A DNA stretch of 64,000 bases from Chiloscyllium plagiosum (taxonomy: Eukaryota). This document shows positions 1 to 64,000 of the stretch, piece after piece. The translations under genes and the position numbers were made by a program. Within the stretch, counting starts at the first letter, position 1, and each line of letters begins with the position of its first letter. The notes below the pieces were generated by a model. The model did no database searches and was not told where the DNA came from. It saw only the letters and a list, made by a program, of their open reading frames with translations. The stretch spans positions 62,184,850 through 62,248,849 of the forward strand of contig NC_057726.1 of the NCBI RefSeq assembly GCF_004010195.1. The letters run 5' to 3'.

Positions 1-150
1 TCCTATCCCTCAGAATCCTTTCTAACACCTTGCAGACGACAGACATGAGACTTCCTGGTGTGTAATTGCCGGGGATTTCCCTATTTCCTTTCTTGAAGAG
101 AGGAATTACATTTGCCTCTCTCCAGTCCTCAGGTACGACTCCAGTGGAGA
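1..150 (-). mobile_element. CR1 LINE ORF2 fragment
   Basis: Minus-strand VPEDWREANVIPLFKKGNREIPGNY...VLERILRD. Confidence 0.85.
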
Positions 151-194
151 TGGATTTGGTAGAAATGTATTAATTGCTTAAGCAATGAGAGGTC

Positions 195-1365
195 TACAAG
201 GTTCCCCATGGGAGATGGGTTAGCAAGGTTAGATCTCACGGAATACAGGGAGAACTAACCATTTGGATACAGAATTGGCTCAAAGATAAAAGAGAGAGGA
301 TGGTGGTGGAGGGTTGTTTTTCAGACTAGAGGCCTGTGAGCAGTGGAGTGCCAGAAAGTGCTGGGTTCTCTACTTTTAGTCATTTATATAAATGGTTTGG
401 ATGTGAGCATAAGAGGTTTGGTTAGTATGTCTGTAGATGGCACCAAAATTGGAGGTGTAGGGGACAGCGAAGAAGGTTGTCTCAGATTACAGCAGGATCT
501 TGATCAGATGGGCGAATGGGCTGAGAAGTGGCAGATGGAGTTTAATTCAGATAAATACGAGGTGCTGCATTTTGGGAAAGCAAATCTTAGCATACGTATA
601 CACTTAATGGGAAGGTCCTAGGGAGTTTTGCTGAACAAAGAGACTTTGGAGTGCAGGTTCATAGCTTCTTGAAAGTGGAGTCACAGGCAGATAGGACAGT
701 GGAGAAGGGGTTTTGTATGCTTTCCTTCATTGATCAGAGTTTTGAGTACCGGAGATGGGAGGTCATGTTGCAGTTGTACTGGACATTGGTTAGGCCACTG
801 TTGGAATATTGCGTGCAATTCTGGTCTCCTTCCCATCGAAAAGATGTGGGGAAACTTGAAAGGATTCAGAAAAGATTTACAAGGATATTGCCAGTGTTGG
901 AGGATTTGAGCTATAGGGAGAGGTTGAACAGGCTGGGGCTGTTTTCCATGGAACGTCGGAGGCTGAGGGGTGACCTTATAGAGGTTTATAAAAGTATATG
1001 GGGCATGGATAGAAAAAATAGACAAAGTCCTTTCCCTGGTATAGGAGAGTCCAGAACTAGATGACATAGGTTTAGAGTGAGAGGGGAAAGATATAAAAGA
1101 GACCGAAGGTGCATCATTTTCACACAGAGGGCGGTACATGAATGGAAAAAGCTGCAAGAGGAAGTGGTAGAGGCTGGTACAATTGCAACTTTTAAAAGGC
1201 ATTTGGATAGGCATGTCAATAGGAAGTGTTTGGAGGGATATGGGCTGGGTGCTGGTAGGTGGGACTAGATTGGGTTGGGATATCTGGTTGGCATGTACAA
1301 GTTGGGCCAAACGGTCTTTTCCGTGCTGTACATCTCTATGACTGTATGGCTGTATGACCCTCTAT
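195..1365 (+). mobile_element. 5'-truncated CR1 LINE (RT C-terminus, 3'UTR, tail)
   Basis: WAEKWQMEFN, LVRPLLEYCVQFWSP, RRLRGDLIEVYK; degenerate CTATGA-type tail. Confidence 0.95.
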
Positions 1366-2809
1366 CAGAGTAACTTTGAATTAACAACAATTTAAAAGAG
1401 ATGAAAAGATGACATAAGTCAGTTCGATTGATTCTTTACATAAGAGCAAAGGAACTCTAAACCGTAATTGCCATTGCAAGCAGAATATGTGAAGAATTAT
1501 TATAAATTCAAGATTGGAAAACTGCACTCTTTGAGGAAACAGGACGGCTGAGATGATTTGAATGATTCTTTAAAAATGCCAGATCCCAGAAAATATTTGA
1601 TAGTTTCTGGCTCCACACGGATAGATGTGAGCTAGGTAACTGCATAATATTAGCAAAAAGGACACGAGAGATTAGAAGATTCATGGATCATTCCATAGAC
1701 TGTACTGTCAACGATTTCATATCAGTAACATAAACAAGACTGGCAATCACAAGACAACAAAACAACACAGAACTCAAATCATTGACCAAGAATTATCACT
1801 CAGGATATGCTGATTTGTAGTAGGCAGTGTGGTCTTCAGAACAACCTTACACGTTTGTGCTTTTGATTCATGCACAAGAACGCCCAGATCACTTGGTGTT
1901 GCATTTTTTCGAGGTTGTCCTCATTTGAAAAATACACTTCCTTCAAAAGATAAATGATCTCACAATTTCTTCATTTAATTCACAAGGCCAGATATGTGCT
2001 CATGCACTTGACTAATCTAGATCCTGTCTAAAATTCCATAAGGTCTATTGCAACATGTCCTCCCATCTATTTTGGTGGCATCAGCGAATTTGGTGACATT
2101 ACACTTCGCTCAATACCTGCAGGCTATTAAAAATAGATAGAATGTTTAAAAATATTCTTCAGTCAAGGTATATGGACATCACTCACTAAATCAGCATTCA
2201 TTGCCCAACCCGATTTGCCATTGAAAAGGTGCTAGGAAGCTACATTCTTGAACAGCTGTGGCCCATTTTTAGTTAAGTACACGTTGAAAATATTATCTTT
2301 TTACTTTTGTGTTTCTTAACCTACGGAATAAAATAAGAAAGAATAGTTTTGAAACCCAAATTTACGAGGATTACTGCATCTCTAACAAGTAATGAATTTC
2401 AAACCTTTGTTGAACTATGTCTATATAGGTCTGTGATCCAGCATGTGCAGGGCAACTGGAGCCATGGTGTTGCTTAAAAGTGAAAGGGATTAATTTGTGA
2501 ACGAGAGACTATTCAATGGCAACTGACCTTCACCTGCCGACCACAAGGGCATTGATTGTCAGTCAACACAAAATCTTCGGCTGTGAGTCAGGCACAGAGA
2601 AACTGTTCAGATCAAAAGAGAAACCAGCACAGCAGATGCAGACAGAAACTTTGTCTCTCTGTATTCTCTGCAGTAGGGCTCTTTAATCCAAAAGAAACCG
2701 AGGCTGTCTATCCTTCAGAAGATGCTACAATTTGTTATTTTCAATTGTAGAGGATGAGCGACTCACCAGGTCACTTTGATACAGGGAGAAATTCAAGTGA
2801 AGGAACCAA

Positions 2810-3080
2810 GTAAGAAAGTAGTGCAAATAGGGCACAATATAATTTGGGGAATAAAAACTGTTCTTCGCACCAGGAGCAAGTGACCCGAAGGATGTGCTGC
2901 CTATCTGATGGAAAAGTTAAAGATATCTGATCAGGACTAGAACAAAACTCGCAGAGGGACGGGAAGGATCCAGTTGCTGATATCTATGCTGGAGGTAGTG
3001 ACACTGATAGGACAAGAAAGAATGTTTTTCTGAAATATTTTGAACACTTAGGAGCTAGATTAGAAAGCAGTACATCAATA
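2810..3080 (+). mobile_element. Old CR1-like ORF1 esterase fragment
   Basis: Degenerate CCLxxxxVKDI...GKDPV...RTRKNVFL...LGARLESST, resembling the SGNH ORF1 at 62 kb. Confidence 0.55.
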
Positions 3081-3705
3081 TAATGAACTGCAGATGCTGG
3101 AAATCGGGACCTTGAGTTGTTGAACTCGATACTGAGTCATCAAGGCTGCAGGGTCCCCAAGCGGAAAATGAAAGGCTATTCTTCCAGTTTGTTTTGACTT
3201 TCACTGGAGTGCTGCAGAAAGCCTGACTGAAAGATGTTGGCCTGAGAAAACAGTGGTGCATTGAAGGTGCAGGCAACACGGAGCTCATGATCATTTTTGC
3301 AGGTATAATGTAGATGTTCTCCAAAGCGGTCCCCCAGTCTAAGCATGGTCTCTTGTATAGAAGACAACAGTGTGGGCACCACCATCCACATCCAAATGAT
3401 TATAAATCGCCACTTCCGCCAGCTCCAGTAGGACGCCAACACGAGATACGTATTCCCATTTCCTCAACTGTCAGCCTGCGGCACAGCGAGTTTCCAGTGG
3501 GAAACCTACGCCTGCTCCTGCTTCTCTCCAAATGTCGCCCCAAACCCTACGGTACCTTGCCAGACAATCGCAGAAGGTGTTACGCTGTTCCGTTTATTTC
3601 CTCCCTCCTCACTAAACAAGGTCCCAGGCACACATTCCAAGTAAAGTAGCTATTTACCTGTACTTCCTTCAAAAGCGTTTACTGTACACACTGCTCACAA
3701 TGTCG
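3081..3705. mobile_element. Penelope-like element fragments (GIY-YIG region, both orientations)
   Basis: Minus-strand RLGDRFGEHL...CSSESQNKLEE; plus-strand atttacctgtacttcc...tgctcacaatg GIY-YIG-start motif. Confidence 0.7.
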
Positions 3706-3905
3706 TATAGTGAGGCAAATCGGTGGCATGAAGATAAATCCCAGTCATTAATTATTTGCCATGTTGGCTCTGACTTCCAATCAAACTGGATCCACAGCTG
3801 GATAAATTTTATCTATACTACCATTCACTATCACACTGACATTTGCCTTTATTAATAAAACTGCCGTACCTCATCCTGTTTCTGTTTTGCCTATTCTTCC
3901 CGAAC

Positions 3906-5053
3906 ACTGAATACCTTTGAACATGGATTTGCCAAAACTAGCCACTCTGCAAACATGTCCCTGTAATGGCTATCAACTCATATTCAATTATTTCTATTTA
4001 AGCTGTTCTTTCGGCCACCCAAGCCCTTCAACGTCAGCATGGTTCGTCATCCAGTCTGCGTACTCTGTCTAGTTCTGTTCTAACTTTATAAACTTCTGTA
4101 AAATCCGTCCTTTCTTTCAAAGCAATCCTTAGCGATTCAGTTTGTGCACACATTTAAGTTTTGACATCCCAGGAATTATTCTGGAAAAGCTTGTTAAATT
4201 CCATCTATTGCTAGATCGTACTTTCTTATAGGCAGAGACCAAAACTGCACAAAATGCTCCTGCTTTGGTCTCACTAAGGCCCTGTACATTTTCAGTTTAT
4301 ATCCCTGCAACTCCATTGTAATCTTTTAGCTTTGGAGGTCAACATGCAAAGTGCTTCTTCAACACCTGCTGCGAAGGCATGCTAACTGTAAACGACTGGT
4401 ATATAACGTTATTCAGAGCTCAGCTTCACACACCACTACTGCCATTCAACATACGCCCATACCAACCAGCCCCACCTCCCCCAATTCCAAACGATCACCA
4501 CCGCCGCATTTCCCCCGCACTTGACTTCCTGGATTCCTACCAAATGGATAACCTCATGTTTAGCTGAAACGTAAGCATTTCTGCAATCGCCTTGCAGCTA
4601 ACTCTCACATTAAGGCCATCTGCAAACATATGGAACTTACACTTTGATCGCTTACGTATGCATTAATACACATTGAGAATAGCCGAGGTCAAAGCTCTGA
4701 CCACGAAGGTACGAATCACTGAGAGACACTTGGAAAATGAAGCATGCATAGCCTCTCGGTGCTTCTTGTCTGTCAAACAGTTCTTTATTAAGGCCAAACC
4801 TCTTCGTGACACAATGACATGACGGAATAGTTATATCAAGCCACTTTATTCCAAGAAATGGTATACTTCAACTAAATTGAAATATTTCCGAACCAATTCG
4901 TACAGCAAATGCATTACTAAAGTTGAAACTGAATGTACAAAACGAACAGAGACATGGTATTGAAAAATGGAATCATTCTGTGTTCATGTTTGCAGCCTCA
5001 TAGCCAGGGACACAGATTCGAAACCACTCTCGGGCGACTGTCTTTTTTATGCA
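3906..5053 (+). repeat. 1148-bp direct repeat, copy 1
   Basis: Near-identical match to 6927-8074 at offset 3021 (checked at start, middle and end). Confidence 0.95.
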
Positions 5054-5949
5054 TGCCTTCTCAATAGTATCGGTAGAATTGTGAGCGGTGTTGAAATGTT
5101 GTTTCATAGACCTGTCAACAAACTTCTGACGTTGTGATACTCACCTATGGCTCACCTGTGCCTGCTAAAATGTCAACGTAAAATTTAACCAATACCACGT
5201 GTGCGCTGTCCTACAGGGAGGATGCATGCATTGAAATTGCAATACAGTGGTATACAGAAGTGTATGGCTCTGTGATTACTCAATATTAAAATTGTACACC
5301 ACGATGTCTTTTGAAATCAAGTCAGACACAGATAAAGACATATCCTGCTGAAATAACAACCTCTCACCTGATTCATATGTAACCCTACATTTTGAATATA
5401 ACGTCGAACAAACATTGAAAGTTACCAGTGCAGAGAACATATTGTTTGTCTGACCTTCCAGTTTTCAACTGCAAAAGTAGTTCGATGCCAGACTATTGAC
5501 TGAGCTCCCTAATACTTTCTGCTGGGTTAAATAGGTCACTGCACACTGTGAAGACAAAGCTTGATCTTCATATTAAGGATTTCTCCTATTCTTTTTTGTA
5601 GTGCTGCAACTGTCGTAGGTTGAGAATGCGAATAGCAGCTCAAAATTAGACCTTCAAAAGTGATTGTACGCTGTCAGCTGCAGCACAGCTATATCCCACC
5701 ATAATCTATGGTTCATGTTCTATTATATCCTTCATTCTATCATTGCGAAACGGCTGGTGGATTGACTCCAGCTGACTGAGGAAAGAAGATAATTGGATGT
5801 GTGCCTAAAACTGAGAAGCCAATGTTGTAACTTATAATAAAGTCGCATATACTGTGTACCAGGAACCATAACCAACTTATTATAAACGGAGATTAGTCGC
5901 TCCCCATTACATCAACATTTCTGCAGTACAGCCATATCGTGTCAATGTT

Positions 5950-6340
5950 GTTACTCCTGAGTGATATTTATTTGTGCAGTATTTGTTGTTTATATTAATG
6001 ATTTAGAATCGAAACATAGGCGTCAAGATCAACAAGTTTGCAGAGGAAGCAAAATTGATTATGTACTTGACAACGAGGAGGAAAGACTGAAACAGCATGA
6101 AGATAGAGATGATTAGGCAGATTGTGCACAAAACTGAAAAATCCAATTAAGTCCAGAGAAGTTGAATCAGCGTTTTCTTCTGAGGTTCAATAGGCAGGAA
6201 ATTCACAATGAATGAGAGGAGATTGTGTTGGATTAAAGAGTGCAGGGATCTTGCAGTGAATGTCCACAAACTGTGAAGGGAAGCAGGACAGATCAGCTTG
6301 GAGACTGCGAAGGCGTACTTCACATTTTAGTAAATATAAA
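5950..6340 (+). mobile_element. Old CR1 RT fragment
   Basis: tatattaatgatttag...aagtttgcagaggaagc (YINDL/KFADD-like), heavily decayed. Confidence 0.6.
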
Positions 6341-6926
6341 CCGAAACAACTGCAGGAGTTGTAAATCAGTGAGAGACAAATGCTGGAAAAACTTAGCAGA
6401 TGTGGAGAGAAATCAGAACTGAATTCTGAGGAAGGATCACTCGATCCGATATGTTACTTTGGTCTATGTCCACAGATGTTGACACACCTGCTGAGCATTT
6501 CCAGCAATTTCTATTTTTGTCTCTTCACTTCTTATTCCCTTGTCAGCAACGTCAATATGATAATAACAACGATTGTGAAGAGTCTTTGAGTAAAAGAGCG
6601 CGGTGACTGTTAAGAATACGTGACGTGATGGTATCGATGATTTCTGTTTGATGTTTCCTGTATGTTCCGTTGTATAATATCCTCCTTCCCCTTCCCCTAA
6701 GCACAAAGTGCATGGATCGCTGATGTTTTACCTCACAACCTTCTCTCTCCGCTTGCGGAGGCCTTTGCTCATTACTTTTTAGCCATCATTCCCGAGTCAC
6801 CTCCTGAACAAACTCCATCAACATTAAAATGAAATGGTTGTGGATATCGGATATCTGAAACAAAACAATAACGGTAGAAAAGATCAGGAAATCTAATAGT
6901 ATCTCTAGAGAGAAGCAAAGTTAATA

Positions 6927-8074
6927 ACTGAATACCTTTGAACATGGATTTGCCACAACTAGCCACTCTGCAAACATGTCCCTGTAATGGCTATCAACTC
7001 ATATTCAATTATTTCTATTTAAGCTGTTCTTTCGGCCACCCAAGCCCTTCAACGTCAGCATGGTTCGTCATCCAGTCTGCGTACTCTGTCTAGTTCTGTT
7101 CTAACTTTATAAACTTCCGTAAACTCCTTCCTTTCTTTCAAAGCCATCCTTAGCGATTCAGTTTGTGCACATATTTAAGTTTTGACATCCCAGGAATTAT
7201 TTTGGAAAAGCTTGTTAAATTCCATCTATTGCTAGATCACACTTTCTTATAGGCAGAGACCAAAACTGCCCAGAATGCTCCTGCATTGGTCTCACTAAGG
7301 CCCTGTACATTTGCAGTATATATCCCTGCAACTCCATTGTAATCTTTTAGCTTTGGAGGTCAACATGCAAAGTGCTTCTTCAACACCTGCTGCGAAGGCA
7401 TGCTAACTGTAAACGACTTGTATACAACGTTATTCAGAGCTCAGCTTCACACACCACTACCGCCATTCAACACACGCCCATACCAACCAGCCCCACCTCC
7501 CCCAATTCCAAACGACCACCACCGCCGCATTTCCCCCGCACTTGACTTCCTGGTTTCCTACCAAATGGATAACCTCATGTTTAACTGAAACGTAAGCATT
7601 TCTGTAATCGCCTTGCAGCTAACTCTCACATTAAGGCCATCTGCAAACATATGGAACTTATTCTTTGATCGCTTACGTATGCATTAATACACATTGAGAA
7701 TAGCCGAGGTCAAAGTACTGACCACGAAGGTACGAATCACTGAGCGACACTTGGAAAAAGAAGCATGCATAGCCTCTCGGTGCTTCTTGTCTGTCAAACA
7801 GTTCTTTATTAAGGCTAAACCTCTTCTTGACACAATGACATGATAAAATAGTTATATCAAGCCACTTTATTCCAAGAAATGGTTTACTTCAACTTAATTG
7901 AAATATTTCCGAACCAATTCGTACAGCAAATGCATTACTAAAGTTGAAACTGAATGTTCAAAACGAACAGAGACATGGTATTGAAAAATGGAATAATTCT
8001 GTGTTCATGTTTGTAGCCTCATAGCCAGGGATACAGACTCGAATCCACTCTCGGGCGACTGTCTTTTTTATGCA
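6927..8074 (+). repeat. 1148-bp direct repeat, copy 2
   Basis: Matches 3906-5053; ORFs 4379..4567 and 7400..7588 are the same sequence. Confidence 0.95.
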
Positions 8075-8335
8075 GTTTGCACATTCTCCCCGAGTTTGCG
8101 AGTGTTTCCTCCGGGTGCACTGGTTTCCTCCCATGGTCCAGAGATGTGCACGTTAGGTGAATTAGCCATGCTAAATTGCCCACAGTGTTCAGGGATGTCT
8201 AGATTAGGTGCATTAGTCATGGGAAATATGGAGTAATAGGGTAGGGAAATATGTCTGGATGGGATGCTCTTCAGAGCGTCGATGTGGACGTGTTGGGCCA
8301 AATGGCCTGTTTCTGGAGGAATTCTATGATTCTAA
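8015..8335 (+). mobile_element. HE1-type tRNA-derived SINE
   Basis: gtttgcacattctcccc...ggtttcctcc...gctaaattgccc core and CR1-like 3' end. Confidence 0.85.
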
Positions 8336-10508
8336 AATTGGGACTCACACTAAGTAATGAAACACTGAGTACAAAATTTCCCCTTTGGTATTTTTGCCTT
8401 GCAATTGAGCTATTCAGGATTAAAAACTTACAGTCGAAGCATTATTTATGACAGACACAAATGGCGATGCTTCCCTACTAAATGTCGAAGGGCAAAAATT
8501 TCCATGCTTAGGCAGGCTCCCTCCTGTGAAACAAGAGCCAATGCTGACACTAGTGATAGGGACAGGGAGGTACAAATTGCTGAGGGAATTTTGAGCAATG
8601 GGTTATGTTGACACTGACCCTCATGGTGAAACATCCTGACACATTTCCTTTACCTTTCAGTACAAAAGTGCTAGTGTCAATTAATGTTATTCATATCAGT
8701 GAGGTAAGCACCACACATAGTCAATGCTTCATCGTTGCCAGGCATTAGGAGGGTTCGGCCATGGGTATCCGTGTGATATGGTTTCACTGATAAAGACCTC
8801 ATGTCAGAAGATTCCTGCAGCCACCTGCTGCACAAGTGGAAATACTCATTATGTATATTCTTTGTCATTGTGATTCACATTGTGCAGCTCAGAATTCCAG
8901 TAAGATCGAGGAAAACAGTGATAGATCTTTGCCAGCGTGGCTTCCAGGCACCTCCATATTTGAGAGTCCCAGAACATTCAAACTCCTTTATTGATCGTCC
9001 TTCTATTGAACCACCATGGGCTTTAAATCTCCACAGGTCTCCACTTAATCTGTCCATATGTCCACCGCCATGCGCATCCTCACTCACCCCCACTATCTCT
9101 CGTACCTTGGAATATGAGGTGACCATACCGGGCATGGTCTTACACTTATCCTCCTCCTTGCCACAGTGACCGTTACTGCAGATGATCCATGTTTCTCCCT
9201 TACTCCTTTTCTAACTGTCCTTTTACATGACGTGGTCATTCAAACATAGTTGCTGCAACCCTTTCACAATTGTCAGTCCTCCTACCCCACTTAGCCTGAA
9301 GCATCCAGACTGCACGATGAGATTGCCATGACTCCTTCAAGTGACAACAGTCTCCCTATGGTGGTCCCAGGTGAACATAGAAACCAATCTCGACTACTCG
9401 ACCCTTCAGCTATGATCGACCATTGAATAAGATCATGGCCGAACAAATTTTAACCTCGATTTTTCATTCCCTTGGTCATCAACAATCTAACAATTTCTGC
9501 TTTAAATCATTTTAAGGTTCTATATCCACTGCTTTTTGAGCAAAGGGACTCACACTCCTAAGAACATAAGAATATAAGAGCCACAAGCAGATAAAACCAA
9601 TTCCATCCCTCCAGTCAGCTTCGCAATTCGACACAAACATGATTGATTTCCTCTCGTCCTCAACTCCGTTTTCCTGCCCGTTCCCTATTACTCATTCATC
9701 CTCTGAGACATTTTCATTTCTCAGCCACTTTCTGTTTAGTTTCCGTGAACGGACCTAATAGGACAGCTCTGGGCAAGCTGTGGCCAGATTCTTCACTCGT
9801 GTCTATCAATCTGCCGAGTAGTTTTAATCCCGCCCATGGACTAATCTCCGTGAAGCAACAGGACTGGCGATATTCCAGTCCTTAGACTGCAGACTCTGAC
9901 CAAGACCAACCTGATCAGGGACCTCACTTTTCCTTGTCCTTCAGAATTATATTAGAGATTGCTCTTGACTTTATGTTCCAAATCATCCTGAAAGCTTTGT
10001 ACCACTATGGACTACTCCCTTAAGGCTTTGAGACATGGCTGTCTGCTGGCTGCGCATGATAGCCTTTGGCTCATAAACTGTTGGCACTGATTGTAGGGTT
10101 AGACTGATAGAGCACATTGCCTACATCAGGTTCAATGTCCTTTTGATAAAGAATTGCTCATCTGCAAGACAAAGTTGCACGGTTTTGAGACTTCGCTAAT
10201 AGTAGAGCAAAGCATAGATTCTGAGATGATGCAAGAGGTCAGTAACTGAATGCAGGAGACGCGAGCAAACGAGGCAGAATTCCCTGCACTCAAAGTGTCT
10301 TTCCACCCGACTTTCAACACAGGTCATTGGTGCTCTTAACAACATCAACGTAAGATTAATCTGGTATTAGAGTACAAGCACTAACTATTCCTATCTGATA
10401 TATCGCTGCAATACTTATACACGGAGAAGTGAAATTTAACACGCCTGAAGTTCAAATCTGAAAAAAATGCAATCAAAACACGTCCAAATATCTTCTGCGT
10501 CTAATTCG

Positions 10509-10685
10509 TTACGGCTTGCTATTTCTTGCTGGTGCATAGTTATCTTCTGTTCCTTTTCGTCTTCCAGTCTGCAGCGCTGCATACTCTGTGCCTTCTTTGG
10601 GATTGTGGTACTTCTCCGGTTTCATTGGACTACTCAACGTTAGCGCAGAATATGTCACCTTATTAGCGACAGCGTCTTGTGCGAC
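10509..10685 (-). CDS. Exon 7, terminal cytoplasmic exon, ITIM VTYSAL and ITSM-like TEYAAL
   Basis: Acceptor cctttacag. VAQDAVANKVTYSALTL...EGTEYAALQ...NSKP then TAA. Confidence 0.88.
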   Translation of the reverse strand, partial: VAQDAVANKVTYSALTLSSPMKPEKYHNPKEGTEYAALQTGRRKGTEDNYAPARNSKP

Positions 10686-13600
10686 CTGTAAAGGCAGCAT
10701 TTAGAAATATTGTTGAAGTAATATGGAACAGGATGTCCTCAAAGTGGTCATCAGAAGGACATGGAAATGATTTTCCGTATCTCACATGGTCAATGTCAAC
10801 TAAGGCAAATACCTTAACTGACAGGCTGAATCGCGATTTCATCATAATAATGTAAATTCTTCTTTGGTTATTCAGTCTTACCTCGGCGTACGTGCTTCTC
10901 TCTGCTTCAAATATACGTCTTGGAGTTCTCCTGCCTCTGCTGAATTCTACCGCAGTGTATTGCACACCCTCCGACGGCGCTTCCTGCGAGGAACAGATGC
11001 TAAATATTTCATTAAGTCCCTATTTCATGTCTTCAACAATTCGTTCGCCAAGCAGGGAACAAATGTACCCTTGGCCCGACTTCACTTGCAGAATCCACGT
11101 TTCAGATATATTCACGTGATTACAAATACTAATCCATTGTGGTCAATTTTAAAAGCTAAACTTTTTTTCACATGCATTTTGTAACACAATGTTTCAATGT
11201 CAATAAGTGTCAGCATTGGAAAGGATTTAATTTCAATCGAAAGAATGACTGAAAGCATAAAGTGCTATTAGCTAGAAACATTCTCATAAATATGACCAGA
11301 TTTTAAAAATCCAATTAATATTATTTGTCAAAAAGAATATTGCACCAACTGCATTTCAAACATCATTGGGTGAGCATAAACTTCAATAACCTTAAAGCGT
11401 TTTGAGGTGATTAGCATATTTCTGCCATCATTGCATGCGTCCCGGGCATTGCAAACCCCTGTGGTGATGAAGGAATGAACTTACCACCTTGTCACGACGA
11501 TCCGGTTGCCTTATGCATTCTCCATCATCTGCATACCAATGAAATATAATTACACTATGAGATGGAATTATTAATCCAGTTTCCGTATGGAAAACGAAGC
11601 TTTACAATTCTGAACCAAAGCGATAGAAAAAGACTATCAATCTTCAGTTGATACACAACAATAATGAAGAAGGGAGAATATGACATGGTCAACATCAGTT
11701 TCTAATCTTCCTGTTCGTAAAGGAACAATGATTACTCGGAAGAGGAATCACATTACCAGCTTCATTTCTGGCAGGGTACAATTCATTAGTTATGTTCAAA
11801 AGTGACGTTTTTTTGGAAACTAATATTCCTGAGAATTATTAACATTCTGATAACAAAATTATAACTTTTTCTGCGTTATGAAATGGGTCTGGAACAATCT
11901 GAGCTCTCTTAGAAAGTAATCAATTGCGTTTTCAACTTTAAATCATTTGGCATTCTCCAGAACATGCTAATTCCCCTTCATCCCCTTTATTGTCCTCAGA
12001 CTTCAACTGGATCGAAAATCAAGAGTTGACAGTATTTCTTACTTCTGTTAGATCGAAGCCCATATCGCTTTACAATTATGGTCACAAGCACGAGAAACGA
12101 AAATCCAACTGCCGCACAAATTGGAGTCCAGAAAATGAGTGAACTGTTGATACTGTCTGCAAAATTAAGAGGACATTAATTGCTGGTGGTGCTTGGATAG
12201 GAACTATTAAGAACTGTAAGAACCGCATTATTGAAGGGCAGTGAAAAAGCAGAAGTGCCAAATATTCTTTCAGTTGAATGTCGAAATCACTTCCATTTCC
12301 AATTGATGGCAAATTTTGAATCAGTTTCTGGAATGGATTCTTGGTTTGTACATCAAAAAGGACTGTTTTGCAAAGGTCGGGACACAAAACTGAGTGATTA
12401 CCTTTGGTCTAAAATACTGTTCTTCTTGACTTTGTTACGGATTAACACACGTTTTCTTGAAATTAGAGTCATGATCTCACAAGCATTTTCTTCGCTGGTC
12501 ACATCAAATTCTGAAATGGGGCGATCGGTTGACGAACTTTTTGCAAATAAATGAACTGTCTTTTTGATATTCATTGTATAACAAAGGACAGCTACTGTTT
12601 TGTAAATTGTCATTTTATGAGAGGACTAAATATTGTCAAAGTTAATGCATTAACTTTGCCGCACCATAGACAAGTCAAGTCCTCACATAAGCTTTGGGTT
12701 ATGTGTGAGACCCATCCCGTTTGAACGTGCCCTTGAGAGATAATACAGTACTTGATAAGGGACGACTTAGAATTCTGCCCTGGACACAACCAAGTGGGGA
12801 TGCAGGTTGAGCGAACCCAAACAATACAATGACCTCCCTGCAACAGTATAGGGAAAGTAGGCACTCGTCAGGAATGAAGTAATTTTACACGGAAGCAAAA
12901 CTGGTGAATGAGATGATGGCAGAAACGGATGAGGTACAGTTAGTAAGTTTGCAGATGACACCAAAATTGGAGGTGCAGTGGACAGCGAAGACGGTTACCT
13001 CAGATTACAACAGGATCTGAACCAGATGGGCCAATGGGCTGAGAAGTGGCAGATGGAGTTTAATTCAGATAAATGCGAGGTGCTGCATTTTGGGAAAGCA
13101 AATCTTAGCATGACTTATACACTTAATGGTAANNNNNNNNNNNNNNNNNNNNNNNNNNNNNNNNNNNNNNNNNNNNNNNNNNNNNNNNNNNNNNNNNNNN
13201 NNNNNNNNNNNNNNNNNNNNNNNNNNNNNNNNNNNNNNNNNNNNNNNNNNNNNNNNNNNNNNNNNNNNNNNNNNNNNNNNNNNNNNNNNNNNNNNNNNNN
13301 NNNNNNNNNNNNNNNNNNNNNNNNNNNNNNNNNNNNNNNNNNNNNNNNNNNNNNNNNNNNNNNNNNNNNNNNNNNNNNNNNNNNNNNNNNNNNNNNNNNN
13401 NNNNNNNNNNNNNNNNNNNNNNNNNNNNNNNNNNNNNNNNNNNNNNNNNNNNNNNNNNNNNNNNNNNNNNNNNNNNNNNNNNNNNNNNNNNNNNNNNNNN
13501 NNNNNNNNNNNNNNNNNNNNNNNNNNNNNNNNNNNNNNNNNNNNNNNNNNNNNNNNNNNNNNNNNNNNNNNNNNNNNNNNNNNNNNNNNNNNNNNNNNNN

Positions 13601-15662
13601 NNNNNNNNNNNNNNNNNNNNNNNNNNNNNNNNNNNNNNNNNNNNNNNNNNNNNNNNNNNNNNNNNNNNNNNNNNNNNNNNNNNNNNNNNNNNNNNNNNNN
13701 NNNNNNNNNNNNNNNNNNNNNNNNNNNNNNNNNNNNNNNNNNNNNNNNNNNNNNNNNNNNNNNNNNNNNNNNNNNNNNNNNNNNNNNNNNNNNNNNNNNN
13801 NNNNNNNNNNNNNNNNNNNNNNNNNNNNNNNNNNNNNNNNNNNNNNNNNNNGACAGCAGGAGTCTTTAGGGAGACGTGAGATACTGAACAGGTATACATG
13901 GTATTACTAGAAGGAGATTGAAACACAGCCAACGAACTGGATACTTCATACAGCCCCTCGCTGTTCTGCACTTTATTAGTATTTATTCCGACTGTAGTTT
14001 CGGAGCCGTTTATATACCAGGCGAGAGTGAAATCCTCCGGATAAAATGGAACTGTTTCACACAGAAGGGTCAAAGAAACTGGTGAGTTTTCTTTATTTAA
14101 CCTGGACGTAATTTTCAGTGGTACTGGGGAAACTGCATGAAAAGAATTGAAAAAGCCATGTTATTGGAAAACCGGAAAATGTTAAATTTGAGTATGCTTT
14201 TCAACCGCTCTGTTTTATCACAATCTCAGCATTCAAAGACGCAGCTTATTGTCTACATAACTTTATGTGCAAGCTTTCGAACTGTGGCATTTATTCACTT
14301 TTACTTGAAGTATCGGCTCCAATACTTGCTTTTTCTCAGCAGAAGAAAACTACAATTTGCTTAGCACTGTTTGTCTCTTGTATTTGAATAACTTAATTCA
14401 AATGAGCCCGGGCAGTGGAAAGGACAAAGAAAATAATTTTCATCAGCCCTTGTGCTTTGACGCTCACATGAAGAGGAACGATGAAAATGCTGCTTATCGT
14501 TCAAATGACGATTATTACGTTAGCCAAATTTCAAAACCAAAGTATTGTTACTGAAGAAATATATTAAATCTGTTGAACCTCAGGAGCTACAGATTCTCTG
14601 TATTGTTTTAGATACTGATTGGAGGGCACTGAATCTACTGCGTTGTATGCTTCAAAATGTGACTTCTTTTGCATTGCTCCCCTTTATCAGTAAGTAACTT
14701 CACTCTGGTTTTCAAGCCATAACGCGGAAATTATGTAAAAGTTAATTTCTGTCCGCTTCAACCTCAGAAGGGGTAATTGGAGGTAGTCAGGACATCAATA
14801 ACACACCACAGACTAGCTACATTGTTGTGCTACGATTTACATAAGTTGCTTGTTTTCGAGTATATGTGTCGTAAATTCTGCTGGTAAACACCTGGTATTT
14901 AAGGTGCCTTTGGAATTATAATGGTTAATAGTTACAAAAGTTTCAGTTTTCTGCCTGTGATATTGATTGTCCAATTACAATACTTTCAAGAGAATCGAAT
15001 TACCAAGTGTAGGTCGCCGCTCAAACGATCAGTCCCCATGATTAAACTGCAAACGCTCATGAAATAAGCGACCAGAAAATATCTTGTTACTTCGAAATAT
15101 TTCACACAGTTTGCTCTCTCACTTACCGTGCACAAGCAAATGGGAACCAGTTCCATTTATTTGACCTATTCTTTGATAAATCACACCGCAGTGGTAGACT
15201 CCAGAATCTCGAATGGTAACGCTCAGCAAGTTACAGAAAGCTGACGTTTCATTGTCAGCACCAACTCGTTTTCTGAAACGCCTCTGAAAATGATCATTTC
15301 CAATCTGCTTCCACCAAATAACCTTTGGTTTTGAACGGGGCCGAGAGCTGGGGAATGTGCAGCGGAAGATAACGTCCTCCCGTCTGTTCACAGTTATTTC
15401 TTTGGGCGTTTGAGTAACACTGAACGAAGTGTGATCCGCAGCTGTTAGAAACAAAGTAAGATACAGATAACTGTCGTATACGGCATCAAGATAGAAGAAT
15501 TCAATACTTCAACAGAGAGATGAATTAATATTCTTTAAATGAACGAGGAGCTGTTTCGAAAGCCTTTAATTAATTAAAGCAGATCTGTCAATTAAATAAG
15601 CAAGTACCGGTAAGAATAGACTCAAGTAGAATCAAACCGAGAAAATTCATCCTCGCTGTCAT
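10509..15662 (-). CDS. Spliced gene (7 visible exons): inhibitory IgSF receptor, SP-V(J)-C1-TM-ITIM tail, SIRP-like
   Basis: Exons 15608-15662, 15127-15441, 14132->gap, 12043-12156, 11485-11528, 10882-10983, 10509-10685. All visible boundaries are canonical AG/GT with compatible phases (1,1,[1],1,0,0) and no stops. The same layout recurs in the paralog at 34-39 kb. Confidence 0.9.
10882..10983 (-). CDS. Exon 6, cytoplasmic, ITIM VQYTAV and STYAE|V
   Basis: Acceptor ttcctcgcag, donor GAG|GTAAGA, 102 nt, phase 0/0. EAPSEGVQYTAVEFSRGRRTPRRIFEAERSTYAE. Confidence 0.88.
11485..11528 (-). CDS. Exon 5, short cytoplasmic exon (NDGECIRQPDRRDKV)
   Basis: Acceptor ggtatgcag, donor GTAAGT. 44 nt converts phase 1 to the phase 0 needed by the next exon; a degraded counterpart lies at ~34859-34900. 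Confidence 0.75.
12043..12156 (-). CDS. Exon 4, stalk and uncharged transmembrane segment
   Basis: Acceptor aattttgcag, donor A|GTAAGA, 114 nt, phase 1/1. xSINSSLIFWTPICAAVGFSFLVLVTIIVKRYGLRSNR with KR stop-transfer. Confidence 0.88.
12933..13132 (+). mobile_element. CR1 RT fragment in the C1-TM intron (continues into gap)
   Basis: SKFADDTKIGG...WAEKWQMEFNSDKCEVLHFGK. Confidence 0.92.
13133..13851. other. Assembly gap (719 N)
   Basis: Run of N; ORFs spanning it are artefacts. Confidence 1.
13852..14132 (-). CDS. Exon 3, C1-set Ig domain (3' end runs into assembly gap)
   Basis: Acceptor cttttcatgcag. LLCETVPFYPEDFTLAWY...GLYEVSSSL...YTCSVSHVSL carries the C1 signatures CxxxxFYP, W, YxCxVxHxSL. 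Confidence 0.93.
15127..15441 (-). CDS. Exon 2, V-set Ig domain with J-like G strand
   Basis: Acceptor tttctaacag, donor G|GTAAGT, 315 nt, phase 1/1. VTQTP..FRC..WW..DSGVYHC..INGTGSHLLVH. Confidence 0.95.
15608..15662 (-). CDS. Exon 1, signal peptide MTARMNFLGLILLESILT
   Basis: ATG (cat 15660-15662; second in-frame ATG 15648-15650), hydrophobic core, phase-1 donor G|GTACTT. Confidence 0.85.
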
Positions 15663-15728
15663 TCTAAGCAAAGGATTCAACTGACAACTCTGTACAGTTC
15701 GTGCGAGTTGGTAACTGCTGAGATTCTT

Positions 15729-15768
15729 TTCCGGTTTGTTTTCTACTAGATATGTCACAATGACGTTT
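15729..15768 (-). promoter_or_regulatory. Putative proximal promoter: ETS core (AACCGGAA) plus CRE/ATF half-site (TGACG)
   Basis: ttccggtt 15729-15736 and atgacgttt 15760-15768, both conserved at matching positions upstream of the paralog. Confidence 0.6.
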
Positions 15769-18119
15769 AACATTCTGAGAGTGTGTTTGGTAATTTGAAC
15801 CTCATATGTTCAATATTACTTTGTAGTTTCTGTGTTTATTTCACGTCTGAAATCACACGTATCACTGGAAACAAAGTTTCGGAAAAGTCATTTCATTTTG
15901 AAATACAAAGTTAACTCACACTGCTCATGTCCGTACTGTTTCTAAACACGAGTTGATTTGACTCCATCGTTCTCCTGGTCAGTGCGTCCAGATCTTAACC
16001 ACAATTTTGGGCACGTGGCACTTGTTTTGACTTTTATCATAATGGAAGGATCTGGTTCTTGTAATTTCCGTTAATGTGATCAACAACCTATTATCATTCC
16101 TTTCCGAGTTCTTATAATATGAACAATGGCATCAAATCTCGTCTCAACTTTCTCTCCATAAATGAAAATTGCCCGAGTTTCTCCACTAACTTCCTCCTTC
16201 ATCCATGGAATCAGGCATGTTTTGTGTCAGTCATCTCTCAATGAGTTGGGATTTCCTTTCTGTGCTAGAATTTTCTGGGTGCAAATTACACTCCAGGAAG
16301 AGAAGACAAAAGCCAGGAATGACAGTAATGAAACATATTGCATTGGCAGGGGTGCCGCCTTTCCAATGGATGTTAAATAATCCATACAGATTTTTTTTCA
16401 AAGAAGCGCACTGGAATTATTGGCGTTCTTGCCAGTATTTGCGCTTCATTCAGGATAAAAACGCAGATTTTTTTTAAACGGATTGCCGATTGCAGATGTT
16501 GGTAGGGTATGATGTCTGCTGCTTTTTTTTTAATGACAATGAATGCACTTGTAAAATAATCCATTGAGTGCAACGTGATGTCGGAATTACAACCGCCCTG
16601 CAAAAGAAATTGAACGCTTTGCGTCATTCTTACAACTTGTTTCAGCTCAATTTCGAAATGTATTCATACCGTTCCGGACGGGCAAAGCCCAGAAATCTAC
16701 GCAATGCAGCAGTTCAGTCCGAGCCGTGTTTGGTAAATCTGCACCAGAATTTCTTTGCCTTAGTAGAATATGGTCATACTTATAACGCCAAGGACTGAGG
16801 ACGAATTATTCATAATTTGCTCTACTTACTCTGTCACTTTCGCCAATCCGTGCACAAATATCCCTGGTCCCTCTACAGTGGAACTCAAAGTAAGACTGTT
16901 CCTTTCATTTGATATTGTCTCCTCGTGTTTTTCGCTGGTTTCTATCTTTCCTACAAGTGCAGCAATTTCGATTTGATTCTGCGCGCATTAGGTTTGCTCT
17001 CTGCCTTGCTTCCTGAGACATTATTAAAATGTTTTCGAAGTCCCATATATCAGAACATCCAAACTGTAATCATCAACATTGTGTATTACTAAGGAAAGGC
17101 ATAATCAAGTTAATGAGACATGCTTTGCTTTTAGGAAATGCGGACTGATTCCAGATAGGGGCAGGAGTGGGCCATTTGGCCCCTCAAACCTGCTCCAACG
17201 TTTAATATGATCATGGCTAATCATCCAGCTCAGTACCCTGTTTCTGCCTTCTACTCATACCCTTTGATCTCTTTATCTCTAAGAACTGTTTCTAACCACT
17301 TCATGAAAACATTCAACTGGTTTCTATAACAAAGTATTACTATCTCTGGTTGAATGAACTTCTATCCGAAATATGGATTCTGACTGTGTTCAGGGGCCTA
17401 ACAATGAATGCAACCAGATAACGCTGGATAAAGGAGAATAAGCGTTGAAGCATCTTCGATCATTTGAAATGCCCAGGGCTTTGGACAGTTTGAGAAAGGG
17501 GTGACTACATTATTAGCCACTGTCATAGACGTGCAGACTATAACCTGTGCCTTTGATTGACGTCGTATTGGTTTTTATGACAGAGGATGGAAAGAGAGCA
17601 GTGAAGAGAAAACCGGGTGGTGACATGCAACAAAGGTTGACGAGGTAATAGGGAAAAGGAAGACTAAGATGCAGCAGCATATTGCAAGTTGAGCGTGCAA
17701 ACAACTGTATCGACTATCAGAAGCAGTGTTGAGCCAAATATGGGTGGTTTTCAGTTTGGAAGTTCACATATTTGAAATACTAGCTAAATTATGAACCCAC
17801 GAAGGCAAGTGAACCCAATTTGAATAGGCGCAATGGAGGACATGGTGTAGGGCTCCAGCAGTGCAGTAGTGCTGTTCTTAACTCTGAACCAGGAAACCTC
17901 ATGCCTTGACTGCTTCAAACGTGTGTAATAATGTCTGAAAATATTGAATAGAATTTGTCTGGCGTGCACGATACCCTAATCAGAAAGTTTGAATTTTTTT
18001 AAACTCAGGAATTGAGGAACTTTCAAGGCACTGTGCGAGCTAAAGAAGTTAGAATTTGTTTTTTTTTGCCAAGTAATGTAATCCTCGTATTTCGATTTTC
18101 CTAAAACATTAAATAACTT

Positions 18120-18330
18120 ATAGAATAGAATTCAGAGAATCCCTACAGTGTGGAAATGCGCCATTTGGCCCAACAAGTCCATACCAACGCTCCAAAAAGT
18201 ATCCCACCCAAACCCATTCCCCTACACTACTGCTCTACATTTCCACTGACTAATGCACCTAGCCTACATTTTCCTGAACACTATGGGGAATTTAACATGG
18301 CCAAAGTACATAACCTGCCATTCTTTGAAC
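18120..18330 (-). mobile_element. HE1 SINE 3' fragment
   Basis: cctacagtgtggaaa..ggcccaacaagtcc..actatgggg..tttaacatggcc. Confidence 0.7.
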
Positions 18331-18349
18331 TTGTCAGTGTTCTCTCTGT

Positions 18350-19890
18350 TGATTTGGAGGTGCTGGTGTTGGGCTGGGTAGACAACATTAAGAATCACAC
18401 AACAACAAGTTACAGTCCAGCAGGTTTATTTGGACGCAATAACATTCAAAGTGCTGCTTCTTCATCAGGTGGTAGTGAAGCAGGACCAGCAGAAACAGAA
18501 TTCATAACAAAAGATGACTTTGATACATTGAAAAAACCTAGATTGTTAGGTCATTCATCTTTTACAATGGATTTTCTGGTTACGGTTCTTTAATATGTAA
18601 CTCCCAGAACTTATTTTAAACCACATTCTCAAACTAATTTAAGGTTTCATAACAAAAGCTGACAGCGCAACTCAGACAATGCCTTACAGCTGCGAAGTTA
18701 GAGTCTATCTGTATCCCAATTTTGAGTCAGACTGGTTCTATTCCAAAGCGGAATTTATAAATATTATATTAATTCATTGCCTGCATTGACTGCTTGCAGT
18801 TACTGCATTTTTAAGCAAAATAGAACGCATTTTGAAGTTTAATTCTGCAAATACAAATTCACCCCATTAACGTATATGCTTGTGGCATGCAGTAGAGAGA
18901 GATTGTGTGATAGCAAAGGAGCAGAGCAGAAGCTGATAGCCAAGTACGGTACCCATGAGAATGGCCTCGACCAGGTCATTGGGTTCATGTCACACAACAT
19001 GGGACCCCATTCCAACATCGTATATGCACAAACAAGCACACACACACACTTTCGAATGGATTTGCTGGTTCCATTCTTTAATATGTAAATCTCAGAACTT
19101 CTGAGTCACATTCTCAAGATCATTTAACGTTTTATAACAAAGGTGACATCTCAGCTCAGACAAAGCCTTAAAGGTGTGAGGTACTCACACAGACCCTCTC
19201 TCATACACAAGCTCTCTCTCAAATGGACACACATACACCTCTGACACTCACACCACGCACGCACCCTCTCACAGGCTTATACCCCATCACACTCACATCC
19301 ACATTTTACCAAGCTTCCACACACGCAAACACATATTCTCATACGTGCATTAAACTCACATAACCACACTCACTCCATCTCCCTCTTCTGCTTATGGGGT
19401 GAATTTGTATTTGAAGAATTATATTTGTGGATGCATTCTACTTCGCTCACAAAATGCAGAAACTACAAGCAGTCAATGCAAGCAGTCAATCCATTTAATA
19501 TTTGTGAATTCCACTTTGGAAATAGAACCAGTCTGACTCAAGAATGGGATACAGACAGACTCTCACCTCACACGTTTAAGGCTCTGTCTGAGCTGAGATG
19601 TCATCTTTGTTATAAAACTTTAAATAACCTTGAGAATGTGACTCAGAAGAAGTTCTGAGATTTGCATATTAAAGAACGGAACCAGCAAATCCATTCTAAA
19701 ACATGAAATACTGAACAATTTCGCTTTGTTGAATGTATAATTGTACCACTGTAATCTTTTGCTGTAAATTCTGTGTCTGCTGGTCCTGCTTCACAATCAC
19801 TTGATGAAAAAGCAGTGCATCGAAGGCGAGCGCTTCCAAATAAATCTGTTGGACTACAACCAGGTGTTGTGTGATTTTTAACTTTGTCTC
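18350..19890. mobile_element. Penelope-like element with inverted pseudo-LTRs
   Basis: 18390-18870 and 19400-19885 are inverted copies; internal EQKLIAKYGTHENGL..GFMSH (GIY-YIG C-terminus) and a CA-rich tract. Confidence 0.8.
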
Positions 19891-20499
19891 TTTCTGTTGG
19901 CAGTGGTTGGAAACAGTTCAAGCTCGAACAGAGAAATTGCGAGTTATTCAAGATGAACTAGTGAACTGGTAACAGTTATGTACACAATGGCTAATACTCG
20001 GACCAGTTAAGGGTAAGGCGAGCAGTATTGGTACCTCAAGGAATGATCGACATTGATTAATATGACATAACATCTCTGATAGTATCAAAGCTGATCAGAC
20101 GATCATGGATGTACCACAACACGAATTTCGCCCTTTGGCGTTACTCCTGGAGAGAATAACAACCAAGCAACCCCTCGCCAGGAGGTGGGCGGAAAAGAAT
20201 GAAGGAACTATGCAGACTATTCTGAGGTAATGTGTTTCGATTTCAATGCAGTTTTAAAGTAGTAGAGGGTGACTTGTGTACTTTCCTTTAACTGCTTACA
20301 AGTTGTATTTGGGAATATTTTGATATTTGGATATTTCTGATACTTGGTATTTTTGATACTTTTAGAATAAAAGAGTAAATTGATTAAGGTAAAGTGTACT
20401 CTGCCTTGCAAAATTCATTCCATTGTGAATAACTGTTGTCTGTTGTCTCAGGCAGAGGCAAGCAGCAAACCCGATGCAAAGATGGCCAAGGAACACAGT

Positions 20500-20900
20500 G
20501 GCGTGTTGAAGTGGCACTTGAAAAGTGTGACACTGGAAAAGTACAGCCAGTCAGGCAGCATCTGAGGAGCAGGAAAGTCGACGTTGCGGGCATAAACCCT
20601 TCAATGAAATGCAGCAGGCAACAAGAAGCTCCAGATCATTTTTGCGGACAGAACATAGGTGTTCTGCAAAGCGGTTCCCCACTCTGCACTTCATCTCTTC
20701 CATGTAGACGGGAACCACGTTTTTGAGTACCAGCATCCACTCCAAAAGGACTGCATACCATCATTTCTGCCACCTCCAACAAAATACCACCACCAGATAT
20801 ATATTGCTGCTGCCTCCCTTGTCAGCCCTCCACATGGACAGCTCCCTGCAGGATATCTTGGAACTTGCAATGTTCCAATGACTTGCAACAGAATTAGTAT
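20500..20900 (-). mobile_element. Penelope-like fragment
   Basis: VYMEEMKCRVGNRFAEHL; degenerate hammerhead-like terminal motif. Confidence 0.65.
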
Positions 20901-21839
20901 TTTTCATAGCATCAAAATTCATAGAAGCGTTCTCTCATGACACAAAGAGAAATGTGTCTGTGCAAATCAATTTGAATGTCCAGTTCACCTTATGCCACTT
21001 CATTTCTCTCGCTAACTTCTCAATTGATGTGTTAATACCTCCACATTCTTTTCCTCCCAATGTATAAGTCGGGCCTTTCGAAAGTTAAACATTTCCTTAC
21101 TAGATTTCATGACCAGGATTTCTCCATTTTCAGCAACTGCAATATTTACCTGTTTTGTCAGTATTTGCTATCACTCTTATGAAATACTTTTCGTCACTTC
21201 ATGCTCAAAATTTTATGTTCCAGTTCCCTTTTCATCTTCTTTCCCGCTTCCACTCTATTCATCCCAAACTCTATCACGATCTTATGTAAGAACTTAAAAC
21301 GTGGGAGCAGAATTAAGCCGTTGATATGATAAACTTCAACTTCATTTTTCTGCCTTTTTCCTCCATGTGTTGGTACACATACTAATTTTAAAACCTGCCT
21401 ATGTCAGTTTTGAATCTATTTCAGCAACTGTCTGGCATACAAGTCCAAAGATTCACTGCCAACTAGTACAAGAAATTCACCCTAACCTCGGTCTTAACTG
21501 AGCATCCCTTTACTCTGAGATTATGTCCACTGGCCCCATATTCTCTCAAGAAGTGAAACAGCATCTCCAGTTGTACCCTTAAAGTTCCTAAAGAATCATT
21601 TTTGTCATAAGGTATTCTTCTAACTTCCGAAGAGTAAGTTGGGTCCGTACTCAATCCCTCCTCATAATATAGTCCCTCTAAACCTGGATAAAGATGGAGA
21701 ACCTTTACTGGACTGCCTCAACGTGACAAATCTTTCCCTCGATCAGGAGACCAAAACTGTTCACGGTCTTCCAGCTATGGGTTTAACTTTTGCTTTTATA
21801 TTTTTAGCATGAACTCCTTCTTTATAATCCATTCTCTTG

Positions 21840-22230
21840 AAAGTTGCTGTGTTTTCTCTCTTGTTCAAGCAGGTTTAACTGTTACTCAATCTTAACTGAC
21901 TCCAATACCTCCCTTGGAGTAACAGTTCTTTCTTGTATTCGACAAAGCCCAAACGCTGGTCTAGTAGTTCAATTATCTTTGCCTTCCTGGCTCTGGTTGG
22001 TAATACATTTGCCAAGTCGATCAGTCTGGCTTTTGTTATTGCTTGAAAATTTGTCAAGGATTTCTCAACTGCAATAGCATTCATCTACTTCCAAAGACAA
22101 CTTATTTTTGAATGCTGAGGCTGGTATCTGCCCTTAAAGACTTACCCTATCTCCAGATGCAATCTTACATTATCATCATTCAAAATATGCTGGTGGCGAG
22201 CCCCCAGACCTTTGTCACAGCTGAACACCA
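21840..22230 (-). mobile_element. Gypsy-type LTR retrotransposon remnant (LTR end, tRNA-Pro PBS, gag start)
   Basis: Minus strand ...GTGACA, then TGGGGGCTCG (22197-22206), then KARLIDLAN..RARKAKIIELL, resembling a gag N-terminus. Confidence 0.55.
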
Positions 22231-23039
22231 ATAATCACATCCCCACTCTGAAGCAAAGCAAATCAGATGGTTGTTGCCAGGTTTAACTCAAATGTCAAAA
22301 TTGATCCCAGAAAATGCAAAATAACACATTCTCCTTCTAACCTTCCAACAGGCTAAGTGAACGATTTTATTGATACCGTTGACTTCAAGAAAAAAGATTA
22401 CTTTGTACGTTAACATGCTGAAGCACTATCCCTGATGCTACATGGAATAGACACTGACAGATCTGTCAGATAATAAGTCCTACTTCAAGAACATGGAACA
22501 TGGATATTACAGGATAAACAGGAAAACGAACATTTAATGATTGATTTTAGATCAGTTATAATCACTATTTGGAGTTGATTAATCTAATATTTGGCTTAAG
22601 AGTAACCAATGTAGATCTTGATGGTCCAGCATCATGTGGTCGTGTGCTTAATTTCATTTGACAAAAAAATGAACCATGGGATTGAAACAGGGTAACGGCG
22701 ATAATCTAATGCTTAAAGTTACATCTTTAGTTTACAGGTTGAGAAGGGTATATTTAATTTCAGATCCATGGATCCAAGGTTGAATAATTCCAAACTCATT
22801 GCCCTTTATCAAGAAATTAGAGCAACTGCATTCTTCTACCTTTTATTCCTCGAAGTTTAATGATTAATTAAATAAAACCTTTGCATGAAAATTAAATTTT
22901 TACATATGTATTTAGTTTGCTTATTGTTAATCCTTCTATCCTTTCAGATTGACTTTCTTAGAAATTAGTATACTATTAATAGACATATGTTGAAGGATGT
23001 CAACCTTGGATCCTAAGTGCATATAAGGTTGGAGAGACA

Positions 23040-26000
23040 GTTAGAGGCAATGAGAAACTTACAAGAGCAAGGGGGTGTAATAGATGGCAGCTATAGGAAG
23101 GGATAAAAGTTTCAGATACAGTCACATGATGGGGTAACTCCAGGAAAGGTAAGAGAGTATTGGAAAATATAGGGGGTGGTAGGTTCTCAGGGGGGTGTAG
23201 CATGAACAGACACATTTCTGGTATTGAGACTAGCTCTATTGCAATGAGGGGTACGTCGGGTTCCAAGAGAACAGTTGTGTTAAGGGACTATCTAGTCCGA
23301 TGTACAAAGAGATGTTTCTGTGGCCAGCAGTGAAAAATCAGAATGGTGTGTTGCTTCCCTGATGCTATCATCAAGGATGTCTCAGAGAAGGTGCAGAATA
23401 TTTTCAAGCGGGAGAAGGGCCAGCAGTACGTCATTATATACATTGGAACCAATGGCATAGGAAGGGAAAAGGTTGAGATTCTGAAGGGAGATTACAGACA
23501 GTTAGGAAGGAATTTAAAAAGGAAGTCGTCGAGAGTAGAAATATCTGGATTACTCCTGGTGCTACGAGGTAGTGAGGGCAGGAATAGGAGGATAGAGCAG
23601 ATGAATACATGACTGAGCAGCTGGTGTATGGGAGAAGAATTCGCATTGTAATCTCTTTTCGGGGAGAAGTGACCTGTACATAAAGGACGGATTGCACCTA
23701 AATTGGAAGGGGACTAATATACTGGCAGGGTGATTTGTTAGAGCTACTCATGTAAATTTAAGCTGGTAAATTTGCAGGGTGTGATCCAGGGAGATGGAGA
23801 AGAAAGAGATCAATCTGAGACTCGTACAGTTGAGAACAGAAGCGAGTCAAACAGTCAGTGCAGATAGGGACAAAGCAGACAACAAGGGAGGACTGATAAA
23901 TTAAAATGCATTTATTTCAACGCAAGGGGCCTAACAGGGAAGGCAGATGAACTCAGGGCATGGATAGGAACATGGGACTGCGATATCGTAGCAATTACAG
24001 AAACATGGCTCAGAGATGGACAGGTCTGGCAGCTTAACTTTGCAGGATACATATGCTAAAGGAAAGATAGAAAGGGGGCAAGAGAGGAGGGGAGTGGTGT
24101 TTTTGATAAGGGATAACATTACAGAGAGGATGTTCCCAGAAATATATCCAGGGAAGTTATTTGTGTGGAAATGAGAAATAAGAAGAGGATGACCACCTTA
24201 CTGGGATAGTATTATAGACCTCCTAATAGTCAGAGGGAAATTGAGAAACAAATTTGTAAGGAGATCTCAGTTATCTGTAAGAATAATGGGGTGGTTATCA
24301 TAGAGGTTTTTAACTTTCCAAACAGAGACTGGGACTGCCATAGTGTTAAGGGTTTAGATGGAGAGGAATTTGTGTAGAAGAAAATTTTCTGATTCAGTTT
24401 GTGGATGTACCTACTAGAGAAGATGCAAAACTTTACCTACTCTTGGAAAATAAGACAGGGCAGGTGACTGAGGTGTCAGTCGGGGAGCACTTTGGGGCTG
24501 GTGATCAAATTCTATTAGTTTTAAAATAGTGATGGAAAAGGATAGGCCAGATCTAAAAGTTGAAGTTGTAAACTGGAGAAAGGCCAATTTTGACGGCATT
24601 AGGCAAGAGCTTTCAAAAGCAGATTGGGGCAAATTGCTCACAGGTAAAAGGATGGCTGGAAATTGGGAAGCTTTCAGACATGAGATAATGAGAGTCCAGA
24701 GAAAGTACTTTCCTGGTAGGGTGAAAGGAAAGACTGGTAGGTATAGGGAATGCTGGATGACTAAAGAAATTGAGGGTTTGGTTAAACAAAACAAGGAAGC
24801 ATATGTCAGGTATAGACAGAATCGATCGAGTAAATCCTTAGAAGACAATAGAAGATTTAAGAGGGAAATCAGGAGGGCAAAAAGGGGACATGAGATCGCT
24901 TTGGCAAATAAAGTTAAAGAGAATCCAAAGCGTTTTTACAAATACATTAAGCACAAAAGGGTAACTCGTGAGAGAATAGGGCCCCTCAAAGATCAGCAAG
25001 GCAGCATTTGTGCAAGGGAGCAAAGATCAGCAAGGGAGCCGCAGAAAATGGGGGGAGACACTAAACGAGTATTGTGCATCAGCACGTATTGTGGAAAATG
25101 ACATGGAAGATATAGAATGCAGGGAAATAGACGGTGACAACTTGAAAAATGTTCATATTACTGAGGAGGAAGTGCTGGATGACTTGAAATGCATAGATCT
25201 GACGAAATACAGGGAGGACTTGCCAATTGGATACAGAACTGTCTTCAAAGTAGATGACAGAGGGTGGGGTGGAGGGTTGTTTGTCATACTGGAAGCCTGT
25301 GACCAGTGGAGTGACACAAGGATCGGTGCTGGGTACCCTACTTTTTGTGATTTGGATGAGCGCATAAGAGGTATACTTAGCAAGTTTGCAGATCAAACCT
25401 AAATTGGAGGTGTAGTGGACAGCGAAGAAGGTTACCTCAGATTACAACAGGATCTTGATCAGATGGGCCAATGGGCTGAGAAGTAGCAGATAGAGTATAA
25501 TTTAGATAAATGCAAGGTGCTGCATGTTGGGAAAGCAAATCTTATCAGGACTTATACACTTAATTGTGAGGTCCTAGGGAGTGTTGCTGAACAAAGAGAC
25601 CTTGGAGTGCAGGTTCATAGCTCCTTGAAAGTGGAGTCACAGGTAAATAAGACTGTGAAGAAGGCATCTGGTATGCTTTCTTTTACTGGTCAGAGTGTTG
25701 AGTACATTAGTTGGGAGGTCCAGTTGCAGCAGTACAGGACATTGGTTATGCCATTGTTGGAATATTGCGTGTAATTCTGGTCTCCTTCCTATGGAAAGAT
25801 GTTTAAGAACTTGAAAGGTTTCAGTAAAGATTTACAACGATGTTGCCAGGTTTGCAGGATTTGAGCTATTGGGAAATGGCTGAACAGGCTGGGGCAACTT
25901 TCCCGGAGCGTCGGAGGTTCAGGGGTGACCTTATAGAGATTTACAAAATCATGAGAGGCAAGGATAGGATAAGTAGACTTTTCCCTGGGGTGGGGGTGTC

Positions 26001-26300
26001 CCGAACTGGAGGATATAGGTTTCGAGTGTGAGGGGAATGATATAACAGAGGTCTTAGGGAAAACCTTTTCATGCAGAGGGTGGTATTTGTAAGGAATGAG
26101 CTGTCAGAGGAGGTGGTGGAGGCTGGTACAATTGCAGCATTTAAAAGGTATTTGGATGGGTATATGAATAGGAAGGGTTTGGAGGGATATGGGCCAGGTG
26201 CTGGCAAGTGAGACTAGATTGGGTTGGGATATCCGGTCAGCATGGATGGGTTGGACCGAAGGTCTGTTTCCGTTCTGTACATCTCTATGACTCTATCTGA
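23040..26300 (+). mobile_element. CR1 LINE: ORF1 esterase, endonuclease, internally deleted RT, 3' tail
   Basis: VCCFPDA..IGTN, DIVAITETWL, NPKRFYKYIK, KFAD, tail atctctatgactctat; many stops. Confidence 0.95.
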
Positions 26301-26829
26301 ATCTGTCTCTTTAACAATGATGTAAAGAATATTTGTAATATAATTTATCTTAGCAAAAAGTCGTAAAGTGACAATAATAACATTTAATTAAGTAGATGGC
26401 CTCTGGGATAACTGACAACTTAAAAAATCAGTAAAGAGACAGTAGGAGGTGATAACTTCCAAATTCCATAATCCTTAAGAGCCAGTTAGAAATTGAGTTT
26501 GCATCCATCGAGATAAGAAACATAAAAGATAGAAGCAGCAGTTGGGTATTTGAATCCTTGAAGCTGCATCACCATTCAATGTTATCGTGACTGGTCATGA
26601 AGCCTAGTCCCTTGATCCTGCCCTCCCCTCCATCTCTTGATCCCCTTAGCCACGGCAGATATGTCTACCTCCTTATTGAAAGTGCATGATGTTTTCACCT
26701 CAACCATTTTCTGTGGTCGCAAATTCCATAGGGTCAACACTCTCCGGGTGAACAAATTTATCTTCATCTCAGTTACTTCTACTCATCTCATTTTTGTCTA
26801 TTCTCATCGCTTAAGCCAATTTGTAATAG

Positions 26830-27185
26830 GTCTTGCTCATCCGAGGCCAATCAGAATACAACGACGGAATTGAGCATGCTGTATTTTTTTTTGTGGCTTG
26901 GAAACGGTTAAAACACTAAAGCTTTTGAAGTAAAGGCACGCATGAGAGTTTCAAATTATACTGCTTCGAGTTGGACATGGAATGTTCTTAAGGCATTGGA
27001 GAGAGACTGAGAAACCAAATGCACCATTAGCAGAATCAGAGATCAAGAGCCCAAATATCTGTAAAGTCTCTGTCCCGCTTGAATAGGTAGTACTTATAAC
27101 CTAAACAAAGTTACCTGAGTTATTACACAAAACTGTCTCTTGTTTCCTTATTTGAGTGTAAGACCCCTGAAACTTGCAAAACACC
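26830..27185 (+). repeat. Diverged repeat shared with 51445-51835
   Basis: Colinear blocks aatcagaat..ggaattga.catgctgt, aaggcattggagagaga.tgagaaaccaa, tgagt.taagacccct. Confidence 0.7.
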
Positions 27186-27837
27186 TGCCAGTGGGATACA
27201 ATTTCAGAAGTTTAGGTGAACACAAGGCCAGGGGGATTCGCTTCAGTGGTCAAGGGCATTCAACCTCGGATCTTCAGGTGAACATCCTCCAAGGCAGACT
27301 TCGGGACATGTGACAATGCAGAGTTGCTGAATAGAGGCTGATAATCATGTTCGGTATTCATGAGGCCAATGTCAACCCGGATATTAAGTTCATATCATAC
27401 TACAGATTACCTGACCACACTATACACACAATCAAATGCACCGGCACATGCACATGCACACTTTCACATAAACACACACATACGGCCCCTCTCCCATACA
27501 CACAACACATTCACACTCACGCTTTCTCACACACACATACTCCCACACACTCACTCACGCTCTGTCTCAAGCACACACCCACACTCACATGCATGCTCTC
27601 ACAAAAGATATACTCCCACACAGTTACACACACTCTATCTCTCAAGCACACACTCTCTCAAGAGCATGTGCACACAAACACACACACTCTTTCCATCAAA
27701 CACACCCTCTCACACACAAGTTCTCCCTCTCTCTCCCTCACACACACATGCACACACAGATATAAATCTATGGGGTGAATTTGCATTGGCAGATTTATAT
27801 TTGTAGATGGACTCTATTATGTTCAAAAACCACACAA

Positions 27838-30240
27838 AGAAGGAGTCAGGAAGGTTGATGAGGGCAGAGCAGTAGACCTCATCTATATGGATTTCAGTAA
27901 GGCCTTTGATAAGATTCCGAGTGGAAGGCTGCTTTGAAAGGATAGAATTCAGGAAATCCAGGGGGAGTTGGCAAACGAGGTACTCAATTGACTTGATGGT
28001 AGGAAGCACAGGGTAATAGTGGAAGGATGTTTGTTGGACTGGAGGCCTGTAACTAGTGGCGTGACTCAGGGGTCGTTGCTGGGCCCATTGGTTTTGTTGA
28101 CTATATTAATGATTTGGTTGAGAATGTACAAGGCATGATCAATAAGTTTGTAGATGACATTAAAATAGGTGTGGAAGGTTATCAGAAAATGCAGCAGGAT
28201 ATTGATCAACTGGGGAAGTGGGCCAAGAAATGGCAAATGAAGTTTAATATAGATAAGTGTGAGGCGTTGCATTTTGGAAAGTCAAATCAAGATAGGAGTT
28301 TCACGGTGAATGGTTGAGCCTTAAGGAGTGTAGTGGAACAGGGGGACCTTGGAGGTCAGGTTTCACAGTTCTCTGAAAGTGAAGTCACGGGGAGACAGGG
28401 TAATGAAGAAAGCTTTTGGCACACTGGCCTTCATCAGTCAGATCATTGAGTATAGACGTTGGGAAGTTATGTTGCAGTTGTATAGGACATTGGTGAGACT
28501 GCGTTTGGAGTATTGTGTTCAGAATTGATCATCTTGCTATAGGAAGGATGTTATTAAACTGGAAATAGTGCAGAAGAAATTTACGAGGACGTTTCTAGGA
28601 CTCAACTGTCTGAGTTATGGGGAGAGATTAGACAAGATAGGACATTTTTCTTTTGAGCACACGAGACCGAGGAGCAATCTTTTACAAGTGTATAAGGTGA
28701 CCTGGACAATACATGTTAATGATATAGAAGATGGTATCAGCAATAACATTAGCAAATTTGCTAATGATACAAAGCTGGGTGGCAGGGTGAAATGTGATGA
28801 GGATGTTAGGAGATTACAGGGTGACCTGGACAAGTTAGGTGAGTGGGCAGATGCATGGCAGATGCAGTTTAATGTGAATAAATGTATGGTTATCCACTTT
28901 GGTGGCAAGAACAGGAAGGCAGATTACTACCTCAATGGAATCAGTTTAGGTAAAGGGGCAGTACAGAGAGATCTGGGTGTTCTTGTACACCAGTCAATGA
29001 AGGCAAGCATGCAGGTACAGCAGGTAGTGAAGAAGGCTAAGAGCATCCTGGCCTTCATAACAAGAGGAATTGAGTATAGAAGCAAAGAGGTGCTTCTGCA
29101 GCTGTACAGGGCCCTGGTGAGACCAATCCTGGAGTACTGCGTGCGGTTCTGGTCTTCAAATTTGAGGAAAGACATTCTGGCTATTGAGGGAGTGCAGCGT
29201 AGGTTCACGAAGTCAATTCCTGGAATGGCGGGATTACCTTACACTGAAAAACTGAAGCGACTGGGCTTGTATACCCTTGAGTTTAGAAGACTGAGAGGGG
29301 ATCTGATTGAGACGCATAAGATTATGAAAGGATTGGACACTCTGGCAGCAGGAAACATGTTTCCGCTGATGGTGAGTGCCGAACCAGAGGACTCAGCATA
29401 AAAATACGGGGTAGACCATTTAGGACAGAGATGAGGAGAAACTTCTTCACCCAGAGAGTGGTGGCTGTGTGGAATGCTCTGCCCCAGAGGGCAGTGGAGG
29501 CCCAGTCTCTGGATTCATTTAAGAAAGAGTTGGATAGAGCTCTCAAGGATAGTGGAATCAAGGGTTATGGAGATAAGGCAGGAACAGGATACTGATTAGG
29601 AATGATCAGCCATGATCATGTTGAATGGCGGTGCAGGCTCGAAGGGCTGAATGCCCTACTCCTGCACTTATTGTCTATTGTCTATTTTTGTGTGAGGCAT
29701 GGGTAGGGTGAATGTACTCAGTCTTTTTTTCCAGGCTTAGACAATCGAGGACTACAGAGCATCACTTTAAGTTTAGAGGAGAGAGAATAAAAGAGAACCT
29801 GAGGGGCAACATTTTTACACAGAGGGTAGTAAGCATATGGAATGAGCTGCTAGTGGAAGTTGTTGAGGTGGATACATTAACAACATTTAAAAGGTAGTTA
29901 GATAAACACATGGATAGGAATGGAATAGAAGGATCCACTGTACTCTGGGCTAGTGAATTCCACTGATTCATGATCTTTAGAGAGAATTAAAAAGGGACAT
30001 TTAAGCAACTCTTGGATAGGTACATGGAAGATAATACAATGAAGGGCATATATTAGAGGAGGATAAAAGGTCGGCACAACATCGAGGGCTGAATGGTCTT
30101 TATTGTGTCATACTGTTCTATTTTCTATAAGGATAGGGGTCAAGTGCGGGGAAGTGGAGTTAGTGTACATGGACATTTTTTTGTGGCAAGGATCAGTTTG
30201 GACCAAAGGGCCTGTCTCCATGTTGTAGGACACTGTAACT
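27838..30240 (+). mobile_element. CR1 RT/3' region (host of further insertions)
   Basis: YMDFSKAFDK, KFVDD, KWQMKFN; interrupted at ~28698-29689 and ~29935-30128. Confidence 0.9.
28706..29686 (+). mobile_element. Younger 5'-truncated CR1 of a different subfamily, nested
   Basis: Long open frame SKFANDTKLGG...WQMQFN...LVRPILEYC; tail ttgtctattgtctat. Confidence 0.92.
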
Positions 30241-32237
30241 ATTTATAAATTATTTATAGTCAGTCAGTGTGGCATTTTATAAATTCCCACTTTGGAAATA
30301 AAACCAATCTGGCTCCAAATTGAAATACAAACAGACTTGAAACTTAGCCTCACACCTAAAATGTATTGTCTGACTTGATGTATGACCTTTATTCTGATAA
30401 AGCCTGAAGTTATCTTGGAGTAGTAACTTAAAAGAAATTCTGGGACTTCCATATTAATCAATCGAAAGCTGCACCTCCATTCTAACTGATTAAAGACTTT
30501 ATCGCCATCTCGGTTTGTCCAATATATTCACACAAACTGTGTGACCCTTTGACCTTTTACTTCTACATTCTGTGCCCGATGTATTCTCTCCTTCCCAGCA
30601 GCCTGAGGAAGGAGCTGCGGCTCTGAAAGCGTGTGGTTTCAAATAAACCTGTTGGAATACAACCCAGTGTCATGTGATTTTTTTTGCTTTCGAGAAGCAA
30701 CTACTGGAATTGCTTTGAAGTATAGGCCCACAAACAGTTACACGGAGACGGTAATGTTTGCTAATCACAACTCCAAACTTTTATTGACAGTTCAAAAATC
30801 AGAATGTGAGTGTATTTTGATATTGTTTGTTATTGCAGCCCTGTCACTTTCAGCTGATGTACATCGCAATGAAAAAGGAACGTGATTAACTAAGTATCAA
30901 CATGAGCAGCAGTACAACTGCGATGGACTGAATGTGAATCTTTGCTTTTGTTGCTTGTGTTCTTCCATGCTTCAAAGCCTTGTAGTTAAGTTTGTCTAAG
31001 CGATAGTTCTTTTATGCCAAGTGTGCGATGAGGTGATGTGATCCTTGGAATCTACGTCATTATAAAAATAACTAGGAATCAACAAACTGCAGATGTTCGA
31101 AGACGATATTCCTTTCCATAAATTTCTGTGTGTGCGTGTGTGTGTGTACATGTGTATTGAGTGCTTTCTGAATGAGAACAGTAAATGGGACAAGTTGTGA
31201 TTTAGTATGCTTTATTTTTCATTGAACTGTCACTTGGGCAAAGTGTGTTAAAATTAATACACTGCAGAATTTTCATTTTTCATGTTTCGCCTCATTGTGT
31301 TTGCTGTTTCTTTAATAGGTTTATTAAGAATATATATTTGCATACAATCTGACACTTGTCAATACCTGCTTCTTGTTTAAAGTAAATTTTCCTGGGCATA
31401 AAGTATCAATTTGTTGTTGAGTAAAGGAACTTTGCTGACTTGTTCTCAATGCTGAACATTTTACTGTCTATAAATTATATAATTGATGAAATCCAAACAT
31501 GGGTGCATTGAAAAATGGTATACACATTGGAAGATTATGATTAGGAAAAGAAAATAGTTCACCTCTCCACGATCAGTCAGGACAATTTGAACAAGAAAAT
31601 GTTTCGACTGAAATTGGAAATTGGTGATGTAAGGTGAAGCGTTTACACATTCTCGTCTATATCAGGAAATCATTTCGAAAATTTCACAAAGACAAATGCA
31701 AAATGGAATGTCTGTCGGATGTGAATTATAAGTGTGTTGCTAATAACACCGAAATGTAGATGAGACAAGATTGCTACTATTCATCACTTGACACATTTTC
31801 ACTATTCTGCAATACACAAAATTAAATTTAGAATAATGTATTGGCGCTTTTACGTTGAATGACTGAACCACATCCGTTGTTTCGCTTGATTAGCAACTCA
31901 CAATTTTCAATGTTAATGCTGTGGGTGGTTAAGGCAATAAGGTTAAAATGATGCAGCCTTCTATAGAACAAATAGTTCGCCTACACATTGACCTTTTATG
32001 TGCTTTGTTGTTTTTAAAGATGCACCACCTCTTCAGTTAATGCATTGTCACCTTGCTTCGATATTGCAACAGTAAACTGCCATTGCAAAATCTACTGTGG
32101 CAAAATTAAAAAAACAATACCATTGGTAGAGAGCTGTGCAAATTCTGTTGAAAGCCTCATGTGCTCAAAACGGATTGTATTTTATTCTCTCTGGTTGTAT
32201 CTTTAAATCAACAGCAGTTTAAATAGGTACATAACAT

Positions 32238-33090
32238 AGTTAAAAATCACACAACACCAGGTTATAGTCCAACAGGTTTAATTGGAAGCACACTAGCTTT
32301 CGGAGCGACGCTCCTTCGTCAGATAAAAGTGGAGAGCTCGATCGTAACACTGAATTTATAGCAAAAAATTGCAGTGTGATGTAACTGAAAATATACATTG
32401 AAAAAGTGATTGTCTGTTAAGCCTTTCATCTGTTGGAATACGGTAATAGTTTCACCTCTTTCATGTGTAAATCACAAACCTTTTTTTTTAAATTGCATAC
32501 TCGGGTCAGCTGTTAACAATGGTGATAGCTAGACAATAAGTTGAAGGTGTTAGCCCCCTGTGTTCTCTGTCTATGACCTGATATTTAGATTGATTCTAAT
32601 CTAAAAAAAAAGATAACAGAGTTTTACATAAATTCAAGCAGTTTTTGAGCTCAGAGTTCTACATGAATGTATGCAGTTTTTGAGCAAAGTGCAATGTAAC
32701 TCTGCAAGTACAAATTCACACCACAAAATATATGTGTGCATGTTGGTCTTTGTGTGTGTGTGTCTGTCTGGGGTAGGGGTTGTGAGTGTGAGAAGGTGTG
32801 TGTTTGTGTAGTGAGTGCAGAGTGTCTTAAGTCTGTGAGGGGGTGCATGTGTGAGTGTGGGAGTGCGTGTGTCTATAAGGGTGTGTGTGGGTGCCTGTGT
32901 GCACGTCTGTGTTAACCTGTGTCTGTGTGTATGTGAGAGTGTGTGTGTAGGAATATCTGTGTGTGTGTGTCTAGTGCAATGGTTATCACCTGTAATGTGA
33001 CATGAACCCAAGGTCCCGTTTGAGGCCCTCCCTATGGGTACCGAACTTAGCTATCAGCCTCTGCTCAGCCACTTTCCTCTGCTGCATGTA
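32238..33090 (-). mobile_element. Penelope-like 3' end with pseudo-LTR
   Basis: EQRLIAKFGTHREGLKRDLGFMSHY at ~32995-33070, TG tract, hammerhead-like core near the terminus. Confidence 0.85.
32298..32322 (-). ncRNA. Minimal hammerhead-ribozyme-like motif in Penelope pseudo-LTR
   Basis: CTGACGA-A-GGAGC-GTC-GCTCC-GAAA on the minus strand. Confidence 0.55.
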
Positions 33091-33959
33091 CATAACATAG
33101 GTCGATTCCATTCTTTATAATGGCAAATGACCTCAAATTTACTGGCTTTTGCAAACAGAATACATGTAGAATTATTTATAAGTTGAAAATGAGAAAACTG
33201 TACTGTTGAGGAAATAGCACAGATGAGACTATTTGAGTAGCTCTTTAAAAATGTCAGAACCCATAAAATATTTAATATTTGTGATGCCACGTGGATGGTT
33301 GTGGGCTTTGTGGCTGTATAGCATTAGCAAAAAGGAAATTGGCATCTCCATTCAGGAAATGCATGGATTATTCCAACGACTTAACCTTCAACAGTTTCAT
33401 ATTCAATAACGTGAACGAGATTGACAATCACAATACAGCAAAGCACCACAGAACTCAAAACACTCACATGGGAACATCACTCACCAAGAGAAAACAGCCA
33501 ATGTTGATTTGTAGTAGGTCGTATGGACTCTGTGTTTATTGAATTTAGACCTATGCCCAATAGAGCTAATGTTGTAGCATTACAAAGTCACAATTAGAAA
33601 AACGTATTGGCTGAATATAAGTTATAATAGACTCGGTAAGGTTTTGTTCAGAAAAACAGTTAAAACAATTTTAAACAAATACTTGATTTTTATACTGAAG
33701 ATAATATTCTGTGTTACAATATCACTGTATTGTTACATCAAGTAGAATCATACGGTATGCAGAAGCCTGAGTTGGCGTTACAGATAAATGAAAGCAAAAT
33801 TTCTTGTGGATGGGTGGTAGTTTATCTACCGCTGTGCAAGGAGTTTGGAGTCGGGTCCCAACTCCTTCAGTGGATGTGTAATGCCATTTTGGAAAAGATT
33901 TATTATAAAATATCAACACTCATCTCATAACGTTTGTATCGAAATATTTGTTCCCGATG

Positions 33960-34087
33960 ATTTTGTTTCTATGTAGACCGTGTGTTTCTTTCTATAAATG
34001 GGCGTATTCTGAAATTCATTCTTCATTTTTCTACATCCACGTTTTCTCTGTGCATATCATCTCATCAAATGCTGGTGCTCGTTCAGT
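33960..34087 (-). pseudogene. Paralog terminal exon remnant
   Basis: Acceptor tttgcag. TERAPAFDEMIC...SEYAHL vs VAQDAVANKVTY...TEYAAL; internal stops and deletion. Confidence 0.7.
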
Positions 34088-34269
34088 CTGCAAATCCAAT
34101 GTTTGACAATATCACTTATGTATCATTTTATGCGGTATTTCAAAGTAATTACCAGAAAAGCTACCAAACGCCGATTTTCTAAACAGCGTTAAAGTCCACA
34201 AAAACGCACTTCCTTCGTTATTACATGAATGTTAATGGTACATTGGTGATAGAAGTCAGTAAGGCCTAC

Positions 34270-34370
34270 CTTGGCGGATATATATTTTTCTTTTCACATT
34301 TGTGTCGTAATGACTTCTTGCCTCTGCTCAAATCCAACGCAGCACAATGCACGATTTCAGTTACTTCTCC
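34270..34370 (-). pseudogene. Paralog ITIM exon, tyrosines lost
   Basis: GEVTEIVHCAALDLSRGKK... vs EAPSEGVQYTAVEFSRGRR. AG/GT intact, 101 nt vs 102 nt. Confidence 0.85.
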
Positions 34371-36201
34371 CTGCATGTGTCAGAATCCAAATATTTGGTT
34401 TCCAGCAAATTGCGACTAGTAAACAACAGTTGATCAGGGTTCAAGATGAGGTGCACAAACCATATATGTTTGCACAATTGGACTTATTGGAGCATTGTGA
34501 TCCCTGCAGTTAATACATAAATCTGTCAATGCTTATGCCACAGGGCGATATGACTGACATGAGCAGCAGATTTACAATATTAAGAATTTTTCTTTCCTCA
34601 CAACTGAAGCATGGATGTATCTACAATCAATTGTCACTTAAACATATCTTTCAGAAAACTGGCAATATTCCTTGAATGATTAAAGGATCATCATTTATCA
34701 GGTGCATTCCTCATCATGGTTTGAAAGAGTCACTGACAGCTGGCCAATACTTAGAGAATAGACTTGAACTGTTGGAATGATTTTGTTATACTATTTCCGT
34801 TAAAGCATGTTTTTCCTTTACCATTTCAACATCTACCTAAAGGAATGAATGAACATATTAGCTCTTCTGTGTATTTTGGCCCATTTATACATTTGTTTAT
34901 CTGCAACAAACAAAATGTAAAAATATTTTAAATGTTTATTTAGTCACCATATTCATGATTGCAAATATACATCAAATGTAAAGGTAATGCGAAGAATAGT
35001 TTACGAGTTTGGATTGAACCAAGGTATTTGAAATGCCGCACCTTATACAAACGAGCAGTAACGTTTCTTTACATTTTTCTTGAAATATCACGGAATATTT
35101 TTGGAGATTAAGGGAAACCATCTCATTCTTTAAACTTCTTTACTGCATAGATTTCTGGCATTGGAATCCTGCCTGATCTTTATATGACTCAAGAGAAAGA
35201 TTCGCCTAGTTCTCTCTTACTTGTGTGAAATGGCTTTGCGCACAGCAAACATAGCAAAGTAAGTGGTTAGAACTGGATTGTATAACAGATCCCGAAGACA
35301 GCTCGACCACTCAATACAAACCTGTCTAATTTTCCGCCTCAGCTGCACATTCTTCCATGCAGTACATATTCCTTAATTCTTGAGAGACTAAAATCTATCT
35401 ATTTTACCATTCAACATACAACTCGCTGGGGCAGGTAAGTTCAAAGGTGCTCAAGTTTCTGCTTAACGTAGTTGTAGGTGATCGACTGACACTTTGCTGA
35501 GACACTACCTTTCTATTCAAAATTCCCCCGGCCACCATAAACAATTTCCTAGTGCGTACCCCATCGTGCCTAGTCAGCGCATCGCCAATTTCTCAAAGGC
35601 GAATAGAAATAAAGAATAAATATTGAACTTTTTCACAAAGCCCTCGACAGGAGAATGAATAAAATGTTTTTTTGATACCGGGATAGGGGGAGCTGGTATA
35701 GAAACTCAGCCATGCTGGTTTTGTAAAGTGCATCAGGTTGGGATTTTGTATTGTTTCCTGCTGCTCTTTGTCCTTGCAGTCTATTTCGGCCAGAGACTCG
35801 CCCCCGTTCACTTTCCTGATCGAACCACAACAGAATGAGTTCGTAAGTGATTGTTCAGGAGTGAGCATTTCATTTAACATCTTTGAACAGGGACATTTAT
35901 ATCCAAGCAATTATACATATCATTATGACCTTGTTTAACATTTTGCAATCATACCACCTTCATAAACTGCATTTCAAAATAATCGACATTCGCTCATAAC
36001 AAATAACAATGTTAGTCGTGGTCTCCTGATGGACGGTTTTTTTTTCGCCCGAAACGTCGATTTTCTCCTGCTCCTCGGATGCTGCCTGACCTGCTGTGCT
36101 TTTCCAATACCACACTCTCGACTCTCCCTCCCCGTCGAGTTAGGAAGTTGTCAGTAACACCGAGGTTTGCATTTAAATAGTTAGCGTATAGTAGATCTTA
36201 T

Positions 36202-36314
36202 CATTGTTATATCCCACTGGTACCACGTTCCGGCAAAGATCCCGAACGCCAGGAACATCACTCCAGTAGCCACACACCCAATACCTGCAAAGTGAAATGG
36301 TATTCCGACACGAG
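36202..36314 (-). pseudogene. Paralog TM exon, donor inactivated
   Basis: xRVGIPFHFAGIGCVATGVMFLAFGIFAGTWY aligns in register with the gene 1 TM exon (F8, C13, A15, G17, FL20-21, Y31). 113 nt vs 114 nt; donor GTAAGA->ATAAGA. Confidence 0.85.
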
Positions 36315-36824
36315 CTACAAGGTTGAAACAATGATTACATTATGGCGAATGTTAACGGAAAAGGCCTTAACATTGATTAGCAAAGCTGGTGCTTTCAGTA
36401 TATCTGTTCAAATTGCATTAAGACCAGACAGAAAAACACAGGTAATATTTGAAGTAACGCCTTCATAAAATAAACTAGACATTCGGGATTAATCTATGAA
36501 AGAGATTGTTGGTTCAGCAATCTCATAATATTAGCAAAGTGAATTCAATGAGAGAGGGACAGATTCTATGTAATCAGATGACTTAATCAGCTTCTTCACT
36601 TTTTATAGATATATGTCTTTAAGTAATTTTCCGGTAATGAGAAGTATTATTTCTTGAAACATAATTTCACTCATTGCGTGTTCTATACTGGCATCGGGAT
36701 AGCAACTCTTCATAACTGCATCAGTGTAAAGATAGCAGGCAATGGAAACAAAAACAAAACCGAAACGTATGAACGATAAACAGAAGTATATTTAAGTAGA
36801 ATATAAGGCATTTATTAATACGCT

Positions 36825-37415
36825 TACCTTCATTGCTCGCACCTTTGAGTATGGGTGTTGAGAGGTCATGTTGAGGTTGTATAGACGTTGGCGAGGCCTC
36901 TTCTGGAGTACTGTGTCCAGTTCTAGTCGCCCTGTTGGAGGGAGGATATCATCAAACTGGAGAGGGTTCAGAAAAGATTTACGAGGATGTTGCCAGGAAT
37001 GGAAGGTTTGAGTTACAGGAAGAGGCTGGATAGACTGGGACGCTTTTCAAAGGAATATAGGAGGTTGAGGGGTGGCATTACAGCGGCTTTTTCTAATCAT
37101 GAGGGGTAAACATACGGGAAATGGTAGGTGACCTTTCCCTATGGTGGGAGATTTCAAGACTCGGAGGCATTTTCTAGGGTGTGAGGCGAAAACTTTAAAA
37201 ATAATGTGGGGGCACACTGTTACACAGAGAAGATTTCGTGTGTGAAATGAGTTTCCAGGGAAAGTGGTGAACTGGGGTACAGTTACAACGATTAAAAGAC
37301 ATGAATCAGAAATGTTTGGAGCGATATGAGCCAAGAGCAGGCGGGTGCGGCTATTATAATTTGGGATTATGGCTTGTATAGGCTGGCTGGAATCTGTTTA
37401 TGTGCTGTATGACTT
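36825..37415 (+). mobile_element. CR1 3' fragment in pseudogene C1-TM intron
   Basis: LARPLLEYCVQF..RVQKRFTRMLPG and 3'UTR. Confidence 0.9.
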
Positions 37416-37649
37416 TTACTGTTATTGACTTGGTGTATAAAAGGAAAGAATGTTTGCGGAGAATGACTAATAGTTGGTGATTTAAAGTATTGATAAGAAA
37501 TTGCCTTCAATTTTAATGTTTGCCTTAATATATTAGAAAGGATTTCCGTGAACACTCTTCCTGAATAGTAAGAACCACAAAGTTTACGCTTGAGATCTGG
37601 ATAAACTGTACAGGAAGCTGGCTCTCCTTTTTGCACTGTTAGCTTCCTA

Positions 37650-37952
37650 CTTCAGGGATCGTATGTGAAGCAGTACCTGAAGTCTGCAGTGAGCTAGGAA
37701 AGGTGAACAGATATATCTGGTGTTACTTGGGATAAATTGCATCTCAACCAAAGAGTTGGAAACTCCATTCAGCCCATCGGGGTTCTTCGCATTAGTTATA
37801 CGTATCACTATTGCGTTCTCAATGTCATTTTTATATCAGGTGATCGTGAGTTCCGACGGATGAAATGCAGCTATTTCACACGCGAGAATCAGAGACAACA
37901 GTGGAATTCATTTCAAGTGGCCTGCAGGCAATCCACAGTGAGCTTGGGGTCG
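37650..37952 (-). pseudogene. Paralog C1 exon, disabled
   Basis: SLILACEIAAFHPSELTIT*YKN...NPDGLNGVSNSL...SNTRYIC. Core Trp is TGA (37836-37838); frameshifts present; 3' boundary approximate. Confidence 0.9.
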
Positions 37953-38918
37953 CTGAGGGGTAGAAAACAAACAAAGTTGTTACCGGATTTTGATGTGGGA
38001 AATTGAATATAATTCAGATTAATATTCAGTAGTTTTACGATTAGAACACCATTCGAAAGGGATACTTCTGTCATTTTAATATTTCTCACATCATCTGCAC
38101 CTATGAATTCAATGGACACGCCAGCATGCGATGAATTTCATGACAACTGCAATCAAATCGGAACAACGATCACTGGAGTCGATAAGTTAATTCTGTTTTC
38201 TCTACACCGACACTGCCAGACTGAGTTTCTCCAGCAACTTTTGCTTTTGCTTCAGATTTCCCTCTTTTGATGGCGCTGGGGTTAGGCGGAGCATCAAAAT
38301 GGACCAACAGTCGTCTATGCACTGGGAGAAGCACATTATTATAGATGATTTTCAATTATGATATGTTTACAACTTGTCCAGTATTTCCTCAGTCGGGCAC
38401 ATATTACACAATGTACATAATCTACATAATAAGTATGTTATGTTTGGTGGTCTAATTAATCTGATTAAACTTCATTTGTTTTCGAGTTTTGAGAAGATTT
38501 GTAGCTCAGATTGAGTTTCTGGATGTAGGTTTGCTCGCTGAGCTGTAAGGTTCGTTTTCATTTGTTTGTTGTGCTCTGAGTCCGGCTTTATTTGTCTGCC
38601 GCTACACCACGGAAGATGAAAGTACAATTTATCTGAAAATATGCTGATAGTCATGCTTTTACTGCCAAAAAAAAGCGCAACACAATAATCACAAAAGCAA
38701 AATATAGTACTGCGGTTGCTGGAAATCTGAAACTAGCTTGGATTTGGCTGGAGAAATTCAGCAGGTCTGGCGGCATCTGTGGAAATAAACAGATATGACT
38801 CTTCGTCAGTACTCAACTCTGCTTCTCTCTCCACAGATCCACCATTTAAATCACAAAAGTACGCTCATTGCCTTTGATGCATTATCAACTGTTCGTCTTC
38901 CTGGTGATTGTCACCTAC

Positions 38919-39216
38919 CATTTACGCATCAGTGTGATCCGATCCTTGTTGAATACTGTACAGTAATGAAGACCAAATTCTTGGATAGTCACTTGCAGCA
39001 AGCATAGGAGAGCACTCCTTTCACGGCTAACACCAAATTGCTTTCTGCTATTGCCGGGGATTGGGAATTAATTCTCGCCCTGTTTCCACCAATGCTCATT
39101 TATCGAGGAATCCTCCCCAGAGGTGGGAAAGAAGCAGATCAAGGCGATATTCTTCCTTCTGGATATAAATACTTCTTTAGGTTTTTGAATAACACCGAAA
39201 ACAGCGTGTTCCTCAG
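38919..39216 (-). pseudogene. Paralog V exon, disabled
   Basis: EEHAVFGVIQKPKEVFISRRKNIALICFFP...WWKQGEN*...LLQVTIQEFGLHYC...GSH*CVN. Acceptor AG->AA, TAA at 39068-39070, deletion before the G strand. Confidence 0.92.
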
Positions 39217-39370
39217 TTGCCAGAAAATAGGGTCATAGATAATTTAATAGTACTGGGCAAAGCATGCAGATCGAAGAGGGAGAAAAGATCTTATTTTGCG
39301 GAATTATATTTCGGTAAATAAATATACGATAAATTGATTTAGGTAGGGTGATGATCAAAGAGGTATTTAC

Positions 39371-39426
39371 CTGTACAAATAATATCCCTGAGAATCAAGC
39401 ATCGGAAAACCATACTCGCTTTTCAT
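39371..39426 (-). pseudogene. Paralog signal-peptide exon (MVFRCLILRDIICT from second ATG)
   Basis: Aligns to gene 1 exon 1. Donor G|GTAAAT is intact; the first ATG is out of frame by a 1-nt insertion. Confidence 0.8.
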
Positions 39427-39492
39427 TCTGAACACTAAATTTAATTGATACCTTTTAACACTAGCTGCGAGACTGCAACATTGAAAGATAAC

Positions 39493-39533
39493 TTCCGGTT
39501 AGAGTTCCATCACTTGTGAGGCTTATGACGTTT
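39493..39533 (-). promoter_or_regulatory. Paralog promoter ETS plus CRE motifs
   Basis: ttccggtt 39493-39500 and atgacgttt 39525-39533. The ETS motif starts 67 nt from the first ATG in both genes. Confidence 0.55.
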
Positions 39534-40489
39534 GTCTTCCTGTAACTGCGGCTTCTGCAAATAGGTTTCATTTGTTAGGCCCAATCTTTGCATTGACACT
39601 GAAAGACATGCGTTGTTGGCAGAACGGGAAAGATGCGACCTTTTCAAATGTCAATTTTCCCAACACTTTTAAGAGTTCTGTAACTAACTATGGTGCGTCA
39701 CATTAGTGCAACCAATTGGACGTTTTGTTGATCGTGTCAAACGATGCAGAGAAATTCAGAACGCGAAGCAATTAAATTCCGCTCTTAATTCTTTAAGATA
39801 AACTAAGATAAAGTAGAAGACTATACATGCGACAGACGTCAGGTGAATAACTGAACTAAGAACCAGGTCGATATAGATTCGAATGGGAACTGAAAAGGCA
39901 GATTAGAGAAGCTGAAAGAAAGATTATGAATGGTGAAAAAGCACACCAAAAAGCTTTTCCTGGCATTCACTGACTAAAGAGCTGCTAAGAAATGGATTGT
40001 GGCCGATCAGGGTCCAAAAAATTGATTTAACAACGGTTGGTATGGCTGAACTACTGAATGCCAATTTGTAAATGTCTCCTTGAAGAGAGTGTTGCCCTGC
40101 TCATGGCGAAATGGTGGATATTTCGTGCGTTGAAGGTGTTTAAAATTGATATCAACGAAGCACTTAAAAGACTTTTTATGTTACGTTGATAAGGAATCGG
40201 GACTAGATGAGATGCAAGCAATGTTACCAGGCCAAAAAGAGTGGCAATTTTGGACTCACTGGCTGTTGTGAGATAACTAAGGTGACTCGATACAAATTAA
40301 TTGTAAACTAATGTAGGGAATTGATAGAATGGAAAAATGCCTCAGAAAGCTTCAAGAGACAGCTCAAAAATTTGACTGATCTTCAGATATACATACCAGT
40401 TCTTGCAGAATCAAAAATCTACGTTTTCTGTTCCTTATACTCTTCTGAAGAAAAGTAAACAAAACTTGGCTTTTGCTTCTTCATTATGG

Positions 40490-40805
40490 GTGACACAGTG
40501 GTTAGCACTGTTGCCTCACTGCGCCAGAGACCCGGGTTCAATTCCCGCCTCAGGCAACTGTCTGTGTGGAGTTTGCACGTCCTCCCCGTGTCTGCATGGG
40601 TTTCCTCTGGGTGCTCCGGTTTCCTCCCACAGTCCAAAAATGTGCAGGGTAGGTGAATTGGCCATGCTAAATTGCTTGGAGTGTTAGGTGAAGAGATAAA
40701 TGTAGGGGAATGGGTCTGAGTGACTTCCTCTTCGGAGGGTCGTTGTGGACTTGAAGGGCCGAAGGGCCTGTTTCCATACTGTAAGTAATCTAAAAATAAA
40801 AAAAA
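40490..40805 (+). mobile_element. HE1 SINE, near full length
   Basis: A-box cagtggttagc, B-box ggttcaattcc, core, gggccgaagggcctgtttcc 3' end. Confidence 0.92.
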
Positions 40806-42279
40806 AATCCTCTTCCACATCAAAATATCTGGTCCCTTGCCTTCTCTGACAGAATTCATTTCCCATCTTCTTCATTTGTCCTGTTCGATTGCAAGACCAC
40901 GATGTGATATTGCATTTAACCTGTTATCTGTTATTATCAGGAAAACTATTCCCTCCTCAGATGGCATACACCCTAAAACGTTATTGGTCCTAAAACGTTT
41001 TGCAACACCAGCAAGACTAAGTAAAGTTTAAATACCACGTATCCATATATTCAAGCATTAACCTATTCAGTTTTCTCCCATTATTCCAACAGTACAATGT
41101 GCTTCCACTGCCGCCATAAAGTTATACACAGAAACATCCCGCCCCAACTGGATGGTCAGTGCTAAGTCTGGCTTCTCTCAACGAACAGTGTGACGGACTT
41201 CATACTCTCCTTTTTTTCCTAAATTGGAGGTGTGGGCACCCTAGCTAGACAGTAGATTCGCATATCAGGATTGCTTTCTGAACCTAAGTAGCTGTGGCCA
41301 GCACATCAACTTCCATAGTACCTCTCCTGCAGTGCAGGCAATAATCTACCGATAAGAAAACGGTAATGAGTAGTTGAACTAGATTGGAAACAATTTTAAT
41401 CCATGGGTGAACATTCAACAAAACACTCCATTCCCAAATAGCCGCCATCATGTCACATTCACTCCTTCATTTAAGTCTGTCTCCAGACACTTGGTCAACT
41501 GTTGGACGGGAAGTCGCTGCTTCATTTTCACCTGGGACGCGCTTGATCGTACTCAGTAAATGGTTTAACAGTTCAAGGATTCGCTTCCCCTCGGGAAACA
41601 GATTTCTCAGAGTACAGTTTTTGTTTAAGATTGTCTGTTACAATCAGCTCCTGGGCAGAGTCAATATTTTCTATGCAGCTTATTAAGAATGCTTTTTAAC
41701 ACCACTCGAGCAGGGAGGACTTGAAGCCAAAGAACTACTGAAGGCCTTTTTAGTTTTGAACATGCACACCAGCTGCTCTCCTGGGATTTGAACCAAGTCG
41801 CCAGACCCTCAACATTGCTACTTCAGTCACATTACCATTACACCACCCTCTTCCCAGCTACGCACCCTGACAATTGGGAACAATTTTCTGTTACTTTTGC
41901 CATTTTAATTAAAATGCTCAGAGATGTTATAACACACTTATAGAGCACGTGGAACATGAACCCTTCCCCATTCTCCACACAGAAGTAGGAACACTACCAC
42001 TGCACCACATATTATGAAATTTCCAATGACTGCTTTGCCTTGAGATTGAATCAGAAGTTTGAGTTAATAATTGGAAAGTGATGATAAGCATACTGACCCC
42101 ACCAAGGCTCATCTGAGCCACGTAATTGTTTTCTTTACCATGATATGCCACCTACGTGGTTGGTTTGAGATAAAGTTAATCAATGGAGTCCCAGCCAGCG
42201 ATACTGAGCTCCCACGAATGGATAAAAACAAAAGTCTCCATTGAAGATCAGCTGTAGTAAAAAGTAAAAGAAGTCAATG

Positions 42280-42830
42280 TCATAGTCATACAATTGTATA
42301 GCACAGAAACAGACCCTTTGGTCCAACTTGTCTACGCTGGCTGATTAGCCTAAACTAATCTAGTCCTAAATGCCAGCATTTGGCCCATGTCCCTCTAAAC
42401 TCGTCTTATTCCTGTACCCATCCAGGTCCATTTGACGTGTTGTAATTATACCAGCCTCCACTACTTCCTCTGGCAGCTTGTTCCATATGCACACCATCCT
42501 CTGTGTTAAAGCATTGCCCCTTAGTCCCCTTTTAAACCTTGCCCCTTTCACCCCGAGGCCTCTAGTTTTGGCCTTCCTTCACCTGGGCATTCATCCTATC
42601 GTAGGCCCTCATGATTTTAGAAATCTCTATAAGGTCAGCCCTCAGCCTCCGACGGTCCAGGGGAAAAAGCTGCTGCCTATTCAACCTCTGCCTTTAGCTC
42701 AATCCCTCCAATCCTTGCAACATGCTTATGAATCCTGTCTGCACTCTTTAATAACATCTCTCCTATAGCAGAGGGATCAGAATTGAATGCAGTATTCTAT
42801 ATGTGGAATAACCAGTGTCCGTTATAGCAA
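42280..42830 (-). mobile_element. CR1 3' fragment
   Basis: TQRMVCIWNKLPEEVVEAG and 3'UTR on the minus strand. Confidence 0.88.
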
Positions 42831-42949
42831 TATGCTCCCTCGTCAAAGACTGAATACTATTGGTGAGTTTCATTTGAAGGTTATCAGGCTCAAGCGGACG
42901 ACACTAAAAGTGTACCACGTCAGAACGTTCAGTCTGCCATGAAAAGTAG

Positions 42950-43620
42950 AAATTCATGAGCAGATGAGGCAGCAAAGTGGGCAGCAGGATTTGTATTACC
43001 AGGAAAGGTAGCAACATACGCTAAATGTCGAAAGGAGAACAATAGGCAGAAAATACATAAGGAGACGCCCAGAGTCAAACTGGAGCAATAGGAGAAAACA
43101 GAAGATGGGAAAAGTTAAATACAGGGACTGCTTCCAACAGGACACCTTTGGTCCACTCCTACTCCACTCCAAATGCTCCCCACTCCCGCATGGCACCTTC
43201 CCTTGCAGTCACAGAACGTATAACACCTGCCTATTTACATCTTCCCTCCTCACTTTCCAAGTCACCAGAGTCACCTTCCATGAGAGGCAGTGACTTACCT
43301 GCAGTGCACTCACTTTAGTCTAATAAATTCACTGCTCACAATGTGGTCTCATCTAGGTTGGGGAGACAAAATATAGACTGGGCAGCTGCTCTGTATAACA
43401 CCTATGTTGTGTCTGTTAACAATTTCCTAAGCTGGTGGCAATTCAACACTTGGCCATATTCCCTGGGCAATATCTATGCCTTGAGCTTTTTGCAGTGCTC
43501 CACTGAGACTCGGCAGAAGCTGGAAGAACTACTGGGGACTCAATATCGAGTTCAATAATTTTCATGAGTTACTTCCGTGTCCTTTACCGATTCCCAGACT
43601 CCAAGCCATTTCATGACATG
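42950..43620 (+). mobile_element. Penelope-like GIY-YIG fragment
   Basis: GTFPCSHRTYNTC...FTCxxxxLVY.I.C..CG..Y.GET-like...RQKLEE. Confidence 0.7.
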
Positions 43621-43849
43621 CTTGATTTCAGCACAACCAATCTATTTTCTTTTTTGTTAATTGAACAAATGTTTCGAATCAACCTGTTCCTAGGTGCCAT
43701 TGCACACTTCTGGAGGTGGTCTTGAATCTGGGTCTCCAGGTTCAGGGGTTGAGACATTATCATTTTTCCACAAGGGGACACCCTAGCAAACCTATTTTCA
43801 CCTATTTAAGTTCCTCATTATCAGCTTTCTCCTTTCCTGGCACACCATT

Positions 43850-46800
43850 GGGACCAGTTGTGGGGGAGGTGGGACTATTGGAAATTGGACGGTCTGTATC
43901 TCGGCTGGACTAGAACCAACGTTCTTGGGGGTGTTTTTGCTCATGCTGTTGGGGGGAGTATAAACTAATGTAGCAAGGGGATGAGAACCAAATGCGGAGG
44001 TTAGTGGAAAATAAGGAGGTATTTACTAAAGCCAGGAAGGATCTAGATAATGAAGTCAGTGCGATTAAGGATAAGAGTAGACAGGGAGCAGATGATGAAT
44101 GCAAAGGGAATGGTAGTCCGAGATGCATTTGTTTTAGTGCGAGAAGTGTAGTGGGTAAGGCAGATGATCCAAGGTTTGGATTCGTACCTGGGAGTATGAT
44201 ATGATTGATATTACTGAGACTTGGTTGAGGGAAGGACATGAATGGCAACTAAATATCACAGGATATCAATGCTTCAGGAGGGATACAGAGGGAGTTAAAA
44301 AGGGTGCAAGAATTGCATTACTGGTCAGAGAGGATGTCACAGGTATGCTGAAGGAGGGCACTGTGGAGGACTCGAGCAGTGAGGCAATATGGACAGAGTT
44401 CAGAAATAGGAAGAGTGCAGTAACAACTTTGGGGTTTTACTGCAGGCCTCCCAACAGTGAGTGTGAGATGGAGGTACAAATATGTAAACAGATGATCGAA
44501 AGATGTAGGAGCGACAGGGTGGAGGTGATAGGAAATTTTAATTCTACCAACATTGACTGTGATCTACTTCGTGTTGGAGGTATTGATTGAGCAGAATTTG
44601 TAAGGAGCATCCAACTTAATAGAGTTCTTCGAGGAGCTGACCAAGTTGTTAGATGAAGGAAGGGCTGTTGATGTCATGTACATAGAGTTTAGTAAGGCAT
44701 TTGATAAGGTTCCCCATTGTAGACCAATGGAAAAAGCGAAGTCACATGGTGTGCAGGATGTTCTAGCTAGGTGGATAAAGAACTGGTTGAGCAACAGGAA
44801 ACAGAGAGTAGTAGTTGAAAGGAGTTTCTCAAAATGGAGAAAGGTGACCAGTGGTGTTCCACAGAGGTCAGTATTGGGGCCACTCTTGTTTATAATATAG
44901 ATAAATGATCTAGAAGAGGGCACTGTTGGCATGATCAGCAGTTTGCAGTTGACACAAAGATTGGTGGAGTAGCAGAAAGCATAAGGGACAGTCCGAGAAT
45001 ACAGGAGCATATAAATAGACTGGAGAATTGGGCGGAAAAGTGGCAGATGGCTTTCAATCCAGACAAATGTGAGGCAAGTCTAATTCTAGAGCGAATTATA
45101 CAATGAATGGAAGAGCCTTGGGAAAAGTGTTGGGCAAAGAGATCTGAGAGTGCAGGTCCATTGTACACTGAAGGTGGCTGCATAGGTGGATAGACTGGTC
45201 AAGAAGGTATGTAGATTGCTTGCCTTCATTGCACGGAGTATTGAGTATAAGAGCTGGCAAGCCATGTCAAAATTGTACAAGACATTGGTTCGGCCACATT
45301 TAGAATACAGTGTACAGTTTTGGTCGCCACATTACCAAAAGGAGGTGGACACTTTGGAGAGTGTGCAGAGAAGTTTTACGAGACTGTTGCCTGGTATGGA
45401 TGATGCTAGCTATGAAGAGAGGTTGAGTAGGTTACGTTTATTTTCCTTAGGAAAATGGAGATTGAGGGGAGACCTGATTGAGATTTCCAAAATCATGATG
45501 GGTATAGACAGGGTGGTTAGAGACAATCTTTTACCCAGAGTGAAGGATTCAATAGCGAGAGGTCATGCTTTCAAGGTGACAGGTGGAAAGTTTAAGGGGG
45601 ATACACGTGGCGAGTACTTCACACAGAGGGTAATGGGCGTTTGAAACGCGTTGCCAGCAGAGGTGGTAGAGGCAGGCACGGTAGATTCATTTAAGATGCG
45701 TCTGAATAGATGCATGAGTAGGTGGGGAGCAAAGGGATACAAATGCTTAGGAATTGACCATCAGGTTTAGACAGTACATTTGGATTGGCTCAGGCTTGGA
45801 GGGCCGAAGGGCCCATTACTGGGCGGTACATTTTCTTTGTTCTTTGTTCTTTGTTCATCCAGGTGGGTTTTCTAAAGCAGTATGTAAAGAATCCAACTCG
45901 GGAAGGGGCACACTAGACCTGGTGTTCGGGAATGAGCCTGGCCAGGTAGTTGAAGTTTCAGTAGGGATTACTTTGGGAACAGTGATCGCAATTCCGTAAG
46001 TTTTAGAATACTCATGGACAAAGATGAGAATGGTCCCAAAGGAAGAGTGCTAAATTGGGGTAAGGCCAACTATACCAAAATTTTGCAGAAGCTGGGGAAT
46101 GTGGATCGGAATCAGCTGTTTGAAGGCAAATCCACATTTGGCATGTGGCAGACTTGTTTAGAGGACAGGAGATACATGTTCCCTTGAAAATGAGGGATAG
46201 AAATGGCAAGATTAGGGAACCATGGATGATAGGTGAAGTTATGAGACTAGCTAAGACAAAACAGGAAGCATACATAGACGACTAAAGACGGACAAAGCTT
46301 TGGAAGAATATTGGGAATATAGGACCAATCTGAAATGAGGGATTAAAAGGGCTAAATGGTGGCATGAGATATATTTACCAAATTGGGTTAAGGAAAATCC
46401 CAAAGCCTTTTATTCATATATAAGGAGCAAGAGGGTAACTAGAGAAAGGGTTGGTCCTCTCAAAAACAAAGGAGAAAAGTTATGTGTGGAGTCAGGGAAA
46501 ATGGGTGAGATTCTTAATGAGTAATTTGCATCAGCATCCACTGAGGAGAGGAACATGACAGATGTTGAGATTAGGCATAGATGTTTGATTACGTTAGCAT
46601 AAGGAGGGAAGAAATGTTGGGTAAAATGCATGAAGGTGGACAAGTCCCCAGGTCTGGATGGGATGTATCTCAGGTTCTGGAGGGAAGTGAAATGGAAATA
46701 GCTGGGCCTTAACAGATATTTTTGCAACATCCTTGAACATGGGTGAGGTCTTGGACGATTGGAGAATTGCTAATGTTGTCCTCTTGTGTAAGAAGTGTAA

Positions 46801-48066
46801 CAAGGATAATCCAGATAATTATAGACTGGTGAGCCTGACATTAGTGATAGGAATGCTGCTGGAGAAGATACTAAGGGATAGGATCTATTATCATTTGGAA
46901 GAAAATGGGCTTATCAGTGGTAGGCTTGGAAAATCATGTCTTACCTACTTTATTGAATGCTTTGACGAAATAACAAAGTTGATTGATGAAGGAAGGGCTG
47001 TAGATTTTACATACATGGACTCCAGTAAGGCATTTGATAAGGTTCCCCATGGTAGGCTGATGGAGAAGGTGAAATCACATGGGGTCCGTGGTGTACTAGC
47101 TAAATGGATGAAGAACTGGCTGGGAAACAGGAGACAGAGAGTAGTAGTGGAGGGGATTTTCTCAAAATAGAGAACTGTGACCAGTGTGTTCCATAGGGAT
47201 TCATGCTGGGACACTGTTGTTTGTGATAAACACAAAATGATCTGGAGGATCAGTGTTCTGATTAGCAAGTTTGCAGATAACACTCAGATTGGAGGAGTAG
47301 CAGATAGTTAAAAGCATTGCCTGAGAATGCAGCAGAGTATATAAATTGGAGAGTTGGGTGGAGAAATGGCAGTTGGAGTTCAGGCCCTCTGTACCCTGCA
47401 AGTAGCAACGCAGTTCAATAGAGTGGTCAAGAAGGCATACAGTATGCTTTCCTTCATTGGACGGGGTATTGAGTACAACAGTTAGCAGAGCATATTGCAA
47501 TTGTATAAGACATTAGTTTGGCCACATTTGGAATACTGCGTACAGTTCTGGTCGCCACATTACCAAAAGGATATGGATGCTTTGAAGAGGATGCACCTGA
47601 GGTTCACTGTGATGTTGCCTGGTATTGAGAACACTAGCTATGAAGAGTGGTTGAGTAGATAGTATTATTTTTATTAGAAAGACGGAGGTCGAGTGGACCT
47701 GATTGAGGTCTACAAAATCATGAGATGTATAGACAGAGTGGATAGCAAGAAGCTTTTTCCCAGAGTGGTGGACTCAAATACTAGGGGTCATAAGTTCAAA
47801 ATGCGAGGGGAAATATTTAGGGAGATATGCATGGAAAGTACTTTATGTAGAGGGTAATGAATGCCTGGAACACGTTGCCAGCAGAAATGGTAGGGGCAGG
47901 CATAGTACCATCATTTAAAATGTGTCTAGATAAATCAATGGACAGGGAGCAGGGGGATACAGATCCTTAGAAAATAGGTGACAGGTTTAGTCTGAGGATC
48001 TGGATCAGGCTTGGAAGGCTGACGGGCCTGTTCCGGTGCTGTAATTTTCTTTGTTGTTTGTTCTTT
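43850..48066 (+). mobile_element. CR1 LINE (ORF1 end, endonuclease, RT, TCTTTGT tail), decayed
   Basis: DITETWL, YCRPPNS, DWRIANV, NYRLVSLT, KAFDKVPH, KFAD. Confidence 0.93.
44614..45855 (+). mobile_element. Nested CR1 of the same subfamily with 6-bp TSD
   Basis: CATCCA at 44608-44613 and 45856-45861; the host endonuclease sequence resumes after it. Confidence 0.9.
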
Positions 48067-48119
48067 GTCTCTTTGCATGTTTAACTGTCATACAGCTCCC
48101 ATTGGCATCCACCTGGGAG

Positions 48120-48290
48120 AAAGTGAGAAATGCAGGTACTGGAGATCAGTGTCAGAAAGTCTGATGCTGGAAAAGCACAGCCGGTCAGGAAGCATAGGAA
48201 TCATTCCTGATGAAGAGCTTATGCTCGAAACGTCGATTCTCTTGACCAGCTGCACTTTTCCAGCACCACACTTCTTTAACTCTGGGATCC
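48120..48290 (+). mobile_element. Short hairpin-shaped non-autonomous Penelope derivative
   Basis: Inverted arms tgctggaaaagcacagccggtca / tgaccagctgcacttttccagca around a hammerhead-like core. Confidence 0.7.
48207..48234 (+). ncRNA. Minimal hammerhead-ribozyme-like motif
   Basis: CTGATGA-A-GAGC-TTAT-GCTC-GAAA-C-GTC. Confidence 0.6.
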
Positions 48291-48769
48291 ATCTGTCGAA
48301 GACCACGCCTTAACTTCGGCAATATGTTCTACCTTTCCCAGTTTTGTGAATTCTGAAGAAGGATCAGTGGATCCGAAACATTAGCTCTGCTTTCTTTGCA
48401 AGGATGCTGCCAGACCTGCTGAGTTTCTTCAGCTTTTCCGCGTTTGTTCGGGCAGTTTCTTTCTTTGTTCTGTCATTGACGTTCGTCATAATCATTAACC
48501 CGTCGCTTAACCAATTTGTTCGCTCCTGTTTGTGGTATTTGTTAGATTTATTTTCTTGGAAACGAGTGGCCGGAACTCTTATACATGTTTGAATTGGAAA
48601 GCCCGGCATTTTCTACAGGCTGGTAACAGCTGACATCTGTTTCTCGACTTCAATTTAGGTTACAGCGGCCTCTTCTGGTCAATTTGAATTCCTGACGTTT
48701 GCAAATTCTACTCCAATCTTCTGCAGCCTCTCAGAATTATCAGACTGGGTATCCAAGTGGTTCAAAGAG

Positions 48770-48955
48770 AGATAGAGTCACAGAGATGTACAGCACGGAA
48801 ACAAGCCCTTTCGTCCAACTCGTCTATGCTGACCAGTCATCCTAAATTAATCTAGTCCTATTTGCCAGCCCTACGTATTCATATACCCATCCAGATGCCT
48901 TTTAAATATTGGAATTGTACCAGCTCCCACCATTTCCTCTGGCAGTTCATGCCAT
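48770..48955 (-). mobile_element. CR1 3' end fragment
   Basis: Reverse complement of the 3'UTR and tail seen at 1140-1340. Confidence 0.8.
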
Positions 48956-49724
48956 CGAAATGATTTAATGTGGAGGTATCATTTTCTGAATAGTACAGGT
49001 GTAATTTTGAACAGAATGGATATGAATAAAAAACAGAAAGCATAATTAAATTATCGATGGAAGTTTTTAACGTAATCAATGTAATGATTGTTGCAATAGT
49101 ACAGAGTATGCTAATATGCGAGGAAATGTGATAAATGAAGGCCGAGCATTGCTGAATCACGAAGAATTAGAATTTCAATGATCTGTCGACAGCACGGGTA
49201 AATACATATTTGCATATAAGCTAGTTCTAGAAAACAGGTTCACCAGCTTTGTATCGATTCTATAAATACTACTCAACTACATAGATGTACAACAAAACTG
49301 GCCCTCGCACCTTCGGTTTTTAGTTGTTTGACAGTGACGCTCCAGATATGGTAGAGTAATTTTATTCGTTAGTAGCGCCAAACAGATAACGGCAAATTCC
49401 AGCCAGTGTCATACCGCGTCTGAAACGTCTTCAGGAAAAGGTAAATCCAGAATCAAGTGTTAAGCACATTTCGAAATTCTGTTTCAATCACCCAACACTC
49501 TGGGGAAATAGTTTTAAAAAATAGTCAAATTGTTTTGTCGTGATTATGATAAAGTCTCCCTGGGAATAATATTTCTTCCTACTTCAATCTGTATTTCTGA
49601 GGTTAGCAAAAGCTGCTGAGGTGCTTTTTCCTTGTTTTTGCAGTATATTTGAGTCTTAGTATCAGTGAATGATTGAAATAGTAATTCGGGTTCAGTAATA
49701 TTGTTATTAGACATATGTCTGGAA

Positions 49725-50090
49725 AATCATAAAGTCATTCGAGTCATACAGCTCGGAAACAGACACTTCAGTCCAATCAGTCCATGCCGAACATAACTCT
49801 AAACTGAACTAGTCCCTCCTGCTTACTCCTCGTCCATGTATCTCTAAAATATTCTTAATCATGTATTTATCCAAATGTTTTCTAAACGTTGTAACTGTAC
49901 CCACAATCCACCACTTCCTAAAGAAGTTCATTCCACACACTCAACCATGCTCTGTGTAAACAAAAACTTGCCCTCCATGTACTTTTTAAATCTCCCTCCT
50001 CTCACCTTAAAAATGTACCTCCTAGTTTTGAAATCCCCCATCCTAGAGAAAAGACACCTGTCATTAACGCTATCCATATCCCTCATTATT
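49725..50090 (-). mobile_element. CR1 3' fragment
   Basis: IMRDMDSVN..FKVRGGRFK..FTQSMV. Confidence 0.8.
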
Positions 50091-50684
50091 TTGTTTTTGT
50101 TTCTGACAGTGTTCGGAACTCCAGCTCCTGCAACAAGAAATAATTGTTGCCACATCACCTCAGAGCCATAGACCATTGTGAACTGGCAACAGACTGGTTT
50201 TAAAGTGAATGTGTTTGAACAGCTATTCAGGACTGGCTACAAAGCACAATTTTTGAAATGCAGTTACACAGAAAGCTGAACGAATTTCTCATTTGAGTCT
50301 GAAGTATTCTTGTGTTTTGAAAAGCAGAATGTGTTGCTTTTTAAAACATTCAGATGACTTTGAAGAGAGGAAGTTCTCAATGCAATAGAACTCTCTATAC
50401 CAGTGGTAGATTTGTACAGCTTTCCCACAAAATTGTATTATACAACGTCGATGTAATACACAAATTGCTGTGCCACTGCCAGAAGTTACTACGTAAAAAA
50501 ATCACTTGTTTATAAAACATATTTGAATGTCTTGGAATCCGGAAAGGCACGATTGAAAGCTCGGTTTTTTTTAATTAGACTCCTGCGTAAGTTTCCCTTT
50601 TTTGTCTTTAACAAAAGGGCAAAGATTCTTACTATCCTGTTATATTAGTAAATGGTCATAAATGACAAAAAAAAACTTAATGAA

Positions 50685-50990
50685 GATTAGATTACCTATA
50701 GTGTGCAAACAAGCCCTTTGGCAAAACAAGTCCACGCCGACCCTCCAAAGAGTAACCCACCCGCTCTGACTAATGCACCTGACACTATGGACAATTTAGC
50801 ATGGCCAATTCACGTGACTTGCACGTTTTGAGAACGTGGGAGGAAACGGGAGCACCCAAAGGAAACCCAGACAGATACGGGGAGAATGTGAAAACTCCAC
50901 ACAGATAGTCACCCAAGGCTGCAACTGAACCCGGAAGCGTGGCACTGTGAGGCAAAAGTGCTGAACACTGAGCCACTGTGCGGCCCCATG
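50685..50990 (-). mobile_element. HE1 SINE
   Basis: Reverse complement of the HE1 copy at 40490-40805. Confidence 0.85.
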
Positions 50991-51009
50991 CAGCTAAGGC
51001 TGATTGGGG

Positions 51010-51400
51010 TGGTAGGTCCACTGCTTTTTGTCATTTACATAAATGATTTGTATGTGAACATAGGAGGCATAGTTAGTGGGTTTGCAGATGGCACCAAAAT
51101 TTGTGGTGCGTTGGAGAGCTAAGAAGGTTATCTCAAATGATCAGGTGGGGCTGATGGGCCAAGGAGTGGTAGATGGTGTTTAATTTAGATAAAAGTGAGG
51201 TGCTGCAATTTGGAAATACAAATCAGGGCAGGACGTATGTACTTAATGGTAAGGTCCTGAAGAATGTTACTGAACAAAGAGACCTTAGAGTGCAGTTTCA
51301 TAGTTCTTTGAAAGTGGAGTTGCAGGAATACAGATTAGTGAAGCAGGTGTTTGGCATGCTTGCCTTTACTGGTCAGTGCACTGAGTATAGGAGCTGGTAG
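51010..51400 (+). mobile_element. CR1 RT fragment
   Basis: YINDL, FADGTK, EQRDLRVQ. Confidence 0.85.
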
Positions 51401-51444
51401 GTTGGAACATGGCTCCAAATCATATGTCCTTTATACAATTAGCA

Positions 51445-51835
51445 ACAAGTCCTGCCTAGCCGAAGTTAATCAGAATGGAATTGATCATGCTGTGAGTTAT
51501 GGCCTGAAAGAGTTGATAAACATCAGCTTTTGGCCATGGAGGCACGAATGAGAAAATGTTTGAAATTATCCTGATTCCACTGGGAATGGAAGGCCCTCAA
51601 GGCATTGGAGAGAGATTGAGAAACCAAGGGTCATCCTGTAACTTAAGCTGGACCGAAATACAATAGCTGAATAATACCCTTAAATTCACTGCCCTGATTT
51701 GATATGTATTATTTATAATATAAATTACATTTCCTGTTTACTGAACAAGACTGTCTCCTGTTGCCTAATTGGTTACAATCTCAAATGAACGAATTAATAT
51801 TGAGTATAAGACCCCTAAAGTGTGTAAAACTGTAC
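51445..51835 (+). repeat. Diverged repeat shared with 26830-27185
   Basis: Same colinear blocks as the partner copy, same orientation. Confidence 0.7.
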
Positions 51836-52594
51836 ATCCTGATATTATAAAGACAGAATGGGAACATCTGGTTTGTGCAACGAATCATATTGCCAGGCCA
51901 ACAGCAGTATCAAGGTGGGGAAGGCTAAACTTTGTGGGCTTTTTGAGAACCAGCCAGTGACTCAGACAATATATATTTGAAGTGAGAGGAGACAAGGGTA
52001 TAGCAAAGGAGTATGAACATGCTTACAGAAAGTTTGGATGCAGGGTACTGAGTTCTGTTTAAAGAAAAATGCTGTGTTTATCCATAGATGTTTGGATTAG
52101 ATCAAGTTAAAAGCTGATAAGTTATTGAGTCTTTTGGCTTATGGAGCATACCATCATGCTCAGAAAGCTTATGACTTTGGGAAAAAGAATCAGGAAGAGA
52201 TGGAGAACTTGAAAAACAATTGCAGAAAGAATGAGAGATAAATGGTTTAAAGAGGCTGATTCATACTTTATCATTATGAGCAAAATAATCAGTTGCTATA
52301 ATGCAATAACAGAGTGATTCCAGCTTGCATGTTGAAACTGTTTTGGTTGAGATGTAGCAACTTAAAACTTGCTGAGCACAACAAGACAGATGAGAGTCTC
52401 CCAAAGGAGCCAAATGGTATCACAGTAAAATAAGCTCACAGAGAAATGTATTATTTGTGTTTGAATTTAGGATGTTGGATTAATGGGAAATGTTGCAGTC
52501 AACAGGAATTTGTTACAGCCAAGACGAAGGAAGGCAACGTCCTATATCACAATAAGCATATTTTTAGTTGATGTTTCTGATTACAAATATAATT

Positions 52595-53700
52595 ATTTCT
52601 GTACCTCTCACACCAACTATGGGAGTCATCCAGCATTCCCTGTACCTATCAGCCTTTCCTTTCACCGGAATAGGAATATACATTCTCTGGATCCTCGTTA
52701 TCTCGTTTTTGAAGGCTTCCCAATTTCCAGCCATCCCTTTACCTGCTTGTTAATAATCAGATTAGATTAAAGATGAGATTACAGTGTGGAAACAGGCCCT
52801 TCGGCCCAACAAGTCCACACCGCCCCGCCGAAGCGCAACCCACCCATACCCCTACATTTACTCCTTACCTAACACTATGGGCAATTTAGCATGGCCAATT
52901 CACCTAACCTGCACATCTTTGGACTGTGGGAGGAAACCGGAGTACCCGGAGGAAACCCACGCAGACACGTGCAAACTCCACACAATCTCCACAATGAGGC
53001 GGGAATTGAACCCGGGTCTGCGGCGCTATGAGGCAGCAGTGCTAACCACTGTGCCACCCACAAATCTAATCTAATCTAATCTAATCAGTTTTTGAAAGTT
53101 CTTGCCTAACACCGTCAAAATTGGCCTTTCTACAGTTTAGAACTTCAACTTTTAGATCTGGTCTATCCTTTTCCATCACTATTTTAAATCTAATAGAATT
53201 ATAGTGGCTTGATCCAAAGTGCTCCCCCACTGGCAACTCAGTCACCTGCCCTTCCTTATTTCCTAAGAGTAGGTCAAGTTTTGCACACTCTCTAGTAGGT
53301 ACACCGACATACTGAATGTGAAAATTTTCTTCTACACACTTAACAAATTCCTCTCCATCTAAACCCTTAACACTATGGTCGTCCCCTACCATAACTACCC
53401 TGTTATTCATACAGATGGCTGAGCTCTCCTTACAAGTTTGTTTCTCAATTTCCCTCTGACTATTAGGGGATCTATAATACAATCCCAATAAGGTGATCCT
53501 CCCTTTCTTATTTCTCAGTTCCACACAAATTACTTCCCTGGATGCATTTCCAGGAGTATCCTCCCACAACATAACTGTAATGCTATCCCTTATCAAAAAC
53601 GCTAACCACCACCCCTCCTCTCTTGCCTCCCTTTCTATCTTACCTGTAGCATTTGTAACCTGGAACATTAAGCTACCAGTCCTGCCCATCCCTGAGCCAT
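52595..53700 (-). mobile_element. CR1 endonuclease-region fragment interrupted by a SINE
   Basis: GLYYRSPNSQRE, LDLLLGN, NCRKANFD on the minus strand. Confidence 0.9.
52760..53062 (-). mobile_element. HE1 SINE, young
   Basis: Near-identical in reverse to 56005-56312. Confidence 0.92.
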
Positions 53701-54384
53701 GTTAATAAGACCTGTAAAACCTTTATCCATGCACTCCAATTTGATTTACTAATTTCCTCTCTGGCACCTTATCAAAGGTCTTCTGAAACTCCAAAAACAC
53801 CATATCCAGTTGTTGTCCTTCATGCATGCCACTATACAATCCTCAAAACACTTCAACAGCTTTCTCAAACATGATATCCCTATCATCATTCCATTGTGAC
53901 AATGTTCTATATTATTTTCTAAGTATCCAGAGATGACAAACAAATATATTAAATAGGAGAAGAAATAGACCATTCAGTTCTTTTGAATCATTAAATATTC
54001 AGTTTGTGTTTCAAATTCCGCATTCTGAATTACTCCCATTTCCCTTTAATTCTTCTGGCTAAAATCAATCCATCTATTTCTGTGTTAAGAATAGTCACTG
54101 AGCTCACCTCCACTACCTTCTGGTGATATGAAATTCCACAAATTTCTGAGACAAAGAAATTCCCTCATCTCTAGTTTGAAAAATAACCCCCAATTTTAAA
54201 GCAACATCCCTCGTTTTGGATTCTCTCACAAGAGGAAACATCCCCTTCATATTCAACTTATCAAGAAAATGTGTGATCTATCCACCAAATGATGTCTTCA
54301 GGGTCTCCTCTATCCACAGCATGCATTACTCCTTCAAAGAATTCTGGCAAACTAATTACTCATGAGTTCTCTTTGATATAACCA

Positions 54385-55150
54385 TTCTGACTCTTCCTGA
54401 TGGCCAAGAATTTCTGTTCACAACTGTAGCAGATGGTCATTGGCCTTATATGTCACCAAAGTATCTTGATGTGTGAAAAGGGGAATTAGAACAATGCTGC
54501 ATAATGACACCAGCAAATTCAAGCACACTTTTCCATACTTCAGACAAAGGAAGTTTCCAAGCTGGAGGTTGTTAGGAACGTTTAACTATCATATATTTTT
54601 GAGACAAGCTGCAAAAAAGGTTAAACCAGTACTGAAGCATCATTTTGAGTTTGCCATCATCCGGAAAAACAGAAGAAATTTAAAAATTAATGCCTGTTTC
54701 ACTGACTCTTTAGTCAAAGAGGTTTAGAATAAATAATAATAATGGCAACCTACAGCATGTCACTTGGTGTTTCCGCAATAGCAAGACAAGTGGAATATTT
54801 GTCCAAAGACATCAATCTGCAACTACAGAAGGACCTGAAGGACTGTAAATGCTTCACATTACAATTCCATGAATTCATCATTATGACGAACTTATATCAA
54901 CTCATCGCTTTTTTTGCACATGGTTTTTAAAGACATAACAAGTAAAGACGATATTCTCAATATTTTGCCCAATGGAGAGAGAATAAGGAATGAGAATATG
55001 GATAACAAATTCAGAAAGTACAAGCTTGAGAAAATCATTCCAATCAATAACCCTGTTTCCATCCCAACTGATGGTGCACCATCCAAGTTTGGCACTTGTT
55101 GGATTTTGCAGATTTGTTCTTGATTTTGCCTCTTTTGTTAATTGTAACTG
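54385..55150 (+). mobile_element. hAT (Charlie/Buster, GTF2IRD2-like) transposase remnant
   Basis: IARQVEYLSKDINLQL..CFTLQFHE..QLIAF..ILNILP..VSIPTDGAPSKFG; frameshifted. Confidence 0.75.
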
Positions 55151-55159
55151 TGTATCAAA

Positions 55160-55375
55160 TTAGGGGGTCAATTCAGCTCAGGTCGCTGGTTTGCATTGCA
55201 GAGTGATGCCAACAGTCTGAATTCAATCCCTGCACTGGCTGAGGTTACCAGGAAGGATTCTCCTCCACAACCTTACCCTTGGCCCAAAGTGTGATGATCC
55301 TCAGGTAAAATAAACACTACACATCTCTCTATAAGGAAGGAGAAGCCCTCTGGACTGATAGGAATACAATGATTT
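55160..55375 (+). mobile_element. Other tRNA-derived SINE-like repeat, decayed
   Basis: agctcag A-box-like and ttcaatccc B-box-like motifs. Confidence 0.45.
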
Positions 55376-55579
55376 CTGTATATCACATTCAACTTAATGT
55401 GAAATTCTTTCATATATTATGGCCACTATTTCTCAAAGGCCAGGTGATTAATTGAATGCATAATACTCAATCCAAAATAGGCCAAATCCGCATTAGGTCT
55501 TTAAGGGAGAAGAATATAAAAACCATTTTGTTAACACAGTTTTGAACATGGGAGGTCATTTCTCACTAATTTGATTTAC

Positions 55580-55945
55580 CTTTATGAAAAAAAGACAGAT
55601 GAGGGCGGAGTGATGGTGGTTGTGTATAGGGCTCTTCAGCAAGGCATTTAACATGGTTCCTCATAGTACACTAGTTAGCAAGATTACTTCACATGGAACC
55701 CAGGGAGAGCTAGCCATGTGAATACACAATTGGCTTGAAGATAGAAGACAAAGGGTCATGGTGGAGAATTGTTTTTCAGACTGGAGGCCTGCGAGCAGTT
55801 GTGTGCTGCAATGATTTGCGTTGGGTCCACTGTATTTTATTATTTACATAAATGATTTGGATGTGAATATAAAGTAATGATCAGTAAGTTTGCAGATGAC
55901 ACCGAAATTACAGGTATAGTGGACAGTGAAAAAGGTTATAGTGGA
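55580..55945 (+). mobile_element. CR1 RT fragment
   Basis: SKAFNMVPH, YINDLD, SKFADDT. Confidence 0.85.
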
Positions 55946-56004
55946 CAATGAAGAAGATTATCTCCTTTCTGAAAGATTTTGAACTGCTAGGAGCAAAATC
56001 AGAA

Positions 56005-56312
56005 AGCACGGTGGTTAGCACTGCTGCCTCACAGCGCCTGAGACCCGGGTTCAATTCCCGCCTCAGGCGACTGACTGTGTGGAGTTTGCACATTCTCCCC
56101 ATGTCTGTGTGGGTTTCCTCCGGGTGCTCCGGTTTCCTCCCACAGTCCAAAAGATGTGCAGGTCAGGTGAACTGGCCATGCTAAATTGCCCGTAGTGTTA
56201 GGTAAGGGGTAAATGTAGGGGTATGGGTGGGTTACGCTTCGGCGGGTCGGTGTGGACTTGTTGGGCCGAAGGGCCTGTTTCCACACTGTAATGTAATCTA
56301 ATCTAATCTAAA
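56005..56312 (+). mobile_element. HE1 SINE, young
   Basis: A/B boxes, core, (TCTAA)n tail. Confidence 0.93.
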
Positions 56313-56666
56313 AACGTCCATATAATATTAACAAAACTAAACAACTGTGAATGTTGGAATTTAGAAACAAAAACAGAATTTTTTGGAAAAATCAGCGATT
56401 TACCTGCACTTCACTCAATCTAGTCAATTGTATTCATTGCTCACAATGTCTAACAATGAGGCATATTGGTGGCATATAGATAACTCCCATCCATGACTTC
56501 ATTGCCATGCTCTTTGTTGTTACCATTCAAACTGAATCCACTTCAGGATGCATTTCATTGGAAATCTCACCAGTCACTATCACTCTGATATTTGCCTTTA
56601 TTAAAACTGCCTCATCTTCTTTTCTAATTTGTCTATTCTTCGAGAACATTGAATAGCCTTGAATTT

Positions 56667-58530
56667 AAAAACACACAACACCAGATTATAATCCAATAGG
56701 TTTATCTGCTCCTTCATCTGGCAGTTTTGGAGAAGGACCATAAGACTCAGAAAACATGGCAAAAGGTTACAGTGTAATGCAACTGAAATGACATCTTGAA
56801 CACACTTAGATTGCTGTTAATTCTTTCAACTTTTAGAATGGGTTGCAGGTTTCGGTTCATTAGCATGTAACTCCCAGAACGTCATGTAGGTTAAATTCAC
56901 GAAATAACTTAAGGTTTTATTTTTAAAAAGGTGATATCTCAGCTCAGACAATGCATTAAAAGTGTAACTTTAGAGTCTGTCTGTATCCTAATGTTGAGTC
57001 AGATTAGTTCTAGCGTATGAGATAGACTACATTGGCCAAGTCACAAGAGTGCCTGCTGCATACATGGCAGATGGTGTCCCACATGTAATGGCAGTATCTG
57101 TGTCGATATTCTGACACTTTGGCAGTGGTTGCCATGACAGAGTAGTACGGTGTTGTGGCCGATGTTGTTCGGAAAACTGGGCAGTTTGCTACGCACAATG
57201 ATCTGCTTAAAGTTTGGGGATTATTTAAGGTGTGAAGTGGAGACAAAAGGGAAGGTTTTGGCGAGGTGCTCATCCTCATCAATAATGTTTTGCAGGCTGT
57301 GAAGAACATGGTGTAGTTTTTTCCCTTCTGGGAAGTATTAGACAATGAAGGGTACCCTGTCAGTTGCATCCTATGTCTGTCTCTTGAGGAGGTCATTACA
57401 GTTTCTCACTGTGGCACGTCAGAACTAGCGATCAATGAGTTGAGCATCTGTTCTTATGAGGGTACCCTTGAGCACCTTCAGGTATCTGCCATGCTTCTCC
57501 TCATCTGAGCAGATCCTGTGTACCCGTAGGGCTTGTCCATAGAGGATGAATGATTGAATATGTTTAGGGTGGAAGCTAGGAAAGTGTAACATCGTGAGGC
57601 TATCCATGAGTTTGCAGTAGAATGAGATGCTGAGGTGCCCATCTTTGATGGAGATGCATGTATCCAAGAATGAAACACATACTGAAGAGTAGTCCATGGT
57701 AATTCTGATGGTGGGATGAAACTCGTTGATATCACTGTGTAGTTGTTTCTGTGATACCTTGCCATGAGTCCAGAGGAAGACAATGTCATTATCATATCTC
57801 TCATTGGGAACCAGTCTGACTATGTCAAAGGAAACTTGAAATCCATTGGGCAGGGGACTCCAGCTTCAATTGCAACACTACAGATTTGTAACAGAAACTC
57901 AGCACCCACAGACTAGTCGAACCGGGAGCTTTGTGAGAGTGTGTCACATGCACACAGTCACTTCTCTCTCTCTCCCTCTCTCTCTCTCTCTAAAGCTCGC
58001 TCATGCACGTGCACACACATATAATTCTACATGGTGAAGTTGCATTTGCAAAATTATATTTGCAGATACTTTCCATTTTGCTCAAATAATGCACAAATTG
58101 CATACAGTCAATGGAGGCAGTCAATCTAGACCATACTTTGGAAATTGAACCAGTCTGATTCATGATTGGGATACAGACAGATCTTTATACCTTTAATGAA
58201 TCGTCTGAGTTGAGATATCACCTTTAAAAAAATAATTTAAGATATCTCGAGAATTTAACTTAAAAGAAGTTCTGGGATTTACATATATATGAACTGAAAA
58301 CTGAAACCATTCTAAAAGATGAAAGACTTAAATACAGTCTGGATTTGTTCAAGATATCATTTTATTGCATTACAATGCAACCTTCAGTTATACATTCTGA
58401 GTTTTATGGTCTTGCTCCACAATTACCGGATGAAGGAGCTTCCAAATATTGGTAAACCTGTTGGATATAACCTGGTGTTGCGTGATTTTTAACTTTGTCC
58501 ACACCAGTCCAATACTGGCTTCTCCACATC
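56667..58530. mobile_element. Penelope-like element with inverted pseudo-LTRs and 14-bp TSD
   Basis: ATAGCCTTGAATTT at 56653-56666 and 58531-58544; minus-strand RT (SFLD..HPKH..YGQALRVHRICS) at 57425-57800. Confidence 0.88.
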
Positions 58531-59034
58531 ATAGCCTTGAATTTGGATTTGTCAAACTTGGACACACTGCAAGCACGTCCCTGTCATGACTATCAGCTCA
58601 TTTTCTGCTTTCAACTTTTTTCTCTTGTTAGTTTAGTTTTATATTAACCTGCCTGACTATCAGATTCATCAGCTATTGTAATGTCCTCGCCAGAACTAAA
58701 TCAGCTACTCATGTGTGAGTTCAAATTGGAATATGACTTCAAGTTGAAGGTCCATTATCTGCTTCCATTCTATTTGACTTTACTGAGGCATGTTGTGTGT
58801 TTTGTTGTCCTGTATCATTAATTTCTTGGTCAAATTTTTCTTCCTTTTTTCAAGCTATCTGAAAATTTTCTTTTTCTAGGATTTTTTTTTATTGTGGTCA
58901 TGAAGCTGCTGTCAACTGATAATATTTCTTAAATTATCCCAGTTGGCCAGATTACAGCATTCATCTCCATCTGCTGGATATCCTTTGCAATTGTGATTTT
59001 TTTTTTGGAGCTACAACAAATGGTCAATATGTCA

Positions 59035-60145
59035 GACAGTCATAGACATGTACAGCACAAAAAACATATTTCATTCCAACTCATCCATACTGCCTAGGTA
59101 TCGTAAATTAATCTATTTCTATTTGCCAACGTTTGGCAAGTTCCTCCAAATCCATCCAATTCAATTATCTATCTAGATGCCTTTTAAATGTTGTAATGGT
59201 ACCAGACTCCGCCACTTGCTCTGGCATCTCATTCCAGATATGCATTACCCTCCGCATGAAAAATCTGCCCCTTAGGTCCCTTTTAAATATTTCCCCTCTC
59301 CCCTTAAACCTATGACTAACAGTTTTAAACTCCCCTACCTAGTGGAAAGGACCTTCACTATTCACCCTATCCAAGCTCCTCATGATTTTCCAAACTTCTA
59401 CAAGGGAATCCCTCAGCCTCCAACGTCCCAGAGAAAGCAATCCCAGTCTATTCGACTTTTTCTTATAGCTCAAGCCCTCCAACCCTGGCAACAACCTTGT
59501 AAATCTTTTCTGAACAATATCACGTTTAACAAAGCTTTTCCTACAACATGGAGACCAGAACTCAATATAGTGCTCAAGTATGCCAAACTAATGTCCCATA
59601 CCTTCCAATTCCTATACTCAATGAACTGACCAATAAATGCATGTGCACAAAACGCCTTCTTCACTACCCTGTCTACCTGTGACTAAACTTTCAAGGAGCT
59701 ACGAATCTGTGCTCCAAGGTCACTTTTTTAGAGAATATTCTGCCAGGGCCTTACCATTAAGTATTTAAATCCTGCCCTGATTTGCCATGACAAAAGATCG
59801 TAGCTCACATTTATCAAGATTAAACTCCATCTGCCACACATCAGCTCATCGAGCCAGCTGATTAAGACCTCTTTGTACTCTAAAGTAACCTCTTGGCTGT
59901 CCACTACACCATCAATTTTGGTGTAATCTTCAAATTTACTAACTATGCCTCCTATATTCATATCCAAATCGTTTATAGGGATGCAGAAAAGCACTGGACC
60001 CAACACAAATCACTGTGGCACAACGCTGGTCGCAGGCCTCCAGTCTGAAATGAAAGCCTTCACCAGCACCATCTGTCTCCTACCTTCCAGCCTATTTTGT
60101 GTCCAAATGGCTAGTTCTTCCTGTATTCCATGTGTTATCACCTTG
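59035..60145 (-). mobile_element. CR1 RT/3' fragment
   Basis: SVVPQ, INDLD, SKFEDYTKI, and 3'UTR. Confidence 0.9.
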
Positions 60146-60149
60146 TTAT

Positions 60150-60905
60150 TCAAGGTTGGCATGAAGATTTGTAGCTCAGGTGGTTGTGGGTATGTTGACA
60201 GAGCTGGGAAGTTGGCTTGCAAATGTTTAATCCCCTGTCTCTCTGACATCTTCACTGCTTTGGAGCCTCCTGTGAAACACTGCTATATTGTGTCTTCCGG
60301 AATTTATTTGATTCCACTCCTGCTGCTTCCGGTTGCTGGTTCCTAGCGTTTGTTGACGTGGCCGGTTTATTTTGTCTGGAACTACGTGTTTTTTGATGGT
60401 GTCTTTGAATGAGTGCCATGATTCTAGAAATTCTCTGGTTGTCCTCTACTTGGCTTGTCCTATGGTCATTGTGTTGTCCCAGTCGAAGGGGCAGTACTTG
60501 TCAACTGTGTGCATGGCTCCGAGGGACAGATGGTCATAGCATTTCGTGGCTAGTTGGTGTTCGTGGATGTGGATTGCTAGCTGTCTGCCTGTTTGTGTTA
60601 GATAGTTCTTCATGCAATCGTTTCATGGAACGTTGTAAATTATGCTAGTCTTGTAGATGATGGGTATTGGGGTTTTTGTTCTGGTGAATTCCTGTCTGAC
60701 AGTGGCTGTTAGATTATATGCTGCCATGAATCCGAGTGGTAGGACAAGTCTGGCTGTTAGTTCCGTGACATTTTTTATATAAGGTAAGTGGCCAGTATAT
60801 TGTATCTTGGCATGTCCTTGTTGCATTGTTTGTCTGCTAACGGTCAGAATGTTTGCCTTCTGCCCCTTCATTTCTCTTGCAACTTCTAAATTGACATGCC
60901 AATGC
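60150..60905 (-). mobile_element. Penelope-like element of a second family
   Basis: LPYIKNVTELTARL...TKTPIP...SIIYNVP linker leading into the GIY-YIG region. Confidence 0.7.
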
Positions 60906-60984
60906 ATCCACATTCTTTCTTCCTATTCCAAAAGTAAAGTTGTTATAAACTTGAATATTCATTCACTGGATTTAATGAACAAGT

Positions 60985-63900
60985 CAAAACAACAGCAGTT
61001 TAAAAGGGAGAAGAGCAGACGAAGGAAGCACTTGGTGAGGGCAGTGCAGGAGAGAGAGAGAGGGAGAGAGTGAACCTGCATCATTACCGCCTTTGCTGTT
61101 TGAATTTGTGTATCGCTGGATATCGGAGTGCATCTGGGAAAATTAACAAACAGTGAAATTTACAACTAATCTTGGAGGAACTGTTGGGTGAAGTTCACAG
61201 AACAGAATCAGATAAGTTAATTGTTTTTTTTTAGATTAGATTAGATTAGATTACAGTGTGGAAACAGGCCCTTCGGCCCAACAAGTGGCGCTGTGAGGCA
61301 GCAGTGCTAACCACTGTGCCACCGTGTCGCCCACAAGTCTGCCCACAAGTTTTAAGTCTGTCCAAGAGAAAGGCTGCAGTAGTGAGTCTCGTGGATTCTT
61401 TCTAGATTATATGTTTTTGGAGATAAGTCTCCTGATTAAACTTAAAATATAAGCCATAGCTATTAATTTAACCTGGGGCAGTGTTTGTAGAGGAATAAGA
61501 CGGTGTTATTTTCTGGATCTCTAGATTGTGAAGGAGCAAAAATGGCCTTTGCAGTGATATGTACTTCTTGTCAGATGTGGGAGGTTAAAGAGAGTTTAAG
61601 GGTTACTGCGGATTATATCTGCCATAAATGCTGTTGGATGTGAATCTTATCAGATCGAGTGGATCAGTTGGAAAGACAGTAAAGCGATGAGGAATTTGCA
61701 ACAGCAACAGTATGTGATGGATGGCAGTTATAGGAAGAGGATAAAGTCTCAGATACAGCCACATAAATGGGTTAACTCCAGGAAGGGTGAGAGAGGTCGG
61801 CACCTAGGGCAGGACTCTTTTGTGGATATACCCATTTCAAACAGGTATGCTGTTTTGGAAAATGTAGGGGGTGATGGATTCTCAGGGGAACATAGCACGA
61901 ACAGCCAGGTTTCTGGTATTGAGGCTGGCTCTCATGCAATGAAGGGTATATCGGCTTCCAAGAGATCAATTGTGTTAGGTGATTCTGTAGTCAGAGTTAT
62001 AGACAGACGTTTCTGTGGCCAGCAGAGAAAAGGCAAAATGGTGTGTTGCTTCCCTGGTGCCAGGATCAAGGATGTCTCAGAGAGCGTGCAGAATGTTCTC
62101 ACGAGAGAGAGGGGCCAGCAGGAGGTCATTATCCACACTGGAACCAACGACATTGGAAGGGAAAAGGTTGAGACTCTTGAAGGGAGATTACAGAGAGTTA
62201 GGCAGAAATTTAAAAAGGAGGACATCAAGGGTAGTAATATTTGGATTACTCCCAGTGCTACAAGCTAGTGAGGGCAGGAATAGGAGGATAGAGCAGATGA
62301 ATGCATAGCTGAAGAGCTGGTGCATGGGAGAAGGATTCACATTTTTGGATCATTGGAATCTCTTTTAGGGTAGAAGTGACCTGTACAAGAAGGACGGATT
62401 ACATCTAAATTGGAAGGGGACTAACATACTGGCAGGGAAATTTGCTAGAACTGCTTGGGAGGATTTAAACTAGTCAGGTGAGGGGGTGGGACCTAGGGAG
62501 ATAGTGAGGAAAGAGATCGATCTGAGACGGGTACAGCTGAGAACAGAAGTAGGTCAAACACTCAGGGCAGGCAGGGACAAGGAAGGACTAATAAATTAAA
62601 CTGCATTTGTTTCCATGCTAGGGACCTTACAGGGAAGGCAGATGAACTCAGGGCTTGGTTAGGAACATGGGACTGGGATATCATAGCAATTACGGAAACA
62701 TGGCTCAGGGATGGGCAGGACTGGCAACTTAATGTTCTAGGATACAAATGCTACAGGAAGGATAGAAAGGGAGGCAACAGAGGAGGGGGAGTGGCATTTT
62801 TGATCAGGGATAGCATTACAGCTGTGCTGAGGGAGGATATTCCCGGAAATACATCCAGGAAAGTTATTTGGGTGGAACTGAGAAATAAGAAAGGGATGAT
62901 CACCTGTTTGGGATTGTATTATAGAGCCCCAATACTCAGAGGGAAATTGAGAAACAAACTTGTAAGGAGATCTCAGCTATCTGTAAGAATAATAGGGTAG
63001 TTATGGTAGGGGATTTTAACATTCCAAACATCGATTGGGACTGCCATAGTGTTAAGGGTTTAGATGGAGAGGAATTTCTTAAGTGTGTACAAGACAATTT
63101 CCTGATTCAGTATGTGGATGTACCTACTAGAGAAGGTGCAAAACTTGACCTACTCTCGGGAAATAAGGCAGGGCAGATGACTGAGGTGTCAGTGGCTGAG
63201 CACTTTGGATCCAGCGACCATAATTCTATTAGATTTAAAATAGTTATGGAAAAGGATAGACCAGATCTAAAAGTTGAAGTTCTAAATTGGAGAAAGGCCA
63301 ATTTTGGAGGTATTACACAAGAACTTTCGAAATCTGATTGGAGGCAGATGTTTGAAGGTAAAGGGGTGGCTGGAAAATGGGAAGCCTTCAGAAATGAGAT
63401 AACAAGAATCCAGAGAAAGTATATTCCTGTCAGGCTGAAAGGGAAAGCTGGTCGGTATAGGAAATGCTGGATGACTAAAGAAATTGAGGGTTTGGTTAAG
63501 AAAACGAAGGAAGCATATGTCAGGTATAGACAGGATAGATCGAGTGAATCCTTAGAAGGGTAAAAAGGAAGGAGGAGTATACTTCAGCGGAAAATTAGGA
63601 GTGCAAAACGGGAACATGAGATAGGTTTGGCAAATAGAATTAAGGAGAATCCAAAGTGTTTTTACAAATATATTAAGGACAAAAGGGAAACTAGGAAGAG
63701 AATAGGTCCCCTCAAAGATCAGAAAGGCAGCCTTTGTGTGGAGCCACAGAAAATGGGGGAGATATTAAATGAATATTTTATATCAGTATTTACTGTGGAA
63801 AAGAATATGGAAGATATAGACTGTAGGGAAATAGATGGTGACATCTGTCCAGATTACAGAGGAGGAAGTGCTGGATGTCTTGAAACGGTTAAAAGTGAAT

Positions 63901-64000
63901 AAATCCCCAGTACCTGATCAATTGTACCCGAGAACTCTGTGGGAAGTAAGAGAAGTGATTGCTGGGCCTCTTGCTGAGATATTTGTATCATCGGTAGTCG
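60985..64000 (+). mobile_element. CR1 LINE with retained 5' end: 5'UTR, ORF1 (Zn-finger, SGNH esterase), ORF2 endonuclease; runs off window
   Basis: ATG 61542 MAFAVICTSCQMWE..YICHKC, IVLGDSVVR, HTGTNDI, DIIAITETWL, GDFN, SDHN; scattered stops and frameshifts. Confidence 0.95.
61231..61338 (-). mobile_element. Internally deleted HE1 SINE in the CR1 5'UTR
   Basis: (TTAGA)n tail and 3' end joined directly to the ~50-bp 5' head at cccaacaagt|ggcgctgtgagg. Confidence 0.85.

What the first reader, a model, noticed from the sequence alone, without database searches (positions are those of the whole stretch)
10509..15662. Non-rearranging VJ-C1 inhibitory receptor gene with a four-tyrosine SIRP-alpha-like tail
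Seen: seven in-phase exons give SP, V domain ending INGTGSHLLV (GxG J-like strand in the same exon as V), one C1-set domain, an uncharged TM and a tail with VQYTAV, STYAEV, VTYSAL and TEYAAL. The ORF track misses the TM and first cytoplasmic exons. Established: C1 domains are largely confined to Ig/TCR/MHC/b2m, tapasin, B7-H6 and SIRP. SIRP-alpha is V-C1-C1 with four tyrosine motifs; TCR and Ig light chains are VJ-C1. Inference: this is a shark germline-encoded receptor with an antigen-receptor-chain ectodomain wired to SHP-1/2 signalling, a candidate uncharacterised NK/myeloid receptor family relevant to antigen receptor origin.
Basis: partly seen in the sequence, partly recalled or inferred. 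Interest (0 to 1): 0.9.

Follow-up and report, generated by a model that had tools for sequence, protein, structure and literature searches.

The report
Shark SIRP-like V-C1 inhibitory receptor gene
This is a shark gene for a cell-surface protein that looks outside like one antigen-receptor chain and carries inhibitory signalling motifs inside; it belongs to a large, apparently unstudied family in sharks, rays and chimaeras.

Summary
On the minus strand, seven exons (15662 to 10509) encode a leader, a V domain with a J-like end in the same exon, a C1-set domain, an uncharged TM and a tail with four ITIM/ITSM-type tyrosines in two pairs 23 residues apart. All visible splice sites are canonical and the phases agree. 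The 3' end and donor of the C1 exon lie in the assembly gap, so intactness is unproven. The closest full-length relative predicts about 13 hidden codons, not a second Ig domain.

This is not a lone gene. In 30 of 30 clusters looked up, its relatives are predicted proteins of sharks, rays and the chimaera. They carry machine-given names (SIRP-alpha-like, tapasin-related-like, NCR3LG1-like and others). The scan noted the same kind of gene elsewhere in this genome; none of those notes was followed up. A dead paralog lies 23 kb away.

By profile score the V-C1 pair is as near to Ig light chains as to SIRP-alpha. True SIRP orthology is unresolved, and the V-C1-C1 architecture is not met.

No RNA read fell on the exons, but that test was weak. 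I found no paper on the family, though three key papers were not held.

Verdict: a real gene, probably an inhibitory receptor, and a new variant of a known kind. Interest is moderate.

The parts
15608..15662 (-). Leader exon (coding part): ATG at 15662, 18 codons plus 1 base, donor GT at 15607-15606. This is a split leader, completed in the V exon.
   Evidence: 94% identical over 18 residues to the Chiloscyllium punctatum model P0001, which uses the same leader-to-V junction.
15127..15441 (-). V(J) exon, phase 1 to phase 1. It has Cys (FRC), WW(K), D-S-G-V-Y-H-C and the J-like N-G-T-G-S-H-L-L-V. There is no C'' strand in the model.
   Evidence: Pfam V-set 38.9 bits, I-set 25.7. AlphaFold2 of this exon gives mean pLDDT 88.8. 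Best fold match is the IgNAR V domain 8ht3_A (Z 14.7, rmsd 2.2, 97 aligned), tied with NCAM Ig1, CD79b, TCR V and Ig VL. No RSS-like site nearby.
13852..14132 (-). C1-set exon, visible part (2 bases plus 93 codons). Its 3' end and donor are hidden in the gap.
   Evidence: Pfam C1-set 47.3 bits against C2-set_2 23.4. F-Y-P, exactly 13 residues between the B-strand Cys and the Trp, and C-S-V-S-H are read against the criteria quoted in PMC2785349. 75% identical to P0123.
13133..13851 (.). Assembly gap (719 N). It hides the end of the C1 exon, its donor and part of the C1-TM intron. It was not filled or looked up.
   Evidence: P0123 has 13 residues between the last visible residue and the TM-exon match. 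Run X1 has a joint from 12930 to 13852.
12931..13132 (+). Fragment of a very high-copy LINE-type element (reverse-transcriptase piece) in the C1-TM intron, running into the gap. It is not part of the gene.
   Evidence: Weak RVT_1 match of 17.7 bits, below the cut-off. Summed contig depth is about 2,000,000 in DNA run X1, against 5-80 elsewhere. Many loose ends fall at 12931. The piece is skipped by the bridging contig.
12043..12156 (-). Stalk/TM exon, phase 1 to phase 1: an N-S-S site, a hydrophobic stretch L-I-F-W...T-I-I-V without a charged residue, then K-R-Y-G-L-R-S-N-R.
   Evidence: 43% identical over 35 residues to P0123 residues 236-270.
11485..11528 (-). Cytoplasmic exon 1 (phase 1 to 0), 14 full codons.
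   Evidence: 10 of 12 residues identical to P0123 residues 274-285.
10882..10983 (-). Cytoplasmic exon 2 (phase 0 to 0): VQYTAV, plus S-T-Y-A-E, which is completed by the V of the next exon. The two tyrosines are 23 residues apart.
   Evidence: 41% identical to P0123 residues 287-315, where VQYSAV is kept and the second motif is not.
10509..10685 (-). Cytoplasmic exon 3 with the stop codon: VTYSAL and TEYAAL, tyrosines 23 residues apart.
   Evidence: 74% identical over 42 residues to the C-terminus of P0123, which keeps VTYTTL and TEYAAL.

Best explanation
The locus is a germline-joined (non-rearranging) V(J)-C1-TM gene. It belongs to a large multigene family that, as far as these searches reach, occurs only in cartilaginous fish.

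The predicted product is a type I membrane protein. Its ectodomain has the layout of a single antigen-receptor chain: a short V domain with a J-like G strand, then one C1-set domain. Its roughly 115-residue tail carries two pairs of ITIM/ITSM-type tyrosines, 23 residues apart within each pair.

The most likely mechanism is inferred, not shown. Ligand binding by the V domain brings the tail near Src-family kinases. The paired phosphotyrosines then dock the tandem SH2 domains of SHP-1/SHP-2, which damp activation of the cell that carries the receptor, as SIRP-alpha, PECAM-1 and PD-1 do.

Shown here: the exon structure, the domain types, the motifs and their excess over chance, the collinear homology to predicted proteins of other species, the family's size and range, and a dead paralog nearby. 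Inferred: expression, cell type, ligand, phosphatase recruitment and intactness across the gap.
For: Exons, phases and splice sites.

Domains: V-set and C1-set by Pfam. The three sequence criteria for C1-set domains quoted in PMC2785349 are all met in the letters.

Motifs: 3 within-exon motifs against 0.14 expected. Spacings of 23, 14 and 23 residues are read.

Homology: exon-by-exon matches to the zebra shark model P0123 are collinear. They cover leader 1-17, V 20-124, C1 127-219, TM 236-270 and tail 274-285, 287-315 and 322-363, with identities of 65, 55, 75, 43, 83, 41 and 74%.

Family size: the V exon finds 121 proteins at E<=0.001. Of the 130 proteins then stored, 54 have both V and C1 matches. 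Of those 54, 21 carry at least one ITIM/ITSM-type motif, including 20 of the 26 with a tail of 40 or more residues.

Range: all 30 of 30 clusters looked up come from sharks, rays or Callorhinchus.

Trees: the window groups with Chiloscyllium punctatum and Stegostoma (SH-aLRT 98-99). This clade sits inside a subfamily shared with Heterodontus, Heptranchias, Scyliorhinus, Mustelus and rays.

Structure: the model of P0123 has an ectodomain mostly above pLDDT 90. Its best Foldseek matches are Ig light chains (E about 4e-16).

Other: no RSS-like site lies at the gene. The nearby paralog has in-frame stops, as expected of birth-and-death evolution.
Against: No RNA read lay on any exon in X5 (about 2 in 100 of the run read), X6 (nothing laid at all, so no test) or X7. 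Expression and every junction are therefore unconfirmed in this species.

The end of the C1 exon and its donor are hidden by the gap. A repeat fragment abuts the gap, so a lesion cannot be excluded.

One of the four motifs (STYAEV) is not kept in the closest full-length relative.

Many family members have short tails without motifs, so an inhibitory function is not a family constant.

ITIM-like motifs also occur in ligand-type molecules. Phosphatase binding is an inference from motif knowledge.
Confidence: 0.7

Rival explanations
1. It is the cartilaginous-fish (co-)orthologue of SIRP-alpha: the same gene lineage as the mammalian CD47 receptor, with one C1 domain lost or not yet duplicated.
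For: Machine-given names of many relatives are 'tyrosine-protein phosphatase non-receptor type substrate 1-like'. The family profile aligns with SIRP-alpha 2wng over the whole V-C1 pair (profile 24-216, 67.3 bits), and its C1 part also matches domain 3 (47.4 bits). SIRP-gamma aligns likewise. The four-tyrosine, two-pair tail recalls SIRP-alpha; that comparison is from memory.
Against: The V-C1-C1 architecture is not met. Ig kappa (71.5 bits) and Ig lambda (69.0 bits) V-C pairs score as high as SIRP-alpha. With a V-only profile no SIRP chain is among the best 60, while shark V-NAR, TCR V and CD79b are. No bony-vertebrate SIRP was recovered by the word-indexed searches, though those searches are insensitive. 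No synteny and no tree with SIRP references could be made.
Confidence: 0.15
2. It is a ligand-type molecule of the B7-H6 (NCR3LG1) kind. It would be displayed on potential target cells and read by the expanded NKp30 (NCR3) receptors of sharks, with the tail motifs serving reverse signalling or trafficking.
For: B7-H6 is a V-C1 molecule. Several relatives are machine-named NCR3LG1-like or CD276 homolog. The best VIA-align match of the two-domain model is B7-H6 4zso_E (Z 16.8, rmsd 4.0, 193 aligned, 20% identity). Nurse shark has several NCR3 genes, whose accessions are listed in the methods of PMC12227049. Co-variation of NKp30 and B7H6 gene numbers 'from sharks to mammals' is recalled from Flajnik et al. 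2012, which was not held.
Against: The B7-H6 match is tied within 1-2 Z units with many unrelated V-C pairs such as Rst, Neph1, PD-L2, nectins and butyrophilins. No B7-H6 chain is among the best 60 of the family profile, whereas SIRP-alpha and SIRP-gamma are. The conserved J-like G-x-G strand and the repeated paired ITIM/ITSM motifs are more typical of receptors.
Confidence: 0.12
3. This copy is a silent or broken gene: an unexpressed member of a birth-and-death family with a lesion hidden in the gap or in its control region.
For: No RNA read lay on the exons. The gap and a LINE fragment sit exactly where the C1 exon must end. A dead paralog with in-frame stops lies 23 kb away.
Against: All 1,088 visible coding bases are open, and all 11 visible splice sites are canonical. 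The tail tyrosines are conserved against zebra shark. The contig of DNA run X1 that bridges the gap region is single-copy and skips the repeat, which places the repeat in the intron. The diverged copy seen in X1 also has no stop at the 19 listed coding differences. The RNA test was weak: single-cell libraries, read at 2-6 in 100.
Confidence: 0.15

Closest known systems
SIRP-alpha (PTPNS1/SHPS-1) and the SIRP family
   Same: It has an N-terminal V domain with a J-like strand encoded in the V exon, followed directly by C1-set domain(s), a TM and a tail with four tyrosines in ITIM-type contexts arranged as two pairs. The family mixes long-tailed and short-tailed members. The profile aligns over the whole V-C1 pair of 2wng at 67.3 bits.
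   Different: There is one C1 domain instead of two. The V domain is shorter and has no C'' strand in the models. Sequence distance to SIRP is no smaller than to Ig light chains. Orthology, synteny and CD47 binding are untested.
Ig light chains and TCR chains (rearranging VJ-C1 chains)
   Same: The layout is the same: V + J-like strand + one C1 domain, with a split leader. Ig kappa and lambda V-C pairs give the highest single-stretch profile scores (71.5 and 69.0 bits). Ig light chains are the best Foldseek matches.
   Different: V and J are joined in the germline and there is no RSS. The tail carries its own signalling motifs rather than a short tail that relies on partner chains. There is no charged TM residue. 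No conserved stalk cysteine is visible in this copy.
UrIg and UrIg2 (non-rearranging shark VJ-C1 genes; PMC12227049)
   Same: They are non-rearranging, have VJ in one exon and a split leader, have C1-type constant domains, and occur in cartilaginous fish.
   Different: Nurse shark UrIg2 has nine C domains (section 7 of PMC12227049), whereas this gene has one. UrIg2 V-C1 scores lower (56.8 bits) than IgL or SIRP-alpha against the family profile. No ITIM is mentioned in that paper (0 occurrences). Linkage to the MHC or the antigen-receptor complex could not be tested here.
B7-H6 (NCR3LG1)
   Same: It has a V + C1 ectodomain, a TM and a tail with tyrosine motifs, and its gene number expands in some lineages. 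It is the top VIA-align match (Z 16.8).
   Different: The match is tied with many V-C pairs. B7-H6 is not among the best 60 profile matches. It is a ligand rather than an inhibitory receptor.
IgNAR V domain (V-NAR)
   Same: It is a short V domain without a C'' strand and with a J-type G strand. It is the best whole-domain profile match including the J part (4hgk_C, 55.8 bits, profile 2-119). It is also the best fold match of the window's V exon (8ht3_A, Z 14.7).
   Different: IgNAR V is assembled by rearrangement and sits on a five-C-domain heavy chain. Identity is only about 19-22%, and the fold match is tied with I-set and other V domains.
NITRs of bony fish
   Same: They are a multigene, fast-evolving, non-rearranging VJ receptor family with ITIM-bearing and short-tailed members (recalled).
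   Different: The second NITR domain is I-type, not C1, and NITRs are known only from bony fish (recalled). Here the second domain meets all three C1-set criteria.

Membership tests
SIRP family | V-set domain with a J-like G strand encoded in the V exon | tested here: met
   N-G-T-G-S-H-L-L-V ends the V exon, directly before the donor. Pfam V-set scores 38.9 bits.
SIRP family | Two membrane-proximal C1-set domains (V-C1-C1) | tested here: not met
   There is only one C1 exon. tblastn finds no other between 10 and 16 kb. P0123 goes from C1 to TM in 13 codons. The bridging contig leaves at most 266 letters. The caveat is the gap itself.
SIRP family | Tail with four tyrosines in ITIM-type motifs that recruit SHP-1/2 | tested here: inconclusive
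   The motifs and their paired spacing are present. Phosphatase binding cannot be tested with these tools.
SIRP family | Orthology by tree and by conserved neighbours; CD47 binding | not testable with these tools
C1-set domain class | (F/Y)(F/Y/H)P at the BC loop, 13 residues between the B-strand Cys and the C-strand Trp, and x-V-x-H after the F-strand Cys (criteria quoted from PMC2785349) | tested here: met
   F-Y-P, 13 residues (E-T-V-P-F-Y-P-E-D-F-T-L-A) and C-S-V-S-H are read. Pfam C1-set scores 47.3 bits.
Rearranging antigen-receptor chains (IgL, TCR) | Separate V and J segments flanked by heptamer-spacer-nonamer signals | tested here: not met
   V and J-like parts are contiguous in one exon. 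None of the window's 12 loose RSS-like matches lies in 10000-16500.
UrIg / UrIg2 | VJ exon with split leader followed by several C1-type domains | tested here: not met
   The VJ exon and split leader are met, but there is a single C domain here against nine in nurse shark UrIg2. The profile score to UrIg2 V-C1 is 56.8 bits, below IgL and SIRP-alpha.
UrIg / UrIg2 | Linkage to the MHC (UrIg) or to the IgH/TCR-alpha-delta complex (UrIg2) | not testable with these tools
   The window holds only this gene, a dead paralog and repeats. The earlier notes on MHC genes that the look-up listed are all on other pieces of the genome (unchecked notes).
B7-H6 (NCR3LG1) | V + C1 ectodomain | tested here: met
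B7-H6 (NCR3LG1) | Specific sequence kinship with B7-H6; binding to NKp30 | tested here: inconclusive
   The fold match at Z 16.8 is tied with many others. B7-H6 is not in the best 60 of the profile search. Binding is not testable.
Tapasin / TAPBPR | Large N-terminal domain ahead of the Ig domains | tested here: not met
   The leader is followed at once by the V exon. Newt TAPBPR is only a 59-bit match and sits on a branch of 1.86-2.25 in the C1 tree.

The most novel reading that the evidence does not exclude
The family is not a side branch of SIRP. It would be a surviving lineage of the non-rearranging VJ-C1 receptor that Hatherley et al. (PMC2785349) postulated as the primitive antigen receptor: a self-signalling, single-chain V-C1 receptor. 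Its V domain is nearest to IgNAR/TCR V and its C1 nearest to light-chain C. In cartilaginous fish it would have been kept and multiplied as a polymorphic set of inhibitory and short-tailed receptors for self or pathogen ligands. That would put an extant model of the pre-RAG receptor, with its signalling tail, into experimental reach.
Probability: 0.15. Interest if true: 0.8.

Novelty: new variant of a known kind. Interest (0 to 1): 0.55.

Why it matters
C1-set domains are nearly confined to molecules of antigen recognition. A V domain joined to a J-like strand and followed by C1 is the layout expected of the ancestor of Ig and TCR chains (PMC2785349; PMC10751288; PMC12227049).

A cartilaginous-fish family with that exact single-chain layout, in many copies and with its own inhibitory tail, would add a third non-rearranging VJ-C1 lineage beside SIRP and UrIg/UrIg2. 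It would also give comparative immunologists a candidate NK/myeloid-type inhibitory receptor system in the oldest jawed vertebrates, where such receptors are poorly known.

Three things temper this. The relatives are already in public protein sets under machine-given names. Expression and ligand are unknown. The relation to SIRP and B7-H6 is unresolved.

Tried and rejected
1. RNA support. One run search and one laying of reads. No exon read appeared in X5, X6 or X7; only the LINE fragment was covered. This is not evidence of silence. X5 and X6 are single-cell libraries read at about 2 and 6 in 100, and X6 laid nothing at all.

2. Bringing SIRP, B7-H6, TCR or IgL references into the session for trees. 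The family-profile search gave 17 proteins at E<=1e-5 and 18 at E<=10, out of 7,113 candidates. Fourteen were cartilaginous-fish relatives. The rest were an Oreochromis multi-Ig protein, newt TAPBPR, a Colossoma MUC18-like protein and one unnamed protein. The tail-only search gave 1 of 54 candidates, from the same species as the query. The trees are therefore within-family only.

4. A micro-exon reading of 12893-12930. One minus-strand frame is open there and ends at a GT in phase 1. I rejected it because an alternative zebra shark model (P0002) reads through the C1 donor, which shows that the C1 exon itself carries the 13 stalk codons and splices straight to the TM exon.

5. Direct abutment of 13852 and 12930. 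I rejected this because the resulting residues are unlike every relative, and the 85-letter side of the joint fits a contig with up to 266 letters between.

6. Poly(A) signal. The nearest minus-strand AATAAA below the stop is at 8987-8992. The motif is no more frequent in the window than in shuffles (70 against 71), so it is uninformative.

7. ESM Atlas and fold searches. These returned only generic V-C or V-type neighbours and did not discriminate between families.

8. Papers. Searches found no description of this family. One search was wasted on 'AgR-like', which matched bacterial agr papers.
- Passages or sections read: PMC12227049 (abstract, all of section 7, passages), PMC10751288 (passages), PMC3964593 (one reference-list passage), PMC11599192 (passages) and PMC2785349 (abstract and passages).
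- Not held, so recalled only: PMC6761025, PMC3709836 and PMC10530332.
- Supplements were never asked for. The supplementary tables and figures of PMC12227049 and PMC10751288 might list such genes.


Full report
WHAT IS THERE. The window is AT-rich, repeat-laden vertebrate DNA. Its long ORFs are mostly LINE reverse-transcriptase or endonuclease pieces. The finding lies on the minus strand.

Reading the frames codon by codon and tabulating the borders gives seven exons:
- leader: 15662-15608
- V(J): 15441-15127
- C1: 14132-13852, running into the gap
- stalk/TM: 12156-12043
- three cytoplasmic exons: 11528-11485, 10983-10882 and 10685-10509, with the stop at 10511-10509

All six acceptors are AG behind pyrimidine-rich tracts. 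All five visible donors are GT, and four of them read GTAAG. The phases (1, 1, 1, 1, 0, 0) fit one another. I did not build or search the joined protein; everything below was done exon by exon.

THE GAP, TESTED FIRST. The only N run of the window is 13133-13851. The visible C1 exon ends on a codon boundary at 13852, just after the C1 hallmark Y-T-C-S-V-S-H and K-T-P-A-V. The end of that exon and its donor are therefore unread, and frame continuity cannot be shown.

Two indirect tests bear on it.

(a) The closest full-length relative is the zebra shark model P0123 (363 aa). It has 13 residues between the last visible residue and the first residue matched by the TM exon. A second zebra shark model (P0002) reads through a donor at exactly that point. 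The gap should therefore hide about 13 codons plus one base, and not another domain.

(b) In DNA run X1, one 589-letter contig at single-copy depth (16.4) lies on 13852-14089 and also on 85 letters ending at 12930. At most 266 letters lie between. The contig skips both the gap and the stretch 12931-13132. That stretch is a high-copy LINE fragment. Its summed depth is about 2,000,000, many loose ends fall at 12931, and it has a weak RVT_1 match.

My reading is that the two sides are physically continuous, that the repeat sits in the C1-TM intron or is absent in that individual, and that there is no room for a second Ig exon. I did not use any letters from that contig.

DOMAINS. Pfam gives these scores:
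- V exon: V-set 38.9 bits (cut-off 26), I-set 25.7 bits.
- C1 exon: C1-set 47.3 bits (cut-off 21), CD80-like C2-set 23.4 bits.

The C1 exon meets all three sequence criteria for C1-set domains quoted in Hatherley et al. 2009 (PMC2785349). It has F-Y-P at the BC loop, exactly 13 residues between Cys and Trp, and x-V-x-H after the F-strand Cys (letters).

The V exon has the B-strand Cys, W-W-K, D-S-G-V-Y-H-C and N-G-T-G-S-H-L-L-V. That last stretch matches the J consensus FGxGTx(L/V)xV, as quoted in PMC11599192, at G, G, L and V, with S in place of T and N in place of F.

V and J-like parts are one exon. None of the window's 12 loose heptamer/nonamer matches lies in 10000-16500. The gene is therefore non-rearranging by construction.

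An AlphaFold2 model of the window's V exon is confident (mean pLDDT 88.8) and shows no C'' strand. Its best fold match is a skate IgNAR V domain (Z 14.7, rmsd 2.2, 97 aligned). That match is tied within one Z unit with NCAM Ig1, CD79b, TCR V-beta and Ig VL.

TAIL. The TM stretch has no charged residue. The tail holds VQYTAV, S-T-Y-A-E|V (across the cy2/cy3 junction), VTYSAL and TEYAAL. The tyrosine spacings are 23, 14 and 23 residues, that is, two pairs.

Shuffling each tail exon on its own 20,000 times gives a mean of 0.14 motifs against the 3 within-exon motifs observed. Only 0.00025 of the shuffles reach 3.

From memory, a spacing of about 22-26 residues is what the tandem SH2 domains of SHP-1/2 use on SIRP-alpha, PECAM-1 and PD-1. 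That is the basis of the proposed mechanism, and it is inference.

RELATIVES. The V exon finds 121 proteins at E<=0.001 among 1.84 billion representatives. The best is an 82% identical fragment from Chiloscyllium punctatum that uses the same leader-to-V junction.

The exon-by-exon matches to zebra shark P0123 are collinear. Their identities are 65, 55, 75, 43, 83, 41 and 74%. This is the strongest support for the exon model in the absence of RNA. Three of the four tyrosine motifs are kept in P0123.

Of the 130 proteins then stored, 54 have both V and C1 matches. Of these, 21 carry at least one ITIM/ITSM-type motif, including 20 of the 26 with a tail of 40 or more residues. Many others are short-tailed or are fragments. 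These counts rest on a crude TM finder.

All 30 of 30 clusters that I looked up come from cartilaginous fish: Chiloscyllium, Stegostoma, two Scyliorhinus species, Mustelus, Heterodontus, Heptranchias, Carcharodon, Hypanus, Hemitrygon, Narcine, Amblyraja, Pristis, two Mobula species and Callorhinchus. The 14 family hits add Leucoraja. Their names are machine-given and disagree with one another: SIRP-alpha-like, SIRP-beta-1-like, tapasin-related-like, NCR3LG1-like, MHC class II beta-like, Ig lambda-like and CD276 homolog.

Within-family trees of V and of C1 put the window with C. punctatum and Stegostoma (SH-aLRT 98-99). This clade sits inside a subfamily shared with other sharks and rays, which has weaker support of 84-93. 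V-only fragments from many species end in H/C/Y-G-K, meaning they run into the same G|GTAAG donor.

CLOSEST KNOWN. A profile of 26 family members was searched against the PDB. The single-stretch scores for a V-C pair were:
- Ig kappa: 71.5 bits
- Ig lambda: 69.0 bits
- SIRP-alpha 2wng: 67.3 bits, covering the whole pair; its third domain adds 47.4 bits
- shark UrIg2: 56.8 bits

A V-only profile puts multi-domain I-set proteins first, because their domain scores add up. Among whole-domain matches that include the J part, the best is shark V-NAR at 55.8 bits, followed by TCR V-delta, CD79b and TCR V-beta/alpha. No SIRP chain is in the best 60.

A model of P0123 (ectodomain mostly above pLDDT 90) finds Ig light chains first by Foldseek, at E about 4e-16 and 20-23% identity. 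By VIA-align it finds B7-H6 first, at Z 16.8, tied with many V-C pairs. Its C1 half matches MHC class II and Ig C domains at rmsd 1.2-2.0.

It is about as far from SIRP as from light chains. I could not bring SIRP, B7-H6 or TCR sequences into the session, so no deciding tree was made.

AGAINST. No RNA read lay on any exon, though the test was weak. The C1 exon end is unread. The family is already in public protein sets. Three papers most likely to mention such genes were not held, and supplements were closed. 'Not in print' therefore rests only on the searches.

CONTEXT. A paralog at about 37.6-39.3 kb has in-frame stops in both its V and its C1 exon. Contigs of DNA run X1 differ from the window by 3-4%. 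Of the 19 listed coding differences, 12 change the residue, none makes a stop, and all the tyrosines are kept. That copy is either an allele or a near paralog of a fast-evolving gene. Earlier notes of this scan list the same kind of gene 7.4 kb beyond the window, 672 kb before it, about 7 Mb beyond it, and on other pieces. These notes are unchecked and I did not test them.

VERDICT. This is a real gene, probably intact, and a member of a large cartilaginous-fish family of germline VJ-C1-TM receptors with inhibitory-type tails. It works most probably like SIRP-alpha, but it does not meet the V-C1-C1 definition and is not shown to be a SIRP orthologue. It is a new variant of a known kind, of moderate interest.

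Noticed in passing
window 37620-39330, minus strand: A diverged paralog of the same family, about 38% identical in V and in C1. It has an in-frame stop after W-W-K-Q-G-E-N in the V exon, no J-like G-x-G end, and a stop in place of the conserved Trp of the C1 exon. It is a pseudogene, consistent with birth-and-death evolution.
   Followed up: partly
window 12931-13132, plus strand, running into the gap: A fragment of a LINE-type element at extreme copy number (summed depth about 2,000,000 in a DNA run). It is also covered by reads of a single-cell RNA run and is skipped by a single-copy DNA contig that bridges 12930 to 13852. The insertion may be polymorphic, or the gap may be an assembly effect of the repeat.
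   Followed up: partly
window 10420-10766, 13852-14089, 15488-15800: Contigs of DNA run X1 differ from the window by 3-4%. Of 19 listed coding differences, 12 change the residue and none makes a stop. All tail tyrosines are kept, and T-E-Y-A-A-L becomes I-E-Y-A-A-L. The tail contig has about twice the depth of its neighbours (39.6 against 16-20). This is either an allele or a collapsed near-identical paralog.
   Followed up: partly
proteins P0002/P0122/P0144 versus P0123 (Stegostoma tigrinum models): The same or nearly the same zebra shark gene has models that read through the C1 donor and end after 28 further residues without a TM. This is a possible secreted isoform, or a model artefact.
   Followed up: no
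family proteins P0052 and P0089: Two relatives (the one looked up is from Amblyraja radiata) carry two C1 matches. The number of C1 domains therefore varies within the family, and a V-C1-C1 form like SIRP exists in at least one ray.
   Followed up: no
window 24500-29400, 44200-47200, 53000-53700, 61700-63600: Several LINE reverse-transcriptase and endonuclease ORF pieces lie on both strands, along with low-complexity H/T-rich ORFs at 27350-27800 and 32630-33010. No other cellular gene was seen in the window.
   Followed up: partly

What the first reader, a model, noticed from the sequence alone, without database searches (positions are those of the whole stretch)
33960..39426. Hidden full-length pseudogene paralog: the receptor belongs to a tandem birth-and-death cluster
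Seen: hand translation of the minus strand recovers all seven exons in the same order and orientation ~23.5 kb away, none recognisable in the ORF track. Lesions include V acceptor AG->AA, TAA in V, core C1 Trp->TGA, TM donor GT->AT and several frameshifts. Protein divergence from gene 1 is large, so the duplication is old. Inference: a multigene cluster with turnover, as in KIR/LILR/NITR-type families.
Basis: partly seen in the sequence, partly recalled or inferred. Interest (0 to 1): 0.8.

Follow-up and report, generated by a model that had tools for sequence, protein, structure and literature searches.

The report
Dead tandem copy of shark receptor
A badly decayed second copy of a shark immune-receptor gene lies about 24 kb from an apparently working copy, which is the ordinary debris expected in a gene family that grows by duplication and loses members.

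Summary
On the minus strand at 33960-39426 lies a colinear, intron-containing copy of the VJ-C1-TM-ITIM receptor gene at 10509-15662. V and C1 exons match by tblastn (E 2.7e-15 and 2e-11). The leader and ITIM exon 6 beat all 300 shuffles. The TM exon is supported through other family members. The exon 6/7 boundary is supported by a read joint. Exon 5 stays tentative.

All named lesions are present: AA acceptor, TAA in V, Trp to TGA in C1, AT donor, frameshifts. Contigs from other samples fit them where they cover them.

Separate V and C1 trees put the copy in gene 1's subfamily on a branch 4-5 times the median. Introns no longer align, so the duplication is old.

The family is wide. 121 representatives match gene 1's V exon. 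All 20 single-V ones whose names I looked up are chondrichthyan, from 12 species, several linked on one contig, and most carry automatic SIRP-like names.

This scan noted the same family elsewhere on this chromosome; I did not check those notes.

Verdict: an ordinary unprocessed pseudogene. One oddity: contigs of two other runs join exon 6 to exon 7 exactly.

The parts
39371..39426 (-). pseudogene exon 1 (split leader). It has a 1-nt insertion after the first ATG. The inner ATG at 39413-39411 keeps the homologous frame, but the hydrophobic core now holds Arg, Arg and Asp. The donor GT at 39370-39369 is intact.
   Evidence: Local DNA alignment to gene 1's leader scores 21 against a null of 10.9+-1.4, reached by 0/300 shuffles. 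Letters checked.
39427..39542 (-). proximal 5' flank, weakly alignable with gene 1's flank in the same register
   Evidence: blastn block 15170-15777 ~ 38943-39542. The flank alone aligns over 102 nt at 62%, reached by 11/500 shuffles.
38919..39216 (-). pseudogene exon 2 (V domain). The acceptor is AA instead of AG. There is an in-frame TAA at 39070-39068. The exon is 298 nt against 315. The J-like G-x-G stretch is lost, and the exon ends in phase 2 instead of phase 1.
   Evidence: tblastn E 2.7e-15. DNA score 45, reached by 0/500 shuffles. Letters. Pfam finds nothing in its two stop-free pieces.
37650..37952 (-). pseudogene exon 3 (C1 domain). The acceptor AG is intact. There is a TGA at 37915-37913 in the entering frame, then a frameshift before the B strand. 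The core Trp is TGA at 37838-37836. Two extra codons follow the second Cys. The 3' end is approximate, because gene 1's counterpart lies in the N run.
   Evidence: tblastn E 2.0e-11. DNA is 65% identical over 245 nt, reached by 0/500 shuffles. Frames. An X9 contig spans it with 2 other letters and no gaps.
36202..36314 (-). pseudogene exon 4 (stalk end, uncharged transmembrane segment, membrane-proximal Tyr). It is 113 nt against 114. The donor is AT instead of GT.
   Evidence: Best hit of 6/46 (7/46 with composition correction) family tails, E 6e-4 to 6e-3. Hydropathy rank 3 after collapsing overlaps. Not significant against gene 1 DNA: 97/300 and 241/1000. Donor letters.
34680..34717 (-). 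tentative exon 5 (candidate A). 13 of 15 nt match the start of gene 1's exon 5. The acceptor position reads CC, and TGA TAA follow. A second candidate lies at about 34902.
   Evidence: Best local hit in the interval but not significant, 137/300. It reaches 10/1000 only in a window chosen after the fact. Candidate B reaches 474/1000. A weak tblastn hit of the Stegostoma tail lands at the same place, E 11.
34270..34370 (-). pseudogene exon 6 (first ITIM exon). The Tyr of the first ITIM is now Cys. It is 101 nt against 102, so the frame shifts into exon 7. Acceptor AG and donor GT are intact.
   Evidence: DNA score 24 against a null of 11.2+-1.3, reached by 0/300 shuffles. blastn block E 6e-7. 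Letters.
33960..34087 (-). pseudogene exon 7 (remnant of the ITIM/ITSM tail). It has stops in all three frames. One frame keeps an E-Y-A-x-L remnant.
   Evidence: The acceptor is fixed by the read joint 34270|34087. The best local alignment to gene 1's exon 7 starts at offset 22 in both, but the score is not significant (117/300, 242/1000). Frames.
10509..15662 (-). gene 1, the apparently intact paralog. Exons: 15662-15608, 15441-15127, 14132 into the N run, 12156-12043, 11528-11488, 10983-10882, 10685-10509. It encodes VJ-type V, one C1, an uncharged TM and four Tyr motifs.
   Evidence: Reading. Pfam gives V-set 1.1e-9 and C1-set 2.7e-12.
13133..13851 (.). N run that hides the 3' end of gene 1's C1 exon and the start of intron 3. 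It was not filled.

Best explanation
The stretch is an unprocessed (duplicated, intron-containing) pseudogene. It is an old tandem paralog of the neighbouring non-rearranging VJ-C1-TM-ITIM receptor gene. It descends from an inhibitory-type member: its TM is uncharged and it keeps remnants of three of the four tail tyrosine motifs. It can no longer make a receptor. The leader core is charged and the V acceptor is destroyed. V and C1 each carry stops, including one at the core Trp. At least four exons have lengths that break the frame. The TM donor is lost, and the first ITIM tyrosine is gone.

Shown here: homology, colinearity, the lesions, presence in other samples, and placement in gene 1's subfamily.

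Inferred: it was functional for part of its history, because exons still align at 61-65% while introns do not. Also inferred: it is one death event in a chondrichthyan-wide family that evolves by duplication and loss.
For: Shuffle controls are. The TM exon is supported through 46 family tails. The lesions were read letter by letter.

Intron positions and phases are shared with gene 1, so the copy is not a retrocopy.

Contigs from other samples are compatible with the lesions. X9 covers all of C1 with 2 other letters and 0 gaps, and covers the AA acceptor with 0 differences. X5 covers 39015-39400 with 3 other letters; the two that were listed are not in the TAA.

No RNA read fell on any exon bin in two single-cell RNA runs.

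The V and C1 trees, built separately, both place it with gene 1, the Stegostoma trio and two carcharhiniform proteins (SH-aLRT 92 and 89; careful V tree 79/79). Its end branches are 1.19 and 1.54 against a median of 0.3.

None of the 121 representatives is closer to it than gene 1 is. The highest identity to its V exon is 40% over at least 80 aa.
Against: TM, exon 5 and exon 7 are not significant against gene 1 DNA. Exon 5 has two candidate sites.

Pfam sees no domain in any of the 4 stop-free pieces.

The tree position of so long a branch is unsure, and no starred clade holds it.

The RNA runs were read to about 2% and 6% only and are single-cell poly-A libraries, so silence is not shown.

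A GT..AG joint of exons 6 and 7 in contigs of two runs hints at transcription or at an intron-less DNA form.

Of the differences in other samples, 152 rows were not shown, so one unlisted difference could sit on a lesion.
Confidence: 0.9

Rival explanations
1. The copy is dead as a receptor gene but is still transcribed. Only its one intron with both splice sites intact (intron 6) is removed. That would make it a transcribed pseudogene, perhaps with an RNA-level role or none.
For: The joint 34270|34087 skips 182 nt with GT..AG ends on the minus strand. It appears in one contig each of X9 (depth 118.7 against about 30 for the neighbouring contig) and X5 (depth 9.7). X9's contigs total only 149 Mb yet hold 54% of the stretch's words. 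That pattern fits an RNA or targeted library better than a whole-genome one; this is my inference. The introns whose splice sites are mutated are spanned unspliced by X9 contigs.
Against: The tool marks X9 as 'DNA?' and X5 as '?'. X5's contigs total 2.37 Gb, which looks like whole-genome DNA, so the joined form may be DNA. The two runs on record as RNA gave 0 reads on the exons.
Confidence: 0.3
2. The intron-less junction is DNA. It would be either a segregating allele that lost intron 6 precisely, through recombination with a reverse-transcribed spliced RNA, or a retrocopy of this or a near-identical paralog elsewhere in the genome.
For: In X5 the only intron-6 contig is divergent, with 12 differences in 34117-34252 at depth 10.7. 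The joined contig has depth 9.7. Together these are near the local depth, as two haplotypes would be. In X9 no contig covers the listed intron-6 positions. An X9 contig over 34290-36040 differs at 83 letters plus 45 gap letters of 1722, which points to a second, divergent haplotype or copy.
Against: In X9 the joined contig is four times deeper than its neighbours, which a single-copy allele would not be. The run kinds are guesses. Only 31 and 50 letters lie on the shorter side of the joint.
Confidence: 0.25
3. The copy is not gene 1's own tandem duplicate. It would be the relic of an older, separate lineage of the family whose intact orthologs are lost or unsampled, lying next to gene 1 only because the whole cluster is old.
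For: In the quick V and C1 trees it sits in an unresolved fork at the base of the subfamily. It is about equally distant (35-40%) from many members. Introns are unalignable.
Against: The careful V tree joins it to gene 1 plus the Stegostoma trio (79/79). The quick C1 tree does the same (46). The leader and proximal 5' flank align specifically with gene 1. Orientation and exon plan are the same.
Confidence: 0.2
4. The gene is functional and the lesions are assembly or sequencing errors.
For: None found. The window does contain an N run in gene 1, so the assembly here is imperfect.
Against: There are more than ten independent lesions of different kinds. Contigs from two other studies cover C1 with 0 gaps and the AA acceptor with 0 differences. 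The long tree branches fit real decay.
Confidence: 0.02

Closest known systems
Unprocessed pseudogenes inside multigene immune-receptor clusters such as KIR, LILR and teleost NITR (recalled knowledge, not tested here)
   Same: A tandem, same-strand, intron-containing dead copy lies beside working paralogs. The family has inhibitory ITIM forms and members with a charged TM. There are tight groups of very similar members in the trees.
   Different: The domain make-up here is VJ-type V plus one C1-set domain. It is not the C2/I-set domains of KIR/LILR, nor the V plus I/C2 of NITR. The hosts are cartilaginous fish. No common descent with those families is shown.
SIRP alpha / SHPS-1 (the NCBI automatic name of many members; the nearest Atlas clusters score 0.96-0.97)
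   Same: A V domain with a J-like end, C1-set constant domain(s), an uncharged TM, and a tail with four tyrosine motifs of ITIM/ITSM type in gene 1. The expected mechanism for the intact members is recruitment of SH2 phosphatases; that is inference.
   Different: One C1 domain instead of two. No SIRP chain is among the 60 best of 485 PDB matches of gene 1's V exon. None of the 10 multi-domain neighbours looked up is a tetrapod SIRP. CD47 binding is untested. The copy studied here has lost the motifs.
UrIg / UrIg2, non-rearranging shark VJ-C genes (PMC12227049: abstract, section 7 and search passages read)
   Same: A single-exon VJ domain with a split leader followed by C1-type domains, in elasmobranchs. 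Gene 1's C1 exon matches the UrIg2 chain 9dmx_A at E 6e-15, third in the list.
   Different: UrIg2 has nine or more C domains and no ITIM is mentioned (0 occurrences of 'ITIM' and 'pseudogene' in the text). Here there is one C1, a TM and an ITIM tail, and many paralogs. Linkage to the MHC or the antigen-receptor complex was not examined.
PRARP, the non-rearranging V-C1 genes of chicken (Fu et al. 2019; seen only as a citation inside PMC10751288; its content is recalled)
   Same: Non-rearranging V plus C1 membrane proteins, discussed as relics of antigen-receptor precursors.
   Different: Not compared: no PRARP sequence was available from a tool, and the paper was not read.

Membership tests
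Unprocessed (duplicated) pseudogene | Homology to a parent or paralog gene over its exons, in the same order and strand | tested here: met
   Six of 7 exons are supported; exon 5 is tentative.
Unprocessed (duplicated) pseudogene | Introns kept at the parent's positions (not a retrocopy) | tested here: met
   Exon starts are offset by 23.2-24.2 kb from gene 1's, with introns between all exons. Leader donor GT, C1 acceptor AG and intron 6 GT..AG are still present.
Unprocessed (duplicated) pseudogene | Disabling lesions that exclude a full-length product | tested here: met
   TAA at 39070-39068. TGA at 37915-37913 and 37838-37836. Acceptor AA, donor AT. Exon lengths 298/315, 113/114 and 101/102.
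Unprocessed (duplicated) pseudogene | Lesions real, not assembly errors | tested here: met
   X9 and X5 contigs from other studies cover C1 (0 gaps, 2 other letters) and the V acceptor (0 differences). The TAA is covered only by X5, with one difference whose place was not shown.
Unprocessed (duplicated) pseudogene | No expression of a coding mRNA | tested here: inconclusive
   0 reads on exon bins in X21 and X22, but only about 2% and 6% of the runs were read. An exon 6-7 joint exists in X5 and X9, whose kind is uncertain.
Chondrichthyan VJ-C1-TM receptor family (automatic names: SHPS-1/SIRP-like, tapasin-related-like and others) | V-set domain related to the family's V | tested here: met
   tblastn to gene 1 E 2.7e-15. 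Family members score up to 73 bits on it. The V tree places it in gene 1's subfamily. Pfam alone finds nothing in the pieces.
Chondrichthyan VJ-C1-TM receptor family (automatic names: SHPS-1/SIRP-like, tapasin-related-like and others) | J-like G-x-G motif at the end of the V exon | tested here: not met
   Gene 1 and most relatives have it. In the copy the stretch after the second Cys is 7 residues shorter and has no G-x-G. I read this as decay of a former member.
Chondrichthyan VJ-C1-TM receptor family (automatic names: SHPS-1/SIRP-like, tapasin-related-like and others) | One C1-set domain after the V | tested here: met
   tblastn E 2.0e-11. The C1 tree gives the same subfamily, 89.
Chondrichthyan VJ-C1-TM receptor family (automatic names: SHPS-1/SIRP-like, tapasin-related-like and others) | TM exon and tyrosine-motif tail | tested here: met
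   TM. Exon 6 remnant 0/300, with the Tyr replaced. Only remnants are left, and none is usable.
SIRP family proper | V followed by two C1-set domains | tested here: not met
   There is one C1 exon in gene 1 as far as the N run allows, in the copy, and in full-length relatives of 360-410 aa.
SIRP family proper | Specific sequence kinship or orthology with tetrapod SIRPs | tested here: inconclusive
   The Atlas feature search puts SIRP alpha clusters nearest (0.96-0.97). But no SIRP chain is among the 60 shown of 485 PDB hits of the V exon. No tetrapod SIRP is among the 30 names looked up.
SIRP family proper | CD47 binding and SHP-1/2 recruitment | not testable with these tools
   Needs protein work.
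KIR / LILR | C2/I-set Ig domains encoded in the leukocyte receptor complex | tested here: not met
   The domains are V-set and C1-set. Only the mode of evolution is alike.
NITR | V plus I/C2-type domain; teleost clusters | tested here: not met
   The second domain is C1-set, 2.7e-12. All 20 family representatives looked up are chondrichthyan.
UrIg / UrIg2 | VJ followed by three or more C domains | tested here: not met
   A single C1. UrIg2 architecture is from PMC12227049 section 7.

The most novel reading that the evidence does not exclude
The relic is not inert. Either it is still transcribed and its only intact intron is spliced, or a precise intron-6 loss allele or retrocopy (itself a footprint of germline transcription) segregates beside a roughly 5-7% divergent haplotype. 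That would point to KIR-like haplotypic diversity and RNA-mediated remodelling in a receptor cluster. The cluster belongs to a chondrichthyan-wide VJ-C1 family with inhibitory and charged-TM members, for which I found no paper.
Probability: 0.3. Interest if true: 0.55.

Novelty: new member of a known kind. Interest (0 to 1): 0.3.

Why it matters
By itself a dead paralog is ordinary.

Its value is as a marker. It shows that this non-rearranging VJ-C1 receptor family of cartilaginous fish loses members as well as gaining them. It also gives a neutral yardstick for dating duplications and for measuring selection on the intact neighbours.

The family is of interest for two reasons. It has the antigen-receptor domain plan (VJ plus C1) wired to an inhibitory tail. 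And I found no paper on it in six searches of the held library, although NCBI annotation carries many members under borrowed names.

The exact exon 6-7 joint in other samples is a cheap, testable lead on pseudogene transcription or RNA-mediated intron loss in a shark.

Tried and rejected
DNA alignment of gene 1's TM exon, exon 5 and exon 7 to the copy gave nothing above shuffles (97/300, 137/300 and 117/300; 241/1000 and 242/1000). Those exons therefore rest on other evidence.

My first by-eye site for exon 5 (about 34902) scored at chance (474/1000). I replaced it with a still tentative site at 34717.

A second hydrophobic ORF at 36481-36419 was considered as the TM exon. I rejected it because it was the best hit of only 1 of 46, then 0 of 46, family tails.

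A segment-by-segment identity table with free end gaps gave partial alignments, then crashed. I discarded it for the shuffle test.

My early claim that part of intron 6 is homologous to gene 1's intron 6 (from the block edge) did not hold; it reached 124/500.

Pfam on the four stop-free pieces found nothing.

A search for an intact ortholog of the copy was limited to the 121 representatives found with gene 1's V exon. None is close.

The literature search for 'PRARP' returned only unrelated uses of the word.

Supplements are closed. Table S1 and fig. S1-S2 of PMC12227049 may list other VJ-C genes that I could not see.

No structure was predicted, because it would not bear on the question.

Full report
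WHAT IS THERE. The window is eukaryotic DNA of about 40% G+C. It is full of LINE-like reverse-transcriptase ORFs and has one N run at 13133-13851.

Gene 1 lies on the minus strand. I read it directly as seven exons:
- a split leader (15662-15608)
- a V exon that ends in a J-like G-x-G stretch (15441-15127)
- a C1 exon that runs from 14132 into the N run
- a TM exon with an uncharged membrane segment (12156-12043)
- three cytoplasmic exons (11528-11488, 10983-10882, 10685-10509) carrying four tyrosine motifs of ITIM/ITSM type

Pfam calls V-set (1.1e-9) and C1-set (2.7e-12) on the two Ig exons. The 3' end of the C1 exon is hidden by the N run. I did not fill it, so gene 1's intactness is not fully verified.

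THE OBSERVATION. I searched each gene 1 exon peptide apart. tblastn finds the V exon at 39211-38954 (39% of 87 aligned, E 2.7e-15). It finds the C1 exon at 37898-37704 (40% of 65, E 2.0e-11). Both hits are on the minus strand and in the right order. Nothing else in the window reaches E < 0.2.

blastn gives three colinear blocks (C1, E 5e-25; V plus leader plus flank, E 2e-19; exon 6, E 6e-7). The 7 other HSPs have E >= 0.22.

Against 300 shuffles of the query, the leader (z 7.3) and exon 6 (z 10.0) are never reached. TM, exon 5 and exon 7 are at chance (97, 137 and 117 of 300). They stay at chance in narrowed targets (241/1000 and 242/1000).

- I took 46 tails from family proteins and searched them against 4.65 kb on both strands. 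Six of them (seven with composition correction) have their best hit on this 113-nt site. These include the best-scoring ones (E 6e-4, 1e-3 and 6e-3). The other hydrophobic ORF gets 1 and then 0.
- It ranks third of the hydrophobic segments left after collapsing overlaps among 1066 stop-free windows. It is the first of these without a charged residue.
- Its length is 113 nt against gene 1's 114.

The boundaries of exons 6 and 7, which I had read by eye at 34270 and 34087, are exactly the two sides of a joint in contigs of two other runs. That joint skips 182 nt and has GT..AG ends on the minus strand. The best local alignment of gene 1's exon 7 to the copy starts 22 nt into both exons.

Exon 5 remains tentative. 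The better site (34717) shares 13 of 15 nt with the start of gene 1's exon 5, but it reaches 10/1000 only in a window chosen after the fact. My first site (34902) is at chance.

THE LESIONS.
- Leader: one extra base after the first ATG. In the homologous frame, the inner ATG at 39413 opens a leader whose core holds Arg, Arg and Asp.
- V: the acceptor is AA (39218-39217). There is a TAA at 39070-39068. The exon is 298 nt against 315, the G-x-G stretch is lost, and the exon ends in phase 2.
- C1: a TGA at 37915-37913 in the entering frame. A one-base frameshift comes before the B strand. The core Trp codon is TGA (37838-37836, against TGG at 14019-14017). Two extra codons follow the second Cys.
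- TM: 113 against 114 nt, and the donor is AT (36201-36200).
- Exon 5 candidate: CC at the acceptor position, followed by TGA TAA.
- Exon 6: the first ITIM Tyr is Cys. The exon is 101 against 102 nt, so after the observed joint the frame stops within ten codons.
- Exon 7: stops in all three frames.

ARE THE LESIONS REAL? The stretch is held by runs of six studies of one organism. An X9 contig covers 36986-38171, which is all of C1, with 2 other letters and no gaps. Another X9 contig covers 39083-39252, which includes the AA acceptor, with no difference. An X5 contig covers 39015-39400 with 3 other letters; the two that were listed (39063, 39103) are outside the TAA. 152 difference rows were not shown, so a single hidden difference on a lesion cannot be excluded. 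The frameshifts are shared, since the contigs have 0 gaps.

EXPRESSION. Two single-cell poly-A RNA runs were read to about 2% and 6%. They gave no read on any exon bin. X21's 1996 laid reads fall on bins with DNA depths of 1e5-4e6, that is, on interspersed repeats in the introns. This does not show silence.

THE FAMILY. Gene 1's V exon finds 121 proteins at E <= 1e-3 among 1.84 billion representatives: 24 at <= 1e-10 and one at <= 1e-30. The best is a Chiloscyllium punctatum fragment at 82% identity.

I looked up the names of 30 of these. All 20 single-V representatives are from cartilaginous fish, 12 species covering sharks, rays and a chimaera. Their automatic names include 'tyrosine-protein phosphatase non-receptor type substrate 1-like', 'signal-regulatory protein beta-1-like', 'tapasin-related protein-like', 'H-2 class II ... 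beta chain-like' and 'NCR3LG1-like'. Several lie on one contig per species. The 10 multi-domain ones are a mixed bag (pIgR-like, NCAM2, turtle-like, a TCR alpha V array and others).

Of the 54 members with a C1 match, 21 have at least one ITIM-like motif in the tail. Some have Lys, Arg or Asp in or at the edge of the TM. That is a lead towards activating partners, not a test.

The Atlas puts SIRP alpha clusters nearest to the Stegostoma full-length relative (0.96-0.97). By sequence, gene 1's C1 exon is nearest to Ig heavy-chain C domains, with the UrIg2 chain 9dmx_A third (E 6e-15). Its V exon has only weak PDB matches and no SIRP chain among the 60 shown.

WHERE THE COPY BELONGS. I built separate V and C1 trees, each of 53 rows. 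The rows were 51 database proteins that have both domains at 80% coverage or more, plus the two window rows. Proteins with only one domain were left out.
- Both trees put the copy in the same small subfamily as gene 1, three nearly identical Stegostoma proteins and two carcharhiniform proteins (SH-aLRT 92 in an 11-row set for V, 89 in a 7-row set for C1).
- The careful V tree joins it to gene 1 plus the Stegostoma trio (79/79). Holding it with gene 1 alone costs 9.35 log-likelihood units and is not rejected (p-AU 0.141).
- The careful C1 tree and two tests did not finish.
- The copy's end branches are 1.19 and 1.54 against medians of 0.3, so its exact place is unsure.
- No representative is closer to the copy than gene 1 is: at most 40% identity over at least 80 aa, and 44% over 50 aa.

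Introns 1, 2 and 6 and the 3' flank do not align above shuffles (331, 413, 128, 124 and 370 of 500). The V and C1 exons do (0/500, at 61% and 65% identity). The proximal 5' flank aligns marginally (11/500).

I infer an old duplication, probably older than the split from the Stegostoma lineage. I also infer a copy that stayed under constraint for part of that time. This last point is inference, not measurement.

AN UNEXPLAINED EXTRA. The joint 34270|34087 stands in one contig of X9 (depth 118.7, neighbours about 30) and one of X5 (depth 9.7). Neither run is on record as RNA. X9's contigs total only 149 Mb yet hold 54% of the stretch, which suits an RNA or targeted library. X5's contigs total 2.37 Gb, which suits whole-genome DNA.

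In X5 the only intron-6 contig has 12 differences in 135 nt. In X9 a 1722-nt contig next to the joint differs at 83 letters plus 45 gap letters.

Two readings are open. One is a transcribed pseudogene in which only the intron with intact splice sites is spliced. The other is an intron-less allele or retrocopy on a divergent haplotype. The read laying cap stopped me from going further.

COMPARISON WITH WHAT IS KNOWN. The copy is a textbook unprocessed pseudogene.

Its family works like SIRP alpha and other ITIM receptors; this is inferred from motifs. It fails the SIRP architecture (one C1, not two). It fails the KIR/LILR and NITR domain types. It fails the UrIg plan of three or more C domains (PMC12227049, section 7 read; 'ITIM' and 'pseudogene' occur 0 times in that paper).

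PMC10751288 (passages only) mentions VJ-C1 genes and cites the chicken PRARP paper, which I did not read.

Six searches of the held library found no paper on this VJ-C1-ITIM family in cartilaginous fish. Subscription journals and closed supplements may hold one.

Other notes of this scan report the same kind of gene 92 kb, 425 kb and 672 kb before the window, and 7.4 kb and 6.7-7.7 Mb beyond it. I could not check them.

VERDICT. The finding is an ordinary dead member of a multigene receptor family. Its interest lies mainly in what it says about that family, and in the odd exon 6-7 joint.

Noticed in passing
window 34087-34270: Contigs of two other runs (X5, X9; kinds uncertain) join 34270 to 34087 exactly. 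The joint skips 182 nt with GT..AG ends on the minus strand, which is the pseudogene's intron 6. In X9 the joined contig is about four times deeper than its neighbours.
   Followed up: partly
window 34290-36040 and 35895-36239: An X9 contig differs from the window at 83 letters plus 45 gap letters of 1722. The next X9 contig (36986-38171) differs at only 2 of 1186. Several differences (35895-35918, 36149, 36232, 36239) are shared by X5 and X9. This suggests a divergent haplotype or a second copy of the 3' half.
   Followed up: no
window 38919-38925 and 37947-37952: The pseudogene's V exon ends in phase 2, and the A-strand frame of its C1 exon also expects phase 2. The net 17-nt loss in V and the 1-nt loss at the C1 start therefore cancel (18 nt in all). 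This may mean that the shortening of the J-like region happened while the gene was still in use.
   Followed up: no
window 13133-13851: A 719-nt N run swallows the 3' end of gene 1's C1 exon and the start of intron 3, so gene 1 cannot be certified intact. A LINE-like ORF fragment abuts it at 12978-13132.
   Followed up: no
window 35973-36155, 36888-37070, 38169-38900: These stretches lie inside the pseudogene's introns. Summed contig depths there are 1e5-4e6, and they hold nearly all of the single-cell RNA reads laid. They are high-copy interspersed repeats that are transcribed somewhere in the genome.
   Followed up: no
window 40419-40859 (-), 52784-53074 (+), 56029-56286 (-): Three ORFs share a long, nearly identical peptide stretch, so a repeated element is present at least three times in the window. 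I did not identify it.
   Followed up: no
window 343-1064, 24529-25774, 28568-29401, 44201-47170, 53081-53689, 61687-63902: LINE-type reverse-transcriptase and endonuclease-like ORF fragments on both strands fill much of the space between and around the two receptor copies.
   Followed up: no
window 27347-27806 and 32634-33011: ORFs rich in His-Thr repeats, that is, microsatellite-like CA/TG-rich tracts, lie between the two copies.
   Followed up: no
database proteins P0113, P0115, P0008, P0039, P0034, P0032, P0010, P0042: Some family members have Lys mid-TM (P0113, P0115), or Arg or Asp at the TM edges with short tails; these are possible activating partners. Two others (P0010, P0042) go from V straight to the TM and an ITIM tail, without a C1 domain.
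   Followed up: partly
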